IMG/VR virus record: IMGVR_UViG_3300032288_005212 | Location: 1-64,000 of that record | Length of the DNA: 64,000 nt | Reading direction: 5' to 3' (one strand) | DNA from: an uncultured virus (IMG/VR IMGVR_UViG_3300032288_005212) | Taxonomy: Duplodnaviria; Heunggongvirae; Uroviricota; Caudoviricetes | Shown here: positions 1 to 64,000 of the stretch, one piece after another | How positions within the stretch are numbered: the stretch's first letter is position 1 | Layout: each line of letters begins with the position of its first letter | Position numbers and translations under genes: made by a program | Notes under the pieces: model-generated | Seen by the model: the letters and a program-made list of their open reading frames with translations, nothing else | Databases searched by the model: none | What the model was told of the DNA's origin: nothing

Positions 1-877
1 CTGGTGAAGTTATAGAAGGAGATGGTGAGAAAGAATACTCTACGTTACCTGGATTATCTGTAGGAGCTGGGCTTACTCTTTTGTAAGCATAAACTATAGT
101 TGTGGTTGCTCCAGATACTCCAGGGGCTCCAGAATTATTTTTAGTAAAAGACTGAGTTCTAGATATAGAAAATGGAGTGTTATTTAATCTTTTACCAGTA
201 ATGCTATAAGTTATTTTTGCTGTAGAAGATATCATATTACTATGATCTCCTACAGTAACAAAATTTCCAGAGTCTGTTAAAGTTCCTACACTTATGCTAG
301 TACCTACTGGGGATACAGACCATGTACCTGCAGAAGTTGCTGGAGACGAGTATACTAATTCTGTTGCTCCTTCAAAGACATTTATAATAGTTCCAGATCC
401 TGCATAATCAGTTGGAGAAACATTTCCATTAGCATCAGCAGGAATATTGTGAGCTTCATTCTGTACTATTACTGTAAGAGCATCTGATCCGCTAGCTAGA
501 CCATATACCGTTATATAGTCTGACGAAATAATAGGAGAAGTATCCCCTTCATAAGCATCTACTCTAAATTGATATGCTGTATTTTTTGGGGGTATTCCAG
601 TATAGGCAGTTAGAGTATTATCTGTACTTTTAGACTGAACAGAAGCAAATCCTATTCCTACATTTCTATAGAATATATAATATGGACTAACTATATTTGT
701 TGGAGAAGCAGTTATATTAATACTACTAGGACTGGGATTACCAGCTACATCATAAATTATTGCTTGGTAATCAATTGTAGCGGTAACGGTTTTTGAAGCA
801 TTAACTATTGAGGCTGCGCTTAACCCATTAATTTTACCGCTATAATCAACATCTTCTGCTGGTCTAAAATTTGGCAT
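1..877 (-). CDS. Tail fibre / virion structural protein, 5' part (truncated by window edge)
   Basis: Hand-translated open frame from ATG at 877 (MPNFRPAEDVDYSGK...FSPSPSITSP) with AAGGA SD. S/T/G-rich beta-type composition, directly downstream of the tip protein gene. Confidence 0.7.
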   Translation of the reverse strand, partial: MPNFRPAEDVDYSGKINGLSAASIVNASKTVTATIDYQAIIYDVAGNPSPSSINITASPTNIVSPYYIFYRNVGIGFASVQSKSTDNTLTAYTGIPPKNTAYQFRVDAYEGDTSPIISSDYITVYGLASGSDALTVIVQNEAHNIPADANGNVSPTDYAGSGTIINVFEGATELVYSSPATSAGTWSVSPVGTSISVGTLTDSGNFVTVGDHSNMISSTAKITYSITGKRLNNTPFSISRTQSFTKNNSGAPGVSGATTTIVYAYKRVSPAPTDNPGNVEYSFSPSPSITSP

Positions 878-906
878 TTACTTATCCTTAAATTAATCCA
901 TAAAAC

Positions 907-3900
907 TTATGGGGCTGGAGAATACAGCTTTTTTGGAGTACCAACGAGAACACCATTCTCGCTAATATTAGTGTTAACTACTCTATATGCTTGAACCCAT
1001 GCATTATACCAATAATTAGCAGTTAAATTATTAATTTGATACTTATAATTACAAGAAGAAACATTTCCTGTATTTGTTAAGTGAGTACCAGATGAAGGGC
1101 TAACAAGAGAAATTTGGAATGATGATGCTGATACAGAAGAAGCTGTAAAATAGTCAAAACTTCCTGTACTATTAACATTTGGCATTAGTGGGCTACCAGT
1201 ACCTGTGGTTTTAACTCCAAATATTTTTATTTTCTCCCCATTAGAAAAATTGTGGGGATCCTGAGTAGTTATTGTAGCAGTAGTACCTACTGCCGATACT
1301 GTAGCTATCTTTATTCTTGGGTTTACTCGTGTTATATAATAAGATGTAGCTTTTGTATAATCATTATCCTGGTCAATTTCGGCAGAATCATTTACACTGT
1401 TTGAAGACCAAAAATATATAACAAAACCGTCAAGAGAGCTAGGAACTCCAACCCATTCCCACAATAAATTTATGTTTGCTGTACTATCCGGATTAACTCC
1501 TCCAGCCGGTACATCTATTCCAGGCGGTACAATTGAAACTTGGTCTGGCGTAATAGGTGTTTTATTATTATCATTAGATTTATTATAGTTTTCCATACCA
1601 TCGACTAAAGCAGTTGCTGAATCTCCAGTATTTCTACTTGGTCTCCATATGCCTCCAATATTTGGAACTTTCTCACTTATAGGTCTCATCCAATAACGAT
1701 ACGTACAACCCGGGCTAACAGTAGTATCAGTAAAACTAGTACCACTTACAGTTGCTAATTTAACTGCTTCGTACTTATATATGTCCACTTTATCCCCAAT
1801 ATCTAAATTTGTTACACTCTCGAGCTGTAATTTATCGTCTGAGCCATTATTTATCATATCTAATATTGAAGAATTAAACATACCTTGAACTATTTTAAAA
1901 TCATTCCCTGCTTTTTGTGTACCTACAGTAGTTATTGGCGTTGATAATACAAGCCTATCTATTTTTTTATTTCTTGCCCCACTCAACGCAGTTACATCTT
2001 TTATGTAAGCCATTTCATCTAAAGTCACGTTATAAAATATATCCCCTGGATTAGCTCTATTGAATGCACTATCAACAGCTGTGGAAACAGTATTAGTAAC
2101 TGCCGCAGGTAAAAACACATAAATCTTATCACCAACAGCTTGGTCTGATATAGGGTCAACAAAACCGACAGTAGAAGCAGTTACACTACTAATATCTCTT
2201 ACACTATTTCTAGTCATATTATAAAGTTTATACGACGTTGTAGGCGTCGGAGAAAATACAGAAGGAGCTATACTTACATTAGTTGTAGTTGTACCACTAG
2301 TCGTAGTATATATAGTTGGATGAGTATAGGATAATCTTTCTCTAAAAGAAGTAGCTGATGCTCCAGATACTACAAATACTGCATCTCCAGAGGTTTGGCC
2401 AGGTATACTTAATGCAGAATTTAAAAATCCTGTTAAAGTTACTTGGTTATTACTTATTTTAGATAAAATAACGCTACTTGTATTTCTTGTAGCATTGACT
2501 AATAAGTCTCCTTTAACTGCTGTTGTAAATAATCCAGTACACGTAACGCCTCTTGGGCTAGTAGTTGCACTAGCTATTCCAATAGTTGGATGAATATGTG
2601 TAGATATTGAAGAAGTAAAAACTTCATCTTTATCTATAAATACTACCATATCTGAGTCTTGTATCAAAGGACTCATGCTTGGTATAGTTACTATATTAAG
2701 TAGACCATCCGTAATCAATCTAGAATCTATTACTTCCGCAAAAGTACCTTTTGTAGTATTCATCATTAATGATTTATTGGGTACTGGCATATAATCAGGA
2801 TTATCATAGTTTAAAACGTTTGATGAATCTCCACCATACGCAGGCCCAATATAATCAAGAGAGTAGTCATAGATACTTCTGGCTTCTCTATCGCTAGCTT
2901 GATAGTATGCTATTATATCTCCACTAGCCTGTCCAGTAATAGTTGGACTAACAGTTATAGATTTTGGACTAACTATATTAGATACTTTGCTAGCTATTCT
3001 TCTAGTTCTATTTACTACTACATCACCTACTATTACATTGGAAAAAGTATCTGGCGAAGTAACGTTCAAAGTACTAGAGCTACTTCCTGTAACAACTTTA
3101 AATGTTTTTTGTTTAATTGCTCCAGACGGCTGTTTTTGCTCAAGAGTAACACCAACTACTCCTTTATAAGGATAAACAAAATTTCCAGAAGTTTGTCCAG
3201 AGCTACTTGGTGCAATTGAAATTTGAGATACCCATCTATTTTGACTATTTTTAGAATAAACTATAGAAGTAACATTACAAGCAGCAGGGCTATTAGTAGT
3301 TGTATTTACAATCTTATCGCCAATAGAGATATTTGGTTTTTCTTTAGTATTTAAAACCATCATAGATGGAGAAGACCCACTAGCTAATTTAAATCTAGTA
3401 TAGGGTAGCATATTAATTTCTACCCCGTATGGACTTAATGGCTCTCCGGGGCTCCATACACTAAGCCTATCAAAATTACTTAAAGTAATTTGATTATTTG
3501 GTACATCTATACTCTTAATATGGGCGGACCCTAATAGAGACCTTAGAGTCGATGCAGACTGTGGGCTAGCGGTTCTCCATATTTCATACTTTACAGGATT
3601 ATTTAATAATATATCTTCTTTCCACCCATGTGTTATAAATGTGCTACCAAAAGCGGTTTGATAAAATGTCTCAAATCTGTTTCTAGGCATTACTTCTTTG
3701 AGTTTTAAAGGACCAAGAAGTAAAGGTTCACTTTTTTGAGAAGAAGCACTGTCTAATGTATATATCTTAAAATAATAAATATCTGGAGGAGCATCTTGAT
3801 ACACATATTTTTGGGAAGTAGTACCACTAATAAGAATTTTACTTTGTGTGGCATTAATTACTTCTACCATATATTTCGTTCCAGAAATATACCTATCAGA

Positions 3901-6180
3901 ACTCCAAACAATTGTAATATCGTAATTTTTTCCGTCAATTTTATAGGTAAGATGACCTTCTGTTGGCGGTGGAATAAATAGTTTTAAAGGATTTGGATTA
4001 TATGAAGGAATAGGAGCATAAGCCTCTATCGCATCGTATTTATCAGGATAGTGTTGTAGTGCTGTAACTTCATACTCATATGGTCCATTCTCAACAACAG
4101 AAAGAACTTTAAATAAAGATGTATTTTCTACATCTCCTGGTTCTGTGTAACTCAAAGCCCACATATTTCCTGGGCTTGGTATCGGAGTAAGAGTCGTAGT
4201 AGGAGATAACGTTAATCTCGGAGATGCTACGGACGGTACAGTAGCTATAGAATATGAATTTAGCGTAGGTTTTAGAGTATTAGTTGTATTAGTATCTACT
4301 ACTTCGGTTTTTGCAGTAGGGGTTTGAACCCATAGAGTAACATTAGTAGAACCAGAGGGAACCGATACTGCAGAATCAACCGTAATTGAAGAAGAAGTTG
4401 CGGCAGCAACTCTACCAGCAGCACGATAAACTTGTCTATACGAATCTTTGATTTTAATTATAGATCCTGGCGTTACAACTCCCCCTTCCATACCAACTTT
4501 AAAGGATACAGTTTCTAATTCAAATTTTTCTGTAATTATTATATGTCTTCCAAGTCTTCTTGCTTGTCCGCGAGAAGTACACCCAAAACCATCTATTTCT
4601 ATCTCACGATAACCATAACGAGCAATTCCATCATAATCTTCTACATACTCAAGTTTTTCTGAATAAAGATCATCTGGATCAAGCCACTTAACTATAGCAA
4701 CAGTATGTCTTGCTTTTGTTCCAGAAGAAGAATAAGAAAAAATTCCATCAATTACGTTTGTATTGTTATACAAGTGTATTGGAGTAGAGGGTTTATCTTG
4801 AATAACTTCAATAATTCCTTGCTGAAAAAATGTTATACCTCTAAATAAAGATGCCATCCTTTGAACAACAGAATATGCTTCTTCTCTATTTGATATTAAA
4901 ATATTACAAGTAAATCTTGGCTCTTTTATTAAAGAGTTGGCAGCTGATGCAGCTACTCCTCCCAAACCGTCGGGAATACTAAAAGTGTAACTATTTGCAG
5001 GCTTACCTGCACGAGTATCGGCAACTACAGCATCACAATATTTTGCAATTTCATACAATCTCCACTTATTTAATAAAGTGGAATCAATATACTTTCCTAA
5101 CCCATATCTTGTATTTGTAATTAAATCATAAAAACACCATACCGGATTGTCTGTCCAATATCCATCCTTAAAAGTACCATCCCAAAGACCAGAATAATTT
5201 CTTTCAAGTACCTTTCCAGTTTTGTCATCACATACTACAGTATAATTACTCGGAACTTTTACTTTTAATAATTTTAAATCATAATTTCTTTTTGGTACTG
5301 ATCCATCAAAATTATTGGAATCAATAGTTAATCCAGCTAAAGCTGTATATGGATGAGAGTACTGATTACGGGTATATATAGTGTAAGATTTAAGGTACAT
5401 CTTACTATGAGCGCGATCATTCGTAGAATCATCCAAAGTTTTTGTGATTCTGAATAGAACTACGTCATCCACCTTGTTTACATAGTTTTGAAGATCATAA
5501 GGAGTAGCCCAGCCAGGAGGAAACTCTACTATGAAAGTCCAATCAAAAGGAGCAGAAGTCAATTCAATAGATTGTTGTTGCCAATCGAATCTTGTAGCCC
5601 AAGAACCACTTCCGTCAGCTTTTCTATTAACTTCTATCTTAAAACCTAAAGAAGTGCCATCTCTACCGCCAGATTCTTTGAAACGATAAACACCCTCTGG
5701 AAAAGTAAATGTAAAAGCAACAGCTTCTACTATTGGGTATGCCCCATCAGAATCATCCCGTATCTGAACTTGTTGTGTTACTGGGTTATTTAAAGTAAGC
5801 TCGTCTTGATAATTCGGAGCTTTTGCAGCGCCGATCAGACTATATTGAGATAGTGGGTTTTGATCGCTTGATCCATTTTTAAATTCAAATCTTAAGTTAG
5901 CAGAATTTATAGAGTTATTATAAGACTTTACAGCTGTTCCGTCTAAATAGATATGTTTTAATGGATCTGCTGTAGGCCATCCTTCAATTGGACCTTCACA
6001 AATAGCATCAATAATCTGACTTGTATTAAAAGTTCCCGTTTTGCCGGTAGTTGCACTATTAGATGCTCTTATTAAAGATGTTATATTGGAGTTATAATTT
6101 AAATTACTAGATGTAGACGAGTTTTGCGAACCAGAACCCGCGAAATATTGTCTTAATTTTTCCGTATCATAATTTATCAT
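907..6180 (-). CDS. Central tail fibre / tip attachment protein (lambda gpJ / TipJ-like)
   Basis: gpJ motifs IDAICEGPIEG, YSGLWDGTFK..WTDNPVWCFYDL, EPRFTCN and GCTSRGQARRLGR; long beta-rich C-terminal extension. Confidence 0.9.
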   Translation of the reverse strand: MINYDTEKLRQYFAGSGSQNSSTSSNLNYNSNITSLIRASNSATTGKTGTFNTSQIIDAICEGPIEGWPTADPLKHIYLDGTAVKSYNNSINSANLRFEFKNGSSDQNPLSQYSLIGAAKAPNYQDELTLNNPVTQQVQIRDDSDGAYPIVEAVAFTFTFPEGVYRFKESGGRDGTSLGFKIEVNRKADGSGSWATRFDWQQQSIELTSAPFDWTFIVEFPPGWATPYDLQNYVNKVDDVVLFRITKTLDDSTNDRAHSKMYLKSYTIYTRNQYSHPYTALAGLTIDSNNFDGSVPKRNYDLKLLKVKVPSNYTVVCDDKTGKVLERNYSGLWDGTFKDGYWTDNPVWCFYDLITNTRYGLGKYIDSTLLNKWRLYEIAKYCDAVVADTRAGKPANSYTFSIPDGLGGVAASAANSLIKEPRFTCNILISNREEAYSVVQRMASLFRGITFFQQGIIEVIQDKPSTPIHLYNNTNVIDGIFSYSSSGTKARHTVAIVKWLDPDDLYSEKLEYVEDYDGIARYGYREIEIDGFGCTSRGQARRLGRHIIITEKFELETVSFKVGMEGGVVTPGSIIKIKDSYRQVYRAAGRVAAATSSSITVDSAVSVPSGSTNVTLWVQTPTAKTEVVDTNTTNTLKPTLNSYSIATVPSVASPRLTLSPTTTLTPIPSPGNMWALSYTEPGDVENTSLFKVLSVVENGPYEYEVTALQHYPDKYDAIEAYAPIPSYNPNPLKLFIPPPTEGHLTYKIDGKNYDITIVWSSDRYISGTKYMVEVINATQSKILISGTTSQKYVYQDAPPDIYYFKIYTLDSASSQKSEPLLLGPLKLKEVMPRNRFETFYQTAFGSTFITHGWKEDILLNNPVKYEIWRTASPQSASTLRSLLGSAHIKSIDVPNNQITLSNFDRLSVWSPGEPLSPYGVEINMLPYTRFKLASGSSPSMMVLNTKEKPNISIGDKIVNTTTNSPAACNVTSIVYSKNSQNRWVSQISIAPSSSGQTSGNFVYPYKGVVGVTLEQKQPSGAIKQKTFKVVTGSSSSTLNVTSPDTFSNVIVGDVVVNRTRRIASKVSNIVSPKSITVSPTITGQASGDIIAYYQASDREARSIYDYSLDYIGPAYGGDSSNVLNYDNPDYMPVPNKSLMMNTTKGTFAEVIDSRLITDGLLNIVTIPSMSPLIQDSDMVVFIDKDEVFTSSISTHIHPTIGIASATTSPRGVTCTGLFTTAVKGDLLVNATRNTSSVILSKISNNQVTLTGFLNSALSIPGQTSGDAVFVVSGASATSFRERLSYTHPTIYTTTSGTTTTNVSIAPSVFSPTPTTSYKLYNMTRNSVRDISSVTASTVGFVDPISDQAVGDKIYVFLPAAVTNTVSTAVDSAFNRANPGDIFYNVTLDEMAYIKDVTALSGARNKKIDRLVLSTPITTVGTQKAGNDFKIVQGMFNSSILDMINNGSDDKLQLESVTNLDIGDKVDIYKYEAVKLATVSGTSFTDTTVSPGCTYRYWMRPISEKVPNIGGIWRPSRNTGDSATALVDGMENYNKSNDNNKTPITPDQVSIVPPGIDVPAGGVNPDSTANINLLWEWVGVPSSLDGFVIYFWSSNSVNDSAEIDQDNDYTKATSYYITRVNPRIKIATVSAVGTTATITTQDPHNFSNGEKIKIFGVKTTGTGSPLMPNVNSTGSFDYFTASSVSASSFQISLVSPSSGTHLTNTGNVSSCNYKYQINNLTANYWYNAWVQAYRVVNTNISENGVLVGTPKKLYSPAP

Positions 6181-6183
6181 ATT

Positions 6184-7128
6184 TTACCTATGATTTATAT
6201 TAGAATCTATGTAAGACCCTGCTATTCTAGGTGGTTTAAATACAGGAACGGCTGTTGTAGTTCCTACTGATGTTGTATGATTTACAACTTGATAAGTTCC
6301 GCCCCCAAGAAATTTTTCGGCGTTTTCAATAATAAGTGCCCATTGCTCAGGAGTATATCCACCATCATAATTTATTTGAATATTCAAACCATCTACAGCC
6401 GCCATCGGAGTATCAATTATTAATGGAGGGCCGTAGGATAATTGTTTATCTTCAGAATATCCAGTAGCAGTGTTTTCATAAGTCCAAGCAAGTGATGGAG
6501 TTTCAATATAACTCGAAGAAAACGTGGCACTTAATACAACGCTTCCTACCATTAATCTTCCATAACCAATAGGAATTGGCATTCCTTGACCTATAATATT
6601 TTCTGTATTTGAAAGTCCAGAAGACTTCGGTCCACCTCCATCAGGCCCGTCTGGACCCGCGAGTAGTGATGCTACTCCAGCAAGAGCTAATCCGGCGCCT
6701 ATCGCCGAAATTGCTGCCAAAGCTCCAGGAACATAAGATAGGCTAACTATACTTCCTGCCAACCCAGCAAAAAATCCAGTTCCTCCTGCTACGTTAGCTA
6801 ATGCCCCCAAGGCCCAGCCTTGCCCTATACTAAATAATATAGCACCTACAATAATTAATCCAAGAGACTTTAAAAATCCAGCGCCACCAATAATTGGTAT
6901 AATATCTATTGTAGAATCTGTTTTAATTGGAACAACACAACCAGTAATCTGTTGAGCTTCCGCATCGACTAAAATATTATAGGCTCTTTGGTCTTTTATA
7001 AATTCTTCAGTAAAATCGTCAAAATTTGCCTGTAAAGCATCAATTACTTCACGAACCGTTGCGGCTTCGAATTTAAATTCGGACCCAAACTTTTCTTCTA
7101 GATGTCCGTGAAGTCGAACTGTAAGCAT
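6184..7128 (-). CDS. Tail assembly protein I (lambda gpI-like, ubiquitin-like N-terminus)
   Basis: VRLHGHL..KFG, IDIIPIIGGAG and GQGMPIPIGYGRLMVGSVVLSA motifs. Confidence 0.85.
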   Translation of the reverse strand: MLTVRLHGHLEEKFGSEFKFEAATVREVIDALQANFDDFTEEFIKDQRAYNILVDAEAQQITGCVVPIKTDSTIDIIPIIGGAGFLKSLGLIIVGAILFSIGQGWALGALANVAGGTGFFAGLAGSIVSLSYVPGALAAISAIGAGLALAGVASLLAGPDGPDGGGPKSSGLSNTENIIGQGMPIPIGYGRLMVGSVVLSATFSSSYIETPSLAWTYENTATGYSEDKQLSYGPPLIIDTPMAAVDGLNIQINYDGGYTPEQWALIIENAEKFLGGGTYQVVNHTTSVGTTTAVPVFKPPRIAGSYIDSNINHR

Positions 7129-7448
7129 GATTCTTCCTTTGGTGTAATGTAGTAAAGTGTACTAGGTAAACTAACTACTAAGAACGGAATATTAATTCGT
7201 GTGCAACCAATTTTATCTTCTGCTGAAGGTTCACCACCAGAGGGGTGAGAGTGATATATTGTTTCTATTTCTTTTTTATATTTCAGAAAATGAAGTGGGT
7301 CAATCATCCAAGTTTCTACCTTATCTTCAGCAATATTCTCTAGCTCTACTATTTCTCCGGATTTAAGAATAAATCCACATATCTCTTCGTTTGTACCTCT
7401 TGCTTTTTCAGCAAGAGTATTAAATAGGTTTACCGTAAAGTCCAGCAC
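7098..7448 (-). CDS. Tail assembly protein K-like, JAB/MPN metalloprotease domain only
   Basis: EEICGFI...YHSHP....PS.ED JAB motif. Probable start is GTG at 7448 with GGAGG at 7457-7461. Confidence 0.8.
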   Translation of the reverse strand: MLDFTVNLFNTLAEKARGTNEEICGFILKSGEIVELENIAEDKVETWMIDPLHFLKYKKEIETIYHSHPSGGEPSAEDKIGCTRINIPFLVVSLPSTLYYITPKEESCLQFDFTDI

Positions 7449-8463
7449 TTGGAAATCCTCCGAATGGTAATGCTCTTGTGCCAAACCTTATCTTACACGA
7501 AGTTAAGCGTTTTCCGCACACGTCTTCAGACGCTGTTGAAACAATTAAATCATCTGCATCAAAAAATTTGGATCCTGTAACTTCGGTTATAGTTACAGTT
7601 AGGTCGTTGGCAGGAGTAGCACCTCCTAAAGCTGTTCCTAAAACTTTAATAGTATTACCAACAGTATATCCTGTTCCAGGATTTGATACTGTTGCAGAAG
7701 TATATGTTCCTGCACCACTTTTTACTACAGTAAGTTTTGCTCCAGATCCAGAACCTGTTATTTTTGTTGTAGCTACTTGTGTATAAGTAGTTGCTGTACC
7801 AGTCGCAGTGCCACTTAAACTTCCAACAGTAACAGCTCCACTAACACTCCAAGTGCATGGATCAGACTTATAGGTCCAAGGGCATATATTTGCAACTATT
7901 TGTCTTCTTGGAAGCATTATTCCTTCTACATCCCAAGCAGAAGAAAGCTCAAAAGTTACTTGACCTGGTATTGATTCAGACATTCTATCAATATTATATA
8001 CATCGTCTGGAAACTTTGCTTGTGGATCGGCCGAAGGATTTCCAGCTGTAAAATTACTTGCATTTAAAAATTTTACAAATGTTCTAACTCTTCTAATTTT
8101 TGCACCAACAAGGTTTGCATAGGCTTTGCAGGCTTGAGTAAAAAATAAATCATGATTTGCAACTGTTAAAGTTGGGCGAGGAGTTTCTCCTGCTGAAGAT
8201 ACTAGTAAGCCCTCTATTTGTATTGGACGAGCTGTATAAGTAATTTCTGGATTACCCCATTTTACTTCTTGATTAATTGTGCCGTATCTTTCATTATATC
8301 CATTATGAAAATAATAATTAGTAGTAGCAATGGGCACTCCTTTTGAGGTATAATATTCTTGTAAAGGAGTAAGATCTAGTTCAAATAGTTCTATAATCGC
8401 GGATGGATTATACTTGTATATTTCATTTAATATAGATGAGTTAGATTCTTGTTGTGTAGGCAT
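7420..8463 (-). CDS. Minor tail protein L (lambda gpL-like, Cys-ligated Fe-S)
   Basis: IELFELD, PRPTLTVAN, RTFVKFL, ICPWTY..DPC and CGKRLTSCKIRFG..LPFGGFP motifs. Confidence 0.9.
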   Translation of the reverse strand: MPTQQESNSSILNEIYKYNPSAIIELFELDLTPLQEYYTSKGVPIATTNYYFHNGYNERYGTINQEVKWGNPEITYTARPIQIEGLLVSSAGETPRPTLTVANHDLFFTQACKAYANLVGAKIRRVRTFVKFLNASNFTAGNPSADPQAKFPDDVYNIDRMSESIPGQVTFELSSAWDVEGIMLPRRQIVANICPWTYKSDPCTWSVSGAVTVGSLSGTATGTATTYTQVATTKITGSGSGAKLTVVKSGAGTYTSATVSNPGTGYTVGNTIKVLGTALGGATPANDLTVTITEVTGSKFFDADDLIVSTASEDVCGKRLTSCKIRFGTRALPFGGFPSAGLYGKPI

Positions 8464-8816
8464 TACTCATAAACCCTTTCAAAAGTAGCAGTAAGTGACG
8501 CAACAGATGTAGCATTATTTCCGCTATAATTTATAGTACTTACATTCCAACTCCTGCAAATTACTTTTACTTCAGGACTTTCACCCGGAGCACCAAATGT
8601 AAATGCTGTATTGCCGCCTTTTGCCTCTAAAAAAGCCTCCATTGCTAAAATAGTACTTAGTGGACGATTTACAAATGAGAGATCCCAACTCTCATTCATA
8701 TAGTTTATTCCATCTTGAGCTCTTTGGCTATATCCATCTCCAAATCGTACTTCTCGAATACGTGGAGCGGAATTTCTAGAAAGACCTCTATCTGGTGTAT
8801 ATGCCCAATCAGCCAT
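8463..8816 (-). CDS. Minor tail protein M (lambda gpM-like distal tail protein)
   Basis: FGDGYSQRAQDGIN, FLEAKGG..AF.F and LTATFERVYE motifs. Confidence 0.9.
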   Translation of the reverse strand: MADWAYTPDRGLSRNSAPRIREVRFGDGYSQRAQDGINYMNESWDLSFVNRPLSTILAMEAFLEAKGGNTAFTFGAPGESPEVKVICRSWNVSTINYSGNNATSVASLTATFERVYE

Positions 8817-11800
8817 TATCTTCTACCTCTAAATAATAATCCGCCAGGTCTCTGCTGGTTAAATATTTCTTGTTTTACTGCATTTGAGATTGCAGTTCCA
8901 AGTCTTCTTGAGTATTCTTCTGTGTTATCTTTTGATGACGTATTTGTTGTAGCACTTCCAGATCCATCAACTGCAACGTTAATAGCAATATTATTTGTAT
9001 TTCCGCCACCATTACTCATTGTTACAGGAATTGTGCGACCATCTGGAAGAGGTACATACGCCTCTGGGCGTGATCCTTCTCCGAACATTGCAAGTTGTGG
9101 AGTTCTTGCTATTCCTCCACGAGCATATTTTTCGAGAGGCATTGGACCAGAGGAAGACATTACGCCACCTTTTTCAAAGCTAGAGCCTACGGTTCCACCT
9201 ATTTGGCTACCAATCATTGCCCCAGCAGGGCCTCCAACTGCACCACCTATGGCTCCACCTATGGCTCCTAATACTCCGCCTAAAAGCGCTTTCTTAGGAC
9301 TAGCACCTGCAGCAAGTGCGGCAGCCATTTGTGCAAATCCTGCCGCAGCTATAGTGCCTACATTTTCTGTGGCATAAGTTTGAGCATCCCCCCAAAAACT
9401 AGTTTCTTTTACTGTATTAGCAGTATTAATACTTGTTTTATCTAAAGTATCATAAGTCATTCCACCTAACTGATAGTTTTTCTGATCCCATTTTTGTGAT
9501 TCTTTAAAATAATCTATAGTTTTTGGATCACCAGTAGGTGTAGGATTAAAACCTGCTGTATAAACTCCTTGCTCATTAATACCGCTCTTAAAACCATTCA
9601 GTGTTGGGACTAAACCGCCCGCTACTGGCATAGATGTTACAGAACCTCCGCAGCAATTTGCTGTATTATTAGCAATCTCCTGCAATAAGTCAGTATGACT
9701 TTTAGCTGTTTCAGTAATAGCCTTTGTAGTAGCTTTGGTAGCTTCAATTGCTTTATCTTGTGGGGTTTTGAATACCTCAGCTATTCCGCCCATTCCAGAG
9801 GCGGTAAATAATCCAGCTATCCCTTCTTTTAATTTATTTTTTGCAGCTTCTGCAAGTCCTTCTCTTAAACTATCGCGTACTGCAGAACCAATAGCCTTAA
9901 AAGCATTCTTTCCTTCTACTATTGCATCTACGAAGGAGTCTACAGCACTATTAACAGCATTAGAGAAAATATCAGCAAGTTCTTGAGTAATCGATTTTGC
10001 ATCTTGTAGGGTTTTTAAGAAATTTTGTCCAATCGCAGTAGAAATATCCTGCCAAGAAGTCGTCATTTTTTGCGTCCAGCCAAATACAGCTTGTTGTGCT
10101 TGTATTTGCGCTGCAGTTATTTCTGATACTGCAGCTTCTGTTTCCGAACGAGTTGCGGCTGCGGCCGCTTGAGCTGCTTGCGGTAAAAGTACGGCGGCCT
10201 CTGCAAATACTCCAGGTAATGTATCTATTAATGTTTGTATATTACCTAGCTCAGCGGGATCTGTTGTTTGATTTTTTAAAGTTTGAAGTTGGCTTTTTAA
10301 TGTAATTTCTTGTATTTTTAATTGAGCGCCCATTAATTTATATTCAAGATCTATAATTCTTAGTTTCATTTCTTCTTCTTCACGAAGCAGCGCTTTTTTC
10401 TTTTCGCCAAACTCCATTTCTAGTTGAAGAGTCTGTTGAGCTGTTAATTCATACTCACCAATACCTTTATTACGAAGATTTATAGCTTTTAATTCGTTTT
10501 CTCTAATAGTTCTTTCGTTGTCTAGTATAGTAGACTTTGAAGAATTAATTTTTTCCTGAATATTTCCGGTTACATTAGCAAGGTCAATTTGGCGCTGAAT
10601 CAAATCGGCTGAAACCTGAGCAGTGGCTTCAGTATTAGCCTTATCAAGTACAGCGACTTTTAATTTATCATCAGTTATAGCCTTTTCTCTATCTAAGTTT
10701 GCTTGTGTTCTTTGTTGTACAGCAATTTGAGAGTAGTTTAAACCTTGAAGTGCTGTATAAGCATCTTTCAATGCTACAAGATTCTGTTGTGTTTCCGTAT
10801 CTTGTGGAGTAGCTGCAGATTGTTTTTGAAGATCCTTAATATCTTTAGCAAGTTCAGCCCTTAAAATGGCTAACTTAGCATTATTAAGTTTTTCTTCCAT
10901 ATTGATTGTACGAAGTTTTAGCCCATACTCTCTATTTATATTAGCTGTTTTTTGATTTTCAAATTTGCGAAAAACTTCCAATTGCTGGCGAGCAGAGAGA
11001 GCCGCCTCACCGCCTTGTTGAATATTTTGTAGTTGTAAGGAAGTTTCTTCTATACTTATCCGAGACTCAAGTATTGATTTTGAAAGATCAAGTTGTTTTT
11101 GTAGTATTGAAACAATTTCCTGCTCACCGCTCATTCTTCTTTCTAAATTAGTATAAGCTCTTTTAGCGTTTTCGATTTCCGTGCTAGCTGAAAAATTGGC
11201 TTGTTCTGTTATAAGTATACCACGTCTTGAAGCCAATTCTATTAATTTAGTTTCAGCAGCTCGTCTATCTGCGGTTTCATCTGATACTAATTTTTGTTGT
11301 TGATTTATCTCATCAGTAATATATGAAATTTCATCTGTATATATCTTATCTTGCAGCTTTTGCCTTGAATCAAAACTAGCTTTAGTTTCAAAATTAGAAA
11401 GCTTTATTAATGAATTTATATACTCTAAACTCTGTTTTTCTCTATTTAATATCTGAAGCTTTATATCCATGGCTTCTTTTATAGCAGTTTCTTGTTCTAA
11501 TCTTTTTTCTGCTTCTTCTGATAATTTTTCTGCTCTTCCAGAAGCTTTTTGTGCAATTCTCTCAATTATCTCTAATATTTTAAGTCTATCTTTTTCACCC
11601 GTTATTTGCTCTAGACCTAAACCTTGAACTTCTAGGCCTACTGATTTTAAAGCATCTTCAATTTTTTTAACGTCTTGATAAGTAAAATTTACGCGAAAGT
11701 CTACTGATTTTATTTCAGCTACCGCTCTACTAAAGGATTCGGCCCCCTTTGTCGCAGAATCTAACTCTGCTTTAGCTACATCTAAACCTAAAAATTTTGC

Positions 11801-14215
11801 CTGGTCTGGAGTTAATTTTGAAAATGCGGCAGATACGGCTGTATTAAACTGTTGAGAATCCCCAGTTTTATCTCTTTCTGCACGGGCGCTTTGTAGAGCT
11901 TTTTTTACGTCCTCTAATTTATTAATATAATTAGTATATGGAGTAGTTTGGAATAAAGTATTATAATATTGTGAAAAAGCTTGATTTGTATCTTCTACAG
12001 TTTTAACTAAATTTAAATTAGCTTGAGACATTTTATTTATATTTTCAACATATTTTACAGAAACTTTTATCGCTTCTTCTTCCGATAAATTTTTATCCTC
12101 TATATATTTAACAAGATCAGTATAACCGCCTGTTAAGTTTTTTAACTCTCTCTGAAGTAAAATATTTGCTTGTATTTGTTGATTTAAATTATCAATTGCT
12201 GCGCTACTATCTTCATTAGCTGCAGACGCTGCGTCTTTTAATTTATAAAAACTATCAGAAACTTGTGATACTATATTTGCCTGAGATTCTATCAATGCAG
12301 AAGAACTTGTAATTGATTTAGAAGAGCCAATTATGGCCTTATTAACTTCTATAGAGTTCTTTCCCAACTCTTTAGTTGCTTCTGCAGCGGTGTCTAAAGA
12401 ATCAGAATATTGTTTTGAAGCGTCAGACCTGAAAAGATTGATTAAGCCAAGTATTGCAGATTTAAGTAAATCATAAAAAAATAAAAGTTCCCCAATTATT
12501 GGTATCGCTGTAAATATACCTTTTATAGCTATTTTTGCGGCTGTCCCAAAAGATCTCCATGCTGTAGCCCCGGTGCCTAAAGATACCCCCAGAGCCTTTA
12601 CAGTACGACCTACAAAAGATAAAGTTTTTCCGGCTGCGCCAGATATTCCACCAGCTTCTGCCATTTTTTCACCAAACTCAGACGCTTTATTACCTAATTC
12701 TGATATAGACTCACTAAAAGGAGTTACGGCTCCACCAGAAGTAGCAAGCTCTTGTCTTAATTTTTTAGCATCTTCTAATGCACCTACAAATTGTTCCTTA
12801 TAGTTTTTAAAAGTCGGAGTTTCATCTAGAGAATTAATTCTCTCAGCTCCTTTTACTAAATAGTCTGTTCTTGCTTTAATAGCGTCATCGCCGCCTCCGG
12901 CTTCTGTGGCTTTTCTTTTTGCCTCTAATTCAATTATCTCTTTTAATTTATCTCTATAGATTTCTAAAGCTTTTATAGCTTCTTCTTGGTTAGGCAACAC
13001 GCTTCTAGCTGCAATAGATCTATTTAAAGTAGATTGTACTTTTGTTAGATCTTGTATTGATTCAGCTTCTTGGAATGCCAAATCTATAGCCTCGCCCCTC
13101 TTTCCAATAACTGCCTCTAGACTCCCTATACTTTCTTTTCTGTTAGCTATTTGTCTCTGTATGTTTTCACTTTCTACTTTAGCTTCTTCTGAAGTTCTTA
13201 CAGCTAAAGCAGCCGTAGCGTTAGCCATTTGAGATAAAGCTGGCAACGCTTGTCCAATTATTCCTTTCGATAGTATAGCTATTAGTCCAGCTAAAGCTAA
13301 TTTACTATCGGCTAAGAATCCAACGATTGGACCAAGTATTGAATTAAAAGCATTAAGAACAGTAGCCGCTAGTTCTTGAAGACTAGCAGATAGTCTATCA
13401 TATGGGTTTGCATCTACGCTATCTCCAATGGCACCAAACTTTTTTTCGCCTTCTTCTAGAACAGCGTTCATGAATGCTTGGCGTTTCTCAAAATTAGTCA
13501 GCTGAGAGGCTGACTTTCCCATCCTCTCTGCATATTTTTGAGTAGCTTCATCAATACGAACCATGATACCAAGTTCGTCAAGAAGTTCAGGTTCAAGTTT
13601 TGTTGCACCTTTTACAAGTCGATTCATTGAATCTTGCAAATCTCTTCCTAGAGCAATACTTGTATTTTTTGCTACAGCACCTAGCCTATCAATAGTTGCT
13701 GGGTCAAATCCGGCGGAGGTAACCATGGCAACTTGGCGCATTGAATCTTGAAGACTGATTGCATAGCCAGTAGATTCTTGCAACCCTCTTGATAAGCTAC
13801 CCATCGCAAGTCCACTAGCTGCCCCAAGAGCACTTAAACCTTGTGTAAGTTGCTCAACCTGAGCTGCTCTTTGTAAAGCGGCAAAAGCCGCAGTAGCGGC
13901 AAATAAGTTTGCAGCAAGCGTAGCATATGCGCCAACAAGTCCGGAAGATCCGCCCATTGCATCGCGCATTTTTGAGAAGTTTTTAGTGGTATTGGATGAA
14001 ACTCCTGCCGAACCCTTTAATCCTCGATCAAAGTGATTATGGGCATCACCAGCAGCTCTCGCCGCATCAGCGTTCCTTCTAGAGGCTTTGGTATTTCTAT
14101 CTTGGGCACTTGTATTATCATTGACAGCATCAGTCACTTGTTCAACTTCACGTTGAACAACCTTGACATTTTTGCCTTCTACAACTACTTCTAAAAGTAC
14201 CTTACCATCAGCCAT
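8816..14215 (-). CDS. Tape measure protein (T5 pb2-like)
   Basis: 1799 aa, Ala/coiled-coil rich; T5-type GLVGAYATLAAN and GATKLEPELLDELGI motifs; lambda-type C-terminus (GEGSRPEAYVPL, QQRPGGLL). Confidence 0.95.
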   Translation of the reverse strand: MADGKVLLEVVVEGKNVKVVQREVEQVTDAVNDNTSAQDRNTKASRRNADAARAAGDAHNHFDRGLKGSAGVSSNTTKNFSKMRDAMGGSSGLVGAYATLAANLFAATAAFAALQRAAQVEQLTQGLSALGAASGLAMGSLSRGLQESTGYAISLQDSMRQVAMVTSAGFDPATIDRLGAVAKNTSIALGRDLQDSMNRLVKGATKLEPELLDELGIMVRIDEATQKYAERMGKSASQLTNFEKRQAFMNAVLEEGEKKFGAIGDSVDANPYDRLSASLQELAATVLNAFNSILGPIVGFLADSKLALAGLIAILSKGIIGQALPALSQMANATAALAVRTSEEAKVESENIQRQIANRKESIGSLEAVIGKRGEAIDLAFQEAESIQDLTKVQSTLNRSIAARSVLPNQEEAIKALEIYRDKLKEIIELEAKRKATEAGGGDDAIKARTDYLVKGAERINSLDETPTFKNYKEQFVGALEDAKKLRQELATSGGAVTPFSESISELGNKASEFGEKMAEAGGISGAAGKTLSFVGRTVKALGVSLGTGATAWRSFGTAAKIAIKGIFTAIPIIGELLFFYDLLKSAILGLINLFRSDASKQYSDSLDTAAEATKELGKNSIEVNKAIIGSSKSITSSSALIESQANIVSQVSDSFYKLKDAASAANEDSSAAIDNLNQQIQANILLQRELKNLTGGYTDLVKYIEDKNLSEEEAIKVSVKYVENINKMSQANLNLVKTVEDTNQAFSQYYNTLFQTTPYTNYINKLEDVKKALQSARAERDKTGDSQQFNTAVSAAFSKLTPDQAKFLGLDVAKAELDSATKGAESFSRAVAEIKSVDFRVNFTYQDVKKIEDALKSVGLEVQGLGLEQITGEKDRLKILEIIERIAQKASGRAEKLSEEAEKRLEQETAIKEAMDIKLQILNREKQSLEYINSLIKLSNFETKASFDSRQKLQDKIYTDEISYITDEINQQQKLVSDETADRRAAETKLIELASRRGILITEQANFSASTEIENAKRAYTNLERRMSGEQEIVSILQKQLDLSKSILESRISIEETSLQLQNIQQGGEAALSARQQLEVFRKFENQKTANINREYGLKLRTINMEEKLNNAKLAILRAELAKDIKDLQKQSAATPQDTETQQNLVALKDAYTALQGLNYSQIAVQQRTQANLDREKAITDDKLKVAVLDKANTEATAQVSADLIQRQIDLANVTGNIQEKINSSKSTILDNERTIRENELKAINLRNKGIGEYELTAQQTLQLEMEFGEKKKALLREEEEMKLRIIDLEYKLMGAQLKIQEITLKSQLQTLKNQTTDPAELGNIQTLIDTLPGVFAEAAVLLPQAAQAAAAATRSETEAAVSEITAAQIQAQQAVFGWTQKMTTSWQDISTAIGQNFLKTLQDAKSITQELADIFSNAVNSAVDSFVDAIVEGKNAFKAIGSAVRDSLREGLAEAAKNKLKEGIAGLFTASGMGGIAEVFKTPQDKAIEATKATTKAITETAKSHTDLLQEIANNTANCCGGSVTSMPVAGGLVPTLNGFKSGINEQGVYTAGFNPTPTGDPKTIDYFKESQKWDQKNYQLGGMTYDTLDKTSINTANTVKETSFWGDAQTYATENVGTIAAAGFAQMAAALAAGASPKKALLGGVLGAIGGAIGGAVGGPAGAMIGSQIGGTVGSSFEKGGVMSSSGPMPLEKYARGGIARTPQLAMFGEGSRPEAYVPLPDGRTIPVTMSNGGGNTNNIAINVAVDGSGSATTNTSSKDNTEEYSRRLGTAISNAVKQEIFNQQRPGGLLFRGRR

Positions 14216-14616
14216 TATTTTCTCTTTAACTTGTCGTATTCACGCTTTAAATGTTCCTGCGAACTCTTTATAGCTTGAGCGTCAAGCCTAGATAATATCT
14301 CCATTAAAAGTTCGACATTATCTATTTGATATAGTTGTATATAGATCGGAAGATTAGTAAAATCTTTTCCAATATACCCGACGTCTGGGTATACTCTATT
14401 ACCCAATCTATCATAAATATTTAGTGCATCTATTACAATTTCTGGAAAATCTTCAATACCTGGCGGGCACTTTGCCATATCTGGTTCGCGCCCCAATTGT
14501 TCTTGTATCTCCAAGTATTTACTTTTTGTCATTCCAATATCGGAATGCTTTTGCCACTCTTCAATCCTCTTCCACAGAAGCTCTTTTTGTTCCTCTTCGA
14601 AAATTGGCAAGGTCAA
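14215..14616 (-). CDS. Tail assembly chaperone, downstream (gpT-like) frame
   Basis: Overlaps the upstream chaperone and lies directly before the TMP gene; T5-like YLEIQEQLG.EPD motif. Confidence 0.75.
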   Translation of the reverse strand: MTLPIFEEEQKELLWKRIEEWQKHSDIGMTKSKYLEIQEQLGREPDMAKCPPGIEDFPEIVIDALNIYDRLGNRVYPDVGYIGKDFTNLPIYIQLYQIDNVELLMEILSRLDAQAIKSSQEHLKREYDKLKRK

Positions 14617-14992
14617 AGACTACCTCGTTTACCCAAGTATCAAATTCACTGGAATTTTGGACTAGAATTTCCGCCTGATCGGCATCATATGGAAGAATAG
14701 TGTCTGGGTCATTGGATCCAAGATCTACTAGAAGAAGATCCTCGAGATACTTCAACTTCAATCCTTTCCAACTTTTGATGGTAGCTTCGGAAAACTCTCG
14801 AATAAATTTTTCTTCATTCAGAATTTCTTCAGGTTGGCGCGTCTTACGATCAAACTTAGTTTGTACACAACGCTTTCGAAGGGCGATTAATTCTTTTCTT
14901 GATAGGTTTGCAACTTGTACTTCAAACCCAGGGCAGCCAGGAAACTCAATCCATGCAGTTTTCGTGTCTACCATTAAATCTTGTAACTTCAT
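14561..14992 (-). CDS. Tail assembly chaperone (gpG-like)
   Basis: Position between tail tube and TMP; T5-like IKSWKGLKL and FDTWVNEVVFDLANF motifs. Confidence 0.8.
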   Translation of the reverse strand: MKLQDLMVDTKTAWIEFPGCPGFEVQVANLSRKELIALRKRCVQTKFDRKTRQPEEILNEEKFIREFSEATIKSWKGLKLKYLEDLLLVDLGSNDPDTILPYDADQAEILVQNSSEFDTWVNEVVFDLANFRRGTKRASVEED

Positions 14993-15016
14993 AATTTCTC
15001 CTATTTCAGTTAGACA

Positions 15017-15049
15017 AAAAGTCGGAGGAGAAAATCTCCCCCGACTTTT
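15017..15049 (-). terminator. Intrinsic terminator-like hairpin downstream of tail tube gene
   Basis: AAAAGTCGGAGGAG-AAAAT-CTCCCCGACTTTT inverted repeat with U-tracts. Confidence 0.6.
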
Positions 15050-15052
15050 GAC

Positions 15053-15081
15053 ATTATACCTAACACCAAGTTCTTTGTCAA
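15053..15081 (-). promoter_or_regulatory. sigma70 promoter for chaperone/TMP operon
   Basis: TTGACA-17-TATAAT on the minus strand with an A-tract upstream. Confidence 0.8.
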
Positions 15082-15101
15082 GAACTTTTTTTCATTAGGT
15101 C

Positions 15102-16304
15102 TTAAACGGAGTAAGTGATATAAGCTTCATCCGTACTATCAACATTTCCATTAGCTACGATACCATGGAAGTTGACTTCAAGAGTTAGCAAATCATCAAT
15201 ACCAATATTTGGAATTTCCAAGTGAGCTGTCGGAAGTGTAAGAGCTAGTCTTGGAGTAGAGCTAGTAGTACCTCCAATATTTACAGTTAATGAGTGATTA
15301 TTTCTTACAGAGGTAGTATCACTAATCAAATCGCTCCAAAGTTCTGCTGACTTAAATGCGGTTGTATCATTATCATAATAACAAGTTAAACTTCCAGAAA
15401 TAGTACGTGCACCAGTAATGTTTGCAATTGGAGCATTAACTAATCCGAGCTGCTCAGGTATAAGATAATTAATATTGTTCTCTACAGTGAAAGAACCGCC
15501 AGTTAATATAATACTATAAGTATCCCCACCGCTCTTAGCAAGAGATACTGTAGATAATCTATTACGAATAAAATTCGTAGTAGCAGATACACCTTCACTT
15601 ACTGGATTCGCTATGGCTGCGGGAGCAGAAGCGGATCTGGTAAGAGATCTAGCAAAGCCACTCCATTGTGCCGTAGCAATTCCTTCAATATCAAAATCAA
15701 TTGTTACTGAATTTACTACCATATCGGACATAGTAAAATATTCTGTATTTGTACCATCAACGAACGATACATACATCGTATTACCTGAAGGCATGGAAGA
15801 AACGTTTGATGCAGAAAAGTCAAATACGTTTGAACTGCTTGACGTAGCATTATTGATAAATGCACCCCCAATCCCGCCAGGTGAAACAAATGGGGATATT
15901 GACGGAGATGGAGAGTTTGAGGAAGAAGGTGAGCCTAAACCAACTTGTGTAGAATAAAAAGTTCTAGTAGTTGGTTGATACCCATTAGCACCCATCAATA
16001 TTGCCCACAATACCTGTTCTGGAGCAACGGCTGTAACAGGAGTTGCTCCAGTTGTTGGACGAATATAAGTGCTAAAACTCCACTCTACAGGAGCTATTGA
16101 GTCATTAAAGAGCAAACGAGCTCTTCTTGATGCGAAACCCGCTTCATTAATCGTAATTTCACTAGAGTTTGTGGATTGTGAAAAAGAAAACCCAGCAAGT
16201 ACTGGAATTTGAAACACAGAATTATCTGGACTAGCAGATGGTGTTGTAAACGCAGTTCTTACATAAACTTTTGCGTTTCTTTGAAATTGTAAGGCCATGG
16301 GCAT
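15102..16304 (-). CDS. Major tail tube protein (T5 pb6-like)
   Basis: LQFQRNAKVYV, GFSFSQ, FNDSIAPVEWSFSTYIRP, IDFDIEGIATAQWSG, FIRNRLS and GARTISGSLTCY motifs. Confidence 0.9.
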   Translation of the reverse strand: MPMALQFQRNAKVYVRTAFTTPSASPDNSVFQIPVLAGFSFSQSTNSSEITINEAGFASRRARLLFNDSIAPVEWSFSTYIRPTTGATPVTAVAPEQVLWAILMGANGYQPTTRTFYSTQVGLGSPSSSNSPSPSISPFVSPGGIGGAFINNATSSSSNVFDFSASNVSSMPSGNTMYVSFVDGTNTEYFTMSDMVVNSVTIDFDIEGIATAQWSGFARSLTRSASAPAAIANPVSEGVSATTNFIRNRLSTVSLAKSGGDTYSIILTGGSFTVENNINYLIPEQLGLVNAPIANITGARTISGSLTCYYDNDTTAFKSAELWSDLISDTTSVRNNHSLTVNIGGTTSSTPRLALTLPTAHLEIPNIGIDDLLTLEVNFHGIVANGNVDSTDEAYITYSV

Positions 16305-16343
16305 TTCTCCTTTAGCGAATTCCTTCGCCTCTTAACCTATTGG

Positions 16344-16796
16344 TTAATATCTAACTTCGCAAATTATTTCGCCGACACCGAGAGGCTCAAGAGCACCTTC
16401 ATCAGAATCAATACTCAAAATAGTTATTATTTGCGTACTTTGCGTATTTCCATCTTGATCGAGATACTCTAGTGAAGAATTACTTTCAATAACAGTCTCA
16501 ATGTCTTCGAATAACTTCTCTAAGGCAAAGACTGCATTCTCTTCTTGTACATAAACTCTTATGGTTAAGGTAAGAAAGCGGTCTTTATATCCCCCACCTT
16601 GATATTGGCGGGTTTCTGCTCCTGCACTCACATGGACTGCAGGAAAATCTTGTACTTCATCCCAGAACTTTAACCTTGGAAGCACATTTCCAAATAAGTT
16701 TGTCCGATAGGGGGAATTACCATCAATTAGTTTGAGTTTATCCTCGAGAGCTTTCACTATCGCCATACGTCTTGTTGTATAGTCTCTTTCAGCCAT
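16344..16796 (-). CDS. Tail terminator protein (T5 p142-like)
   Basis: KFWDEVQDFP...ETRQY and IDSDEGALEPLGVGEI..EVRY motifs. Confidence 0.85.
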   Translation of the reverse strand: MAERDYTTRRMAIVKALEDKLKLIDGNSPYRTNLFGNVLPRLKFWDEVQDFPAVHVSAGAETRQYQGGGYKDRFLTLTIRVYVQEENAVFALEKLFEDIETVIESNSSLEYLDQDGNTQSTQIITILSIDSDEGALEPLGVGEIICEVRY

Positions 16797-18224
16797 TTAA
16801 ACTCTCCTAGTATAAAATCTTCCGACAATAAGCTGTGTTGCGATTTCTCGAATAGATCGATCAATCAGTGTTCTTGGATCTCTTTGGGTTGAACCTTGTT
16901 TAAAACCTGGTTCGAAGGTTTGATATGGATACTTTTGATAGGTATACGCAATAGAAGGAAAACCTTGTGATGTTTGTACAACATCTGTAACAATTGCGGA
17001 TCTTGCAAATCTTCCTGTGCGATTTTCAAGGGCCGGAGTGCCCATGTTTTTGATTACCTGCATTGAAAGTCTTGCATTAATTTGCGCCTTTAGTGCATTA
17101 AGATTGAGAGTGGGTTGTTTATTTAAATCTATAGTAAATTTTTTAGTTTCTGGTTTAAAGTTTATTTCTGCTTTATTAGTAGAACTTTTACCTTTTATTA
17201 TTTTTTTATTAGAAGTTTTACTTGATAAGTTTAAATCAGTATTTATTGACTGTACCTTAGTCTTTTTATTCTTTTTTAGAGAAGAAGTAAATGATTTTAC
17301 TATTTTCTTCTTTTCTATTGTAAATCTTGAATCAGATCCAGACCATTCTAAAAAAACCTCTCGCTTTTTTGATAACGACCAGTTTTTTAATATGCTATTT
17401 AAAGTACTTTCTAATTCTTGTATAAGCTTTTTTTCGTCTGCTGCTATACTTCTATTTTTAGAGGAGGACCCCACATGAACTTTTACATTGGTATCTGATT
17501 TTAAAGCCACATATTTTATAAAAATTTCTAATCCAAGACTTTCAAGTAAGCCAGAAGCTGCTGGACCTGTAGAACTGACGTTTTGTAAAAGCTTATTTAA
17601 TGCACCGCTTATTCTTCTTTGTGCAACGCTCTCGCCCATAGAATGCTCTAGGTCAATAGCTCCTTTTAACCAGTCTTCGCTTAAATCTTTTTTGTTAGTT
17701 ACTTTTGTAGCAATTTTTTGCCATAAAGTATTTAATGAGTCCCTATATATATTTTTTATACTTTGAAAAGAGGTTGTTTCAATTTCACGACCTCTAAATC
17801 CAATTTGTTTACCTAACTTTGCGAAACGACCGCTTTTAGTTTTTATGCGACTAATAGTTACAATAAAAGATTTATTTGATTTATCCTCTACTTCTACTGT
17901 TAATCCTTTTAAACTATTATCATTTGAAGCTTGTTTATATAACTTATTTAATTCTTTTAATACTTTTTCAGCTTCCTGCTCAATAAATTTTGATATACTA
18001 TTTTTATCCTGTTCTGATAATTCGATCCAAGCAGGATACTTTACTTTTCTTTGGCCTTTTCTATCCTCAGCATACATAAAATTTAACTGATCAATATATG
18101 CTTTATGTATTATGTCTACAGAAAATATAGCTACAGTTGTTTCTCTATTGAGCTTATCTCGTAATTCTTTTTTTAGCTCTTTTAAAGCGCTATTTAAAAT
18201 TTTATCTACGCCTTTTCCACTCAT
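16797..18224 (-). CDS. Neck / tail completion protein (T5 p143-like) with long Lys-rich N-terminal part
   Basis: C-terminal NMGTPALENRTGRFA, YTYQKYPYQTFEPG and RDPRTLIDRSIREIA motifs. Confidence 0.75.
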   Translation of the reverse strand: MSGKGVDKILNSALKELKKELRDKLNRETTVAIFSVDIIHKAYIDQLNFMYAEDRKGQRKVKYPAWIELSEQDKNSISKFIEQEAEKVLKELNKLYKQASNDNSLKGLTVEVEDKSNKSFIVTISRIKTKSGRFAKLGKQIGFRGREIETTSFQSIKNIYRDSLNTLWQKIATKVTNKKDLSEDWLKGAIDLEHSMGESVAQRRISGALNKLLQNVSSTGPAASGLLESLGLEIFIKYVALKSDTNVKVHVGSSSKNRSIAADEKKLIQELESTLNSILKNWSLSKKREVFLEWSGSDSRFTIEKKKIVKSFTSSLKKNKKTKVQSINTDLNLSSKTSNKKIIKGKSSTNKAEINFKPETKKFTIDLNKQPTLNLNALKAQINARLSMQVIKNMGTPALENRTGRFARSAIVTDVVQTSQGFPSIAYTYQKYPYQTFEPGFKQGSTQRDPRTLIDRSIREIATQLIVGRFYTRRV

Positions 18225-18823
18225 ACACGATAAAGATCTAAAACTCGACGAATATGATCTGGAAAGCCAGGATCGTTTCGTACAGCAGAAACTCCAGCGC
18301 CTTCACGGCTAGCAGATCCAATACTCTGGCGCTCTTTATATTCATCCTTATGGTAGTATGTAATTAAGTCTGCGACAGCTAGTTTCAAATCATATGGAAT
18401 TGTAGTATAGCCAGCCGTATAAATTACTTTTACGGCGCCCACGCCACGAGGCCAGTCTTGATAAGAACCACTCTCAGTTGTACGAAATACGCTCTCACTC
18501 AAGCTATCAAAATACCACTCATATTTACTATTAGTACCATTTGCAAATAATTCAGTATACGCTTCCGATTGAGAAGTTCTTTCATATACACTAGTTATAT
18601 TAATTACAGGAGTCTCTGCAAGTTGGACTGTATACGTGCTCCACTGAATATCAAAAATTTCAGTCTTGCCAGGAGAAGCTACATAAACGTCAAAATCCTG
18701 CCCAGTATACGTGCGAACAAGCTTACTGACAGACGTAATTAAATACTCGAACTTATCATCGCTCGAAGTAGAATTAATACCTTCCAATAATTTGTAATCG
18801 TCTAGTGTAATTAAATTTGCCAT
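18221..18823 (-). CDS. Head completion / head-tail connector protein (T5 p144-like)
   Basis: LITLDDYK, YTAGY..IPYDLKLA and FPDHIRRVLDLYR motifs. Confidence 0.85.
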   Translation of the reverse strand: MANLITLDDYKLLEGINSTSSDDKFEYLITSVSKLVRTYTGQDFDVYVASPGKTEIFDIQWSTYTVQLAETPVINITSVYERTSQSEAYTELFANGTNSKYEWYFDSLSESVFRTTESGSYQDWPRGVGAVKVIYTAGYTTIPYDLKLAVADLITYYHKDEYKERQSIGSASREGAGVSAVRNDPGFPDHIRRVLDLYRV

Positions 18824-18840
18824 AGTATTAATAGTAAATA

Positions 18841-18868
18841 TGAGAGAGGCCTCGAAAGGCCTCTCTCA
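18841..18868 (-). terminator. Hairpin downstream of capsid gene
   Basis: TGAGAGAGGCCT-CGAA-AGGCCTCTCTCA; 12-bp stem with a UUCG loop on the minus strand. Confidence 0.7.
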
Positions 18869-18876
18869 TTGGTACC

Positions 18877-20835
18877 TTACCAGGTGCCGACAACAACTTG
18901 ACCGGCTGTGGAGAACATACGATCAAAGCCACGACGCTGCGTAGCAACCAGAACACGACGCTGGTTTTCAACGTCATAGTCCTGCTCAACCGTAACACCA
19001 CGAAGGACTGGAATAACGAAGTTACGAACGTTTACAGCAACCGCGCAAGCATTACCGTCTGTCTTTGAGGCGAACTCATCACAAACAATAACTGGAGTTG
19101 CATAGATCGAACCTACTTGACCAGTTACCTTGGTAGCAAGACCTTGGCCAACTAGATTAACATCATCGTACTCGGAATCATCAAGAAGATCGTAGTACGC
19201 ATCAAGAGATACGATAAATACGAGATCATTTGGATTACGGCCATACTTACCCATCGCCTGACGAAGGTTAAGTAGTTTAGCAGCCGTGACTTGAAGGTTA
19301 GGTGAACCAAAGTCAAATGTCTTCGAGTCATCGCGAGCCATTTCTACAAGACCGTCATAGGCATTGGCTACAATACCCGTAGAGTGACCACCAAGCAGAA
19401 TTGAATGCTCAATAGAACGTGCATGGGCGCGAACCATTGCGTCACGGATGTATGGAAGAACTGGAATAATTGCATCCTCTTCCACTTCGTTGGCAATATA
19501 AGACTTTGAAACAAGCTTAAGAGCCTGCAGAGTCTTAATACCCATCGTAATACCGTTATTTACACCAGGTGAAGCAGCGTCACGAGCCTCAAGATTACCT
19601 TTATGTGGGTTGCTAGCACCTGAACCAGCACCTGACAAGAAGTCAGCGTAGCCAGCATCTGGAAGTGTTGGAACAACCATAGAAGCAGCATTCATAGTAA
19701 TCTTACGGAACAGCGGGTCAAGAACTAACTGAAGCTGAATATCCTCTTCGATTGAAGTTGAAACTTGCAGCTGGAAAGCATCGCCAGCCGTACCCGCACC
19801 GCTAGGAACCATAACACCGGAGTCAGTGTTTGCAGCTTTCTCTATAAATTGACGGCCAATCTTCGTGTCGAGACCCTTACGAGTAATTACACCAAGAACA
19901 TAAGCGTCTTTTGCAGCTTCAATATCAAAAGCCTTCTCATCAGAGCGATTCGAGAATACACGCTTGCTCTCACGAATCTTTTGGATTTCGTCAGCTTTCT
20001 CTTTCAGCTCTGACTGAAGCTCGCTTACAACGCGAGTATAGTCAGCATCTTTTTCCGCAAGACGCTTTTCAACATCTTGCATTAGTCTTTCTGTGCCGCT
20101 CTGAACGGCAGTTATAATGCGAGCCTCGTCGGCAGCCTTTTTCGCAGCTTCTTCTTCAAGAGCTTTTTGCTTGCGAGCTTCTTCAGCTTTCTTCTCGGCA
20201 TCCTTCATAGCCATAGCCGTTGCTGTTTTTTCTACAGCTGCAGCTACGATGGCATTGATATCAATATCACTCATAGTCTTCTCCTGTGCTTCGACTTCTT
20301 CTACGAAGTCAACCGATTCGTTCTGTTCGAAGGAATCTTTTAACGTTTTTTTGAACTCTTCATACTCACTGTCTGAGTTAAAAGATTTAGCTAAAGAAAA
20401 AGTTGCAGCTTGATTAGCAGGAACGGTGACTACCGACACTTCTAACAGTTCTGCGTCCTTGATCTTATATCCATCGGATTCCCTCAAGTATTCGGCGTCC
20501 TTGACTCGGAACCCGACAGAAAAAGCTCCAAGAACGCCCTCCTTAATTAATTCTCTCACGTGACCAGCAGATTTGGCAATTTTTGCTTTTAACTGCAGAC
20601 CATTATCTCCAGTACTAAGCTCTACCGCTCGTCCTATAGGCTGATTATAGTCGTGATTGAATAAAATTACAGGATTATTTAGATAGTTTTGTAAACCACC
20701 TTTTGTCCAAGCAGCCGCTTCGATAATGTCGCCTACTCTATCAGTATCAGCTGTACTAGCCATACCTCGAATAAAAACATCATCATCTTCTTCGAACGCT
20801 TTAAAGGTGGAGCCAATATGAAAAATTTTATTCAT
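18877..20835 (-). CDS. Fused HK97-family prohead protease + scaffold + major capsid protein
   Basis: N-terminal Peptidase_S78 motifs (ILFNHDYNQPIG, FSVGF, LLEVSVVTVPAN), coiled-coil delta domain, then HK97-fold capsid (LRQAMGKYG, VLVATQRRGF). Confidence 0.9.
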   Translation of the reverse strand: MNKIFHIGSTFKAFEEDDDVFIRGMASTADTDRVGDIIEAAAWTKGGLQNYLNNPVILFNHDYNQPIGRAVELSTGDNGLQLKAKIAKSAGHVRELIKEGVLGAFSVGFRVKDAEYLRESDGYKIKDAELLEVSVVTVPANQAATFSLAKSFNSDSEYEEFKKTLKDSFEQNESVDFVEEVEAQEKTMSDIDINAIVAAAVEKTATAMAMKDAEKKAEEARKQKALEEEAAKKAADEARIITAVQSGTERLMQDVEKRLAEKDADYTRVVSELQSELKEKADEIQKIRESKRVFSNRSDEKAFDIEAAKDAYVLGVITRKGLDTKIGRQFIEKAANTDSGVMVPSGAGTAGDAFQLQVSTSIEEDIQLQLVLDPLFRKITMNAASMVVPTLPDAGYADFLSGAGSGASNPHKGNLEARDAASPGVNNGITMGIKTLQALKLVSKSYIANEVEEDAIIPVLPYIRDAMVRAHARSIEHSILLGGHSTGIVANAYDGLVEMARDDSKTFDFGSPNLQVTAAKLLNLRQAMGKYGRNPNDLVFIVSLDAYYDLLDDSEYDDVNLVGQGLATKVTGQVGSIYATPVIVCDEFASKTDGNACAVAVNVRNFVIPVLRGVTVEQDYDVENQRRVLVATQRRGFDRMFSTAGQVVVGTW

Positions 20836-20836
20836 A

Positions 20837-21091
20837 TTAAGTCCTTGTTGAAGCTATTCTCATTTTATCGAGAATTGATGCTGAAGCGACGGAGGGCTTC
20901 GGTTGGATTTCATGCCATCGATCGGCATACGCTTTTCTTATTAATCGTATGATTCTTTTAGTGCTAATAACTTTATATCTATTTCTTATTGCTTTTAACT
21001 CTTGCGGATATTTTGTTACTAGCTCGCGAAAAGGTATTTCTCTGCCTTCGGCGACATATGCGTTAAAAATTGGTTCAAATATTGCTTTCAT
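20837..21091 (-). CDS. Hypothetical protein
   Basis: Tightly packed ORF between portal and capsid genes. Confidence 0.6.
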   Translation of the reverse strand: MKAIFEPIFNAYVAEGREIPFRELVTKYPQELKAIRNRYKVISTKRIIRLIRKAYADRWHEIQPKPSVASASILDKMRIASTRT

Positions 21092-22274
21092 CTGACTGCG
21101 ACTCTGGTCGCCCTCCTAGTGAGGGATCAACTGCTGATCCCGTTATGTTTTGTGGAATTCGAAGATCGTCATGACCGTCCATAAAGTCATAATTTAATTG
21201 ATAACGAGCTTCGTTTGCAGTAATAATACCAGTATTTACAAGTGTGGCATAATATGTGGCAGCATCACTAAGTTCCGGCTGAAGTGCTGGAACTCCTGTT
21301 ATGTCTGGCTCAATCTCGTAACCAAAATATCTCTCGAGAGCTGCACACATCTTATGAAGAATAGGAAGTATAGTTTCAAGATAATAGAGACGATGATTTG
21401 GTCTAATATTAGCATTGTTGCCAGAATTAAGTAGAATAGGTGGAACACCCAAAACTTTAAGAATCTCGACTTCCGCGGATTCAATCGACGCTTCGAAGTC
21501 AAGTTCTTTAAAGTTTACATTTGTAATATTTGCTATTTCCATACCACCATCAAGAACCATCGGTCGGCGACCGCCGCCATCTGGACGATAACGAGTAACC
21601 CATGACTGAATCATGCGCTCTTTGTTTTTTTCGCTGATAACAGAGGGGGATTTGATAACGAGGCCAGGAACAGCGCCGTTCTTAAAGAAGTTATCTTGAA
21701 ACTCTCTCATCTTTGTGAGTTGCGCCATCGTGCGGCGGGCCGCTCTTAAACGGCTAGTTCCTCGATAAATGCTTTGAAAGCTATTTTCTTTGACGTGAAT
21801 GATTTCACTAGGGGTATATGTTACATTGTGTTGAAATGTAAATTCTTTTATATAGGTTTGTTCGTCTGGCTCTATTTGAACGTAGTTAGCGGGTAGATGA
21901 TACAGCGCAGTTCCATCAAAATAAGCAAATATATTACCATCTAAAATATAATCAACGATGAGGTTCCGCTTAAATGTTGAAATATCTTGGAAGGGGTTTG
22001 GTTCTTTATTAAGAAGAAGTTCAACTCTTGTACGTCTTACGTTCTTTACTACTGGATTCATTCCTTTGATGGCTTCTCCAATTCGTAATGGAATCTCCGA
22101 CGTATCATCTACAATCATGTTTACAGCACGATTTACGACTTCAAGATATTCGTAATATGCTGTATAGTTTGTTATAATTTCTCGAGAGGAGATGGGGCCT
22201 GCCCCTTCTACCATCGACACAATGTCTGGCTGGGCTGGATTTAATTTTTCTATTAGATTTCTATACCAACCCAT
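21075..22274 (-). CDS. Portal protein (T5 pb7-like)
   Basis: LLNKEPNPFQD, FFKNGAVPG, GGRRPMVLDGG, LGVPPILL and GIITANEAR motifs. Confidence 0.95.
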   Translation of the reverse strand: MGWYRNLIEKLNPAQPDIVSMVEGAGPISSREIITNYTAYYEYLEVVNRAVNMIVDDTSEIPLRIGEAIKGMNPVVKNVRRTRVELLLNKEPNPFQDISTFKRNLIVDYILDGNIFAYFDGTALYHLPANYVQIEPDEQTYIKEFTFQHNVTYTPSEIIHVKENSFQSIYRGTSRLRAARRTMAQLTKMREFQDNFFKNGAVPGLVIKSPSVISEKNKERMIQSWVTRYRPDGGGRRPMVLDGGMEIANITNVNFKELDFEASIESAEVEILKVLGVPPILLNSGNNANIRPNHRLYYLETILPILHKMCAALERYFGYEIEPDITGVPALQPELSDAATYYATLVNTGIITANEARYQLNYDFMDGHDDLRIPQNITGSAVDPSLGGRPESQSDESNI

Positions 22275-22623
22275 ATTTCTCTCTTTGAATTCTTACCCAA
22301 CTTTCTTGTTTCTTTGCTGTCGAAAGTTTTGGGTTTTTACCATAAATACTGTGTAGTTTCATGTGGTGAGGGTTGCAGAGAGTGACTGTCGCTTCAAATA
22401 GTTCATATTTATGTTGCTCTATAAATCGATCTCTCTCTGCAATTGCTTCTTCGTCACTTTTTACTTCACCGTTTATACGTTCCCACGCATGAACTAGCTC
22501 GCTTACGCTGTAAAAGTGATGAAAATCTAATTCTTCTGTTATTCCGCAAATCTCACAATAGCTTTTTTTCTGATAAGAAGATTTTGCGGCATCTCTTATC
22601 CACTTAATGAAATATCTTTTCAT
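22261..22623 (-). CDS. HNH-type (nicking) endonuclease, T5-like
   Basis: CEICG..EELDFHH and VTLC..HH..LH.IYG motifs; same position between TerL and portal as in T5. Confidence 0.85.
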   Translation of the reverse strand: MKRYFIKWIRDAAKSSYQKKSYCEICGITEELDFHHFYSVSELVHAWERINGEVKSDEEAIAERDRFIEQHKYELFEATVTLCNPHHMKLHSIYGKNPKLSTAKKQESWVRIQREKYGLV

Positions 22624-22628
22624 AACGT

Positions 22629-22657
22629 ATTATAGTGAGGTATGAGGTAAAAGTCAA
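22629..22657 (-). promoter_or_regulatory. sigma70 promoter for HNH/portal/capsid operon
   Basis: TTGACT-17-TATAAT with T/A-tract UP region. Confidence 0.8.
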
Positions 22658-22678
22658 GAAAAATTTTTTTGCCGGTCT

Positions 22679-23959
22679 TCAAAATGTTGGCGCAGCCACT
22701 TCAAAGCTATAAAGAGCATATCTGATCGCATCTGCCATGTGGCTAGAACTGTCATGGAGTGGCTTTTCTTTTATGAGATTTGGGTTTGGGTCCCAGCGAT
22801 ACTGGTCAAGAGTTCTCAATACCTCTCCACATGATTGATCTACGATTAATTTATCATTTTCAACTAAAGATGCTACATATCCAATGCCATCAATTACAGA
22901 TTTCTTTGCATTTTCAGTAGTAATATCATAGTTTTGTGCAAAATCATAGCGCGTTTGCGCGGCAGCCGAATCAATAAAGCAATAATCCACATCACGACGC
23001 TGAATAATTTCAGATATATGGCGAGCGTGCTCTTCTGTTGTACGCTCCGCAGCATAATACTCCTCTAAACAGTAGTACTTTTCCCCATCATAGGCAAAAA
23101 CACAGAAGGCAGTTGGGTCCTTAAAGCCAATATCAATACCCGCGATAATATCCATTCCTCGAATATCAAGACTCGATAGATCCGCTACGCACTTCTCATA
23201 GTCAAAGTTCCATATCTGGCCTTGGAAAATATTAAAGTCTGCTTCGTACTCCTGAGCAAATTCGGCAGAAGACATACTTCGACGAGCTTCATCAATGTCA
23301 CTTACAGCAGCTCGAGGATTGTCCTTCCAAGTTGCTTTTATCGAAGCCCATTCGCTAAACTCATCAGTAAAGCCACGAGCGAAAAAACGGCTAAACCAAT
23401 TATTACGGCCCCGAGGAGTGGAGATAAATAAAGCTTTACTGCCCGGTTTGTCGAGTGTCGGCCGAATAGCCACGTTAAAAGCAGACTCACCATCAGCGAG
23501 TGCAGCTTCGTCAAATAGAACAAAATCATAAGAACGTCCTACTACTGAATCGATTTGATTCACTGAGCCGAGTCGTATCGTTGATCCGTTCGCCATTTCA
23601 ATTACACGATCTTTTGCGTTATCCTTTGATACCTCAAGATCAAAATGCTTTATGAGATTTCTTTGCAAATCAAAACTAATCTGGCTAAGATTATAGTTTG
23701 GTGATACAATCAATACATGAGAGTTCGGAACAAGCGAAACACACTGAGCGATGATATTTCCAATATATGTTTTTCCTTGTCGACGAGATAAAGCGCCCAC
23801 AACAAAACGATATTTTGGATTATTAAGTGCATTAATTAAGGCGATCTGAGAAGGAATAGGATCTATTCTTAATAAATCTAAATATCCAGTAATAGGTACT
23901 TTCAAAAAATCGCCCTTTAGTACTCGATCAGTTATTATATCTTTTCGGCTAATTTCCAT
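22679..23959 (-). CDS. terL: Terminase large subunit
   Basis: Walker A SRRQGKT, Walker B VLFDEAA, ISTPRG, nuclease GIDIGFKDPTA and SHMADAIRY motifs. Confidence 0.97.
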   Translation of the reverse strand: MEISRKDIITDRVLKGDFLKVPITGYLDLLRIDPIPSQIALINALNNPKYRFVVGALSRRQGKTYIGNIIAQCVSLVPNSHVLIVSPNYNLSQISFDLQRNLIKHFDLEVSKDNAKDRVIEMANGSTIRLGSVNQIDSVVGRSYDFVLFDEAALADGESAFNVAIRPTLDKPGSKALFISTPRGRNNWFSRFFARGFTDEFSEWASIKATWKDNPRAAVSDIDEARRSMSSAEFAQEYEADFNIFQGQIWNFDYEKCVADLSSLDIRGMDIIAGIDIGFKDPTAFCVFAYDGEKYYCLEEYYAAERTTEEHARHISEIIQRRDVDYCFIDSAAAQTRYDFAQNYDITTENAKKSVIDGIGYVASLVENDKLIVDQSCGEVLRTLDQYRWDPNPNLIKEKPLHDSSSHMADAIRYALYSFEVAAPTF

Positions 23960-24196
23960 TTAACACTCGCAGGGATGTAGTTTGCATCTTTCACAGATTG
24001 CAAATCCAAGAATTGACTCGTAAGGACTTAGTTGGTGTACCTCTTCAGGTACTTCAACAACTATGTTAAATTCTTGGAGGCCAAGCTGGCCTCCAATTTG
24101 AACAGTAGCATTTATTGCTTCTTCTTGAGTTGTAAACCAAAGGTGATCTTGACCTTTTAGCTTCCAAGCTCCGTTTTTTTGATAGAGGTGAAACAT
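23960..24196 (-). CDS. Small Cys-rich (CxxC..PCEC) protein, paralog 2
   Basis: Ends ICERCKLHPCEC; resembles the upstream ORF. Confidence 0.6.
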   Translation of the reverse strand: MFHLYQKNGAWKLKGQDHLWFTTQEEAINATVQIGGQLGLQEFNIVVEVPEEVHQLSPYESILGFAICERCKLHPCEC

Positions 24197-24429
24197 TCAC
24201 AGGGCTCCAAGTTACAAATTTTACAAACATTTTTTTCAATCATGATTTCATATGGAGTAGGATCAGGCGATAGTTTTTCAAGTACTTTTTTAAGCTCCAT
24301 CACTGCTCTTAATTTTGCAGCTTCTTCCTTTGCTAGCATTCTCTCGTACACTGCTGTTACAGCTTCGAGGCTAGTGTATTTTTGAGGATATCCTCTTATT
24401 GCCCAATACTCTCCTTTTTGATAAATCAT
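24157..24429 (-). CDS. Small Cys-rich (CxxC..PCEC) protein, paralog 1
   Basis: IYQKGEYW / VCKICNLEPCEC; resembles the downstream ORF. Confidence 0.6.
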   Translation of the reverse strand: MIYQKGEYWAIRGYPQKYTSLEAVTAVYERMLAKEEAAKLRAVMELKKVLEKLSPDPTPYEIMIEKNVCKICNLEPCECFTSIKKTELGS

Positions 24430-24704
24430 GCTCTTCTCACTACTTCGGCTGCTAAAAATAAAATAGCAGATCCGCTTACAGCTAAAACAAGTTTATAAAG
24501 AGCATCAATACGCATCTTTGATTCTTTCATCACATCACGCGTATGAGTTTGAAAATCTCTTAACTCGTTAAAGATTGTTTTCCATCTTTCTTCAACAACA
24601 GCTTCATGACGATAAAAATCCTCTCGAAGAGAGCGATGCTCTCTCCATAGATCATCAAGCTGCTGTTGGGCCGACCAATCACGATCCTGAGCTCTCCGTT
24701 CCAA
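24426..24704 (-). CDS. Coiled-coil protein with C-terminal TM segment
   Basis: HEAVVEERWKTIF coiled coil followed by a hydrophobic tail. Confidence 0.55.
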   Translation of the reverse strand: MERRAQDRDWSAQQQLDDLWREHRSLREDFYRHEAVVEERWKTIFNELRDFQTHTRDVMKESKMRIDALYKLVLAVSGSAILFLAAEVVRRA

Positions 24705-25113
24705 GTAATTTCTCCATTAGTTTACCATAGTTTCCTTCGCCAAAGGGAGAATTTATCTGAACATTATTCTGCTGTCGAATGGTATTTTTCGGCTCTTTTC
24801 GATGATCTTCGGCAACCTTGTGTGCAAGTGCTAGGATATCAACAAGATCCTTTGAAGAATACATACCCGCTTCTCGAGCTTCCTGTAGTTTGTTCTCGAT
24901 AATTTCATCAAGCAATTCGGCGAGACGAAAACGATTACGGTAACCTTGGTCTAAATAGACCGAATTCATGTATTCTTTTACTTCCGACTTTGCAAGTATC
25001 GAGTGCACCACGTCGGGTGTAATTCCTAAACTGGAAGCGGCTTTGATTGCACATCCCGTAGAGAGATACGCATTTGCGACTTCAAGGTTTTCAGGAGCAA
25101 GTTTAACTAACAT
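24679..25113 (-). CDS. terS: Terminase small subunit (T5-like)
   Basis: LAPENLEVANAYL, EVKEYMNSVYLDQGYRNR, KLQEA and NNVQIN..NY resemble T5 TerS. Confidence 0.85.
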   Translation of the reverse strand: MLVKLAPENLEVANAYLSTGCAIKAASSLGITPDVVHSILAKSEVKEYMNSVYLDQGYRNRFRLAELLDEIIENKLQEAREAGMYSSKDLVDILALAHKVAEDHRKEPKNTIRQQNNVQINSPFGEGNYGKLMEKLLGTESSGS

Positions 25114-25573
25114 TTATAAAACTCGGTGGTGTTGGCCATGGCGCATCTGAAATATTAATATACGCTGGTGGGTCCGCAATTACTGGTTCTGTAATATCAC
25201 GAAGTGCTTGTCGATATATTGCGCTTTCAGTAATTTGCTCCGAAGTGAGCGGAGCATCTGGTAGTTGAGTCCAGTCTGATGCAAATAAACGTCGATCTCT
25301 TTCAAATCTTAAATCTTGTAAATAATTTACTAAATTAACTTCCCAACTAGTGCCTGTCCATGAACAATATATACTTGGAGCTGTCGGCCTACTCTGTAAT
25401 GAAGTTCCATCCCAATATCTTTGTCTAATAAAATCGCCTCTACTTAATCCTTCTAAATCATTTAGATATACAACTATATTTCCATCTTCCTGCATTCCAG
25501 GTTCAGGATTATTCATCGGTAGTGCATCTGCTATATTTATAATTTCACTATTCTTAATCACAATTATCATCAT
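25103..25573 (-). CDS. Tail fibre assembly chaperone
   Basis: LR.ERDRRLFASDWTQLPDAPL...YRQALRDIT...WPTPP motif. Confidence 0.85.
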   Translation of the reverse strand: MMIIVIKNSEIINIADALPMNNPEPGMQEDGNIVVYLNDLEGLSRGDFIRQRYWDGTSLQSRPTAPSIYCSWTGTSWEVNLVNYLQDLRFERDRRLFASDWTQLPDAPLTSEQITESAIYRQALRDITEPVIADPPAYINISDAPWPTPPSFINVS

Positions 25574-26193
25574 GGAATTGCTACCTTTGCTAATAGTAAT
25601 GTTTGATTTCTAAAATAACCATTACCAAAAATTCCTAAACTTATTACAGAACTATATCTCACTGTTGACGGACTAACCCAACTAAACCCATTAAGAAAAT
25701 ATTGTCCAGTTTGATAGGAGGACTTATTTAAACACCCGTATACAGTTTGATAATCTGTTCCTGTATAAGCAATAGAAGATGAACTACTTACATCACCTCT
25801 TAGTGTGCCAGGATCAACTACTGTTACAATTTGTAAAATAACATCTTGTCCAGATGAAAAAACACCAGAATCGAATGCAAGTTGCCCGTCTGCATTATAT
25901 ACTCTTAAACCATATGTTTGGGAAGAGGGTGACTCTGAAGAAACAGGCCTTAATATATAATAGTCTGCTATTTGAGAGAAAGTTATTTTTGACGGCGGAG
26001 AGACATTGGCATGTAAAGAATTAAGACCTCCATCAGGTTTTGCAAATATTAAATCCTTACTAGTATCTAAGCCTGTCAAACCAGTCACTGTAGTTGCAGT
26101 ACCTGAAGCTACAAGTTTATGATAAGCATATGGTTGATCGCTATCAATTTGTATGTTATTACTTGTTCCTGTTACTAATAGACCATATGCCAT
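25570..26193 (-). CDS. Minor tail / fibre-associated protein
   Basis: MAYGL..., QIDS and YGLRVYNADGQLAFDS motifs typical of siphophage fibre adaptor proteins. Confidence 0.65.
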   Translation of the reverse strand: MAYGLLVTGTSNNIQIDSDQPYAYHKLVASGTATTVTGLTGLDTSKDLIFAKPDGGLNSLHANVSPPSKITFSQIADYYILRPVSSESPSSQTYGLRVYNADGQLAFDSGVFSSGQDVILQIVTVVDPGTLRGDVSSSSSIAYTGTDYQTVYGCLNKSSYQTGQYFLNGFSWVSPSTVRYSSVISLGIFGNGYFRNQTLLLAKVAIP

Positions 26194-27729
26194 TTATTTA
26201 TACCTCCCAGCATAATATGTAACCGCTATAGGGCTTGTAGTTGGGTTATTAATTCTTACAAAACCTGAATTTCGTACAGGTGAGTAATATGGATTACCCG
26301 AAAGCGGTTCAGAAGGTCCATCTGCGACAAAAAATACACTAGCGGAATTAGTTGCAGTGAGACCAGCTACAGTAACATCTACGAAAGATGATGCTGCTAT
26401 AGTAGTACCAGTTGAAGCAGAGCCAGAGATTTTGCAAGTTATAAAATTTGTAACTAGCGTACTTGTGTCAAATACTACTTTCGTTCCAGGACTATTATAT
26501 ACTCGTAATCCATATGTAGCAATCTGTGGAACAGTTTGAGCTGTTGATAAATCAAAATCTACTGAATCTGTGGATCTTCGGGCATAAAAATAATAAGTAT
26601 TTCCTCTTGTAAATGCATTATTAAACGTAGATGAAGACTGCCAATTTGTTACTGAAGCTTGTGAATTGGTACCAGTAGTATTCCACCCATATTGTAAGGT
26701 ACCTCCAATTCCTGGAGCATCTAAAGTTATAGAATGTGAGACTATAGTGGGGCTTTCATTATTAAAAGTTTGTGTATCATCTACAGTAGGTTTTCCTATT
26801 CGTAAAATACTGAAAGAAGTATTTGCTCCAGCCGGACTATACCATAGACCATCTCCTCCAGAAACCGGAGTTCTTCTTACTTGAAATTTATAATCTGCTT
26901 CTGAACCCGGACTAGGTAACTCAGAAGTTCCTCCTGGAGAAAGAGTACCACTGCCTGCTGTAGTTAAAGAAATAACAACTACGTTTGTGCCAGAATCCGT
27001 TCTTAATAATCTATAAGTATTAAACGTTGTAGTTGTCCAACTTATGTTTACTGGAGAACTATTTCCACCTGTTAATTCTGTTTTTTCTACAGTAACAGTT
27101 ACGTTTAAGTTAGGGGATATAAAAGGTACATCAAAAGGACCGTTATATACTGCAAACTGGCCTTCGTTTGTTGATACACCAACACCTCGACGAGCACCTA
27201 TGTAAACCCTCTCTCCTCTATCAAGTGTTAACCTTGCGGTAGTAGTCCATCCATTTGGAGAGTACACTGGAGGAGAAACGTTTGTGGCCCAATATTCAAG
27301 GGTTCCACCAGCTCCAGATGAAGAAAGTGTTGGACTATGAAGAATTGCTGCAACTGGAGAAGTTGCAAAAGTTTGTGTAGCGCTTACCGCAGGATTTGTA
27401 ATTGCAAGTACTACAGCCGAAGAAGTTGCTGGTGATAAATACCCATTACTTCTTATACTTTCTTGGACCCAAATTGTGACCGGACTTCCAGCATTCCTCG
27501 GCCAAGTTGGTGATAAAGCCGTAGATGGGCTTATCGTTCTAATTGTCGGGTTTGCAGTTAATGTCTGCGGCTGCCCGGTTGTGTATACTGTGGAGCCTGT
27601 AGGGCTAGCCTGGTTAGTTATTCGATAAGAATACGGACTAGTAGCATCAACTACTCCCGTATACTCAACTTGAGCATTTGGAGAAGTATCTAACTTATAA
27701 AATGTTGCCCTTGTAAATGTACCAGCCAT
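26194..27729 (-). CDS. Putative receptor-binding / fibre protein with internal domain duplication
   Basis: S/T-rich; duplicated block TQTF......HS.TL...G.GGTL.Y...RG..Y..ARR; C-terminal YGLRVYN..VFDTS; sits where T5 encodes pb5. Confidence 0.6.
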   Translation of the reverse strand: MAGTFTRATFYKLDTSPNAQVEYTGVVDATSPYSYRITNQASPTGSTVYTTGQPQTLTANPTIRTISPSTALSPTWPRNAGSPVTIWVQESIRSNGYLSPATSSAVVLAITNPAVSATQTFATSPVAAILHSPTLSSSGAGGTLEYWATNVSPPVYSPNGWTTTARLTLDRGERVYIGARRGVGVSTNEGQFAVYNGPFDVPFISPNLNVTVTVEKTELTGGNSSPVNISWTTTTFNTYRLLRTDSGTNVVVISLTTAGSGTLSPGGTSELPSPGSEADYKFQVRRTPVSGGDGLWYSPAGANTSFSILRIGKPTVDDTQTFNNESPTIVSHSITLDAPGIGGTLQYGWNTTGTNSQASVTNWQSSSTFNNAFTRGNTYYFYARRSTDSVDFDLSTAQTVPQIATYGLRVYNSPGTKVVFDTSTLVTNFITCKISGSASTGTTIAASSFVDVTVAGLTATNSASVFFVADGPSEPLSGNPYYSPVRNSGFVRINNPTTSPIAVTYYAGRYK

Positions 27730-27933
27730 TTATCTACACAAATTATCCAATTCGAACTGTTCAAAATCTGTTCTTTGTTTATGTTCAAGAACAAAACGAC
27801 GAATTTTTACTTCTTCAGCATGATGTTCTCTCGCTAAAAAGATCTCTTTTTGCAATTTTGCTATTTGAGAGTGTAGTTGAGAGATTTCATTAATCAAAAG
27901 AAGTAATAAAAATGCGGCTATTATTCTTACCAT
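27730..27933 (-). CDS. Small protein with N-terminal TM/signal and coiled coil
   Basis: Hydrophobic N-terminus; translationally coupled to neighbours. Confidence 0.5.
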   Translation of the reverse strand: MVRIIAAFLLLLLINEISQLHSQIAKLQKEIFLAREHHAEEVKIRRFVLEHKQRTDFEQFELDNLCR

Positions 27934-28214
27934 TTTACTTTATTCGCCCAATAGGCAGCAGAAAGCTTGCCTTTGGCGATATTTTTTGCATGACGCGCTT
28001 TAAACGATCTCCGACGAGCTGCATACGACTTACTCTCACCCTTCTTTTTTGGTGAACCCTTGACACCTTGCTGCCCGAATCGAATTGTTTTGACCTTTGA
28101 ACCGACTTTCGCAACTACAATATGCGATTTTTTGGGATGGCTTGGCGTTCGCTTGGGTTTGTTATACCCTGATACGCCAGCTCGCTTTAATCGTGAGTCT
28201 CGCTTCTTTTTCAT
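27927..28214 (-). CDS. Highly basic small protein of a widespread marine-phage family
   Basis: YNKPKRTPSHPKKSHIVVAK..IRFGQQG...SFKARH...SAAYWANKVKW. Confidence 0.7.
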   Translation of the reverse strand: MKKKRDSRLKRAGVSGYNKPKRTPSHPKKSHIVVAKVGSKVKTIRFGQQGVKGSPKKKGESKSYAARRRSFKARHAKNIAKGKLSAAYWANKVKW

Positions 28215-28414
28215 TTTTGTAAACTAATGCCTCCGAGAAGTCCAACGAGAGCTCCGACAATTGTAGAAAAAGCTGGTCCGAGTATCTCAAAGATTTGGTC
28301 GTTGTTTACAGAGTCGCTAAAAAATCCGAAGAGAAGAGTAGCGACCATTCCGACGCATACGAGAGCAAGTGTGGAAATTGTAATAAGAAGAATGAGTTGT
28401 ATCACTCTATCCAT
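28211..28414 (-). CDS. Small 2-TM membrane protein
   Basis: Two hydrophobic helices; coupled to neighbours. Confidence 0.55.
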   Translation of the reverse strand: MDRVIQLILLITISTLALVCVGMVATLLFGFFSDSVNNDQIFEILGPAFSTIVGALVGLLGGISLQK

Positions 28415-28733
28415 AGTTTATTGTAGTATTTCCCTTTGTTACCGTTACTTTGTTTCCATCAATGTTAACGGACATTGGTTCTTTTGCTTCTGCGATAAGC
28501 TTTTCGATGATTGCGAGTTCTGGTCGTTCTTCATCCTTGGTGCCGGTGATACCCGCTAAAATGGAAATCATTGCCATGGTGGCAGTTGAAACAAGTCCGA
28601 TTACGGCTGGAAGAGTTTCGGGTGAAAGAAATGCGGATGAGATAACTCCTACGATTACGAGAAGTACTATCCAGGGGATTGCTGTCTTTCCGATTACTTT
28701 ACTTGTAAGTTCCTTTGCGGTTTCTTCTTTCAT
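28407..28733 (-). CDS. 2-TM membrane protein
   Basis: Start reassigned to ATG 28733 (GGAGG SD), downstream of the promoter at 28756-28784. Confidence 0.55.
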   Translation of the reverse strand: MKEETAKELTSKVIGKTAIPWIVLLVIVGVISSAFLSPETLPAVIGLVSTATMAMISILAGITGTKDEERPELAIIEKLIAEAKEPMSVNIDGNKVTVTKGNTTINYG

Positions 28734-28755
28734 AATGGGCACCTCCATGAAGAGT

Positions 28756-28784
28756 AGTATAAAGGGTATGAAGATAAAAGTCAA
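28756..28784 (-). promoter_or_regulatory. sigma70 promoter heading the fibre/terminase operon
   Basis: TTGACT-17-TATACT. Confidence 0.75.
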
Positions 28785-28914
28785 GATAAAATTTTTGGAA
28801 GGGTTAATTTAGATTATTAAGCGCCTTTCGAGTTGAAAAAATCCCAAAGTTGCGCGTGAAGGTGTGCGCCCGGCTGTGTGAATATTACCAGTCTCGGAAC
28901 CGCCCCTCCCCACC

Positions 28915-28930
28915 TGGCACGCCCCTTGCA
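28915..28930 (+). promoter_or_regulatory. sigma54 -24/-12 box
   Basis: TGGCAC-GCCCC-TTGCA. Confidence 0.7.
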
Positions 28931-28966
28931 TGTTCAAAACCTGGCACGAAATTTTCCACAGCAAAA

Positions 28967-29010
28967 TGGTAATATTACCACTTGCCTTTGCCCAAAGCCA
29001 CCACTATACT
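28967..29010 (+). promoter_or_regulatory. TGGTAATATTACCA palindrome + sigma70 promoter
   Basis: Perfect 14-bp palindrome at 28967-28980, then TTGCCT-17-TATACT. Confidence 0.7.
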
Positions 29011-29036
29011 GTGCCCATCACATAGAGGAACACGTC

Positions 29037-29345
29037 ATGCCGAAGATCACCCAAGCCCAAGAGTATATGTGGAAGCCCGCGATGGAAGCCTACAATTCTT
29101 GCTGTGGCGGATGCGGCAGCCCGCTTGATCTGGAATACGATCACATTGTGCCCCGTTGCCTTGGCGGTTCCGATCATGTTTCTAATATTCAAATCCTGTG
29201 CCATCATTGCAACCAACACAAAGGCAAGGTAGCCTTTCCCAAGGTATCGCCCCGTATGCCTGAGATGTCGATTCCGCAGATTCTCGAGAATCGCAAGGCC
29301 TTTGTGTACTCGATCAGAACATGGAAAATTACCATTGCATCCTGA
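29037..29345 (+). CDS. HNH endonuclease
   Basis: CGGCG..LEYDHIVPR..GGSD..SNIQILCHHCNQHKG; start ATG 29037 after GAGGA. Confidence 0.85.
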   Translation: MPKITQAQEYMWKPAMEAYNSCCGGCGSPLDLEYDHIVPRCLGGSDHVSNIQILCHHCNQHKGKVAFPKVSPRMPEMSIPQILENRKAFVYSIRTWKITIAS

Positions 29346-29391
29346 TTCGACCTACCCTATACTGACTCCACCTAAACAAGGAAACGCAAAC

Positions 29392-29613
29392 ATGAACGCA
29401 CAACAGATCCTCGACGTACTCAAAACCGGCGTGTACTTCGTCACGTTCGAGAAGGACAACGGAGAAATCCGCAGCATTAAGGGCTCGGCCCCTACTACTG
29501 CGAACATTCGCACAGATGGAATCGTTCCCATTGTGGAAGATGGAACAGGAGCATGGAAATCCTTCCGCGCTTCTGCTATGCTCACGATCGTACCCGAAAC
29601 CCTTGTACTCTAA
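29392..29613 (+). CDS. WYL_2-like / Sm-like SH3 beta-barrel protein
   Basis: L..G...VTFEK.NGEIR...G....WKSFR motif. Confidence 0.65.
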   Translation: MNAQQILDVLKTGVYFVTFEKDNGEIRSIKGSAPTTANIRTDGIVPIVEDGTGAWKSFRASAMLTIVPETLVL

Positions 29614-29623
29614 GGAATACGCC

Positions 29624-29922
29624 ATGAACAATTGCAAATCGTTCGCCCAATACCTCGCCCTGATCGCAAACCAAAAGCAACGGCAACGGCCCGCGATCTT
29701 CTGGCCCGTACCCTCCAGCAAGAGGAAGGCGGCATGAAAGACTTTAACATGAACCCGGAACTCTATCGCAAATTCCGGGCCGATCTTCTGGGATGGTGTG
29801 CCTTTTATCGCGCATACTCTGCGAACGAATGCGCGACGGTTGGCAAGGTAGCCCACCGTGCAATCCGCCGACAGATGGCCCACCTTCGTCAATCCTACTT
29901 TGTGGGGAATATTACCTATTGA
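29624..29922 (+). CDS. Two coupled small hypothetical ORFs (29624-29737, 29734-29922)
   Basis: AAGGA SD; ATGA overlap. Confidence 0.5.
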
Positions 29923-29979
29923 CGAGATGCCTGGCCGTATGTCATAATGGTGGCAACGGCCAGGGCCGCGCCGAAAACC

Positions 29980-29995
29980 TGGCACGCTTATTGCA
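29980..29995 (+). promoter_or_regulatory. sigma54 -24/-12 box
   Basis: TGGCAC-GCTTA-TTGCA. Confidence 0.7.
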
Positions 29996-30003
29996 TCAGT
30001 TGA

Positions 30004-30034
30004 CCTAGGGCCAAGATGCGAATCATTCTCATTT
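30004..30034. repeat. CCTAGG-N4-Fur-like palindrome, copy 1
   Basis: CCTAGG gcca AGATGCGAATCATTCTCATTT. Confidence 0.85.
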
Positions 30035-30161
30035 AGGCCTGGTCCGCGCCGATTTTACCACACTAAAATATGCGCTGTCAATACCTCAAGAATGTGAACA
30101 AATACCATTGCAATTCGAGTCTTCCTCTGTCATACTGATCCCACCAGATAGAGGAAAACAT

Positions 30162-31036
30162 ATGTCACACGTAGCCTTTGAACTTCGCAACGAACGCAGC
30201 AACATAGACTGGGCCGTATATATCGACGGCAAACACTGGAAAACCTTTCCGGGCGATCGCCACCTTGCAGAATACAAGGTCAAGGAAATGTGCAAGCGGA
30301 AGACCGCCGAGACTGGCCGTCGTTGGGATGTGGTCGCTGTCCACTGGTAATATTACCGCTTGACGGCGAGCGATTGATCCGCCATACTGTGCCCATGTTC
30401 AACGGAGATCAGACAATGCAAAACGAAATCCGCGCTGCACAATTCCAAGCCGCACAAGCCAGCTTGGCCGCCTTTGACTGCTACCGCACTGCGAAGCGTG
30501 AGATCATCAAGGGAGATCGCCAGATCGGCCAGCTCTGGAGCCGGTGGGGCGATATGCTGATGGCGATCAACGCGAAGGCGAACGATGACATTCGTTTTCT
30601 GGAATGGGCGCAAAGCATGGAAGAAGCCTACGTTGACGGGTACTATGGGGAGTGATTATGAGAATCGGAAAACTGCCGAACCGCGGCATAGTTGACAAAC
30701 TACTAGTAATAGTTCAAGGCCTGGCAACAGTGGCGGATGGCCTAATCATGATCGGCAGCTTCGGATTCTATGGTTCGATGATGTCGATGGATATTTCACG
30801 GTATCGTGCATGGCGCATGATTCAGAGAGGCAGAAAAAATGCAGTGTGAACACCAGTTCAAACCCGGAAAGATTGTAATCGGCACGCCAACAAATGGTAG
30901 CAGTTACAATCCGAAAATGTGGGGCCGTGGCGAAGGCATCTGGCTCGATGGTCGAAAGGCCAGGCTAGTTCCATGCGAAAAGTGTGCCAAGTGTGGTAAG
31001 ACTCTTGTAGACCATAATTTGTACTACGGCTGGTAA
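30162..31036 (+). CDS. Four small pre-early ORFs (30162-30350, 30416-30655, 30652-30849, 30839-31036)
   Basis: SD sequences, coupled overlaps, own promoters at 30108-30136 and 30360-30388. Confidence 0.55.
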
Positions 31037-31039
31037 ATC

Positions 31040-31055
31040 TGGCACGCGTCTTGCA
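31040..31055 (+). promoter_or_regulatory. sigma54 -24/-12 box
   Basis: TGGCAC-GCGTC-TTGCA. Confidence 0.7.
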
Positions 31056-31064
31056 GGGCGAGGC

Positions 31065-31095
31065 CCTAGGTAGTTGTTGCGAATTATTCTCATTT
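31065..31095. repeat. CCTAGG-N4-Fur-like palindrome, copy 2
   Basis: CCTAGG tagt TGTTGCGAATTATTCTCATTT. Confidence 0.85.
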
Positions 31096-31236
31096 AGCGC
31101 GCTTGACAAAAAGGCGCGCTTCGCGCCAACGCGTGCAAAATCAAGAGTAAATTTTATGTACTAAGTCACAAATAATTCTTGACTCCTGGGATTGTCAGTC
31201 TGTATAATGGCGACTTCAGCAATGGAGATCGAAACG

Positions 31237-31461
31237 ATGCATCACTACACTGAAACTCTGGAATCTGGCAACTGGCTCATCGAACTCAGCCCGACCACTG
31301 AATACGGGTATTTTGAGAATCAAAAAACCGGCAGCGGTGGCGGCCTTTGGTTTGAAGGAAACGAGCTGGTAGACTATGATGGTGTTCTGTCGCTGCCAGT
31401 AGCAGTTGCAAGCGCGCTCACTGGCGCTGGATATGTACTCGGAGAGGAGTTTTTTGCGTGA
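31237..31461 (+). CDS. Hypothetical phage protein
   Basis: GGAG SD; YGYFE....G.GGLWF....LVDYDGV motif; promoter TTGACT-18-TATAAT at 31179-31208. Confidence 0.6.
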   Translation: MHHYTETLESGNWLIELSPTTEYGYFENQKTGSGGGLWFEGNELVDYDGVLSLPVAVASALTGAGYVLGEEFFA

Positions 31462-31859
31462 AACTGGTTATCAGTAAAAAGTTCCCGAGAGCCGTTCGGA
31501 GAATAATCCGAGCGGCTATCGCTGCAAGTAATGCACACGCTCCGATGAACGTGAGAACTCTTATTGTAAAACCTACAAAAGGTCACGATTATCACGGACT
31601 AGCGAAAGAAAACGAAGGTGTGGCGATTATTGAAATCTGCCATACTGAGCCCGATTATCTCGATACTGTATTTCATGAATGCTACCATATTTATCAATAC
31701 TCGCAGGGTATTGTAAAATCAGAATATAATGGATTTAAATGGCGCGGTGTTTATATTCCGCTGTTTCTTTACAATATGTTTCATTCGTTTGTGCCTTTTG
31801 AAATATCAGCAAAGGCATATGCTAAGAAAATGTGCAAAAAGGTGGAGGCATTGCAATGA
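31458..31859 (+). CDS. Zincin-like metallopeptidase
   Basis: TVFHECYHIYQ (HExxH)...PFEISA. Confidence 0.7.
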   Translation: MKLVISKKFPRAVRRIIRAAIAASNAHAPMNVRTLIVKPTKGHDYHGLAKENEGVAIIEICHTEPDYLDTVFHECYHIYQYSQGIVKSEYNGFKWRGVYIPLFLYNMFHSFVPFEISAKAYAKKMCKKVEALQ

Positions 31860-32065
31860 TTCGAATTACTGCAGCATATGGGCGCAATTACTATTCCGCT
31901 GAAATTGTGCGTCAAGATTGGGAAAGCGATAAAGACTTTCGAATGATTGACGGCGGCGGATATATTAATCGCTCCGATTGGCTAAAATATAATAAAGGGT
32001 TGGATAGCATTGTGTTTTCTAATGGTGTGGTATTAATGCACCTTGAGCATGGTGTACTTCCATGA
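31856..32065 (+). CDS. Hypothetical protein
   Basis: GGAGG SD; AYGRNY.S...DW...KDF motif. Confidence 0.55.
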   Translation: MIRITAAYGRNYYSAEIVRQDWESDKDFRMIDGGGYINRSDWLKYNKGLDSIVFSNGVVLMHLEHGVLP

Positions 32066-32073
32066 TGGAGGTA

Positions 32074-32107
32074 CCTAGGTGCCAAATGAGAATAATTCTC
32101 ATTTGGC
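32074..32107. repeat. CCTAGG-N4-Fur-like palindrome, copy 3 (perfect 13-1-13)
   Basis: CCTAGG t GCCAAATGAGAAT-A-ATTCTCATTTGGC. Confidence 0.9.
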
Positions 32108-32210
32108 TGTCACTGCGCCAAATAGCGTGCAAAATCAAGAGTAAAAATTCACACTTGAACCTGGGCGGTGAGATGCTATACTGCTCAAGTCTAAACCGGA
32201 GAGCCAAACC

Positions 32211-33535
32211 ATGATGACTCGCTCGCAACACGCCGAACTCGCCGCAGAAGTCGCTGAGGCCGTAGTAAAGCCCACGCAAACCGTCGGGCAGGTGGCAGAG
32301 CATATTTTTAATGCGGCTGAAGTCATGCGGAACATTATGCTTGATTCCGCAAACATGACGCAGCAGGAACTGCACGGGCATATCCAGTTTGCAACCGAAT
32401 TGCAACGTGCATATGTACGTCGCGCAACTATGCTGGGGATACTCTGATGCTGTATAATCTCGGCACACTGGTAATGCTTTTTACTGGCATACTAGTCTCG
32501 GGGTATGTTGCTATAAAAATGCTCGAACACTACTTTGGAGAGTAAAACATGAATTTTTCGATGACGATTGAGAATGCTACGGTTTCGACTGTCGTTCGGA
32601 ACGAATACGAAATTATTCGGCATATCGAAGCCTGCTTTCTCGCGGCTGGATATGACTCCGATACTTTTGCTGAGTATCTGGCACACTATCTGGAGCTTTA
32701 TCATGAGATGACGGTACTTCCGGAAAAAGAGTACACGCAGGCGCTCGCCGAAGCTCGGGAGGAAGCCTATGATGAAGGTTTCGATGATGCTACTGCCGAA
32801 AAAAAGGAAGAGGCAGAATATGCCTGCAATTGCCCGATGTGCAAAGATCCCGTCGCCTATGATGCGGGCTGGAATGATGGATTCCAAGGCGAAGAAAATC
32901 TCGACGAAGATATGGCAAAAATTCCCGCCTATATGGTAGGATACGAGAATGGAAAGATCGACCGAGAAAAAGGCCGCTACAATGGCGAAGCAATCTGAGG
33001 AGTAATGATATGATCATCACGCGTATGTCGATTTTCTCTGGCAAGATTCACTCTTGGGATATTCCGGTAACGGAAGAGCAGATCGATCGCTGGCAGCGCG
33101 GTTGTCTGATTCAGAATGCGATGCCGCACTTGACTGCGGATCAGCGAGAGTTTATTATGACGGGCACCACTCCTGATGAGTGGAATCAAATGTTTGGGGA
33201 GGATGCAGCCTAATGCACGCTTTTCAAATGAACTACGGTACAGTGGATATGGGAATGAATAAATATACACGGGCCGCGATTGCTTTGGGCGCTACCGTCG
33301 AGGACGGTATAAACTGGACGTGGGCAAATCATTTTGCCACGCGAGAGCTGGCTCAGGAATTTATCAATATGTTTCCTGAGATGGAAACACGCGGCATCTA
33401 TACTGATAGCCCGGGCTTTTCTGTGAGGTTTCGATGAAAAATCCTGTAGCAAAGTTTAGCCGCCAGGTCAACCGATCGGCGGTTCAGCGGGATCGTAAAA
33501 AAGCCGCAAAGCGCGGATATAGGAAACACAAATGA
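32211..33535 (+). CDS. Five small pre-early ORFs (32211-32447, 32549-32998 acidic, 33010-33213, 33213-33437, 33434-33535 basic MKNPVAK...RKHK peptide)
   Basis: GGAG SDs, coupled stops/starts; 33010 ORF has the IQNAMPHLTADQREFIMTG phage motif. Confidence 0.6.
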
Positions 33536-33867
33536 GAAACACAAAAAACTATCTTGCACTCGGGCACGATATTGAAGAAAACTTTTTCTTTATAAAGATT
33601 GGGTTATCTGATGACCCCGAAGAACGTGTATCTAAACTCAGAATGAAACTGCTACACGTTTGGGAAAACATATGGATATCTGATGGCGACTACTCTTGCA
33701 CAGTAGAAGCTTTTTTCTTAAAAACTATGGGTTACTCTCATTATACTTATAGTAACCATAAATTTTCAGGGTCATCCGATTGCATTGGAAGATTTAAAAC
33801 AAAAGAAGAAGCTTTATTCATTGGCAGGCAAATGGTAAAGTTTATTTTATCCCTTCAATATGACTAG
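33532..33867 (+). CDS. GIY-YIG / T5orf172-like protein
   Basis: FIKIGLSDDPEERV..L motif; AT-rich relative to flanks. Confidence 0.55.
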   Translation: MRNTKNYLALGHDIEENFFFIKIGLSDDPEERVSKLRMKLLHVWENIWISDGDYSCTVEAFFLKTMGYSHYTYSNHKFSGSSDCIGRFKTKEEALFIGRQMVKFILSLQYD

Positions 33868-33878
33868 GGCAGAAGGCC

Positions 33879-33934
33879 CGATGCGACCCATTCGCATCGG
33901 CGACCTAGGTCGTTGTTGAGAATCATTCTTATTT
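33879..33934. repeat. Double Fur-like boxes flanking one CCTAGG (copies 4 and 5)
   Basis: CGATGCGACCCATTCGCATCG-N4-CCTAGG-N4-TGTTGAGAATCATTCTTATTT. Confidence 0.8.
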
Positions 33935-33949
33935 CCGCGCGGAGCGCCA

Positions 33950-33978
33950 ATTATAGCGTGCAAAATCAACGGCGTCAA
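33950..33978 (-). promoter_or_regulatory. Leftward sigma70 promoter with GC-rich discriminator
   Basis: TTGACG-17-TATAAT-TGGCGC. Confidence 0.75.
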
Positions 33979-34009
33979 GTGTAAATGTGTGTAATATTGC
34001 ACAAACTCC

Positions 34010-34040
34010 AAATGAGTCTGGTTCTCATCTCGCACCTAGG
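34010..34040. repeat. Fur-like box-N4-CCTAGG, copy 6 (inverted)
   Basis: AAATGAGTCTGGTTCTCATCT cgca CCTAGG. Confidence 0.75.
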
Positions 34041-34267
34041 GCGCGCCCCTGGCGCTTGTCAATAGGAAATATTTCACATTCCTGGGGGTGGATCTGCGGG
34101 CGGGGAGGCCTCATAATAGCGGCTTCTGGTGAGGGTTCACCGGAAACCGAAAGGGGAAGTCAATGGCAATATTCACACAAATTCGGAATGCGCTGCGGTC
34201 ATTCTTTCGGGTACAATGTGAAACATCGGTGGGGCAGTGTGCTTCACCCAAATCGGAGAGTAAAACT

Positions 34268-34579
34268 ATGTCGCTCTACACTGAGTCGATGGTGTCGGAA
34301 CTGATGGCTCGCGCGAGCTGGTCGTATGATGACGCGGTTGCGTTCGCTGAGAAGCATTCCAGCGTGTCGGTACGTTCGGTTATCAGCAAAATCAAGTCTC
34401 TGAAGCTGGACTACACCGCGAAGCCGAAAGCTGCGACGGCGAAGACTGACAAGGTGCGGAAGTCGGAGATCGTGGGCGAGATCGCACTCGCGCTCGGTAT
34501 TCAGGCTGACGCAATCTCGGGCCTTGCCAAGGCTGACGCCGCTTGCCTTCGCGTTCTTCTGGCGAAGGTTGCGGGCTAA
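34268..34579 (+). CDS. T5 A2-like small DNA-binding protein, paralog 1
   Basis: YT..M......SVRSVISKIKSL.LDY...VRK.EIV.EIA...I.GL.KAD resembles T5 A2/D3-type proteins; GGAG SD. Confidence 0.65.
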   Translation: MSLYTESMVSELMARASWSYDDAVAFAEKHSSVSVRSVISKIKSLKLDYTAKPKAATAKTDKVRKSEIVGEIALALGIQADAISGLAKADAACLRVLLAKVAG

Positions 34580-34779
34580 TGGTTCGGGTCGCTGCCATCT
34601 TGGGAACCGGGGCAATGTGCATTGCCCCCTTTTTCATCGACACGCTTCCTGGCAAATTGTGTGCCATATGCGGCCTGTTACTTTTGACAATACAGGCACT
34701 TGATCTGCGCGCTTACAATCTGGTACTCTTAAATCTGGTCGGCATTGCTGGCTACACTTTTTCAAGCATGGGAGCCTAG
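34579..34779 (+). CDS. Small membrane protein
   Basis: Hydrophobic; TAATG coupling. Confidence 0.55.
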   Translation: MVRVAAILGTGAMCIAPFFIDTLPGKLCAICGLLLLTIQALDLRAYNLVLLNLVGIAGYTFSSMGA

Positions 34780-34782
34780 AAT

Positions 34783-35259
34783 ATGTACCGCTCGATTTTT
34801 GATCTCGATGGGACTGTAATCGATTCCACACACCGCCACGCTACGCTGCCTGATGGGTCGCTTGATCTGGCACATTGGATTGAAAATTCCACGCCTGAGA
34901 AAATCGCTGCGGACTCTTTGCTGCCGCTTGCCGATTATATGCGGATGTTCTTCCCGCATCACGAGGTGCTGGTATGCACTGCCCGCGTGATGGGGGAAGC
35001 CGATTACGAATTTTTGTTCGATAACGGATTGCAGGCTGATGCGATTCTTTCGCGCCCTGCTGGCAACCGTCTGCCGGATGGGTTCCTTAAGGAAATGCTG
35101 CTGCGCGATCATGCAACACGCCGCGGCCTTACTTGGGTGGAATTTGTAAAAAATACCACGATCTTCGATGACAACGCTTCTGTGCTTGACACGCTCGGAC
35201 GGGTTGGAATTCGGACGATCTGCGCCCGCACTCTTAACCGGGTGCTGGCGGAGGACTGA
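34783..35259 (+). CDS. HAD-superfamily phosphatase (possible nucleotidase, T5 Dmp analogue)
   Basis: FDLDGTVIDS motif I, VCTAR motif II, K and FDDN motifs III/IV. Confidence 0.8.
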   Translation: MYRSIFDLDGTVIDSTHRHATLPDGSLDLAHWIENSTPEKIAADSLLPLADYMRMFFPHHEVLVCTARVMGEADYEFLFDNGLQADAILSRPAGNRLPDGFLKEMLLRDHATRRGLTWVEFVKNTTIFDDNASVLDTLGRVGIRTICARTLNRVLAED

Positions 35260-35270
35260 CACCGACCAGG

Positions 35271-35307
35271 TGCTGCGAATGGTTCTCATTCGCATTGCCG
35301 CCCTAGG
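35271..35307. repeat. Fur-like hexamer array-N4-CCTAGG, copy 7 (inverted)
   Basis: TGCTGCGAATGGTTCTCATTCGCATTG ccgc CCTAGG. Confidence 0.75.
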
Positions 35308-35405
35308 TCGCCGACCTGGGCGTGTCAATAGGAAATAATACCGCTTAACTGGGATGTGCATCATGGTATACTCCACGTCCCAACTACTGCTCGGGAGAGC
35401 ATTTC

Positions 35406-36125
35406 ATGGCTAAAAAGCAATTCTATCTGATCATCGATACCGAAACGACAATCGATGAAAAAGTCGCAGATTTCGGTGCCGTTATCGTTGATCGGAAAGG
35501 CCGCATTGCTGCCCAATGTGGAATTCTCATTAATGGCATTTACAATGATCGGGAAAACCATCCGCTCTTTTATAATGAATACTCGGGCGACCTTTGGAAA
35601 AAGTCGAGCCTTGATAAGCGATATAATAACTATTCGGCAATGCTCGCCAACGGTTCCCGTATGCTCGCATCAATTCCTGCGATTAATACTTGGCTCGCAA
35701 AAGCGGCAAACAAGTTTAATCCCACACTGACCGCATATAATCTGGCATTCGATCTCGGTAAATGCGTCAATACTGGAATTGATCTTTCCTATTTCGAGAA
35801 TCGGTTTTGCCTTTGGCACGCTGCATTTAATAAATGGGCGCATACTAAAAACTATCGCAATTTCGCTCTACAAATGCACGCTTTTAATGCTCCGACTAAA
35901 TTGCAAAATATGTCGTTTAAAACGAATGCGGAAACAATGGCACGTTTTATTACTAATTCGCCCGATATGCCTGATGAACCGCATACCGCACTCGAAGACG
36001 CAATCTATTATGAATTGCCAATTCTGAAACGATTAATCGAAACGACAGAGCGTAATGTATTTATGAATCCCGAGCCTTTTGACTGGCGCAAGGTTCAGGT
36101 CAAAGATTGGTTTACCGCTAAATAG
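35406..36125 (+). CDS. DEDDh 3'-5' exonuclease
   Basis: IIDTET, AYNLAFD and EPHTALEDA motifs. Confidence 0.9.
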   Translation: MAKKQFYLIIDTETTIDEKVADFGAVIVDRKGRIAAQCGILINGIYNDRENHPLFYNEYSGDLWKKSSLDKRYNNYSAMLANGSRMLASIPAINTWLAKAANKFNPTLTAYNLAFDLGKCVNTGIDLSYFENRFCLWHAAFNKWAHTKNYRNFALQMHAFNAPTKLQNMSFKTNAETMARFITNSPDMPDEPHTALEDAIYYELPILKRLIETTERNVFMNPEPFDWRKVQVKDWFTAK

Positions 36126-36233
36126 GTGACATATGACAGAATTGGAAACTTTGAAAATGCGAATGGAAATTATTCGGACGGTTTGTCCGATTCTTTCCCT
36201 CATCCTTCAATTGATAATTCTGGGGCGTTTGAT

Positions 36234-36644
36234 ATGAAAATATCTAAATCCTTTCGCAATTCGCAACGCAAAATAATCGAGGCGGCTGTTAAAAATAGCC
36301 GCCTTGATTTGAATCTGCCCGATCTGCGCGATATTAAAGTAAAATCGAATAAATCAAAATCGCTCGACGGTTGGGCTGATGTTTCAAATGGGTATGCGGT
36401 AATTTCAATTAATCGCCGATTAAAAGGCGCGGAATTGTTTTGCTGCGTTGCACATGAAATGGTACACGTTAGCCAATTACTATCCGGCCGCCTTGTAACT
36501 GCCGCTCCGAATCTTTTTATCTGGAATGGAAAGGTTACGCGATTAACGGAGGAAAAAATGGCTAAAATGAATCCCGCAAAATATCGGGCATTGCCTTGGG
36601 AGCGGGAAGCATATTATTATGGCGATTCTTTTTTGGGAGATTAA
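36234..36644 (+). CDS. Zincin-like metallopeptidase (paralog of 31458)
   Basis: VAHEMVHVSQ...Y..LPWEREAY. Confidence 0.75.
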   Translation: MKISKSFRNSQRKIIEAAVKNSRLDLNLPDLRDIKVKSNKSKSLDGWADVSNGYAVISINRRLKGAELFCCVAHEMVHVSQLLSGRLVTAAPNLFIWNGKVTRLTEEKMAKMNPAKYRALPWEREAYYYGDSFLGD

Positions 36645-36647
36645 AAC

Positions 36648-36794
36648 ATGGGACCGTGGCTTGTTTTGTTTGTCGGTTTGATTTATTTAATTATTGCGGC
36701 GGATTTTGCCTTTCGGAATAATAACTGGTGGATGGCATCCGTTTATTTTGGATATGCGTTTGCCAATGTGGGGCTTTTTCAAATAGGGAAATAA
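36648..36794 (+). CDS. Small 2-TM protein (48 aa)
   Basis: Hand translation MGPWLVLFVGLIYL...FGYAFANVGL; GGAG SD. Confidence 0.55.
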   Translation: MGPWLVLFVGLIYLIIAADFAFRNNNWWMASVYFGYAFANVGLFQIGK

Positions 36795-36822
36795 TACCGC
36801 TTGACGCCAGGAGGGCGCGGGC

Positions 36823-36853
36823 CCTAGGTAGATGATGCGAATCATTCTCATCT
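36823..36853. repeat. CCTAGG-N4-Fur-like palindrome, copy 8
   Basis: CCTAGG taga TGATGCGAATCATTCTCATCT. Confidence 0.85.
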
Positions 36854-36871
36854 CGCTCCTAGCTTGCGCCT

Positions 36872-36887
36872 AGCAAGAACCATGCCA
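36872..36887 (-). promoter_or_regulatory. sigma54 -24/-12 box (minus strand)
   Basis: TGGCAT-GGTTC-TTGCT. Confidence 0.65.
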
Positions 36888-36915
36888 ACATTTGTGGGAA
36901 TAATGCCAGCGCTTC

Positions 36916-37104
36916 GCGCCAGCCAGAGTGGGAAATCAATGTCAAGTTGCGTACGTGCAATTTTATTGGGAATTTTTCACATACTTGTCTCCGCGCCAGC
37001 GTACCACAGTGCGAAATCAATGTCAAGTAAGAAAGACAAAGAACATATGTGAATTTTTCTCAGGTCTGCGCCATTATACGAGTGCGAAATCAATAATGTC
37101 AAGT
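36916..37104 (-). repeat. Three tandem ~76-bp units, each a leftward sigma70 promoter-like element
   Basis: GCGCCA...AGTG(C/G)GAAATCAAT..GTCAAGT at 36916, 36993 and 37068. Confidence 0.8.
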
Positions 37105-37225
37105 AATTTCCACACAGAATAAATGTGAATATTACAGCAGTCTTCCGCTTGCGTTTTCTCCTGCCAGCCTTCATAATACTCTTGTTGTTGAGGCAGTCCC
37201 TAGTTCAAATTCAATGGAGAAATAT

Positions 37226-37522
37226 ATGAGTGCTTATTCTAATTCGATGGTCACCGAGCTCTGCGCCTCCGCGCACACTTATGAAAGCGCAGCAGCTTTT
37301 GCTAGCAAGCACAATCTGTCGACGCGCAGTGTTGTGAGCAAGATCAAGTCGCTTGGCCTGGACTATAGGAAAAAAGAAGTAGTTTCTGTTAGCCAGACGC
37401 GGATTCGGAAGGCTGACGTGGTTGCAGAGATTGCCGCCCGGCTTTCGCTTGACAGCGAAAAGTTGGCGGGGCTGGGGAAAGCGGACGCTGCTAGTTTGCA
37501 GCAGCTTTTGAAAGCTATTTAA
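37226..37522 (+). CDS. T5 A2-like small DNA-binding protein, paralog 2
   Basis: Clearly alignable to the 34268 ORF (STRSVVSKIKSLGLDY, IRKADVVAEIA, GLGKADAA). Confidence 0.65.
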   Translation: MSAYSNSMVTELCASAHTYESAAAFASKHNLSTRSVVSKIKSLGLDYRKKEVVSVSQTRIRKADVVAEIAARLSLDSEKLAGLGKADAASLQQLLKAI

Positions 37523-37525
37523 AGC

Positions 37526-37552
37526 AAAAGCCGGCATTTGCCGGCTTTTTTT
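37526..37552 (+). terminator. Intrinsic terminator
   Basis: AAAAGCCGGC-ATTT-GCCGGCTTTTTT. Confidence 0.85.
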
Positions 37553-37733
37553 ATATTTGTCCACTTTTGGCAAAAAAACTTGACTTTTTTGGGCTAGAAA
37601 GCCCGCCACCGAGTTGCAATCCGTTTTCCCCCAGCTACCCCTCTTCGAGGGAAAATTCTGAATACCTATTCGAAAAAACTTGACTTTTTTTGCTCATGAT
37701 GATATAATATATACTTTTTTGGAGGGTCTAAAA

Positions 37734-38033
37734 ATGTATACAGAAGATGAAGTAACTATTCTACAGCAATATCCGAGTCTTTCCGTGGAAGAACTGGCAG
37801 CTCAGCTGGGACGCAGTGAGAGATCAATTATTGGAAAGCTGAGTCGCCTGGGAATTTATCAGCGAAAAACCTATGTGAGCAAAACTGGTTCACCACCCAT
37901 TAGCAAACTGGAAATTGTGGCTGAGATAGAGTCTGCATTGCAGATGAAGCTTGAAGGGCTAGAAAAGAGTCCAAAAGGTGTATTGCTTTCTTTGCGAGAT
38001 AAACTGAGCGGCGGGGCATTTCCAAATTGCTAG
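37734..38033 (+). CDS. T5 A2-like small DNA-binding protein, paralog 3
   Basis: MYTEDE...SERSIIGKLSRLGIY...ISKLEIVAEI...LEGLEKSPK; promoter TTGACT-17-TATAAT at 37680-37708. Confidence 0.65.
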   Translation: MYTEDEVTILQQYPSLSVEELAAQLGRSERSIIGKLSRLGIYQRKTYVSKTGSPPISKLEIVAEIESALQMKLEGLEKSPKGVLLSLRDKLSGGAFPNC

Positions 38034-38061
38034 GAGAAGCTCCTTCGAAGGGAGAAAAAGT

Positions 38062-38090
38062 AAAGGGAAGCTTAGTTGCTTCCCTTTTTT
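38062..38090. terminator. Bidirectional-looking intrinsic terminator
   Basis: AAAGGGAAGC-TTAGTT-GCTTCCCTTTTTTT. Confidence 0.8.
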
Positions 38091-38094
38091 ATTA

Positions 38095-38468
38095 GTCCAT
38101 GAAAGTCGCATTAGTGTAAAAGTTACAGGCAAAATTAGCCCCTTCAGTAGAAGCAAGCCAAGTAGTTATTTAACGAAGATTAACTACTTGGCAATTGATT
38201 TAAACAAGTCAATGTTAAGAATACGCTGCTTAGAGTTAGTTCTTAATGTTCTATTTGATTTAGTTACAGTCGAAAAAAGATTAAACGACGAAGAACAATA
38301 AGTTGTGTCATTCACGGGACCGGGAGTCAAACTCCACCCTGAAACAGGGTACCCTCCGTGTGACCCGGTCCCGTTATAGGACACTAACTATTGTAACTTC
38401 TACTGTATAATTTTTTTCTCCGTCGGATTAGAACAATAAGAAGTTTCTGTTTTAGCTTCTCAAAAACA
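38095..38468. other. Non-coding, stem-loop-rich segment (injection-stop-signal-like DNA or ncRNA)
   Basis: 12-bp perfect stem at 38157-38192, multibranch stem at 38300-38390, long-range pairings; leftward promoter at 38475-38503. Confidence 0.5.
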
Positions 38469-38553
38469 TGAGATATAATATCATTTCGAGAGCAAAAAGT
38501 CAAGAACTTTTTTTCTGATGTATGACAATAAAAAAGGGCCTTCAAAGAGACCC

Positions 38554-38985
38554 TTATTCAACAACCTCATACACTGGTTCTACATAGTCAGCGCACTTCG
38601 GCGCAATCTTAGGAAAGTCGGGAGGATTATTCACTACCCTTTTCTCTCTTTCTGCAGGCTCATTCGGGCCAAGTGCAATTTCTGGAAACAGTTCTAATTG
38701 AATGGGCGAAGGCCCATAGCTGATATGTCGAAAGTATTTAATCGGCTTAGAACCAAATGGATGCTCTAAAGTTTCAGGAAATATATCAGGCTGAAGTACA
38801 TAATATGCAATTCTTTCAGGATATGTCCATCTAGTCCAATTTCCAAGCTCCGGAAAGTTTCTACGAACCCAGGAAGTAGATACTTCAGCTTCTTTCAATC
38901 CACCTCGATATAGTTTCTCAACTATTTCTGCTTGCTCAACAGTCCATGTATCATAAATTCTTTTAATAATATTCAAAACGACCAC
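38554..38985 (-). CDS. Hypothetical protein
   Basis: 143-aa ORF with GGAG SD and downstream terminator-like hairpin. Confidence 0.55.
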   Translation of the reverse strand: MVVLNIIKRIYDTWTVEQAEIVEKLYRGGLKEAEVSTSWVRRNFPELGNWTRWTYPERIAYYVLQPDIFPETLEHPFGSKPIKYFRHISYGPSPIQLELFPEIALGPNEPAEREKRVVNNPPDFPKIAPKCADYVEPVYEVVE

Positions 38986-39096
38986 TCCGCTTCATATGTA
39001 TATTTTAAAAAAGAAAACTGCAACGTAAAAAAGAAAATTCCCGTTAGCTTTTCATATTGTACTACAACAGTGGGAATTAAATATATTTTACCGCTC

Positions 39097-39309
39097 TTAA
39101 CTCGTCTTCGATACAGCAAACTTTTCTGCACCCGAAATGCCCAGACCCGCGATCGTAATGTACATAACGCCTTCAAAAATGAATTTTTCGACATTGTAAC
39201 CTCCAAAAAGGTTTGCTAGAAACCCGATACAAATAAGTACAGAACAAGCAAAAGTAACCAAACGCTTCGAAGAAAGGTGCCCATCATTATCTTGAAAAAA
39301 CCCATTCAT
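39097..39309 (-). CDS. Small 2-TM membrane protein (holin-like family)
   Basis: LSSKRLVTF...AGLGISGAEKF motif. Confidence 0.55.
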   Translation of the reverse strand: MNGFFQDNDGHLSSKRLVTFACSVLICIGFLANLFGGYNVEKFIFEGVMYITIAGLGISGAEKFAVSKTS

Positions 39310-39566
39310 CTCCGTCTCCTTTTTAGCGTTGCTCGATTCGTACGTTTGTTATACTTGTACGAACTAGCAGAACGCCCTGATGCTTTTCCGGCGCGCGCCT
39401 TCGCGCGAGCAGCGGGAGTCATCGCATTTCTCTTCTTTCCTTTCGCAGTGAGCTTTGTTCCTCGCAGAACACCAGCTTTATTTAAAAAAGCGTAAGCTGC
39501 GCTCTTGGCGTTTTTCACGCCTTTGGCACGAAGTTGCCTCGTTAATCTCTCGACTATGGCAGGCAT
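39306..39566 (-). CDS. Highly basic K/R/A-rich protein
   Basis: 86 aa with almost no acidic residues. Confidence 0.65.
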   Translation of the reverse strand: MPAIVERLTRQLRAKGVKNAKSAAYAFLNKAGVLRGTKLTAKGKKRNAMTPAARAKARAGKASGRSASSYKYNKRTNRATLKRRRR

Positions 39567-39650
39567 TTATTTCTTCTTTTTCTTACGCTTTTTTTCTTCT
39601 TTATGAGGTTTGCCTTCGTCGTGACGCTCTTTTCTCTTTTTACCGGCCAT
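39567..39650 (-). CDS. 27-aa Lys-rich peptide
   Basis: MAGKKRKERHDEGKPHKEEKKRKKKKK; AGGAG SD; stop abuts next ATG. Confidence 0.55.
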   Translation of the reverse strand: MAGKKRKERHDEGKPHKEEKKRKKKKK

Positions 39651-39685
39651 TCTAATTCTCCTTCGCTTTGGCTTTTATTAGCCAC

Positions 39686-40186
39686 AAAAAAAGCCTCACG
39701 AAGAGGCTTGAAGATGAAATCTTCCGAGGATGCGAGGGGGGAACAGCCTAAGTGTGGTCTTACGTTCGCCCCCCTCGCTGGGGAAAAGGGGAGAGGTTTC
39801 TAACGAACCACCTCTCTAAAACGTGTTGCCTAGGACTGTAATGGAATACACTAGGACTGTCCATCAGAAGAAATTAGATAACCCATCTTCTTTCTTCCTA
39901 CGGCCTCGAGGGCGCTGCTTTTTTGATACGGAAAGTTGTAAACCGGCGTTTTTTCAAAACTGCAAAAATAAGACAGTTCACGCAATGTCAATTCGGCGTT
40001 TATACAAAACTGCAAAAGGAACAAGGGATTTCTGTTCAATTGTATCTCCGTCGAGATAGCACCCTGGTATGAGTTAAAATATAAGGCGAATATCCGGTTT
40101 AATATTCATTAATCTTTTATCTCTTAACTGGAAGAGGCCCTAACAACCTTTTTAACTCAATTCGAACTCCCTTTCTCTCACAACAT
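39686..40186 (-). ncRNA. Candidate ~500-nt structured non-coding RNA
   Basis: Promoter TTGACT-17-TATAAT (40193-40221), terminator AAGCCTC-TTCGT-GAGGCTTTTTTT (39686-39709), no credible ORF, about 10 hairpins. Confidence 0.6.
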
Positions 40187-40259
40187 GGGAATATTATAAG
40201 GGTTGGGAGTTCAAAAGTCAAGAACTTTTTTTGGCCTGGTGACTTGAAAATTAAAAGAG

Positions 40260-40970
40260 TTAACTCCTTGTATTTTTAAGAAAAAGCCGATCACTCTTCT
40301 CTCCTTCAATAACATTTTCAACTACAAAACTTTCAAGAAGTTTCTCTACTCCGTTGTTTACACCTCTTCGACTATCAAATATAATTATAGCATTTTTAGC
40401 TGCATTATTCTTGATAAAAGAAATATATTCATCACAGGGGTAATGAAACCCCATTGAAAGAAGTGAAAGAAACAGTGTAAATTCAAATTTTGGAACTTCT
40501 TCCTTTTGAGGATTGCAGATTCTTACATTTGCATTTACATTACTTAAAATAAAAGATTTAGTACTTTCCAGGTTTGCATAGCCTGCTCCTTTTGAAGCAA
40601 AACCATGGTTACGATTATCAGTATCTTCTACATCAATTAGTACAATTTCAGAAGTAAGTTCTTCTGTAAGAAGAAGTAGTTCGATTATTCCATTGCCTGG
40701 ACCAATCGAAACTATTTTATTTAAACATTCTTTATTAAGAAATGCTTTTAGCTCCTTTACTTCAGTACTAATTTCTGAGACAAGTTCTTGAATATAAGAT
40801 TTAGTAAGATTATTATTATTTAAAAAATTTACAATACCTTGTTTATCTCCATAATTAAACCAGTTATGAAGAGCAGCACCACCGCCAAGGCGTAAAAAAG
40901 ACCCAGTTCTTTGAATAACTAGATCAGCTAGAAACTCTGGATTGACCGGCAGTTTTATTTCCGACAGCAT
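40260..40970 (-). CDS. Class I SAM-dependent methyltransferase
   Basis: IVSIGPGNG, LIDVE and SLLSMGFHYP motifs. Confidence 0.7.
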   Translation of the reverse strand: MLSEIKLPVNPEFLADLVIQRTGSFLRLGGGAALHNWFNYGDKQGIVNFLNNNNLTKSYIQELVSEISTEVKELKAFLNKECLNKIVSIGPGNGIIELLLLTEELTSEIVLIDVEDTDNRNHGFASKGAGYANLESTKSFILSNVNANVRICNPQKEEVPKFEFTLFLSLLSMGFHYPCDEYISFIKNNAAKNAIIIFDSRRGVNNGVEKLLESFVVENVIEGEKSDRLFLKNTRS

Positions 40971-41194
40971 TTTTCAGCCATCCGACTGACAGCTTCAACA
41001 GCATCATTTGATGTTGTGTTCGCTTCGACGGCGAGAGCTTTTGCTTCAACGGCGAGAGCCTTTGCTTCTTCGGCAACAACTCGCGCATCAAGAGCAGCAG
41101 CCATCGCCTGCTTGCTTTCCGTAATCTCTACCGTTGGTCCTTCCGTGGTGCAGCCTACCAAAGTGAGTGCCGCTACTAGTGCAAAATACTTCAT
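40955..41194 (-). CDS. OprI/Lpp-like alanine-zipper lipoprotein
   Basis: Lipobox LVGC, repeated AEEAKALAVEAKALA, C-terminal RMAEKCCRK. Confidence 0.7.
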   Translation of the reverse strand: MKYFALVAALTLVGCTTEGPTVEITESKQAMAAALDARVVAEEAKALAVEAKALAVEANTTSNDAVEAVSRMAEKCCRK

Positions 41195-41333
41195 TCATAC
41201 TCCTTTTCAATTATCTTAGCCGTTAGCTCTATTGCATATTCATGCGAAAGAGCAAATTGCTTTACAAGTTCATTTACAATATCATCAAAAGGTTCGTGCC
41301 ACATCTCGAGCACTACAGCTTCAATTTCTGGAT

Positions 41334-41746
41334 TCATCGTCCAATATCTTTTATATTCTCTCTGCTAATAACCTGGTAAGCACCTTTGTTATAAGCAATC
41401 GCAACAGTGTACTTCGAACTCACTTCCTTTTGATAAGAAAGATCCTTAGGCTCCACATATTTTCCAATAGGTGCAGAAGGAATCTTGCTCTCTGCTTTGC
41501 GATTACTAGAGACTTGCAGAGGAACAAACGGAGCTCGAGGCTTCCTTGCCCGAGCAGTTTTACGACGCTTTGAAGGCATCGGATTTACATAGACCATCAT
41601 CGGCCTTGACCTCGATACGCTTTGTAAGACCTCCTCTGTGTTTTATTCATTGAAGAAGTCTTAACCATCGCAGGGTTGCCGCTGACAGCGGTCTTCTTCG
41701 GTGGATTAGTTTTAGTCTTCTGATTACCAGTACCAATTCTTGCCAT
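41334..41746 (-). CDS. Two small basic phage proteins (41597-41746 ending YKAYRGQGR; 41334-41600 with IAYNKGAYQVI)
   Basis: Motifs recurrent in T4/T5-like phages; coupled. Confidence 0.6.
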
Positions 41747-41748
41747 TT

Positions 41749-42276
41749 TTAGTCCCAAAGATTACGATAATATTTACCAAACAAACGAAAACCATTCTGA
41801 GCGCGAAGCTCTCGTTTTGAGTCATACGGCTGATCGTCTTCCACAATATGTTCAAAAGCGTAGATCATTTCGTTCAGAATCCAGTCCCAACGATAGAAAT
41901 GATAAACGTCTGTATCCCAGTCATTTTCTTTTGGAGGAGCATACGTGCTACGAATATATTCGGGCACATCCTCATCATCCGTGTAGGGCGCTCCGTGCTT
42001 TGTATCTCGAAGTTGTTTCAACATTGGAAGAATGATCGGAGCGAGAGTCGAGTCCATTCCCCAGGTATCGTACTTATCAATACGAACACTCACACGACGC
42101 TTTTCAAAAAACTTTAGACGAGCCGTGCCAATCTTATCTACCAGCTTACCAAGTCGAGTACAAGCAAACTTCTCCCCAATCTCAAAACGCCGGTCTTCCG
42201 AAAGAAAGAAAAAAACGCTATCAATCAACTGATACGGGCCGTACCAGTTCGTATACTTTCGAATTACGACTTTCAT
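41749..42276 (-). CDS. Conserved phage hypothetical protein
   Basis: IDKYDTWGMDSTLAPIILPMLKQL...WDWILNEMIYAFE...GFRLFGKYYRNLWD. Confidence 0.7.
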   Translation of the reverse strand: MKVVIRKYTNWYGPYQLIDSVFFFLSEDRRFEIGEKFACTRLGKLVDKIGTARLKFFEKRRVSVRIDKYDTWGMDSTLAPIILPMLKQLRDTKHGAPYTDDEDVPEYIRSTYAPPKENDWDTDVYHFYRWDWILNEMIYAFEHIVEDDQPYDSKRELRAQNGFRLFGKYYRNLWD

Positions 42277-42383
42277 TGATTTGCCTCTTTAGATCACGAA
42301 TTTCGTCAGCAGCAAGAAACATAATTCCTGCGTAGATAGACATATTTGCCATACGAAGAAGTTTTTCTCCGTACTCTTCGAGT

Positions 42384-45300
42384 TTACTCTCCATGATCCA
42401 CCTCAAAACAAATATCCGTTTTGTCCAGATAGATACGAGTAACCACTTTATTTACATCAGGAAGCATAGTTCCAACAGCAATAAAAGGGCCGCCAGAAGG
42501 ATCTACAAAACCGAGTTCGTTGTAGTTGACAGTTTCTTGTCCTTCCTTACCGCCAAAACGAAAGTAGCTACCACCCTTCATTACATAATGGTCACCTTCA
42601 GCATCAAAGGTAATTATTTCGCCATAACGATTTCGCATACATTCTCTCCCGTAAAGAAGATATTATAAGGCTTTTTTAGTTGCAAGTCAAGAACTATTTT
42701 TCCCACCACTCGTAGACAGAGTTTGCAGTACGAAAACGCACATAATTTCTCACTTCGAGCAGTATCTCTTCAATTGGCGAAGTCTGCCAGGCAAGGTTTT
42801 TTCCAATTGAAAGAGGGCCTACTCGCATACAGACCCCCACTCGAGGACTTGCGTGATATTGAATACACTCCTCTCGATTTTCGTACCATATAGCAGCAGA
42901 AAGCGGGCCACTAGAGCCCGCTCCATCACCAACCCTCTTCAGAAAGTAGGCCATCTTTCCACTCCTGAAACTGACGAGGAGACATATAGAACTCCAGTAC
43001 AGTTTCAAGTGCCGCAAGAAGTCGATGGTCGTTCTCTTTTATTACGTCATCATAGGCTTGAGCAAGCTCATTTCGAATAAGAGTAGCAATTTGCTCGTGC
43101 TCAATATCAATTTCAAATTTCATAGTGAACTCCAGTGTGAAAAGAAAAAATTAGCAATAATAAAAAGATTAGTAATCACTGATTGAACAATGAGAAAAGT
43201 ACGAATCCAAGCAACTTTATCTGCTTCGGAATCGCTACCTACTTTCTCTCCGAGAGCTTTTGCCCACAGTGACCACATTTTCATTCTTCGTCTTCGACTA
43301 CAAAGTGAATTTCAGAACCTAACGCAGCTTGAAAAGCTGACTCAATATATGCCGTATCTTCGACATATTCCCAGCTATCATCCTTTTCAATATGCTTGAT
43401 CCACTCTCCATCAGGACCACGCTCAAAAGTTCCGTTTTCTGTTTCCATCGTGTAAAAACGTCTTTCATAAATTGCAGTAATCATATATGCTCCCACCACT
43501 CGTATATTGAGTTGCTTGTTCGAAATCGAACGTAGTTTTCAGACTCTTCGAGAATCTCTGTAATCAGAGATGTTTGCCACCAATCCTGGTAACTATAGGT
43601 TCGTCCACCAATTGAACCCACTCGCATAGCAACGCCCACTACGGGGCGCGCTCCATGAGAGAGCTTAACTTGTCCATTTTCTAACCAAAGTGCAAGAGAC
43701 ATTCCACCACTGTCGCCAGCCCCATCACTTTCTCGTCGAAGATTATACATTCTGTTCCTCTATACTATTGTGCAGGTCAAGATAGCCTGCGCACTGTGCT
43801 TGAGCATATGCTTCTGGCCCAAAGCCAAAGGTATCATACAGCACGCCACGATAAGTTCGATTTTCAACTAGTTCTGCTTTATGTATTCTTCGTACAACTG
43901 CACAAAATGCTTTTAGTTGATCCTCTTTTGAAAGAGAATTCCAAAATTCCTCTTGTTCTGCTTCTAGTGACTCCATTGCTTCCTTAAAGATTTTACTAAA
44001 TTCTTCCAAAGCTTCAAGCATGATTGTCGCACCTCGTTTTGAGCCAACCACCTTTTACGAAATTTTGCCCAGGTGATCCACAGATTTCACAAACATTATT
44101 GCTCATGCACTCTGCCATTCCAATCGCACCTTCGATGAATTCGTCAGCATAATGAGAATAAACTCGAAGTCCACCAAACTTTTCTTTGATTTGAACAACT
44201 TCGAATACGCCATCAAGCGGAGTGCGAGCTACATGACAATTAATCGTATGCAAAAGATTTTTAATCAAAGAATGCCATCCTTTTCCTACTGCAAAAATGC
44301 AATCATGTGATAGAATATCTTCATATTTTTCTCGAAGATCGTTCATTTTTTCTTTTCCCACGCCCAGTTATCTGTTGCCCAATCAAGTATACAATCATTA
44401 AATGAATACTCTCCGTCCCCATACTTTCGGCACATCGCCTTATGCCAGAATGGAAAATAGTCACGACGAATATCTTCTTCGGTGACAGTTACAATATGAC
44501 CATCACCATATTCATCGTATGCGTCATATTGAAAATATCTCATTCGTCACCATCCCATTCAATACCGTTATTATAACACCATTCTTTAATAATGTCAATG
44601 CTTTTTTGCGCCTGGGCCTCTTCTGCATCCCAAGTTTCTTGAGTGTAGTTATCTCCGCCACAACCACAGTCACAGCCAAAACGCACAGCCATACGAGTAG
44701 GACTCCAGAGAGCTTGCTCGTAGTTTGAAAACATATACTTGAGTTCAGAAAATTTCATTTCTTTTTTGCAGCCTTATTTGCCTATTTAAGTCTTCCCAAA
44801 GATTGATAGCTTCTTCTCGCGTATCTGCAGTTATATTTATACCACATTCATCATCCAAGTCAGGACATCGAATAGTCCAACACCAGTTCGACTGGGGAGC
44901 TTCTGCGTTTGAAATATAAGTTTTGGTTCCATCTTCTTCAAGAACCCATGCTTCGCCAGTAGGCTCTGGCTTAAATATAGTACCACATACAGGACATTTC
45001 ATTTTTTAACTCCAAAGTGTTCCTTTATCTCATCACCAATAATATCAAGACCGTAGTCATCTACATGAACATCAATACATTCCTGAATAATCAACTGTAC
45101 GAAATATTCAAGCTCATCATCAGTAAACACCCAAGCAGGAGCAGAGATGTTCTCTACAATGGCTTCCAGAGCCAGGTCTCTAATTCGTATATTCATGCTA
45201 GTCTCTCATCCAAGGTCTTGGAGCATACGCTGCCATCATTATTTCACGCATTAGCATATTTTCTTTTCGCAACTCTTCCACTTCTTTTTTCAGAGCTGCG

Positions 45301-48300
45301 TACTCACACGTTTGATGATGCGTCTTTGCATTTACGTTAAATTTGCAATGAGGGCACCACTGAGCATGAGTGAATATGTCAAAACACTCACAGAGATCTA
45401 TCGGAGAAAAGCACGTTCCGCAGACTTCACGATTCATGTTTACTCCTTGCGCGAATGGCGGCAGCTTTAATGTCAAGAAGCTCGACACCTTCTTCACCAC
45501 CAATGTATCCCCATATAGCGTCGCGGCGGTGTTCTTCATCTGGCTCTACCAACTTCGCACACGCTTCCCGCTCATGCGCTGCGATGAGGGCGGCAAACTT
45601 CTCTAGCTGTACTATACCCATCATCCAGACTGTGTTCTGAGATGGCAGTGCAACTTCTGCGTAAGGCTCTTCTGAGATAGCCTTTCGTGCCATCTCAATT
45701 AGATTAAGACGATTCATGTTTACTCCTTGCGCGCATGGAGTCATAAATAACTTGTACTGGAGACTCACGTATGGCGGCGGCAACCTCTGATAACGTTAAA
45801 TAGTGTTCAGCGAGGATGCTATCTTCGCATACTCGTGCACACGCTTCTCGCTCATGCGCTGCGACAAGGGCGGCGAAGCGTTCAAGAAATGCAATATCAC
45901 TTGAAGACATCGCCCAAGTGAAATTGACTTCACGTGCCATGCGGATGATATCATCACGATTCATGTTGCCACCAGGTGATTTTTCCATGAACTTTTTCAT
46001 ACTCGGCGATCAACTCTTCGTATGGCATGACTTCTTCTGTTTCAAAGGTGTCCAGCCAGTTTGTCAGATTGCCCCAGTCTTGCCGATGCATCATGCTCAA
46101 CGCATACTCCTCTGGGTACTCTGAGTCTGTGCCGTAGATGTCGATGCGACCAGTGGCCCAACAGTCGCCGTGTTTCTCGGTCCAGTCAAGAGATACAGGT
46201 CCCATCCAGTTGGTGCTATAGTGGATCATCGCTTGAGTCCAAAACGATTGACTTTGAGCCAGTCTAATTGACTAACCGCTTCATCATGTCCATGCCATGA
46301 CAAATTATCCTGACATTCCCGAATCAATAACTCGGCGAATTTTTCAACATCCATCATTGCTGGAACTATACTGTCTCCCCACTCACCTGCACCTGCCTGC
46401 AGGGCAAGTTCTCTAATTCGTTCGTTCATACCCGTTTCACCTGCCAGCAATGACTGCGACCTTTGACACCGTCATCATATTGTAACTCCAAGTCGCCCCA
46501 GAAGGACTCTGGTCCATCGTAGTGACGAATCTGACGAATCACTGTGGCTTCCATTTTTGCGGGACCCACATATACACGATCCCCCGCCTGAAATGGTGCA
46601 GGCTTCTGAACGATATCATTCTCCATAATATACACCCTTTGGTAGATCAGGTCGATACTTCCACAGCCAAAAGTCTGCCATGGGCATATGCCTGCTGGGA
46701 AAGTACCAGACTTTTCGATAGCCCAGACTCTGCATGAATTTGTCAAAGTACCAGCGTATCATCACTCAATACCAAAGTGTTCTCGCCAAGCAGCAGCAAT
46801 ATGGCGATTATAGAGTTCGTTGTCAACCAAAGCATTTGCACACTCCGAAATAATCAGACGAGCAAACTGCTCTAGTTCTGCATCGTAGAACTGCCACACA
46901 GGCGGAACGTGCTTTCGTGTGCCTGCGGCGTCTTCAGCAAGTTTACGCAAGAGCACATCATTCATTTCAGTATGCTCCCCAGTCCCCGCCGCTCAGTGCG
47001 GCTTCAACTCTTGTGACGATATAGCCGTCATTGCTGTAGTCGTGGATGTACCTTAGCAACTCCTCCAACTCCGCGATGCGGGCGCGGAGGTAGGCGATTT
47101 CTTCCGTGATGCTTTCCTGATCTCCAATGGTCAGACGAATATCACCCAAGCCGAGATGGAAGTCTTTATGATGCCGCCGCATCTCAAACATCGATTCAAT
47201 GTCCATCATTCCCTCCCGCCGCTCAGGGCGGCTTTAGCGTTGCGGTATGTAGCCGATCCGAATCCGAGAGCGCGCCATGTTTTGTACTCGCTTTCTCCGT
47301 AGTCGCGTATATTATCTCTGAGAAACCAATACTCCATGTTATCTACTGCGCCGCGAAGAGCAGCCTCCAACTCCGCGATGCGGCGGTCCTTCGCAGCGTT
47401 CTCCGCGCGGAGGCGTTCAAGCTCAGCGGTTTGCTCTTGAGCGATATCGTCATCATGATTCATGTTTAATTCTCGCAAGAACATTTAGAAGTTCAAATTC
47501 GCCATACGTCAAACTAAAATGCTTATCGTCAATAGTTACGTCAAACCCTTCGCCATTGTTCCACTCAGTAACTTCCATGAAAGAGTGATCTTTTGCCAAA
47601 TGGCAGTACTCTTTCAAGGGTGCGAATACAGCTTTACGATTATAGAATTCCATCGTCATCCTCCAGGCAATATCCAATGCCAATATCAACGTAAGTTTGA
47701 CCATTTTCATTATAGCGACGAACATTATAATTACCACGATAATGGTAACTACGAACGCCGTCACTAATCAAAATCTCTACGTCTCCAATATCAGCTTGGA
47801 GAAGTTGAAGTTCACTAATCATATCACTGATTTTCATTTATCACCATTGCATTATGCATTTCAAGAAAGCCCGCATCCATTGCACGAACATAGGAATTGA
47901 AATCAAACTCAAATACGTCGTAAAGAATGTGACGGTAAGTTCCTTTTACTACAAACTCTCCGTCACAAATCCGTCGCACTACGGCGCAAAATACATCAAG
48001 TTGTTGCTCTTTTGAAAGCGAACTCCAAGTTTCCTCTTCTCGAGCACGATATACTTTTCGAGCCTGTTCAAAAGCTCCCCGAAGTTCTTCAATCACTTCT
48101 TTCATCTGTAACTTTCCAAAGAAGAATTATTATAGTGCATAAAACTAAAAAAGTCAACATTCATTCAGTCGTGCTTCTGCATAAAGAGCGGCGTATGCAA
48201 TGAGATCTTCGCAACTATCAACGTGCCCTTTTTCTCTCTGCCTATCTCGTACCATTTTGAGTAGCGCAAGAATCAACATACCTTCAGCTTCGGTTAAATC

Positions 48301-48854
48301 TCTACCCGTAATTGCGTTAAAGGCCGCAATAGTGCGGCCCATGCTACGCTCTCCACTAGGAGAATCATACTGAAGCCCTCTTTCGGAAAGAAGGCACAGT
48401 GCGTTTTCTAGCAATGTTTCAACTTTCATGGCCAATCTCAAACATTTCATCAATGTTAAGCATTACGGATGCTACGATTGCATCAGTAATAGCTTCCATG
48501 CTTGGCTGATCGTTATGCTTATAAGCACGGCGATAGCCTGCCGTTACTCCGGCAGCGATAGCGTCTTCAATAAGATCACGAAGTGCGGTCGGTCGAATTT
48601 GCATCATTTTTAATAAACCTCAGTTTTTGTTCGGGCTTCCAGTTTTTGAGATAGTCTGACATTTCATCAAACTGTCGAATATATTCGGCAGTAGTAACTT
48701 CTCGAGTAGAAGTAATAAGTTCATCAAGATGAGTTTGTCCAAACTCTTCTACTTCTTCGCAGGTTACATAGTCTTTTGCATACTCTGCTTTTTCACATTC
48801 AATCGCATAAGCGTGACGAAAAATCTGTACAGTTTCAACAATATAAAGTGGCAT
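42384..48854 (-). CDS. Dense array of about 25 small coupled early ORFs, including several paralog sets
   Basis: ATGA overlaps; promoters TTGACT-17-TATAAT at 42662-42690 and 48129-48157; internal paralogy. Confidence 0.65.
48154..48429 (-). CDS. DUF6378-like (nucleotide hydrolase-associated) protein
   Basis: ERG.QYD...GERSM...FNAITG..LTE.EG...LK.VR......DS.ED..AY.AL. Confidence 0.65.
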   Translation of the reverse strand: MKVETLLENALCLLSERGLQYDSPSGERSMGRTIAAFNAITGRDLTEAEGMLILALLKMVRDRQREKGHVDSCEDLIAYAALYAEARLNEC

Positions 48855-48876
48855 AATGGCCTCCTTGTGTAAAAAT

Positions 48877-48951
<75 letters not shown>

Positions 48952-48992
48952 AGTTGCTGCTCAATTTACCCTCGGAGTAGCAAACGAGAATA

Positions 48993-49076
48993 TGGTACCG
49001 ATGAGAAGACTCGAACTTCCACAACTTACGTCACTAGAACCTAAATCTAGCGTGTCTACCATTCCACCACATCGGC
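48993..49076 (-). tRNA. tRNA-Leu (TAG)
   Basis: GCCGATG acceptor, loop TTTAGGT, long variable arm, AGTTCGAG, CCA. Confidence 0.95.
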
Positions 49077-49185
49077 AAGTACGGTTTTTATCTGCATCAC
49101 ACTCTCGGGTTACCCGTGCCGCAACTTAATCGGATGAAGGTAACTTGCCTCATGGCAGACCGGACAGCAACCGAAAACCGGTAAT

Positions 49186-49845
49186 TTAACTTAACGAAGA
49201 ATTAGTCAAATACTTATTTTGAATAGGAAATTTAAGTGGCTCAGCACTGAGTCTTTTAGCTATTACATAAATAGAACACTCAGAACTTGCTTGAAACCTT
49301 GCTGTTGGATGCACTTCAGAAGAATTTGATCCATTAGTTACTATCATAAGCTCTATTTTCCAGTTATTTTGAGTGTACAAATCATGGTAAAAAGTAGGCT
49401 GTATACAATAAAACCCATGATTTAACATCGTTAATGGGGGAGTATGAAAAATGACTCCACCAGGTTTAACAGCATTTGCTGCATTAATCGTAGCCTGCCA
49501 AATATTGGCACAATGTTCAGTAGTACCACAGTCTAAAACTATATCGTACTTTCCAAAATCTTGGGGTTGATTTAGGTCAAAAATTTCTTCTCTACCACGA
49601 CTAGCTACAATATCAACATATCGTATTGTATTAATACCCAACTTCCTGAATACTTCGTCTGTCTCTGGCAATCTGTGGTGTCTTCCATGCCATCTACCAA
49701 AATCAGTTTCTGCAGTAGTTTGAAAGCCTGTAATAGTTTTAAGCTCATCCTGTGACATAACCATGTCTGGATATGACAAAGATAGCAATGAATCGCAGGG
49801 CATAAATTTTTTGATATTGCTAAGCCCTAATGCATTAATTCCCAT
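49186..49845 (-). CDS. SAM-dependent methyltransferase inside the tRNA cluster
   Basis: DLN....KYDIVLDCGTTEH..N....A..AVKPGG...NHGFY. Confidence 0.75.
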   Translation of the reverse strand: MGINALGLSNIKKFMPCDSLLSLSYPDMVMSQDELKTITGFQTTAETDFGRWHGRHHRLPETDEVFRKLGINTIRYVDIVASRGREEIFDLNQPQDFGKYDIVLDCGTTEHCANIWQATINAANAVKPGGVIFHTPPLTMLNHGFYCIQPTFYHDLYTQNNWKIELMIVTNGSNSSEVHPTARFQASSECSIYVIAKRLSAEPLKFPIQNKYLTNSSLS

Positions 49846-49861
49846 AATTATTACCTGTTTA

Positions 49862-49935
49862 TGGAGCCCACACTCGGAATCGAACCAAGGATAGATGATT
49901 ACAAATCAACTGTTATACCATTTAACTATGCGGGC
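49862..49935 (-). tRNA. tRNA-Thr (TGT)
   Basis: GCCCGCA acceptor, loop TTTGTAA, GGTTCGATTCC, CCA; promoter at 49945-49973. Confidence 0.95.
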
Positions 49936-50109
49936 AGAAAATATATTATCAATCCTGGCGAGTAAAAAGTCAAGAATTTTGTGGCCCTGTAGCAACAAAT
50001 TTTCTACCGCCTTTATGTTCTCGCATAATTGATCGTTGATTTGCTTCGATTTTTTCGAGCAGGTTTGAAATTTTGCGAAGCGTAAAAAGAACTTCTTTCG
50101 CCCAAGTAA

Positions 50110-50496
50110 TCATAAATCACCTTTTGCACGATTTTCGCTACGAGCGACTTCAAATCCGTCAGGATAGCGAGCTTGTAGCTTTTCTACATTCATTTTTACG
50201 ATCTCTTCAAGATTAACTGAAAGAGCGTTGGCAGCATTGGCGAGATACCAACATATATCTCCCAACTCACGTAGCATATGATAATGAACGTCAGCATTAT
50301 ATTCTTTTCCTTGAAAAATAATTTTCTTTACAATTTCAGAGAATTCACCGCTCTCGCTAGCCAGTCCAACACTTGCCGTCAGCAAGAGTGGGACATTCAC
50401 GTTCAGCGTAACAATGCGATCAATAAACTCACTCAGTCCTTTTGATTCCGCACTCGTTGTATACTTTACAAACTTCTGATATTCATTTAAATCCAC
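50110..50496 (-). CDS. MazG-like nucleotide pyrophosphohydrolase
   Basis: GLASESGEFSEIVKK, ELGDICWY and N.EKL.ARYP motifs. Confidence 0.9.
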   Translation of the reverse strand: MDLNEYQKFVKYTTSAESKGLSEFIDRIVTLNVNVPLLLTASVGLASESGEFSEIVKKIIFQGKEYNADVHYHMLRELGDICWYLANAANALSVNLEEIVKMNVEKLQARYPDGFEVARSENRAKGDL

Positions 50497-51107
50497 AGTT
50501 CAATTCCTTTTTCTTCCAAAGCGCGTTTACAGTCTTGAGCAACTTTCATATGCTCACGTTGAGTACCGTTTCCAGTACGAGTTTCAATATAATGCATCCA
50601 GGAACGTAGTGTTCCATTCATATAAATGCGCGAGAGTGTCATTCCTTCTGGAAGAACTGCTCGAGCCTGCTCTTTTGCAATTCCGTTGCTTAGCGCCCAT
50701 TCATACATTTCACGAGCAACATCACTTACTTCTTTTTGGCGCTCTTCCCACTCAGTCACAAGGCTAGACATTCCATCAATTGGAAGACTATTTTGACGAT
50801 TCTTCGTATCTTGAAGACGCGCTTCACGAGTAACAAACTCTTCTTTTACTTCCGCGTAACGCTGGCTAAACTCTTGAAAAGTAAAAGAGCGATGACGAAG
50901 AATTTGTCGAGCAATATCTCTCGTAGTTGTAATTTCAAGACAAGCATTTACCATCTCAAATGGAGAAAAATGTTTGTTTCGAATCAAATATTTAATCAGT
51001 TGCGGAGCAGTAGTCATATTATACTGATTTGCAGGGTTTGATACCCTCGCACAGTATGCAACTGTTTCCATTGCTCCAGGTGTAATCCATACTACTTTTA
51101 CTGTCAT
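50487..51107 (-). CDS. thyX: FAD-dependent thymidylate synthase
   Basis: H.SPFE, RQILRHRSF.FQEFSQRY and EQARAVLP motifs. Confidence 0.97.
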   Translation of the reverse strand: MTVKVVWITPGAMETVAYCARVSNPANQYNMTTAPQLIKYLIRNKHFSPFEMVNACLEITTTRDIARQILRHRSFTFQEFSQRYAEVKEEFVTREARLQDTKNRQNSLPIDGMSSLVTEWEERQKEVSDVAREMYEWALSNGIAKEQARAVLPEGMTLSRIYMNGTLRSWMHYIETRTGNGTQREHMKVAQDCKRALEEKGIELWI

Positions 51108-51136
51108 ATTTTTCTCTCCTTAGTGGAATTTCACAT

Positions 51137-51231
51137 ATTATATCACTTATCTATGTAAAAAGTCAAGGTTTATTTTTCGAAGTACCAATTAAAAAATAGT
51201 GCTTGACATAGTGTTCTAAACTTGTTACAAT
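51137..51231. promoter_or_regulatory. Divergent sigma70 promoters (thyX leftward, phoH rightward)
   Basis: Minus TTGACT-18-TATAAT at 51137-51166; plus TTGACA-17-TACAAT at 51203-51231. Confidence 0.75.
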
Positions 51232-51251
51232 ATTAAAATAAGGAGTACTAA

Positions 51252-51944
51252 ATGGCAAAACATTATCAGCCTCAGCATTTTCAGCCAAAGTCATTCTCCC
51301 CAATAACAAGAAACCAGAGAAAAGTATTTGAGTACTTTCCACATAATCATCTTGTATTGCACGGAATGGCTGGAACTGGAAAATCATTTCTTTCACTCTA
51401 TCTATCTCTTCAAGCAGTTCTTGCTAAAAAATCACCGTATTTTAAAGTTATTGTGGTACGCAGTGCAGTGCCAACTCGAGATATTGGATTTTTACCTGGT
51501 TCGCTAAAAGAAAAAATAGAGGCGTATGAAGAACCCTATAAAATAATTGTTGATGAAATTTTTGGTCGTGGAGATGCCTATGGTATTCTCAAAAATAAAG
51601 GACAGATTGAATTTGTTACTACCTCCTATCTTCGAGGCGTGACTCTCGACGATTGCATTGTAATAGTAGATGAATTTCAAAACTGTACTTTCCAAGAATT
51701 AGATACTATTATAACGCGTATAGGCGAAAATGGCAAGATAATTTTCTGCGGAGACTATCGTCAAAGTGATCTTGACAAGAGTCGAGAGCGTAGAGGAATG
51801 ATGAAATTTCTTGACATTCTCGAAAAAATGTACGAATTTGAGTTTGTAGAATTTGAAGCAGAAGATATTGTTCGAAGCGGCCTCGTAAAGTCCTACATTA
51901 TAGCTAAGTCGGAACTTGAAGACCACTTAAAAAATAGTGCTTGA
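51252..51944 (+). CDS. phoH: PhoH-family ATPase
   Basis: GMAGTGKS, GFLPG, YLRGVT, VDEFQN, TRIG, GD..QSD and DIVRS motifs. Confidence 0.95.
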   Translation: MAKHYQPQHFQPKSFSPITRNQRKVFEYFPHNHLVLHGMAGTGKSFLSLYLSLQAVLAKKSPYFKVIVVRSAVPTRDIGFLPGSLKEKIEAYEEPYKIIVDEIFGRGDAYGILKNKGQIEFVTTSYLRGVTLDDCIVIVDEFQNCTFQELDTIITRIGENGKIIFCGDYRQSDLDKSRERRGMMKFLDILEKMYEFEFVEFEAEDIVRSGLVKSYIIAKSELEDHLKNSA

Positions 51945-52041
51945 TTTTTTAGTTCACTCCTGTTATAATATATGACAGTGTGAGGGTCTGCCCACACTGT
52001 TATAATAACGCTACCGAAAGGGGCAGCATAAGGAGAAACTT

Positions 52042-52413
52042 ATGAAACTTGATACTTTTTTTGTCGGCTTCGACAATTTTGCACGAAATATTCCCGTTAC
52101 CGACTATCCACGTTACAATACATTAAAAACTGATGACGATGGATATCTGCTTCAAGTAGCTCTTCCAGGCTGGGAGCCTGAGCACGTTGAAGTATCCCTT
52201 CATAAAGGTGTACTTACAATTAAGGGTGAGAAGCAGCCAGAGAATGAGAATCTTCAGTGGATTCATAAAGGCATCTCTACTAAGAGCTTTGAGCGCAACT
52301 TTAAATTGGACACTGATCTCGAAGTGAAATCTGCAAAATTTCATAATGGTATGCTAGAGGTATATTTACAATATTCCTTTAACAGTAAGCCTATCAAGAT
52401 CGAGGTACACTAA
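52042..52413 (+). CDS. Small heat-shock protein (Hsp20)
   Basis: VGFD, YPRYN, ALPG, HKGIS..SF.R.F.L and NGML motifs. Confidence 0.95.
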   Translation: MKLDTFFVGFDNFARNIPVTDYPRYNTLKTDDDGYLLQVALPGWEPEHVEVSLHKGVLTIKGEKQPENENLQWIHKGISTKSFERNFKLDTDLEVKSAKFHNGMLEVYLQYSFNSKPIKIEVH

Positions 52414-52468
52414 AAAGCTAGGCCGCCTACGGGGCGGCCTTGTTCTTATTGTACATTGGAATAAACCA

Positions 52469-52831
52469 ATGCTACTACCTATAATTGGAGGAGTTGTTGA
52501 GCTAGGGAAAACCTGGCTAGAAGGTAAGAATACAAAAATAAAAGCAAAGGCTGAAGCCGAGGCTACAGTTCTTGTTAAATCAGCTGAAAGTGAGGCAAAC
52601 TGGGAAACTATAATGGCCCAAAATAGTGCTTCTTCTTGGAAAGATGAGTGGATTACAATTCTTTTTAGCATTCCTATGATACTATGTTTCTTTCCCAGCA
52701 CTGTTCAATATGTTAGAGATGGTTTTGCCGCTCTTGAAGGTATGCCGGACTGGTATCAGTATACTCTTTCAATAATTGTTGCGGCTTCATTTGGCGTTCG
52801 TTCTGCAATAGGATTTATGAAGAAAAAATGA
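52469..52831 (+). CDS. Holin (3TM / GTA-type family)
   Basis: SSWKDEW...L..MPDWYQY...ASFGVR; upstream of lysozyme. Confidence 0.7.
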   Translation: MLLPIIGGVVELGKTWLEGKNTKIKAKAEAEATVLVKSAESEANWETIMAQNSASSWKDEWITILFSIPMILCFFPSTVQYVRDGFAALEGMPDWYQYTLSIIVAASFGVRSAIGFMKKK

Positions 52832-52933
52832 AAGAAGTAAGCCTGATAGTAGATTCTACATCAAGAAAGTGGCGTAAAAAGTTAAAAAAGATTAGAAAAA
52901 CCAAACAACGGCGCTACGATAGGGAGCTAGTGA

Positions 52934-53377
52934 ATGGATTATCAAAAATTAAAAGATGAGTTATCAGTAGATGAAGGATATAGAAATGAAATATATCTAG
53001 ATCATCTTGGGTACCCAACAATAGGTATTGGACATTTAATTTTAAAAAGCGATCCAGAATACGGAAAGCCCGTAGGTACTTTAGTAAGTGGAGAAAGAAT
53101 AACTGAACTATTTATAGCTGATGTTGAAAATTCAATAAAAGACGCTAAAAAATTATTTTCAAACTTTGATACTTGTTCTGACGACATCCAAAGAGTTTTA
53201 GTAAATATGATGTTTAATCTTGGGTATACAAGGTTTTCAAAATTTAAAAAATTTAAAGCCGCAATAGAAGCTAGGAATTGGAAGCAGGCAGCAATAGAAG
53301 GTGCCGATTCTTTATGGTATAAACAAGTGCCTAATAGAGCACGCAGATTAATGGAAAGATTAAAAAATGGAGTATAA
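52934..53377 (+). CDS. Endolysin, T4-type lysozyme (GH24)
   Basis: DEG....Y.D.LGYPTIGIGH, NM.FNLG and DS.WY.QVP.RA motifs. Confidence 0.95.
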   Translation: MDYQKLKDELSVDEGYRNEIYLDHLGYPTIGIGHLILKSDPEYGKPVGTLVSGERITELFIADVENSIKDAKKLFSNFDTCSDDIQRVLVNMMFNLGYTRFSKFKKFKAAIEARNWKQAAIEGADSLWYKQVPNRARRLMERLKNGV

Positions 53378-53981
53378 AATACCCCACAAACACAGAAACA
53401 AAAAATTTGTTCTTTGTGCAACTGGACCTTCTCTTACCCCTGAAGTAGTAGAAACTATCAGAAAGTATAAAACTGAGGATCACGTTATTTTTGGAATAAA
53501 TGACAGTTATCGAATAATTGATTTCCTAGATGAACACTATGCTTGTGATGAAAAATGGTGGAGCACTTGGGGTAAAGACTTTAGAGAAAAATATCCATAT
53601 CTTTCTGCGTGGGCTTATGGAGATAACGCAGCAGAATATGGTGTAAAAGTTGTAAAAGGATTTCATAATCCAGGACTTAGTTTACGTCAAGATAAACTTC
53701 ATTATGGCTCAAATTCAGGATATCAAGCATTAAATATTGCATTTTTAATGGGGGGTAGAAAGTTCATCCTTGTTGGCTACAATATGAGAAGAGTTGAGCA
53801 TAAAAGCCACTTTTTCGGAGACCACGTAGGAATGAATAATACCAGCCCATACGACATATTTATAAAAAATTATAGCACAATACAAGGATCTATAAAAGAA
53901 CTCATAGTAAACTGTACAGAAAACTCTGCTTTAAATTGTTTTAGAATGGGAAATTTGGAAGAGGAACTTCAGCGTGATTAA
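53367..53981 (+). CDS. Maf/MptE-like (sialyltransferase-fold) glycosyltransferase-related protein
   Basis: ATGPSL, GIND and NSGYQALNIAFLMG..FILVGY motifs. Confidence 0.65.
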   Translation: MEYKIPHKHRNKKFVLCATGPSLTPEVVETIRKYKTEDHVIFGINDSYRIIDFLDEHYACDEKWWSTWGKDFREKYPYLSAWAYGDNAAEYGVKVVKGFHNPGLSLRQDKLHYGSNSGYQALNIAFLMGGRKFILVGYNMRRVEHKSHFFGDHVGMNNTSPYDIFIKNYSTIQGSIKELIVNCTENSALNCFRMGNLEEELQRD

Positions 53982-54603
53982 AATTTTTGTAGGCACTTCT
54001 CAGAATGGGGAGGATGCTTTAGCAGAAAAAACTTTAGAATACTCTTTAAGAAAACATAGTTCTGAAGAGCTGGAAGTTATATTTATGCGAAATAATGACT
54101 CGTATATGGGCTATTTCAATAACTCCACCTGGGCCACTCCATTCACCAACCTTCGCTGGACAATCCCGGAGTATTGTGGATTTACTGGACGAGCCATTTA
54201 TATGGATGTGGATCAACTCAACCTTCGAGATATTTCAGAACTTTATCATATTGATCTTCAAGGAAAACCATTTGCCTCTAGAGAAGATAGATTATGTGTT
54301 ATGGTCATTGACTGTGAAGCAATGCAGCCGTTGCTGCAGCCAGTACCAGTCATTAAAAATACTCCAAACTACGGTAATAGTATTTACTGGGATATTGTGA
54401 AAAAAAGCCATCATTTTGATCCTCGCTGGAACTGTCTCGATGGGGAGGATCGTCCTATTTCAGATATATGGCATCTTCATTTTACCTCTATGCCAACACA
54501 GCCCTGGAAACCTGCTTGGTTTCGCGGAATGCCAAGACCACATTGGAGACAGGATTTAGTTGACCTATGGGAAAAATATAAAATAGAAGCCCATGCACGA
54601 TGA
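53974..54603 (+). CDS. GT8-like glycosyltransferase
   Basis: WATPFT.LRW.IP...GRAIYMDVD, WN.LD and LHFT...QPW motifs. Confidence 0.8.
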   Translation: MIKIFVGTSQNGEDALAEKTLEYSLRKHSSEELEVIFMRNNDSYMGYFNNSTWATPFTNLRWTIPEYCGFTGRAIYMDVDQLNLRDISELYHIDLQGKPFASREDRLCVMVIDCEAMQPLLQPVPVIKNTPNYGNSIYWDIVKKSHHFDPRWNCLDGEDRPISDIWHLHFTSMPTQPWKPAWFRGMPRPHWRQDLVDLWEKYKIEAHAR

Positions 54604-55277
54604 AAATTAGTATTCTTCTTACAACCCACAATAGAGAGCAAGAAGCAATTTATTGTATATCTAATCTGCTTGAACAAATAACCAATCATATAGAAGTTAT
54701 ATTGTTAGACGATTATCATATTTATAATCCAAACTTAAATACTTTTTGCAATGAAAATTCTATACAGTATGTCCATACGGGTATACAAAAGAATGGACAA
54801 TACTTATGGAGAATGCCTGGGTATGCTTTAAATATTGGGGCAAAACTTGCTGGTGCTGATTATTTAATCATAGGTAATTGTGAAATATTACATACAGATA
54901 AAGATTGTATAAATAAAATGTATGAGTTTAAAGATTCTGTATCCAGCCCTATTGTTCTTCGACAAAAAGAAAAAGGTAACTTTGAGTCTTTTAATTTAAT
55001 GCCTAATCGTTTTCCATTTTTTTGGGGGCTACCAAAACATATGTACATAGATATAGGCGGATTTGACGAAGATTTTACAGGAACAGCTTTTGATGATGCG
55101 GATTTTTCTGATCGAATTTTAAGTATGTTAAAGTTTACTGAAATAGATTCAAAAGTTATACATTTGTGGAATCCTGATGTTGGTGGGGGCGATCGATGGG
55201 TGCATAATAAAAATCTTTATGAGACCCGCAAAGGGATTATAAAAAGAAATGTTGATAGAGAGTGGGGAGTTTTATGA
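54600..55277 (+). CDS. GT2-family glycosyltransferase
   Basis: ISILL...NR, EVILLDD, NIG and GGFDE.F.G..DD.D motifs. Confidence 0.85.
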   Translation: MKISILLTTHNREQEAIYCISNLLEQITNHIEVILLDDYHIYNPNLNTFCNENSIQYVHTGIQKNGQYLWRMPGYALNIGAKLAGADYLIIGNCEILHTDKDCINKMYEFKDSVSSPIVLRQKEKGNFESFNLMPNRFPFFWGLPKHMYIDIGGFDEDFTGTAFDDADFSDRILSMLKFTEIDSKVIHLWNPDVGGGDRWVHNKNLYETRKGIIKRNVDREWGVL

Positions 55278-56053
55278 AATTTATATGTTTCGCACAGTTA
55301 AGAAATGAGCTAGAGAATGGAAATTTAGAGTTGTGGCTTCAACAACAGACTTCTCTATGCGATAAGATTTATGTGTACGATCAAAACTCAACCGATGGAA
55401 GCAAAGATTTATATAAAAAATATAAAAATCTTGAAGTAATCTACTCAGATAAAAATGATTTTGGAAATGAGATAGTTTGTAAACACCAGTTACTTCAACT
55501 ACTGCAGAAAAATGAAGGCTATGATAATATCATTTTTTGGATAGACGGCGATACTTTTATTGATACAACTTTTGATAGACAAAATATAGAAAATATTTTT
55601 GCACAAACCGAATTAACACACTTACGCTTACGACACTATAATCTATGGAGAAGCGATACATTTTATAGAACAGATGGAAAATATCATAACTTATATAGAA
55701 ATGGAGTAGTTGCTTTATGGAAAAACTCTCCTGATTTAAGTTTTAATCCTCGTTCTGGACTTCATACACAAGTAGCCCCAGATAGGTTAAATAGTCAAAA
55801 TAACCATGGATTAATTGAAACCTCACTGATTCATCGTGGGTTTGCAACTGATTTTCAAATAATTAAAAGATATAAAACATATAAAAGTTTTGGTCAAACC
55901 GGATATAGATTAGAAATGCTATTAGATGAACAAAATTTATCTGTTACACAACTTGATATAAATTTGGTCCCAACATTTATACCAAAAAATTTAGACAGCC
56001 CCATAGGTAAAGAGTTAATTTTAGAAAAATATAGGAGAGGGTGCTTAGAATGA
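55274..56053 (+). CDS. GT2-like glycosyltransferase
   Basis: RNE...L..W......D..YVYD..STDGS and WIDGD motifs. Confidence 0.75.
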   Translation: MKFICFAQLRNELENGNLELWLQQQTSLCDKIYVYDQNSTDGSKDLYKKYKNLEVIYSDKNDFGNEIVCKHQLLQLLQKNEGYDNIIFWIDGDTFIDTTFDRQNIENIFAQTELTHLRLRHYNLWRSDTFYRTDGKYHNLYRNGVVALWKNSPDLSFNPRSGLHTQVAPDRLNSQNNHGLIETSLIHRGFATDFQIIKRYKTYKSFGQTGYRLEMLLDEQNLSVTQLDINLVPTFIPKNLDSPIGKELILEKYRRGCLE

Positions 56054-56628
56054 GCGATTTTTGGGAAAATAAACACAGACTAGAAGACTCGTATTGGCTA
56101 ACTGGATCCGGTGTTGATACTTATTCTTTTTATCATAATATTAATTGGGAATTTTTTAAGGGTAAAAAAATACTAGAGATAGGTATCGGTACTGGAAAAT
56201 TTTTAAATCAGTGTAATAATAATTTTTTATTGTATGCTTCTGATATATCTACTATAGCTTTAAATAAAATAAACCATTTAGTAATTAATTCTTATTTATC
56301 TAAAAATATAAAGCAGTGCCCAGAAGTAGATTTAGCAATTTGTCATTTAGTTTTTCAACATAACAATATATCAGAAGTAGAAAGAATAATAAATGATGTT
56401 AACTTAACTACAACTGGTATATTTAGCTTTCAATATGCTGAGTGTACAGATTTTAAATTAGCAAAAGAGAAAGATCCCAATATGGTACTAAATGAAACTC
56501 ATTTTTTTCACTCTTACGAAGATATTGAAAATGCCATAAACAATAGCAATAAAAAATTATTACAACATCATGGTAGAGTTAAAGTTAGTACGGGTATACA
56601 TTGGAATATTTGTAGAGTGTGCATATGA
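56050..56628 (+). CDS. Class I SAM methyltransferase
   Basis: ILEIGIGTG, DIS and LVFQH motifs. Confidence 0.8.
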   Translation: MSDFWENKHRLEDSYWLTGSGVDTYSFYHNINWEFFKGKKILEIGIGTGKFLNQCNNNFLLYASDISTIALNKINHLVINSYLSKNIKQCPEVDLAICHLVFQHNNISEVERIINDVNLTTTGIFSFQYAECTDFKLAKEKDPNMVLNETHFFHSYEDIENAINNSNKKLLQHHGRVKVSTGIHWNICRVCI

Positions 56629-57347
56629 AAAATATAGAAGTCATATCCCTAATCTTTAAGTCTGTAGACTATTTAGATTTTATTGTTAATCAATTAAAAA
56701 CAAACTGTAAAGCCGAAGGATGGGACGTAGGAGTACGCATTGTAGCTAATGATGCCAATGAAAAAGTTTTACATAGATTAAAAGATAGCGATATACCTTA
56801 TTCTATTTATAATGATCCATATCCAGATCAATATTACTTAAATAGAGTTTATAGATGCTGGAATTTTGCCGGTAAAAGTTCCGAGTATGATAACATATGT
56901 TTTGTAAATTCCGATATGGCGTTTAGCACTAATTGGCTAACTAACTTGCTAAAATTTCATGATGGAAAAAATATACCTACTAGCAGATTGGTTGAAAGCG
57001 GAAAAATGTTAAGTGGTATGCACGGCATTAGCTATGACTGTGGCAAACACCCTAAAATCTTTGATGCATCAAAGTGGGAATCTTATGCTGAAGAAATCAA
57101 AGAAAATACTTGCCACAACGGTGGACTTTATATGCCATGTATATTTGAAAAATCAAGGTTTATAGAGAGCGGAATGTACCCTGAGGGAAACATATACGTT
57201 GATGGGGTTGGAACCTGTAACGGTAGAAAAATTTGTAGTGGCGATAGATGGTTTTTTAATAATTTAGAACAAAACTTTGGGATGAAACATATTACTGTGT
57301 TTAATTCTTTAGTGTATCATATACAGGAAGGTGAAATGGATGATTAA
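56625..57347 (+). CDS. GT-A fold glycosyltransferase
   Basis: WN.A......FVNSDM.F..NWL..L, LVESG, MP and GD..FF...VYH motifs. Confidence 0.7.
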   Translation: MKNIEVISLIFKSVDYLDFIVNQLKTNCKAEGWDVGVRIVANDANEKVLHRLKDSDIPYSIYNDPYPDQYYLNRVYRCWNFAGKSSEYDNICFVNSDMAFSTNWLTNLLKFHDGKNIPTSRLVESGKMLSGMHGISYDCGKHPKIFDASKWESYAEEIKENTCHNGGLYMPCIFEKSRFIESGMYPEGNIYVDGVGTCNGRKICSGDRWFFNNLEQNFGMKHITVFNSLVYHIQEGEMDD

Positions 57348-57924
57348 GTCAAACTGGGATGGAAGCAAAACTTTATCAATAGACGGAACCGGTAGTCTTG
57401 CATCTGTGGACTGTAAAGTCGCACAAAACCTACATAAATTTATAGTTGATAATATCATAACAGAAGGTGCTATAATAGACTTTGGAGCAGGCCAAGGTTA
57501 TTTTCAAAAATACTTTGAAGAAAATACTAATTTTGATGTGTGGTCTATCGAAGGTTATTCTGGATTGGATTTTAAAGCAAATAAAGATAAGTGGTTGCTC
57601 AGTAATCTCGGGACAAAGTTGACTCAGGAATATCACAAAAAATTTGACTTAGTAGTTTCTTTTGAATGTATAGAGCACATCCATAAAACAGAGCAAGAAG
57701 TATTTTGGGAAAATGTATTTTTATGCTCTAATAAAGCTTTAATAGGAATACATACAGAAAATGAGGAACATGACGCCCATTGCTTTATAAGAAACACTGA
57801 TTGGTGGGTGAATTTTTTTGAATCAAAAGGCTATAAGTACAAAATTCTTGGGCATTCTAAAGATTATTGGCCAGTTTGGCCAGAAGCACAGTGTTCTTTA
57901 TTTGCATACTTAGAGGTACAATAA
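57340..57924 (+). CDS. Class I SAM methyltransferase
   Basis: IDFGAGQG, FDLVVSFECIEHI and H......WW...F motifs. Confidence 0.8.
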   Translation: MIKSNWDGSKTLSIDGTGSLASVDCKVAQNLHKFIVDNIITEGAIIDFGAGQGYFQKYFEENTNFDVWSIEGYSGLDFKANKDKWLLSNLGTKLTQEYHKKFDLVVSFECIEHIHKTEQEVFWENVFLCSNKALIGIHTENEEHDAHCFIRNTDWWVNFFESKGYKYKILGHSKDYWPVWPEAQCSLFAYLEVQ

Positions 57925-58695
57925 GTGAAAAAGGTAGCTTTATACTGTCAAGTCGGCTCTGCAATTGATATGTTAGATTTTAGCATAAATAATGCTATAA
58001 AAAATTCTGGCCTATCGAAGGAAGATTATGATATAATTTTTATATGCTGGAAAACTTCTGCGGAAGTTTATAGCTGGTTACATAAAAACAGTCATCACTA
58101 TGAAGAAATGGACTATGATGAAGGAAAGGGGTTTTTATGGAACCTGTACAAAGGCTGGAATTTTGGATATGAAGTTGGTTATAAGTATTCAGATACAGTG
58201 TGCCCTATAGCTACTGACCACGCTTTTTATACTAATTGGTTAGCAAATTTATTAAAGCATCGACAAAATAATAGAATAGTTAATTGCAAGTTGATAGAAC
58301 CAGGCACCTTACCTTCTTTACACACAACTAAAAATTTTGGATTAACTACTAATACCGATTTTAAAGAGGAAGAATTTTTAAAATTTTGTTCTACGATAAG
58401 TCAAGATAAATTAATTTTTGAGGATAATCTAGAGCCTTATTGGAAAAATAGAGGTGTAGGTGGTTCATACGGACATAGGCTTGATGCTATGCCATTTATA
58501 TGTCCAAAAGATGTTTGGGAAAGATTTGGGCCAATGCTACAAACAAAAAATTCTCATAGCGTAACAGGAGATACGGATTTTTTTGATAGGTGCAAAGCGG
58601 GTGGCGTAGAGGTAACTAAATCTTTAGATGCAATTAGTTATCATTGCGGCGGTATAGAGACAAAAAGAAATATGTCTAATAATATTTACACTTGA
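57925..58695 (+). CDS. GT-A fold glycosyltransferase (paralog of 56625)
   Basis: WN.G, TD..F..NWL.NLLK, LIEPG, MP and GD..FF...YH motifs. Confidence 0.7.
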   Translation: MKKVALYCQVGSAIDMLDFSINNAIKNSGLSKEDYDIIFICWKTSAEVYSWLHKNSHHYEEMDYDEGKGFLWNLYKGWNFGYEVGYKYSDTVCPIATDHAFYTNWLANLLKHRQNNRIVNCKLIEPGTLPSLHTTKNFGLTTNTDFKEEEFLKFCSTISQDKLIFEDNLEPYWKNRGVGGSYGHRLDAMPFICPKDVWERFGPMLQTKNSHSVTGDTDFFDRCKAGGVEVTKSLDAISYHCGGIETKRNMSNNIYT

Positions 58696-58702
58696 GGCTA
58701 TT

Positions 58703-59500
58703 ATGATAAAAATAGGTATAATAGGTTTAGGCGTAATAGGTTCGGCGTGTAAGTACGGTTTTGAAAAGCTAGGGCATACAGTATTAGTGCACGATATAAA
58801 ACTCCAAACTAAATTGGAGGATTTAATTATCTGCGATATTATATATGTATGTGTTCCCACCCCCTCAGATTACTTGGGTAATTGCAATACGTCTATAGTG
58901 GAACAAGTAGTATATGCTTTAAAAAATTTAAATTACCAGAATATAGTTGCTATAAAATCTACGGTTAAACCAACTACAACACAGAAACTTATTGATGACA
59001 CTAATTTATCTATTTGTTTTGTTCCAGAGTTTTTAAGAGAAAGATGCGCTATAGCCGATTTCACGGAAAACCACGACTTATTAGCAATTGGAACAGAAGA
59101 TAACGATGTATTCAATAGAGTAAAAGAATGTCATGGATTTTTTCCAAGGAATATTATAAAGTTAACCCCAACAGAAGCAGAAATATTAAAGTACTACTCT
59201 AACACCTTTAATGCCTTAAAAGTTATTTTTGCTAATGAGATGTATGAAGTCTGTAAAAAAATAGGCGCTAACTACACAAAAGTTAAAGATACTTATATTT
59301 TACGAAATACTACTAAAGATATGTATTTAGATGTGAATGATAATTTTAGAGGCTACGCTGGAGTATGTCTACCAAAAGATACAAAAGCACTCAGTATGTT
59401 TATTAAGGATCTCGGCCTAGACTTAAAATTGTTTGAAACTTTAGAGCAAGAAAATGAGAAATTTAAAAAGACAGTGTTTGATGGTATGAGGCTAGAATGA
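58703..59500 (+). CDS. UDP-glucose/GDP-mannose dehydrogenase family protein (short form)
   Basis: GLGVIG, CVPTP, IKSTV.P, PEFLRE, KY..N and G.CLPKD motifs; lacks the C-terminal domain. Confidence 0.9.
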   Translation: MIKIGIIGLGVIGSACKYGFEKLGHTVLVHDIKLQTKLEDLIICDIIYVCVPTPSDYLGNCNTSIVEQVVYALKNLNYQNIVAIKSTVKPTTTQKLIDDTNLSICFVPEFLRERCAIADFTENHDLLAIGTEDNDVFNRVKECHGFFPRNIIKLTPTEAEILKYYSNTFNALKVIFANEMYEVCKKIGANYTKVKDTYILRNTTKDMYLDVNDNFRGYAGVCLPKDTKALSMFIKDLGLDLKLFETLEQENEKFKKTVFDGMRLE

Positions 59501-60525
59501 AAAAAGTTCTGTTAACTGGTAGTGAAGGATTTATTGGTTCTTATATATGTAATGAATTATTGGATTACAACTATGTTGTAGTTGGGGTTGATAACTATTC
59601 TAAATATGGAAAAATTATTAGGCCACATAATTCCCATAAAAACTTTAAATTATATAATGAAGATATACTGTCTAGCAATTTCCTAAAAATAGTTAACAAT
59701 GAAAAACCGGATATTATTATAGCTGGGGCAGCTATGATAGGCGGAATTTCCTATTTTCATAAATATGCTTATGACCTGTTAGCTACAAATGAAAGAATAC
59801 TAGCACAAACTTTTGATGCCGCAATATGTGGGCATAAAGAAGGCTGGCTCGAAAGAATAATTGTTATGTCTAGTTCTATGGTTTTTGAAGAGACGTCAAT
59901 TTATCCTACCCCAGAAACAGAAATAAAGAAATGTCCCCCGCCTTCCTCTACTTATGGGTTTCAGAAGCTGGCATCCGAATATTTTGCAAAAGGGGCGTTT
60001 GAGCAATACGGATTACCTTATACAATACTTAGGCCTTTTAATTGTGTTGGTATTGGAGAGGAAGATTCAATATCAGAACATGAGGTTACATCTGGTAATA
60101 TTAAATTATTGATGTCGCACGTTCTCCCAGATTTAGTTAATAAAATATTAAAAAAACAGTACCCATTACACATATTAGGAGACGGAGGCCAGGTTAGGTG
60201 TTACACTAATGGTGTAGACCTAGCAAGAGGCGTTAGGCTCGCTATTGAGTCTGATAAAGCCATAAATAATGATTTTAATTTATCTACAGAAGTATCTACT
60301 AGCGTCCTAGAATTGGCGGAGTTAATTTGGGAATTGATTAATCCAGAAAAACCTTTTAAATATGTTTCTGACGCTGCTTTTGATTATGATGTTCAAAAAA
60401 GAATTCCAGACGTAAGCAAGGCTAGAGATATTTTAAATTTTGAGGCTAAAGTTTCCTTGGAGGAATCCGTTATAGAAGTTATAAATTATATGAGTAAGAA
60501 GCATGAAAGAAATACAGTTATGTAA
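59497..60525 (+). CDS. NAD-dependent epimerase/dehydratase
   Basis: TGSEGFIGS, SSSMV, YGFQK and RPFN motifs. Confidence 0.9.
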   Translation: MKKVLLTGSEGFIGSYICNELLDYNYVVVGVDNYSKYGKIIRPHNSHKNFKLYNEDILSSNFLKIVNNEKPDIIIAGAAMIGGISYFHKYAYDLLATNERILAQTFDAAICGHKEGWLERIIVMSSSMVFEETSIYPTPETEIKKCPPPSSTYGFQKLASEYFAKGAFEQYGLPYTILRPFNCVGIGEEDSISEHEVTSGNIKLLMSHVLPDLVNKILKKQYPLHILGDGGQVRCYTNGVDLARGVRLAIESDKAINNDFNLSTEVSTSVLELAELIWELINPEKPFKYVSDAAFDYDVQKRIPDVSKARDILNFEAKVSLEESVIEVINYMSKKHERNTVM

Positions 60526-61162
60526 ATCAAAAATAAACGCTATAGACCTATACAGTATATACTGTCAAGTTGATACAGAAGGTAAATGGGCAGACGGCTG
60601 GAATAAATTTTTGAATGCTAAATCAGGGGAATGGCACGGCCACTATAAACTTTTAGCTTATTTATCAACTTTTTTTAGCCCAGGAGACACTTTATTAGAT
60701 ATAGGAACATTAACAGGAGCGTCTAGTCTAGCGCTGTCTTTTAACGAAACTGTAAAAGTTTATTCTTTTGATCTTGCCAAGCAAACTTTTCATTCAGGAA
60801 ACCCTGGTGATAGTAGGTACATTTATGAATCAGATGAGCAAGTGTTAGCAAAAAATACAAGAGAAAATATTACCTATATTGTAGGAGATTGTCTACAACA
60901 TGGTAAATTATTACTAAACTCATCTTTAATATACGTCGATATAGACCATAGCGGAGAAATAGAGGCCAATATTTTGAATTTCTTGCACAGTAATAATTGG
61001 AGAGGTATAGTAATATTAGATGATATTTATTGGACAACTATGCAACCTCTTTGGAGCAGTATTCCTGAAAAAATGAAACTAGACATTAGTATCTACGGCA
61101 ATGGCAAGGACGGAACAGGGCTCATTAACTTTGGAAATATTTATTCGGTGACCTATGAATAA
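60503..61162 (+). CDS. SAM methyltransferase (Methyltransf_24-like)
   Basis: LDIGT..G.S, YVDIDH and ILDDI motifs. Confidence 0.75.
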   Translation: MKEIQLCKSKINAIDLYSIYCQVDTEGKWADGWNKFLNAKSGEWHGHYKLLAYLSTFFSPGDTLLDIGTLTGASSLALSFNETVKVYSFDLAKQTFHSGNPGDSRYIYESDEQVLAKNTRENITYIVGDCLQHGKLLLNSSLIYVDIDHSGEIEANILNFLHSNNWRGIVILDDIYWTTMQPLWSSIPEKMKLDISIYGNGKDGTGLINFGNIYSVTYE

Positions 61163-61511
61163 TATAAGCTATCTAATAGAACAAATAATATTAAATTCTA
61201 TACAAGAATATGACGGTACTTACGACTCTGACAATTCTTTTAAAGAACTAGTTTCGATAGGCGAATTGGTAGATAGATTGTCCATAGTAAATTTTAAACT
61301 TTATAAATTAAAAGATGAAGTAATGATGAGACCAGAGGATACGAACTTTAAAGCGTGGGCGTCCACAGAAGATGTAAAATTAGTTATTGAAAGGTCAAGA
61401 CTAAAAAAGTGCATAGATGAGAAATTAATTTTTATGATACACAAAATTTATAATAATGATTTTTTGGCAGGCTTTAACTCCGAAGTTAAAAAATACGGTA
61501 ATCAAATATGA
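61155..61511 (+). CDS. DUF4254-like helical protein
   Basis: SIGELVDRLSI...K......ER..LK..ID...EVK.Y. Confidence 0.55.
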   Translation: MNNISYLIEQIILNSIQEYDGTYDSDNSFKELVSIGELVDRLSIVNFKLYKLKDEVMMRPEDTNFKAWASTEDVKLVIERSRLKKCIDEKLIFMIHKIYNNDFLAGFNSEVKKYGNQI

Positions 61512-62533
61512 AGTGCTTAGTTATATTGGGGACTAGACCCGAAGCAATAAGGTTATACCATACTATAAAAGAACTTAATCCTTACAAAATATTTTGGACA
61601 GGCCAAAATTTTTCCAAGAATTTAAGTACAGATATTATTCAAGATCCTAGATTTGATAATATTTATAAAGATATGGTATTGTCTTCTATAGAAGAAACAG
61701 ATTTTTTTCAACAATTTACAAAAATGTTGTTAAATATCGATAGTTTTATAAAACAATGTAGCCCAGACAAAATTTTAATTCTAGGAGATACTAACTCTAG
61801 TTTAGCCGCTGCTTTAGCTGCTAAAAAGAATGATATTCCGTTATACCATATGGAAGCTGGGAATAGATGTTATAACCCCAAATCTCCGGAAGAGATTAAT
61901 AGGAGAATGATAGATAGTATCGCTGACGTACATTTATGCTATACTAAATTCGCTAAACAAAACTTATTAAATGAAGGTGTGCCGCTAAATAAAATTCATG
62001 TAATTGGTAACCCAATGGCCGAGTTTCCAGAACTCCATTCATATGATACAAAAGAAAAAAGTCAGGTACTGGTTACTTTACATAGAAAAGAGAATGAAGA
62101 GTATTTACCGAATTTACTTAATTTTTTTAATAGTTTAAATTCTAAAGTCAAAGTTAAATTAGTATTACATCCAAGATATTATAAATTTTTTACTGAAAAA
62201 TTTACCGATGTGGTTCCAAGCGTAAACTTTTCTGATTTTGTAAAGTTACAGCAAGAGTCGAGCTTAATAATAACAGATTCTGGTACCGTATGTGAAGAAG
62301 CCGCTATTCTTAAAAAACCTTGCCTAATAATAAGAGAAACAACAGAGAGACCAGAACTTTTAGAGTTAGGTAGCACAATTTTGGGGGATATAAAAAACAC
62401 AGATAATCTATTAAGCAGCTCAGACGCTTTATTAAATTTAACACGAGACTGGGACTTACCAGATGAGTACAAGTATCAAAAAGTTTCTAAGAAAGTAAAA
62501 ACTATTCTATTAAGTAAGCAAAACTATATATGA
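61508..62533 (+). CDS. UDP-N-acetylhexosamine 2-epimerase (WecB/FnlC-like)
   Basis: GTRPEAIRL, LGDTNS, HMEAGNR, PEE.NR, TDSG..EE and R.TTERPE motifs. Confidence 0.92.
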   Translation: MKCLVILGTRPEAIRLYHTIKELNPYKIFWTGQNFSKNLSTDIIQDPRFDNIYKDMVLSSIEETDFFQQFTKMLLNIDSFIKQCSPDKILILGDTNSSLAAALAAKKNDIPLYHMEAGNRCYNPKSPEEINRRMIDSIADVHLCYTKFAKQNLLNEGVPLNKIHVIGNPMAEFPELHSYDTKEKSQVLVTLHRKENEEYLPNLLNFFNSLNSKVKVKLVLHPRYYKFFTEKFTDVVPSVNFSDFVKLQQESSLIITDSGTVCEEAAILKKPCLIIRETTERPELLELGSTILGDIKNTDNLLSSSDALLNLTRDWDLPDEYKYQKVSKKVKTILLSKQNYI

Positions 62534-63249
62534 TAAATTTACAAAAGTTAAGCCTAGAAGAACTTAGAGATAGTTTTACAACCTCTTACCCATTTAATTA
62601 TTTGGTTCTGGATAATTTTCTTGAGGAGAAAATAGCGGACAGCATATTAAACGATTTAAATACTGATGACTATTCGACTTGGGATAAGAGAGCCGATGCT
62701 GGAGTACAAGTAAAAGATCGTTCCAATTGGAAGAATGATGCGGATGTGCCGCAGTCTACAAGAAATTTAATTCAGTACTTAAACTCAGGAGATTTTTTAC
62801 GGTGGCTATCAGAAGCCACAGGCATTCAAGGAATTATTCCAGACCCGTATCTTACCGGAGGAGGGTTTAATAAAATTAATAGGGGCGGCACTCTTGCTAT
62901 ACACGCTGACGGTAATTGGCATGATTTGATGGCAGTACACCGCAGGCTTAATTTAATTATATACCTAAATAAAAATTGGTTGCCAGAATGGGGCGGCAAT
63001 CTTGAGCTATGGTCTAATAAAGATAGTAGGCCAGATAAATGTGAAAAAGAAATTGAGCCTTATTTTAATAGGCTGGTATTATTTAAAACTGATGATTACA
63101 GTTTTCATGGCCACCCAAAGCAACTAAACTGCCCAGAAAATGTTTCAAGAAAATCTTTGATATTGTATTATTATACAAGCACCAGACCCAGTACAGAAGT
63201 TGAGTCTTTAGAGAATAAGCACAGAGCTATATTTCATAAATCCGTATAA
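62530..63249 (+). CDS. 2OG-Fe(II) oxygenase
   Basis: PF....DNF, DP...GGG, HAD, RRLN..YLN..W...GG.LELW and HG...RKS motifs. Confidence 0.9.
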   Translation: MINLQKLSLEELRDSFTTSYPFNYLVLDNFLEEKIADSILNDLNTDDYSTWDKRADAGVQVKDRSNWKNDADVPQSTRNLIQYLNSGDFLRWLSEATGIQGIIPDPYLTGGGFNKINRGGTLAIHADGNWHDLMAVHRRLNLIIYLNKNWLPEWGGNLELWSNKDSRPDKCEKEIEPYFNRLVLFKTDDYSFHGHPKQLNCPENVSRKSLILYYYTSTRPSTEVESLENKHRAIFHKSV

Positions 63250-63260
63250 GAGGAAAAATA

Positions 63261-64000
63261 ATGTTTAATAATTCTACTGTATTAATAACTGGCGGCACTG
63301 GTTCTTGGGGTCAAACACTAACCACAAAATTAATTGAACTATATAGCCCTAAAAAAATTATTATATTTTCTAGGGGAGAATTACAACAAGTATTAATGCA
63401 AAGAAAGTTTAATAATCCTATTATCCAATATATAATAGGAGACGTAAGAGACTATGAAGCTATAAAATTTGCTACACTTGGCGTAGATTATGTTTTTCAC
63501 CTGGCTGCATTGAAACACGTTCCAATATGTGAAAATCAACCACAAGAAGCTATAAAAACTAATATAACAGGCACTACAAATGTTATCAATGCAGCAATAC
63601 TTAATAAAGTAAAAAAAGTAATAGATGTATCTACAGATAAAGCAGTAGACCCTATTAATTTATATGGTATGACAAAGGCTGTAGGAGAAAAAGCAATAAT
63701 TCAAGCAAACGACCTCAGCTCGCATACAAAATTTGTATGCGTGCGCGGAGGAAACGTAATGGGATCAAACGGTAGTGTGATTCCATTTTTCATAGAGCAG
63801 ATTAAATCTGGCGGACCAATTACTATCACAGACTCCAATATGACTAGATTTTTCTTAACTTTAAATGAAGCTATTGGATTATTATTTAAAGCAGCAGAAG
63901 ATAGCATTGGAGGAGAAACATTTGTTATGAAAATGCCTTCTTGCTACATAGAAGATATCGCGTCTATCCTAATGCAAAAATACGGTATAGTGCCTATAAA
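63261..64000 (+). CDS. UDP-GlcNAc 4,6-dehydratase (PseB/FnlA/CapD family), truncated by window edge
   Basis: Hand translation MFNNSTVLITGGTGSWG, GDVRD, HLAALKHVP.CE, STDKA..P.N.YG.TK and RGGNV.GS.GSV.P. Confidence 0.9.
   Translation, partial: MFNNSTVLITGGTGSWGQTLTTKLIELYSPKKIIIFSRGELQQVLMQRKFNNPIIQYIIGDVRDYEAIKFATLGVDYVFHLAALKHVPICENQPQEAIKTNITGTTNVINAAILNKVKKVIDVSTDKAVDPINLYGMTKAVGEKAIIQANDLSSHTKFVCVRGGNVMGSNGSVIPFFIEQIKSGGPITITDSNMTRFFLTLNEAIGLLFKAAEDSIGGETFVMKMPSCYIEDIASILMQKYGIVPI

Follow-up and report, generated by a model that had tools for sequence, protein, structure and literature searches.

Which protein, or proteins, would read the eight palindromes found in six intergenic gaps between the gene cassettes of an uncultured freshwater phage, spread over 7 kb, and why each of them stands at one and the same distance from a CCTAGG hexamer, are the questions raised by this locus. 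The window analyzed here is the whole 64,000-nt stretch taken from a 106-kb viral record, and sequence comparison places the phage carrying the elements among the T5-like ones, as the preliminary description had already proposed. The answer we lean towards, with somewhat more confidence than doubt, is that the eight elements would be composite operators, each joining a host-type Fur box to a second operator read by a phage regulator, within the pre-early block of a T5-like phage. The sites are as follows, with mismatches counted out of 18 against the Xcc 19-mer Fur consensus:

30004..30034, plus strand: site A, CCTAGG (30004-30009), N6 and the box ATGCGAATCATTCTCAT (30016-30032); 2 mismatches; orthologue in sister contig L144.
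31065..31095, plus strand: site B, CCTAGG, N6 and TTGCGAATTATTCTCAT; 3 mismatches; orthologues in L129, L132, L136 and L138.
32074..32107, plus strand: site C, CCTAGG, N6 and a perfect box within a 13-1-13 palindrome (32081-32107); 0 mismatches; orthologues in L128, L129, L132, L133 and L143.
33879..33909, minus strand: site D1, weak box ATGCGACCCATTCGCAT (33881-33897) and a CCTAGG (33904-33909) common to D2; more than 5 mismatches, outside the consensus.
33904..33934, plus strand: site D2, CCTAGG, N6 and TTGAGAATCATTCTTAT; 3 mismatches.
34010..34040, minus strand: site D3, weak box ATGAGTCTGGTTCTCAT, N6 and CCTAGG (34035-34040); 4 mismatches; orthologues in sister phages.
35273..35307, minus strand: site E, hexamer array CTGCGAATGGTTCTCATTCGCAT, then CCTAGG (35302-35307), with the CCTAGG-proximal half-site at N6; 4 mismatches.
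36823..36863, plus strand: site F, CCTAGG, N6, ATGCGAATCATTCTCAT, N6 and CCTAGC (36858-36863); 3 mismatches; the far-side CCTAGC is kept in six sister sites.

CCTAGG is not enriched in the window (eight occurrences, at 30004, 31065, 32074, 33904, 34035, 35302, 36823 and 39829, against 8.55 expected); the palindrome adjoins seven of these eight hexamers, with an ATGMGAAY half-site exactly 6 nt away, and CCTAGG-N6-ATGMGAAY fits all eight palindrome sites, so that the fixed phasing claimed earlier (4 bp in the frame of a 21-mer) holds throughout. Site E fits only by way of its CCTAGG-proximal half-site, because the center of its palindrome is shifted by one hexamer (GCGAAT-GAGAAC-C-ATTCGC), just as had been described, and the 13-1-13 palindrome of site C, which can form a hairpin of that same geometry, is likewise exact. 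Matches to ATGMGAATNATTCTCAT with up to three mismatches amount to 20 strand-hits where 2.6 would be expected. A search of the whole 106-kb record yielded no further composites. Five of the eight palindromes are strong (no more than 3/18 mismatches to AATGAGAATnATTCTCATT) and three are weak, sites B and D2 start with TTG, and the genome holds six consensus matches with up to three mismatches, versus 0.1 in shuffled sequences. The position of D1 is occupied in sister phages by a GGCATGC..GCATGCC palindrome instead of the box.

As for the palindrome itself, the phage box is the Fur consensus of Xanthomonas campestris, AATGAgAATcATTctCATT (PMC1790865), and its GCGAATCATTCTC variant equals a Fur box of Burkholderia, given as GTAAACGCGAATCATTCTC (PMC10991261). 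More than 120 bacterial genomes, the majority of them Burkholderiales, contain the exact 19-mer AATGCGAATNATTCTCATT, versus about 17 by chance; it lies 6-200 nt 5' of TonB-dependent receptors at 10/10 loci (these having been chosen for a neighboring ORF of about 700 aa), and in an unselected sample of bacterial loci it stands upstream of feoB and of a piuC-like gene. Overlapping hexamer arrays in a 6-bp register, which are typical of Fur, are seen at site E and at T5 sites too, and the T5-type boxes have 15 nt in common with the sequence just upstream of iucA. The description of eight Fur-box-like palindromes thus stands as far as every available sequence test goes, with the reservation that three of the eight are weak, and the resemblance suggests that the 19-bp palindrome belongs to the Fur boxes of the host type, i.e., that it is a predicted Fur site. 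Half of the half-sites, however, are GCGAAT, two changes away from the GATAAT hexamer of E. coli, and this, together with the three weak boxes and the placement off the promoters, counts against an explanation by Fur.

The CCTAGG hexamer seems to tell a story of its own. Across 18 sister contigs, 52 of 66 CCTAGG hexamers have a half-site at exactly N6, no good box was found in those contigs without CCTAGG, and the hexamer is invariant while the spacer bases vary, which argues that the phasing is under selection, as it is kept in the sister phages in spite of free spacers. CCTAGG is the core of GGCGA-CCTAGG-TCGCC in these phages, and in two of the sister contigs (L141 and L144) eight promoters contain it by itself, in the arrangement TTGACG-N5-CCTAGG-N6-TATACT, ahead of a Shine-Dalgarno sequence and ATG; the 17-nt spacer of these pre-early promoters is occupied by the CCTAGG palindrome, centered between -35 and -10. 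This arrangement was not seen in the window, where the orthologous promoters have lost CCTAGG. The hexamer can hence hardly be the mere phased appendage of a Fur box, and, given its presence in lone promoter spacers, looks like the core of a separate, clade-specific operator. The host partner kinking CTAG that had been put forward as its reader finds no support, with CCTAGG near none of 120 bacterial Fur-type sites and with the palindrome CGACCTAGGTCG present in 13 of the 401 Burkholderiales genomes searched, in a single copy each time and more rarely than its reversed control, although the true host may differ; the lack of enrichment in those genomes favors a phage-encoded reader, so that a different, phage-encoded regulator is the most likely one.

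Candidates for such a regulator are found right beside the sites, where the A2-like proteins mentioned in the preliminary description turned out to be three paralogues:

34268..34579, plus strand: A2-like HTH paralogue 1, right after the D cluster; 46% identity to the product of g37226.
34783..35259, plus strand: dmp homologue (in T5, dmp is the pre-early 5'-deoxynucleotidase), a sign of a probable pre-early/terminal-repeat equivalent.
37226..37522, plus strand: A2-like HTH paralogue 2 (g37226), matching phrog_1725, the PHROG of T5 A2; 3' of the F cluster.
37734..38033, plus strand: A2-like/GcrA-like HTH paralogue 3; PF07750 (27.3 bits), phrog_323 and phrog_1725.

It is the dmp homologue and the three A2-like genes that lead us to read the 28.8-38 kb block as a probable equivalent of the pre-early/terminal-repeat segment of a T5-like phage, a reading drawn from homology. 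Searches of the phage returned no A1 homologue and no homologue of Fur. Of 118 IMG/VR contigs that had been retrieved by the palindrome alone, at least 20 have dmp and/or A2-like homologues adjoining it. The sister phages have the same small genes in another order, with the modules at the junctions.

One rival is that the palindrome is the operator of an A2-like HTH protein of the phage, its likeness to a Fur box being coincidence or mimicry, and CCTAGG being contacted in addition by that protein or by one of its paralogues. The A2 protein of T5, which is pre-early, essential and binds DNA, is not known to have a target; its PHROG is matched by two of the paralogues in the window, all related contigs have A2-like genes along with the boxes (often in multiple copies), and the densest clusters, D and F, are directly 5' of A2-like genes, as is often the case with autoregulated repressors. 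The box is never seen without CCTAGG in the clade. The T5-like Vibrio phage phi 3, whose host has a classical Fur, has other repeats at the position of the T5 boxes, as one would predict for a site that evolves together with a phage protein; this, and the co-occurrence of the A2-like family with the boxes, count against Fur. The A2-like proteins, however, have diverged almost beyond recognition (E of about 3e-4 to the PHROG, and no BLAST match to T5 A2), whereas the box has hardly changed between T5 and this phage, a constancy that better fits a conserved host protein; the box also has the Fur-specific hexamer-array build, and bacteria have its exact sequence before iron-uptake genes. We therefore regard this rival as unlikely, albeit worth keeping in mind.

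Where the boxes lie relative to promoters and other motifs bears on what they might do:

29980..29995, plus strand: sigma54-like TGGCAC-N5-TTGCA, 8 nt 5' of the CCTAGG of site A; kept in L144.
30052..30081, minus strand: TTGACA-18-(TGg)TAAAAT, a consensus promoter of the sigma70 type that runs antisense to the genes and into box A; conserved in L144.
31040..31055, plus strand: sigma54-like TGGCAC-N5-TTGCA, 9 nt 5' of the CCTAGG of site B; kept in sister phages.
33950..33978, minus strand: promoter TTGACG-17-TATAAT, directed into box D2, with the GTGCAAAATCAA repeat as its spacer.
37047..37102, minus strand: promoter TTGACA-18-TATAAT (37102->37073), GGCGC and a degenerate box (37047-37063) without CCTAGG.

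Relative to the sense -35 elements the boxes are some 60-95 nt upstream, not where a repressor classically sits; past the antisense -10, the box follows after 17-19 nt in the case of A and D2 and after 9 nt in the 37047 unit. The read-in promoter is kept in this phage only at these three, with nothing but remnants at B and C; the antisense design of box A is also present in 10 distant contigs.

Boxes that do not lie over sense promoters could also speak for a structural role of Fur, alone or with other host proteins, in which it would pause or anchor the entering DNA, or in which the replicated DNA would soak up Fur and so derepress host iron uptake, the titration envisaged in the preliminary description. 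The T5 box array coincides with the region of the injection pause, and five strong plus three weak boxes per repeat copy, multiplied by the replicated genomes, could conceivably rival cellular Fur. Against this, the boxes extend over 7 kb between cassettes rather than forming one untranslated block, a search of the block for a DnaA-box cluster or a LexA box alongside gave only three loose DnaA-like 9-mers, titration is impossible for a single infecting genome, and so strict a pairing with an operator of the promoter type speaks for control of transcription; we consider such a purely structural role decidedly improbable.

Least probable of all, and hardly to be expected, is that the repeats are mainly portable regulatory cassettes driving shuffling, or RNA/DNA hairpins acting as terminators or processing sites. 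The sister phages do reorder their small genes at the modules, and orthologues of the site C hairpin show one compensatory change (gccaa/ttggc to gccag/ctggc). Mismatched half-site pairs, however, make up 9/21, mismatched C/T and A/G combinations are as frequent as matched ones, and flank complementarity is at the level of chance, all of which indicates a protein operator rather than a hairpin; no U-tract was found after the palindromes, so the compensatory pairing plus U-tract of an RNA hairpin or intrinsic terminator is not what is seen here. Shuffling, in turn, would follow from the repeats and leaves the invariant CCTAGG and N6 with free spacers unexplained.

Returning to composite operators, we infer the following course of events. 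In an iron-replete cell, a dimer of Fur, presumably the host's, as the phage has none of its own, would occupy the 19-bp palindrome, whereas the GGCGA-CCTAGG-TCGCC operator would be bound by a phage-encoded regulator, for which the three A2-like HTH paralogues are the obvious candidates. With a constant 6 nt between the abutting operators, their proteins would either be in contact or be mutually exclusive (a single complex reading both parts, as put forward in the preliminary description, is conceivable), and the pre-early block would receive a joint input of host iron status, through Fur, and of phage timing. Fur might repress an antisense promoter from the box just 3' of it (A, D2, 37102->37047 and many distant relatives), and the outcome may lie in controlling transcription, antisense or sense, or in Fur serving the phage as an architectural partner or as a sponge. 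A more far-reaching version, which we find rather doubtful as a whole, would have T5-like phages in general employ Fur as both a structural and a regulatory co-factor on the first-injected DNA, with a phage-encoded (A2-like) protein docking next to every Fur dimer via CCTAGG in the aquatic clade, host iron status deciding on pre-early transcription or on the entry of the DNA, and Fur being stripped from the host iron regulon as the phage replicates.

We know of no host factor identified, over decades, for the two-step entry of T5 or for its dense first-injected repeats. Exact matches to Fur operators, from T5 to a distant freshwater relative, offer a concrete protein to test, and the invariant pairing with a second operator provides a clean genetic handle (the spacing or the hexamer). 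The elements suggest a phage whose earliest gene block is wired to the iron sensing of its host; were Fur indeed the reader, lytic phages would read or rewire the iron status of their hosts from the very first minute after infection, which, if true, would bear on phage-host ecology in iron-limited waters and on phages entering through iron receptors.

Compared with known systems, the phage boxes agree with bacterial Fur boxes in their 19-bp 9-1-9 sequence, which is identical, in the hexamers GAGAAT and GCGAAT and in having hexamer-array variants, but they stand in a lytic phage, between pre-early cassettes and off the sense promoters, and are fused at N6 to a CCTAGG palindrome. The PeSLs (promoter-early stem-loops) of T4-type phages, reportedly described by Arbiol et al. 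in 2010 as mobile regulatory cassettes, are similar in being repeated promoter-bearing intergenic modules around small early genes whose order varies at the modules; the difference is that no terminator stem-loop is found here and that the conserved parts are two palindromes resembling protein operators at a fixed distance. Another known system is T5 itself, whose Repeat Region 3, or injection stop, comprises direct repeat C, palindromes E-J and DRD repeats (Davison, bioRxiv 10.1101/866236; AY543070), a description in which Fur is not mentioned. The T5 injection-stop region holds the same boxes, this palindrome family lying at T5 9552-9710 in the dmp/A2-bearing first-injected block, the array being followed by GTGCRAAT...-type repeats that resemble the GTGCAAAATCAAG and GTGCGAAATCAATGTCAAG repeats of the window, and a 31-nt box query matched 522 cultured phage records, mostly T5-like, inside terminal repeats. 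In T5, however, the boxes are packed densely into a single untranslated cluster next to a nick and to DnaA boxes, whereas in this phage they are dispersed over six intergenic gaps, with no DnaA cluster and with the CCTAGG partner present; this dispersal of the boxes between cassettes, and the CCTAGG at N6 on every good box of the clade, are what is new here.

The eight palindromes that the preliminary description had placed at a fixed distance from CCTAGG all fit CCTAGG-N6-ATGMGAAY, i.e., a composite of the hexamer, a six-nucleotide spacer (N6) and a Fur-box half-site, as seen both by reading the sequence and by scanning the whole 106,084-bp virus record, within which no further composites were found. 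The sites, with their mismatches to the 19-mer consensus AATGAGAATnATTCTCATT of the box (the 19-bp palindrome alone; 18 positions scored), and the second element are as follows:

Site A, 30004-30034: composite, 2 of 18 positions mismatched
Site B, 31065-31095: composite, 3 of 18 mismatched
Site C, 32074-32107: composite, 0 of 18 mismatched
Site D1, 33879-33909: composite, more than 5 of 18 mismatched
Site D2, 33904-33934: composite, 3 of 18 mismatched
Site D3, 34010-34040: composite, 4 of 18 mismatched
Site E, 35273-35307: composite, 4 of 18 mismatched
Site F, 36823-36863: composite, 3 of 18 mismatched
Putative CCTAGG operator, distinct from the box alone and from the composite: GGCGACCTAGGTCGCC

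Given this spread of mismatches, the “eight” are therefore five strong boxes and three weak ones; the consensus at up to three mismatches has 6 hits in the genome versus 0.1 in shuffles. The register shift by one hexamer described earlier for site E also holds, only the half-site nearest to CCTAGG fitting within the array GCGAAT-GAGAAC-C-ATTCGC. When the window was scanned for ATGMGAAT-N-ATTCTCAT with up to three mismatches, 20 strand-hits were obtained versus 2.6 expected, nearly all of them within 30.0-36.9 kb, and CCTAGG itself is present at chance level (8 copies versus 8.55 expected), with seven of the eight copies falling within the same interval.

The sites are spread over the six larger gaps between genes in a plus-strand block that holds approximately 26 small genes (28.8-38.0 kb), the G+C content of which is 46-51% versus about 38% in the remainder of the window. 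The gene at 34783-35259 is homologous to T5 dmp (E 2.5e-16) and has 905 cultured-phage matches, mostly from phages of enterobacterial, Vibrio and Aeromonas hosts, which sit in the left terminal repeat wherever the records listed carry annotation. Three paralogous A2-like HTH genes are found at 34268-34579, 37226-37522 and 37734-38033, the latter two weakly matching phrog_1725 (matched by T5 A2 at E 4e-52) and the first, with no PHROG hit of its own, being tied to the group via 46% identity to 37226. Together with a terminase that has 49% identity to its counterparts in T5-like Vibrio phages, the dmp homologue and the A2-like paralogues mark the block, as judged by homology, as the equivalent of the T5 pre-early, first-injected terminal repeat, with putative repeat boundaries. 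A homologue of A1, which is essential in T5, was not found in the whole genome by tblastn, despite its dmp and A2-like genes; some other box-bearing contigs (L034, L088, L098) do have one. Whole-block DNA searches of cultured phages, near and distant, gave nothing useful, and cultured phages offered no match to a neighbouring 511-aa protein. The phage lacks a Fur gene, and a search for an N4/N6 or Dam-type methylase found none; a C5 cytosine DNA methyltransferase (PF00145, 35 bits; locus L267), apparently split between two ORFs that overlap (204 and 319 aa), lies outside the window at 88486-90056 of the whole record. Early promoters at 28968-29010, 29909-29948, 30349-30388, 35331-35372 and 36789-36806 share the upstream motif AATAWTACC-NN-TTGAC, several carrying CCTGG in the spacer.

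The element behaves as a protein operator, since mispairing half-site combinations (C/T, A/G) occur as often as those that pair (9 of 21), complementarity between the flanks is at its compositional expectation and no U-tract lies 3' of the palindromes. An RNA hairpin or terminator is rejected on the basis of the missing U-tract and the lack of selection for pairing. The palindrome is identical to the Fur-box consensus published for Xanthomonas campestris, AATGAgAATcATTctCATT (PMC1790865), its GCGAATCATTCTC version at sites A and F is identical to a Burkholderia-type Fur box (PMC10991261), and Enterococcus Fur sites read TGAGAATGATTCTCA. The exact AATGCGAATNATTCTCATT, searched in one genome per bacterial species, gave at least 120 hits versus roughly 17 expected by chance, those listed being mostly from Burkholderiales (Massilia, Ralstonia, Undibacterium, Comamonadaceae), with some from Xanthomonadales-like gammaproteobacteria and a few from alphaproteobacteria. 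Neighbouring ORFs of about 700 aa encode TonB-dependent receptors in 10 of 10 loci, a sample that is biased because the loci were picked by ORF size; feoB and a piuC-like oxygenase were also among the neighbours when the first loci were taken in order.

In IMG/VR the composite had no other hit, and a metagenome scan for it returned 18 contigs, all of them sister phages with 70-92% identity to the block. A half-site stands at exactly N6 in 52 of the 66 CCTAGG of these contigs, none of which holds a good box without CCTAGG. Across 39 distinct composite sites, CCTAGG never varies, the six bases of the spacer hold 0-1 bit and the hexamer is lengthened on its outer side to GCGA-CCTAGG-TCGC; in F-type sites, CCTAGC is kept at N6 on the opposite side. 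Among the CCTAGG outside the composites, eight (sister contigs L141 and L144) are centred in 17-nt spacers of pre-early promoters, which are composed of a UP element, TTGACG, GGCGA-CCTAGG-TCGCCC and TATACT, with a Shine-Dalgarno sequence next and then the start codon ATG of 51-101-aa ORFs, the palindrome being lost in the window orthologues (e.g., 30360-30388). Used alone in these promoter spacers, CCTAGG thus looks like a separable operator.

A host partner reading CCTAGG beside Fur, as had been proposed earlier, finds no support in the genomes examined, and a host composite is rejected for them: CCTAGG was near 0 of the 120 bacterial Fur-type sites listed; 13 of 401 Burkholderiales genomes carry CGACCTAGGTCG, none of them more than once, and the reversed control is commoner; and no enrichment of the CCTAGG palindrome is seen in 5 + 401 genomes. 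Nor does CCTAGG scarcity outside the block (1 observed versus 12 expected from base composition) make a restriction argument, as it is not significant versus a Markov expectation of 3.0 and belongs to a wider pattern in which palindromic hexamers are avoided. Outside 28801-38100, ACATGT (0 versus 32 expected), TACGTA (1 versus 32) and CTTAAG (3 versus 32) are strongly avoided, GCATGC and TGCGCA share the CCTAGG figures, and CTGCAG and CTCGAG are over-represented.

The outer side of CCTAGG bears a sigma54-like -24/-12 box, conserved in sister phages, at A and B of the window and in D2-type units of the sisters, a -35 TTGACA at N15/16 at D3, E and F, and nothing at C. In A-, B- and D2-type units of the phage and its sisters, 8-10 nt separate the sigma54-like box from the CCTAGG downstream of it, which would put the start site on the hexamer. 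All five TGGCAY-N5-TTGC boxes of the 106-kb genome are within the pre-early block (plus strand, 28915-28930, 29980-29995 and 31040-31055; minus strand, 34651-34666 and 36872-36887).

The palindrome alone was found in more than 118 IMG/VR contigs, at least 20 of which have dmp and/or A2-like homologues adjoining it. In ten of the palindrome contigs, a consensus promoter, TTGACA-N17/18-(TGn)TAWAAT, precedes the box with 9-14 nt between its -10 and the box, and is antisense to the genes where orientation was checked (L055, a distant contig bearing dmp/A2, by homology to window genes). The same promoter-then-box design is seen in the window at sites A (30081->30052) and D2 (33978->33950), a promoter at 37102->37073 precedes a degenerate box, and only remnants of the antisense promoter are left at B and C; these promoters have the GTGCAAAATCAA repeat as their spacer. 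Within 36935-37106 there are three tandem GTGCGAAATCAATGTCAAG units resembling the T5 DRD repeats, each amounting to a minus-strand -35 plus spacer and two being followed by degenerate boxes (36965-36983, 37047-37063). Minus-strand TGGCGC at 31123, 32115, 33944, 36916, 36993 and 37068 and CGGCGC at 30046-30051 place a (T/C)GGCGC motif past every A-D2 box and every F repeat, with the strand never changing and a gap of 8-15 nt at boxes A, C and D2 and of about 25 nt at B; the T5 major nick is at GCGC right beside the T5 box array, and these motifs could be nick sites or antisense-promoter start sites.

The mechanism that we favour, with somewhat more confidence than doubt, would have a host Fur dimer on the box, as suggested by sequence identity with bacterial operators, and a different, probably phage-encoded, regulator on the abutting CCTAGG operator, to which promoter-spacer use, clade specificity and absence from candidate host genomes point. 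The A2-like paralogues are candidates for this regulator, and the D and F clusters lie just upstream of two of their genes. That the palindrome itself is read by a phage protein seems unlikely beside its bacterial matches. Under the favoured mechanism, the invariant N6 gap would mean that Fur and the CCTAGG regulator either contact or exclude each other, and host iron status would thereby be coupled to pre-early block control, partly via Fur-repressible antisense promoters; a structural or sponge role for Fur, instead of transcription control, is a shade more doubtful still. Compared with window 29000-36200, sister phages L129, L131, L136 and L141 arrange the same small pre-early genes differently and have additional E-type module copies at the junctions, which suggests cassette shuffling via repeated regulatory modules. 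Gene order and module placement notwithstanding, shuffling is taken as a consequence of the repeats, not their function, and a cassette-shuffling or hairpin role is quite improbable.

The T5 repeats have long been known, and Fur boxes are textbook material. T5 (AY543070) carries AATACGAATCATTATCATT, AATGAGAATCATTATCATT and AATGAGATTGATTCTCATT plus half-copies at 9552-9710, inside the annotated injection stop signal, with DnaA boxes on one side and the major nick on the other, followed by GTGCRAATCCGACA repeats. The T5 box has 15 nt in common with the DNA immediately 5' of iucA on E. coli plasmids, presumably the aerobactin Fur operator, which was reportedly footprinted by de Lorenzo et al. in 1987. 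A comparison of 25 T5-like phages by Davison (bioRxiv 10.1101/866236) names the T5 repeats direct repeat C, palindromes E-J and DRD, and never mentions Fur; no paper linking Fur to the T5 first-step-transfer region was found in the literature searched. A 31-nt box C query matched 522 cultured phage records, the hosts being mostly enterobacteria and other gammaproteobacteria; many of the records are T5-sized genomes matched about 8-9 kb from the left end, in 2-8 places each and within the terminal repeat where annotated. The boxes are absent from some T5-like phages, e.g., Vibrio phage phi 3, which keeps DnaA boxes and DRD-like repeats and has four copies of another 30-bp repeat in the box slot. 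These copies (7400-7560) are tandem TTAGCTAGAACTAATAAAGGTAAGGCTAAA, CTAG included, with the DnaA boxes on one side and DRD-like GTGCAAAACCGA repeats on the other. In L055, GTTTCACGTGAAAC palindromes accompany the Fur-like boxes at variable distance instead of CCTAGG (1580-1640, 2330-2390, 3700-3760) and may be a second operator of that lineage's own. Relative to these known systems, what is new is a distant aquatic T5-like phage with boxes that, as far as sequence tells, match betaproteobacterial-type Fur operators, the dispersal of these boxes between gene cassettes, and a strictly phased second operator that is also present in promoter spacers of sister phages.

What the first reader, a model, noticed from the sequence alone, without database searches (positions are those of the whole stretch)
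39686..40221. Stand-alone ~500-nt structured non-coding transcription unit
Seen: a consensus promoter (TTGACT-17-TATAAT, 40193-40221, minus) and a clean terminator (39686-39709) enclose about 500 nt with no credible ORF. Stems include GCGAGGGGGG/CCCCCCTCGC (39732-39778), GAGAGGT/ACCTCTC (39791-39816), GAAGAAA..AGAT/ATCT..TTTCTTC (39867-39897), TATCTC/GAGATA, GAACA/TGTTC, and a long GAGTTAAAA/TTTTAACTC enclosing smaller hairpins (40071-40158). Internal direct repeats are CTAGGACTGT x2 and CGGCGTTT....CAAAACTGCAAAA x2 (39944, 39994). I do not recognise tmRNA, RNase P or intron hallmarks. Inference: a large phage ncRNA of unknown class. The repeated motifs suggest a protein sponge or scaffold, and two extremely basic proteins encoded immediately downstream could be partners.
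Basis: partly seen in the sequence, partly recalled or inferred. Interest (0 to 1): 0.75.

Follow-up and report, generated by a model that had tools for sequence, protein, structure and literature searches.

The report
ORF-free early transcript/leader in T5-like phage
An uncultured T5-like phage has a strong promoter and a terminator enclosing about 500 bases with no gene, but no related copy could be found, so it is best read as a long untranslated leader or orphan RNA of unproven function.

Summary
A near-consensus sigma-70 promoter (40221-40193, minus strand) and an intrinsic terminator (39709-39686) enclose about 500 nt.

Three parts of the interpretation do not hold up:
- **Not stand-alone.** The upstream operon runs into the unit without a terminator. 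The four genes downstream have no promoter of their own, so they can only be transcribed by read-through.
- **Not unusually structured.** Its folding z-score (-2.4 to -3.1) lies within the range of coding windows of the same genome.
- **Not conserved.** No homologue turned up in about 1.5 Mb of related loci, two complete relatives, 50 further relative records, pattern scans or covariance-model searches. Covariation could therefore not be tested.

The basic-protein gene has no such RNA upstream in 16 relatives, which argues against an obligate RNA-protein pair.

My best reading (about 0.4) is a long untranslated leader. Its terminator throttles a promoter-less operon of small basic proteins and releases a roughly 0.5-kb RNA as a by-product. 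Rival readings are a trans-acting orphan RNA, a dead moron and a DNA-level site. This scan also noted the same stretch from another window of this genome.

The parts
40193..40233 (-). Early-type sigma-70 promoter: A-tract 40233-40225, -35 TTGACT 40221-40216, 17-nt spacer, -10 TATAAT 40198-40193. The transcription start is predicted near 40186.
   Evidence: 11 of 12 matches. Its 5' half matches seven or more other promoter sites in the same genome, and the same promoter family occurs in relatives G001, G011 and G014.
40152..40173 (-). Shine-Dalgarno-like AAAGGGAG (40174-40167), 6 nt, then TTG AGT TAA (40160-40152). It sits where sister promoters have the start codon of a real gene, so it is either a two-codon start-stop or the stump of a lost ORF.
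   Evidence: Read from the sequence. Most sister promoters outside the pre-early island are followed by a ribosome-binding site and the start of a real ORF within about 10-50 nt.
40070..40159 (-). 5' domain: a perfect 10-bp long-range stem (40159-40150 / 40079-40070) enclosing hairpins 40136-40121 and 40107-40088.
   Evidence: I3; pairing probability 0.90-0.99.
40019..40058 (-). Two small hairpins: UAUCUC/GAGAUA and GAACAG/UUGUUC.
   Evidence: pairing probability 0.86-0.87.
39994..40017 (-). Copy 1 of the 24-nt motif TTTTGCAGTTTTG-N-A-N-AAACGCCG, followed 2 nt later by TTGACA.
   Evidence: 22 of 24 positions identical to copy 2, flanks unrelated, motif found nowhere else in the 106-kb genome.
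39944..39967 (-). Copy 2 of the 24-nt motif, exactly 50 nt downstream of copy 1, followed 1 nt later by TTTACA.
39861..39903 (-). Purine-rich hairpin: GGAAGAAA/UUUCUUCU with an inner AGAUG/UAUCU stem.
   Evidence: I1; pairing probability 0.92-0.98.
39829..39860 (-). Two copies of ACAGTCCTAG, 21 nt apart, predicted to pair with each other through their CTAG cores. The second copy holds the only CCTAGG site in the genome outside the pre-early island.
39791..39816 (-). Hairpin GAGAGGU/ACCUCUC.
   Evidence: pairing probability 0.98.
39732..39778 (-). Perfect 10-bp hairpin GCGAGGGGGG/CCCCCCUCGC with a 27-nt loop.
   Evidence: I2; pairing probability 0.98.
39686..39724 (-). Small hairpin 39724-39710, then the intrinsic terminator: stem 39709-39703 / 39697-39691 and U-run to 39686.
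   Evidence: Without the terminator the best structure is 9.4 kcal/mol weaker.
38534..39663 (-). Operon with no promoter of its own, dependent on read-through: ribosome-binding site AAGGAG 39663-39658; 27-aa lysine-rich ORF 39650-39567; 86-aa basic protein 39566-39306; 70-aa membrane-like ORF 39309-39097; 143-aa ORF 38985-38554; terminator 38555-38534.
   Evidence: Within this stretch there are only weak promoter-like matches, of 9-10 out of 12. The next promoter of the family is at 38503.
40260..40970 (-). Upstream 236-aa gene (a conserved family with no assigned function). It ends 27 nt before the A-tract and has no terminator after it.

Best explanation
The stretch is an ORF-free early transcription unit of an uncultured T5-like phage, and it works mainly in cis.

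- A strong promoter of the phage's own early family fires into about 495 nt of untranslated RNA.
- That RNA ends at an intrinsic terminator 36 nt before the first start codon of a four-gene operon with no promoter of its own (27-aa and 86-aa basic proteins, a 70-aa membrane-like protein and a 143-aa protein).
- Most transcripts stop there and give an abundant RNA of about 0.5 kb.
- The fraction that reads through is the only evident source of mRNA for the operon.

The unit therefore acts as a promoter plus a long leader plus a throttle.

Shown from the sequence: the promoter, the terminator, the lack of an ORF and the lack of any other promoter for the operon. Inferred: that the terminator is leaky, that the short RNA accumulates, and what the 24-nt motif pair does.
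For: - Promoter and terminator are confirmed.
- The promoter belongs to a family found across the genome, and most members outside the pre-early island are followed by a ribosome-binding site and a real ORF within about 10-50 nt. The family is also present in relatives.
- Between the terminator and the next family promoter at 38503 there are only weak promoter-like matches (9-10 of 12), and none lies upstream of the first two genes. Only 36 nt separate the U-run from the first ATG.
- The same order of promoter, terminator, then gene occurs in a short form at 15081-14992 in this genome.
- Promoter and terminator are intact while the body has no ORF. That points to selection on transcription or termination rather than on a protein.
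- The architecture is known from lytic phages. ONT-cappable-seq found 42 terminators inside 5'UTRs and 29 ncRNA candidates derived from 5'UTRs by premature termination in Pseudomonas phages (PMC10914365).
Against: - 500 nt is far longer than a throttle needs, so this explanation leaves most of the body unaccounted for.
- No antiterminator is predicted. Forbidding the terminator costs 9.4 kcal/mol and only a 5-bp alternative pairing appears, so regulated attenuation is not supported.
- None of 16 relatives carrying the basic-protein gene has such a leader.
- There are no RNA data.
- Weak promoters may have escaped the consensus scan.
Confidence: 0.4

Rival explanations
1. A trans-acting orphan ncRNA. 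The terminated RNA of about 0.5 kb is the functional product. It could be a decoy or scaffold that presents two copies of a 24-nt motif and several hairpins to a host or phage nucleic-acid-binding protein early in infection.
For: - Intact strong promoter and terminator with no ORF.
- The 24-nt motif is 22 of 24 identical between copies while the flanks are at random identity (7/26 and 6/26), which indicates a discrete, constrained site. It is unique in the genome.
- Perfect 10-bp stems are about ten times denser than in the genome overall.
- The same genome does carry another large RNA gene, a tmRNA-like gene.
Against: - No homologue was found, so no covariation can be shown.
- The folding z-score is not exceptional against this genome's coding windows.
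- Each motif copy forms only a weak hairpin on its own, -1.8 to -4.8 kcal/mol.
- GGA motifs are not enriched (about 6 by my own count of the sequence, against roughly 7 expected), so it does not resemble a CsrB-type sponge.
Confidence: 0.25
2. A dead moron. A promoter-gene-terminator cassette whose protein gene has decayed or been partly deleted, leaving a non-functional spacer. The promoter and terminator would be kept because neighbouring genes use them.
For: - The unit has the anatomy of a moron.
- A canonical ribosome-binding site and start codon sit at the usual distance from the promoter but are followed at once by a stop: TTG AGT TAA.
- In relative G001 the same promoter family drives a mobile HNH endonuclease gene, a kind of gene that often decays.
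- The body is found in no relative (calls listed under the trans-acting rival).
- Its folding is unexceptional.
Against: - No fragment in any of the six frames matches Pfam, PHROGs or 1.84 billion protein representatives.
- There is no similarity to the genes that follow the 236-aa homologue in other contigs.
- No residual codon bias remains.
- Decay that complete sits oddly beside a perfect promoter, a perfect terminator and two perfect 10-bp stems.
- Phage genomes usually delete junk quickly.
Confidence: 0.2
3. A DNA-level element. The two 24-bp direct repeats, 50 bp apart, and the surrounding palindromes would be binding sites on DNA, for example iterons of a transcription-activated origin, or operator or packaging-related sites. 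The transcript would then be incidental or serve as a primer.
For: - A discrete repeated motif with unrelated flanks, each copy followed by a hexamer resembling a -35 box.
- The only CCTAGG site outside the pre-early island lies here.
- The position is 1.5-2 kb beyond the island that corresponds to the T5 terminal repeat.
Against: - There are only two copies, the spacing is not typical of iterons, and there is no AT-rich unwinding region.
- The CCTAGG site lacks the Fur-box-like partner seen at the other seven sites.
- The GC-skew profile shows no inflection here.
- The motif gave only two hits of the kind expected by chance in 596 Gb of prokaryotic genomes.
Confidence: 0.1
4. A small protein gene after all: the 62-aa TTG-initiated ORF at 40039-39851 (minus strand), which has GGAG 6 nt upstream of its start.
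For: The ORF and a plausible ribosome-binding site exist.
Against: - Its codon score is -0.16, like the spurious ORFs nearby.
- The 24-nt repeats fall in different frames, because 50 is not a multiple of 3.
- There is no real homologue among 1.84 billion representatives. The only hit, P0064, is a low-complexity repeat protein.
- No Pfam or PHROG match.
- The ribosome-binding site lies inside a predicted hairpin.
Confidence: 0.05

Closest known systems
5'UTR-resident short RNAs made by premature termination in virulent phages (phiKZ, PAK_P3, YuA, LUZ19 and others; ONT-cappable-seq, PMC10914365)
   Same: A promoter is followed by an intrinsic terminator upstream of the first gene. Most transcripts are predicted to stop, and a minority would read through into the operon. 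The terminated piece contains no ORF.
   Different: Those RNAs are mostly shorter than 250 nt, were seen as RNA on Northern blots, and are conserved within a genus. This one is about 495 nt, has no RNA evidence, and has no detectable relative.
Phage morons (autonomous promoter-ORF-terminator cassettes inserted between genes)
   Same: Its own sigma-70 promoter and intrinsic terminator, inserted between two co-oriented genes. GC content (0.43) differs from the upstream gene (0.31).
   Different: The defining ORF is missing. Only a two-codon start-stop remains at the expected start position.
Large phage-associated ncRNAs in Rfam (GOLLD, ROOL), and tmRNA, 6S RNA and RNase P RNA
   Same: Size range of several hundred nucleotides, a phage setting, and a multi-hairpin fold.
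   Different: No match to any of 4227 Rfam models even at E up to 10. ARAGORN calls nothing at default settings or at 90% thresholds. The real tmRNA-like gene of this phage lies elsewhere, at genome position 75.46-75.83 kb.
Untranslated, repeat-rich region at the right end of the phage T5 left terminal repeat (injection stop signal, with ORF-free DNA up to gene T5.018)
   Same: ORF-free DNA rich in hairpins and repeats, near the junction between the first-entering island and the leftward early genes.
   Different: Four genes separate the target from the island. The closer positional analogue is the neighbouring ORF-free segment 38055-38503. No sequence similarity to T5 was found.

Membership tests
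Any Rfam 15 family (GOLLD, ROOL, OLE, HEARO, raiA, tmRNA, 6S, RNase P, group I/II introns, riboswitches, CRISPR repeats) | Covariance-model score at or above the family's gathering threshold | tested here: not met
   only three tRNAs in the whole window; the best hit on the unit itself is 17 bits against a threshold of 49.5 (anti-hemB; it matches only the terminator region).
tmRNA | tRNA-like domain plus a tag reading frame, detected by ARAGORN or Rfam | tested here: not met
   nothing at default or 90% thresholds. 'Permuted tmRNA' calls appear only at thresholds of 80% or lower, with implausible tag peptides.
Structured ncRNA in general | Conserved secondary structure with compensatory base changes among homologues | not testable with these tools
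   No homologue was retrieved. Closer relatives exist, but their DNA could not be fetched.
Structured ncRNA in general | Folding energy clearly below that of comparable sequence | tested here: inconclusive
   z is -3.1 or -2.4. Four of 25 coding windows of the same genome fold better than -3.1. Perfect 10-bp stems are enriched.
Transcription-attenuation leader or riboswitch | Intrinsic terminator between the promoter and the first gene of the operon | tested here: met
   the terminator ends 36 nt before the first ATG, and there is no promoter in between.
Transcription-attenuation leader or riboswitch | A competing antiterminator structure of comparable stability | tested here: not met
   the best structure without the terminator is 9.4 kcal/mol weaker. 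Only a 5-bp pairing to the 5' end replaces the terminator.
5'UTR-derived phage ncRNA by premature termination (PMC10914365) | A short, abundant RNA sharing its 5' end with longer read-through mRNAs | not testable with these tools
The sequence architecture is compatible.
Moron | Promoter, protein-coding ORF and terminator as one cassette | tested here: not met
   Promoter and terminator are present. There is no credible ORF.
Type III antitoxin RNA (ToxI-like) or CRISPR-like mini-array | Tandem repeats of equal full-length units, next to a toxin or cas gene, or matching known repeats | tested here: not met
   Only a 24-nt core is repeated, and the 26-nt spacers are unrelated. No Rfam CRISPR-repeat or antitoxin hit. 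The neighbouring genes matched no Pfam, PHROG or NCBIfam family indicating a toxin or cas gene.

The most novel reading that the evidence does not exclude
A lineage-specific early phage RNA of about 0.5 kb in a new class. It would act in trans by presenting two copies of a 24-nt motif, together with a set of stable hairpins, to capture a host or phage nucleic-acid-binding protein as second-step DNA transfer begins in a T5-like infection.
Probability: 0.15. Interest if true: 0.6.

Novelty: new member of a known kind. Interest (0 to 1): 0.3.

Why it matters
If the RNA is real and abundant, it would add a T5-like example, and an unusually long one, to the recently recognised ORF-less transcription units and premature-termination RNAs of lytic phages. 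It would also offer a defined 24-nt motif for binding studies.

As it stands it is a single-genome feature with no conservation and no expression data, so it cannot yet carry a claim of a new RNA class. Its practical value is as an annotation point. The basic-protein operon downstream depends on read-through of this terminator. The same phage uses the order promoter, terminator, gene at another site as well.

Tried and rejected
**Searches for homologues, all negative**
- blastn against 50,697 phage records.
- blastn and nhmmer against 306 related loci, 1.5 Mb in all. These were fetched through the 86-aa, 175-aa, 236-aa, 88-aa and terminase proteins.
- Searches of the whole records of 15 relatives. 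Only the shared promoter motif matched.
- Exact-pattern scans of viral contigs with the 24-nt motif gave 0 hits. The G6/C6 hairpin pattern gave 1 unrelated hit.
- The motif scan of 596 Gb of prokaryotic contigs gave 2 hits, about the number expected by chance.
- Single-sequence covariance models of the 5' and 3' domains found nothing in G001, G007 and 50 relative records.

**Pseudogene tests, all negative**
- tblastn of the genes that follow the 236-aa homologue in other contigs.
- All stop-free fragments against Pfam and PHROGs.
- The 84-aa open stretch against 1.84 billion representatives. The only hit, P0064, is a low-complexity repeat protein.
- The 79-aa plus-strand stretch against 5.8 billion proteins.

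**Other ideas rejected**
- ARAGORN at relaxed thresholds gave only implausible 'permuted tmRNA' calls.
- The 11-bp inverted repeat spanning the promoter (40215-40205 / 40171-40161) is about what chance would give, by my estimate of about 0.5 expected.
- The lone CCTAGG site has no Fur-box-like partner.

Full report
**What the genome is.** The window is the first 64 kb of a 106,084-bp IMG/VR virus record that CheckV rates complete. Its large terminase is 49% identical to those of cultured T5-like Vibrio phages, 69% to the 98-kb uncultured relative G001, and up to 83% to short uncultured contigs. The layout matches phage T5: a GC-richer island of rightward genes at 28-38 kb, followed by leftward early genes and tRNAs. 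In T5 this corresponds to the terminal repeat, the injection stop region and the leftward early genes. The target lies 1.5-2 kb into the leftward early block.

**The observation.** The scan tool finds TTGACT-17-TATAAT at 40221-40193 (11 of 12 matches) and a terminator at 39709-39691 with a U-run. Read from the sequence, the unit would start near 40186 and end near 39686, about 500 nt.
- Every minus-strand frame has 7-9 stop codons.
- A codon-usage log-odds model trained on 51 long ORFs of this genome gives positive scores in the coding frame of neighbouring genes. It gives none across 39680-40220.
The two direct repeats are also present.
- Rfam gives nothing at gathering thresholds, and nothing meaningful at E up to 10.

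**The promoter is real in context.** Its 5' half (A-tract, GTTC, TTGACT) recurs at seven or more other sites in the genome. A strict scan lists 16 such promoters. Most of those outside the pre-early island are followed by a ribosome-binding site and the start of a real ORF within about 10-50 nt. The same family is present in relatives G001, G011 and G014. At the target, the expected position holds AAAGGGAG, 6 nt, then TTG AGT TAA: a start codon followed almost at once by a stop. The first long stem begins there.

**It is not stand-alone.** No terminator separates the upstream 236-aa gene from the promoter, so the operon that starts at 42690 also runs into the unit. The unit's terminator is the first credible one that operon meets; two weak terminator-like matches lie upstream. 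Downstream, the ribosome-binding site and ATG of a 27-aa lysine-rich ORF follow 36 nt after the U-run. An 86-aa basic protein, a 70-aa membrane-like ORF and a 143-aa ORF come next. The next promoter of the family is at 38503, beyond the terminator at 38555-38534. These four genes can therefore only be transcribed through the target's terminator. The same order of promoter, terminator, gene occurs in short form at 15081-14992.

**How structured is it?** The minimum free energy is -147.8 kcal/mol, z = -3.1 or -2.4 with my own shuffles. Twenty-five coding windows of 500 nt from the same genome have a median z near -1.3, and four fold better than -3.1. The target is therefore not an outlier. By contrast, the neighbouring ORF-free segment 38055-38470 reaches -6.1 to -7.0. 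Two perfect 10-bp stems in 500 nt is about ten times the genome-wide density (36 in 106 kb, about 19 expected). That is modest support for local hairpins. No antiterminator is predicted, since removing the terminator costs 9.4 kcal/mol.

**Internal evidence of constraint.** The 24-nt motif occurs twice, 50 nt apart, with 22 of 24 positions identical. The 26 nt on either side match only at chance level (6-7 of 26). The motif occurs nowhere else in the genome. This is a discrete repeated site rather than the remnant of a long duplication. Whether it acts as RNA or as DNA is open. Each copy alone folds weakly, and each is followed by a hexamer resembling a -35 box.

**Search for relatives.** None was found. 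I used blastn and nhmmer on 306 loci (1.5 Mb) obtained through five neighbouring or marker proteins, whole-record searches of relatives, three pattern scans and two covariance models.
- In all 16 loci that carry the basic-protein gene, an ordinary ORF ends within 150 nt upstream of it.
- In contigs that carry the 236-aa gene, other protein genes follow it, and none resembles the target.
- Closer relatives of the basic protein exist, at 81-88% identity and including genomes of about 100 kb.
- Covariation, the decisive test, could therefore not be run.

**Coding alternatives.** The longest open stretch (84 codons, minus strand) has no real homologue among 1.84 billion representatives. No stop-free fragment matches Pfam or PHROGs. 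The 79-codon plus-strand stretch has no match at all. The two 24-nt copies fall in different frames.

**Interpretation.** Three things can be read from the sequence. The unit is an ORF-free stretch that is presumably transcribed early. It has selected-looking ends. It is also the obligatory 5' leader of a small basic-protein operon. The best-supported mechanism is therefore cis-acting: promoter, long leader and a leaky terminator that throttles the operon and sheds a roughly 0.5-kb RNA (confidence 0.4). This architecture was recently documented in lytic Pseudomonas phages (PMC10914365).

That reading does not explain the length of the body or the motif pair, which keeps other readings open:
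- a trans-acting orphan RNA (0.25);
- a dead moron (0.2), supported by the start-stop stump and the lack of any relative;
- a DNA-level site (0.1);
- a small protein (0.05).

**Verdict.** The feature is real and its interpretation is partly supported. It is best filed as a new member of the known kind 'ORF-less, premature-termination transcription units of lytic phages'. Interest is moderate to low until conservation or expression is shown.

Noticed in passing
window 38055-38503 (minus strand): A second ORF-free unit directly downstream of the basic-protein operon. It runs from a family promoter at 38503-38475 to a bidirectional terminator at 38087-38062. It folds far better than the target (z -6.1 to -7.0, with three perfect 10-bp or longer stems) and has no Rfam match. 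It sits where T5 has its injection stop region.
   Followed up: partly
G000 genome 75457-75894 (outside the window; locus L321 1458-1834): The phage carries a tmRNA-like gene next to a tRNA cluster. ARAGORN calls a tmRNA with tag ANDDVYFEDIRLAA. Rfam gives tmRNA_permuted at 93.7 bits (threshold 47) and beta_tmRNA at 63.5 bits (below its threshold of 84). The betaproteobacterial type hints at the host group.
   Followed up: partly
window 14992-15081 (minus strand): A perfect 12-of-12 promoter is followed within a few bases by a terminator-like hairpin with a U-run. Only after that come the ribosome-binding site and ATG of the next gene. This is a short version of the promoter, terminator, gene order seen at the target.
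   Followed up: partly
window 30004-36828 and 39829: CCTAGG occurs only 8 times in the 106-kb genome, against roughly 13 expected. Seven sites are in the pre-early island next to Fur-box-like palindromes. The eighth is inside the target and has no such partner.
   Followed up: partly
L309 5413-6062 (relative G001, genome 25413-26062): In the 98-kb relative, a promoter of the same family drives a 204-aa HNH-type endonuclease gene with atypical codon usage. It is an example of a mobile promoter-gene cassette in this phage group.
   Followed up: no
window 39567-39650 and L005 3865-4011: A very short lysine/arginine-rich ORF (27 aa here, 48 aa in G001) abuts or overlaps the start of the conserved 84-86-aa basic protein gene in both phages. 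This suggests a translationally coupled pair.
   Followed up: no
G000 genome 72000-72500 (outside the window): This 500-nt window, chosen as a coding control, has a folding z-score of -6.9, the strongest of the 25 tested. No Rfam family matched there at E up to 0.01.
   Followed up: partly
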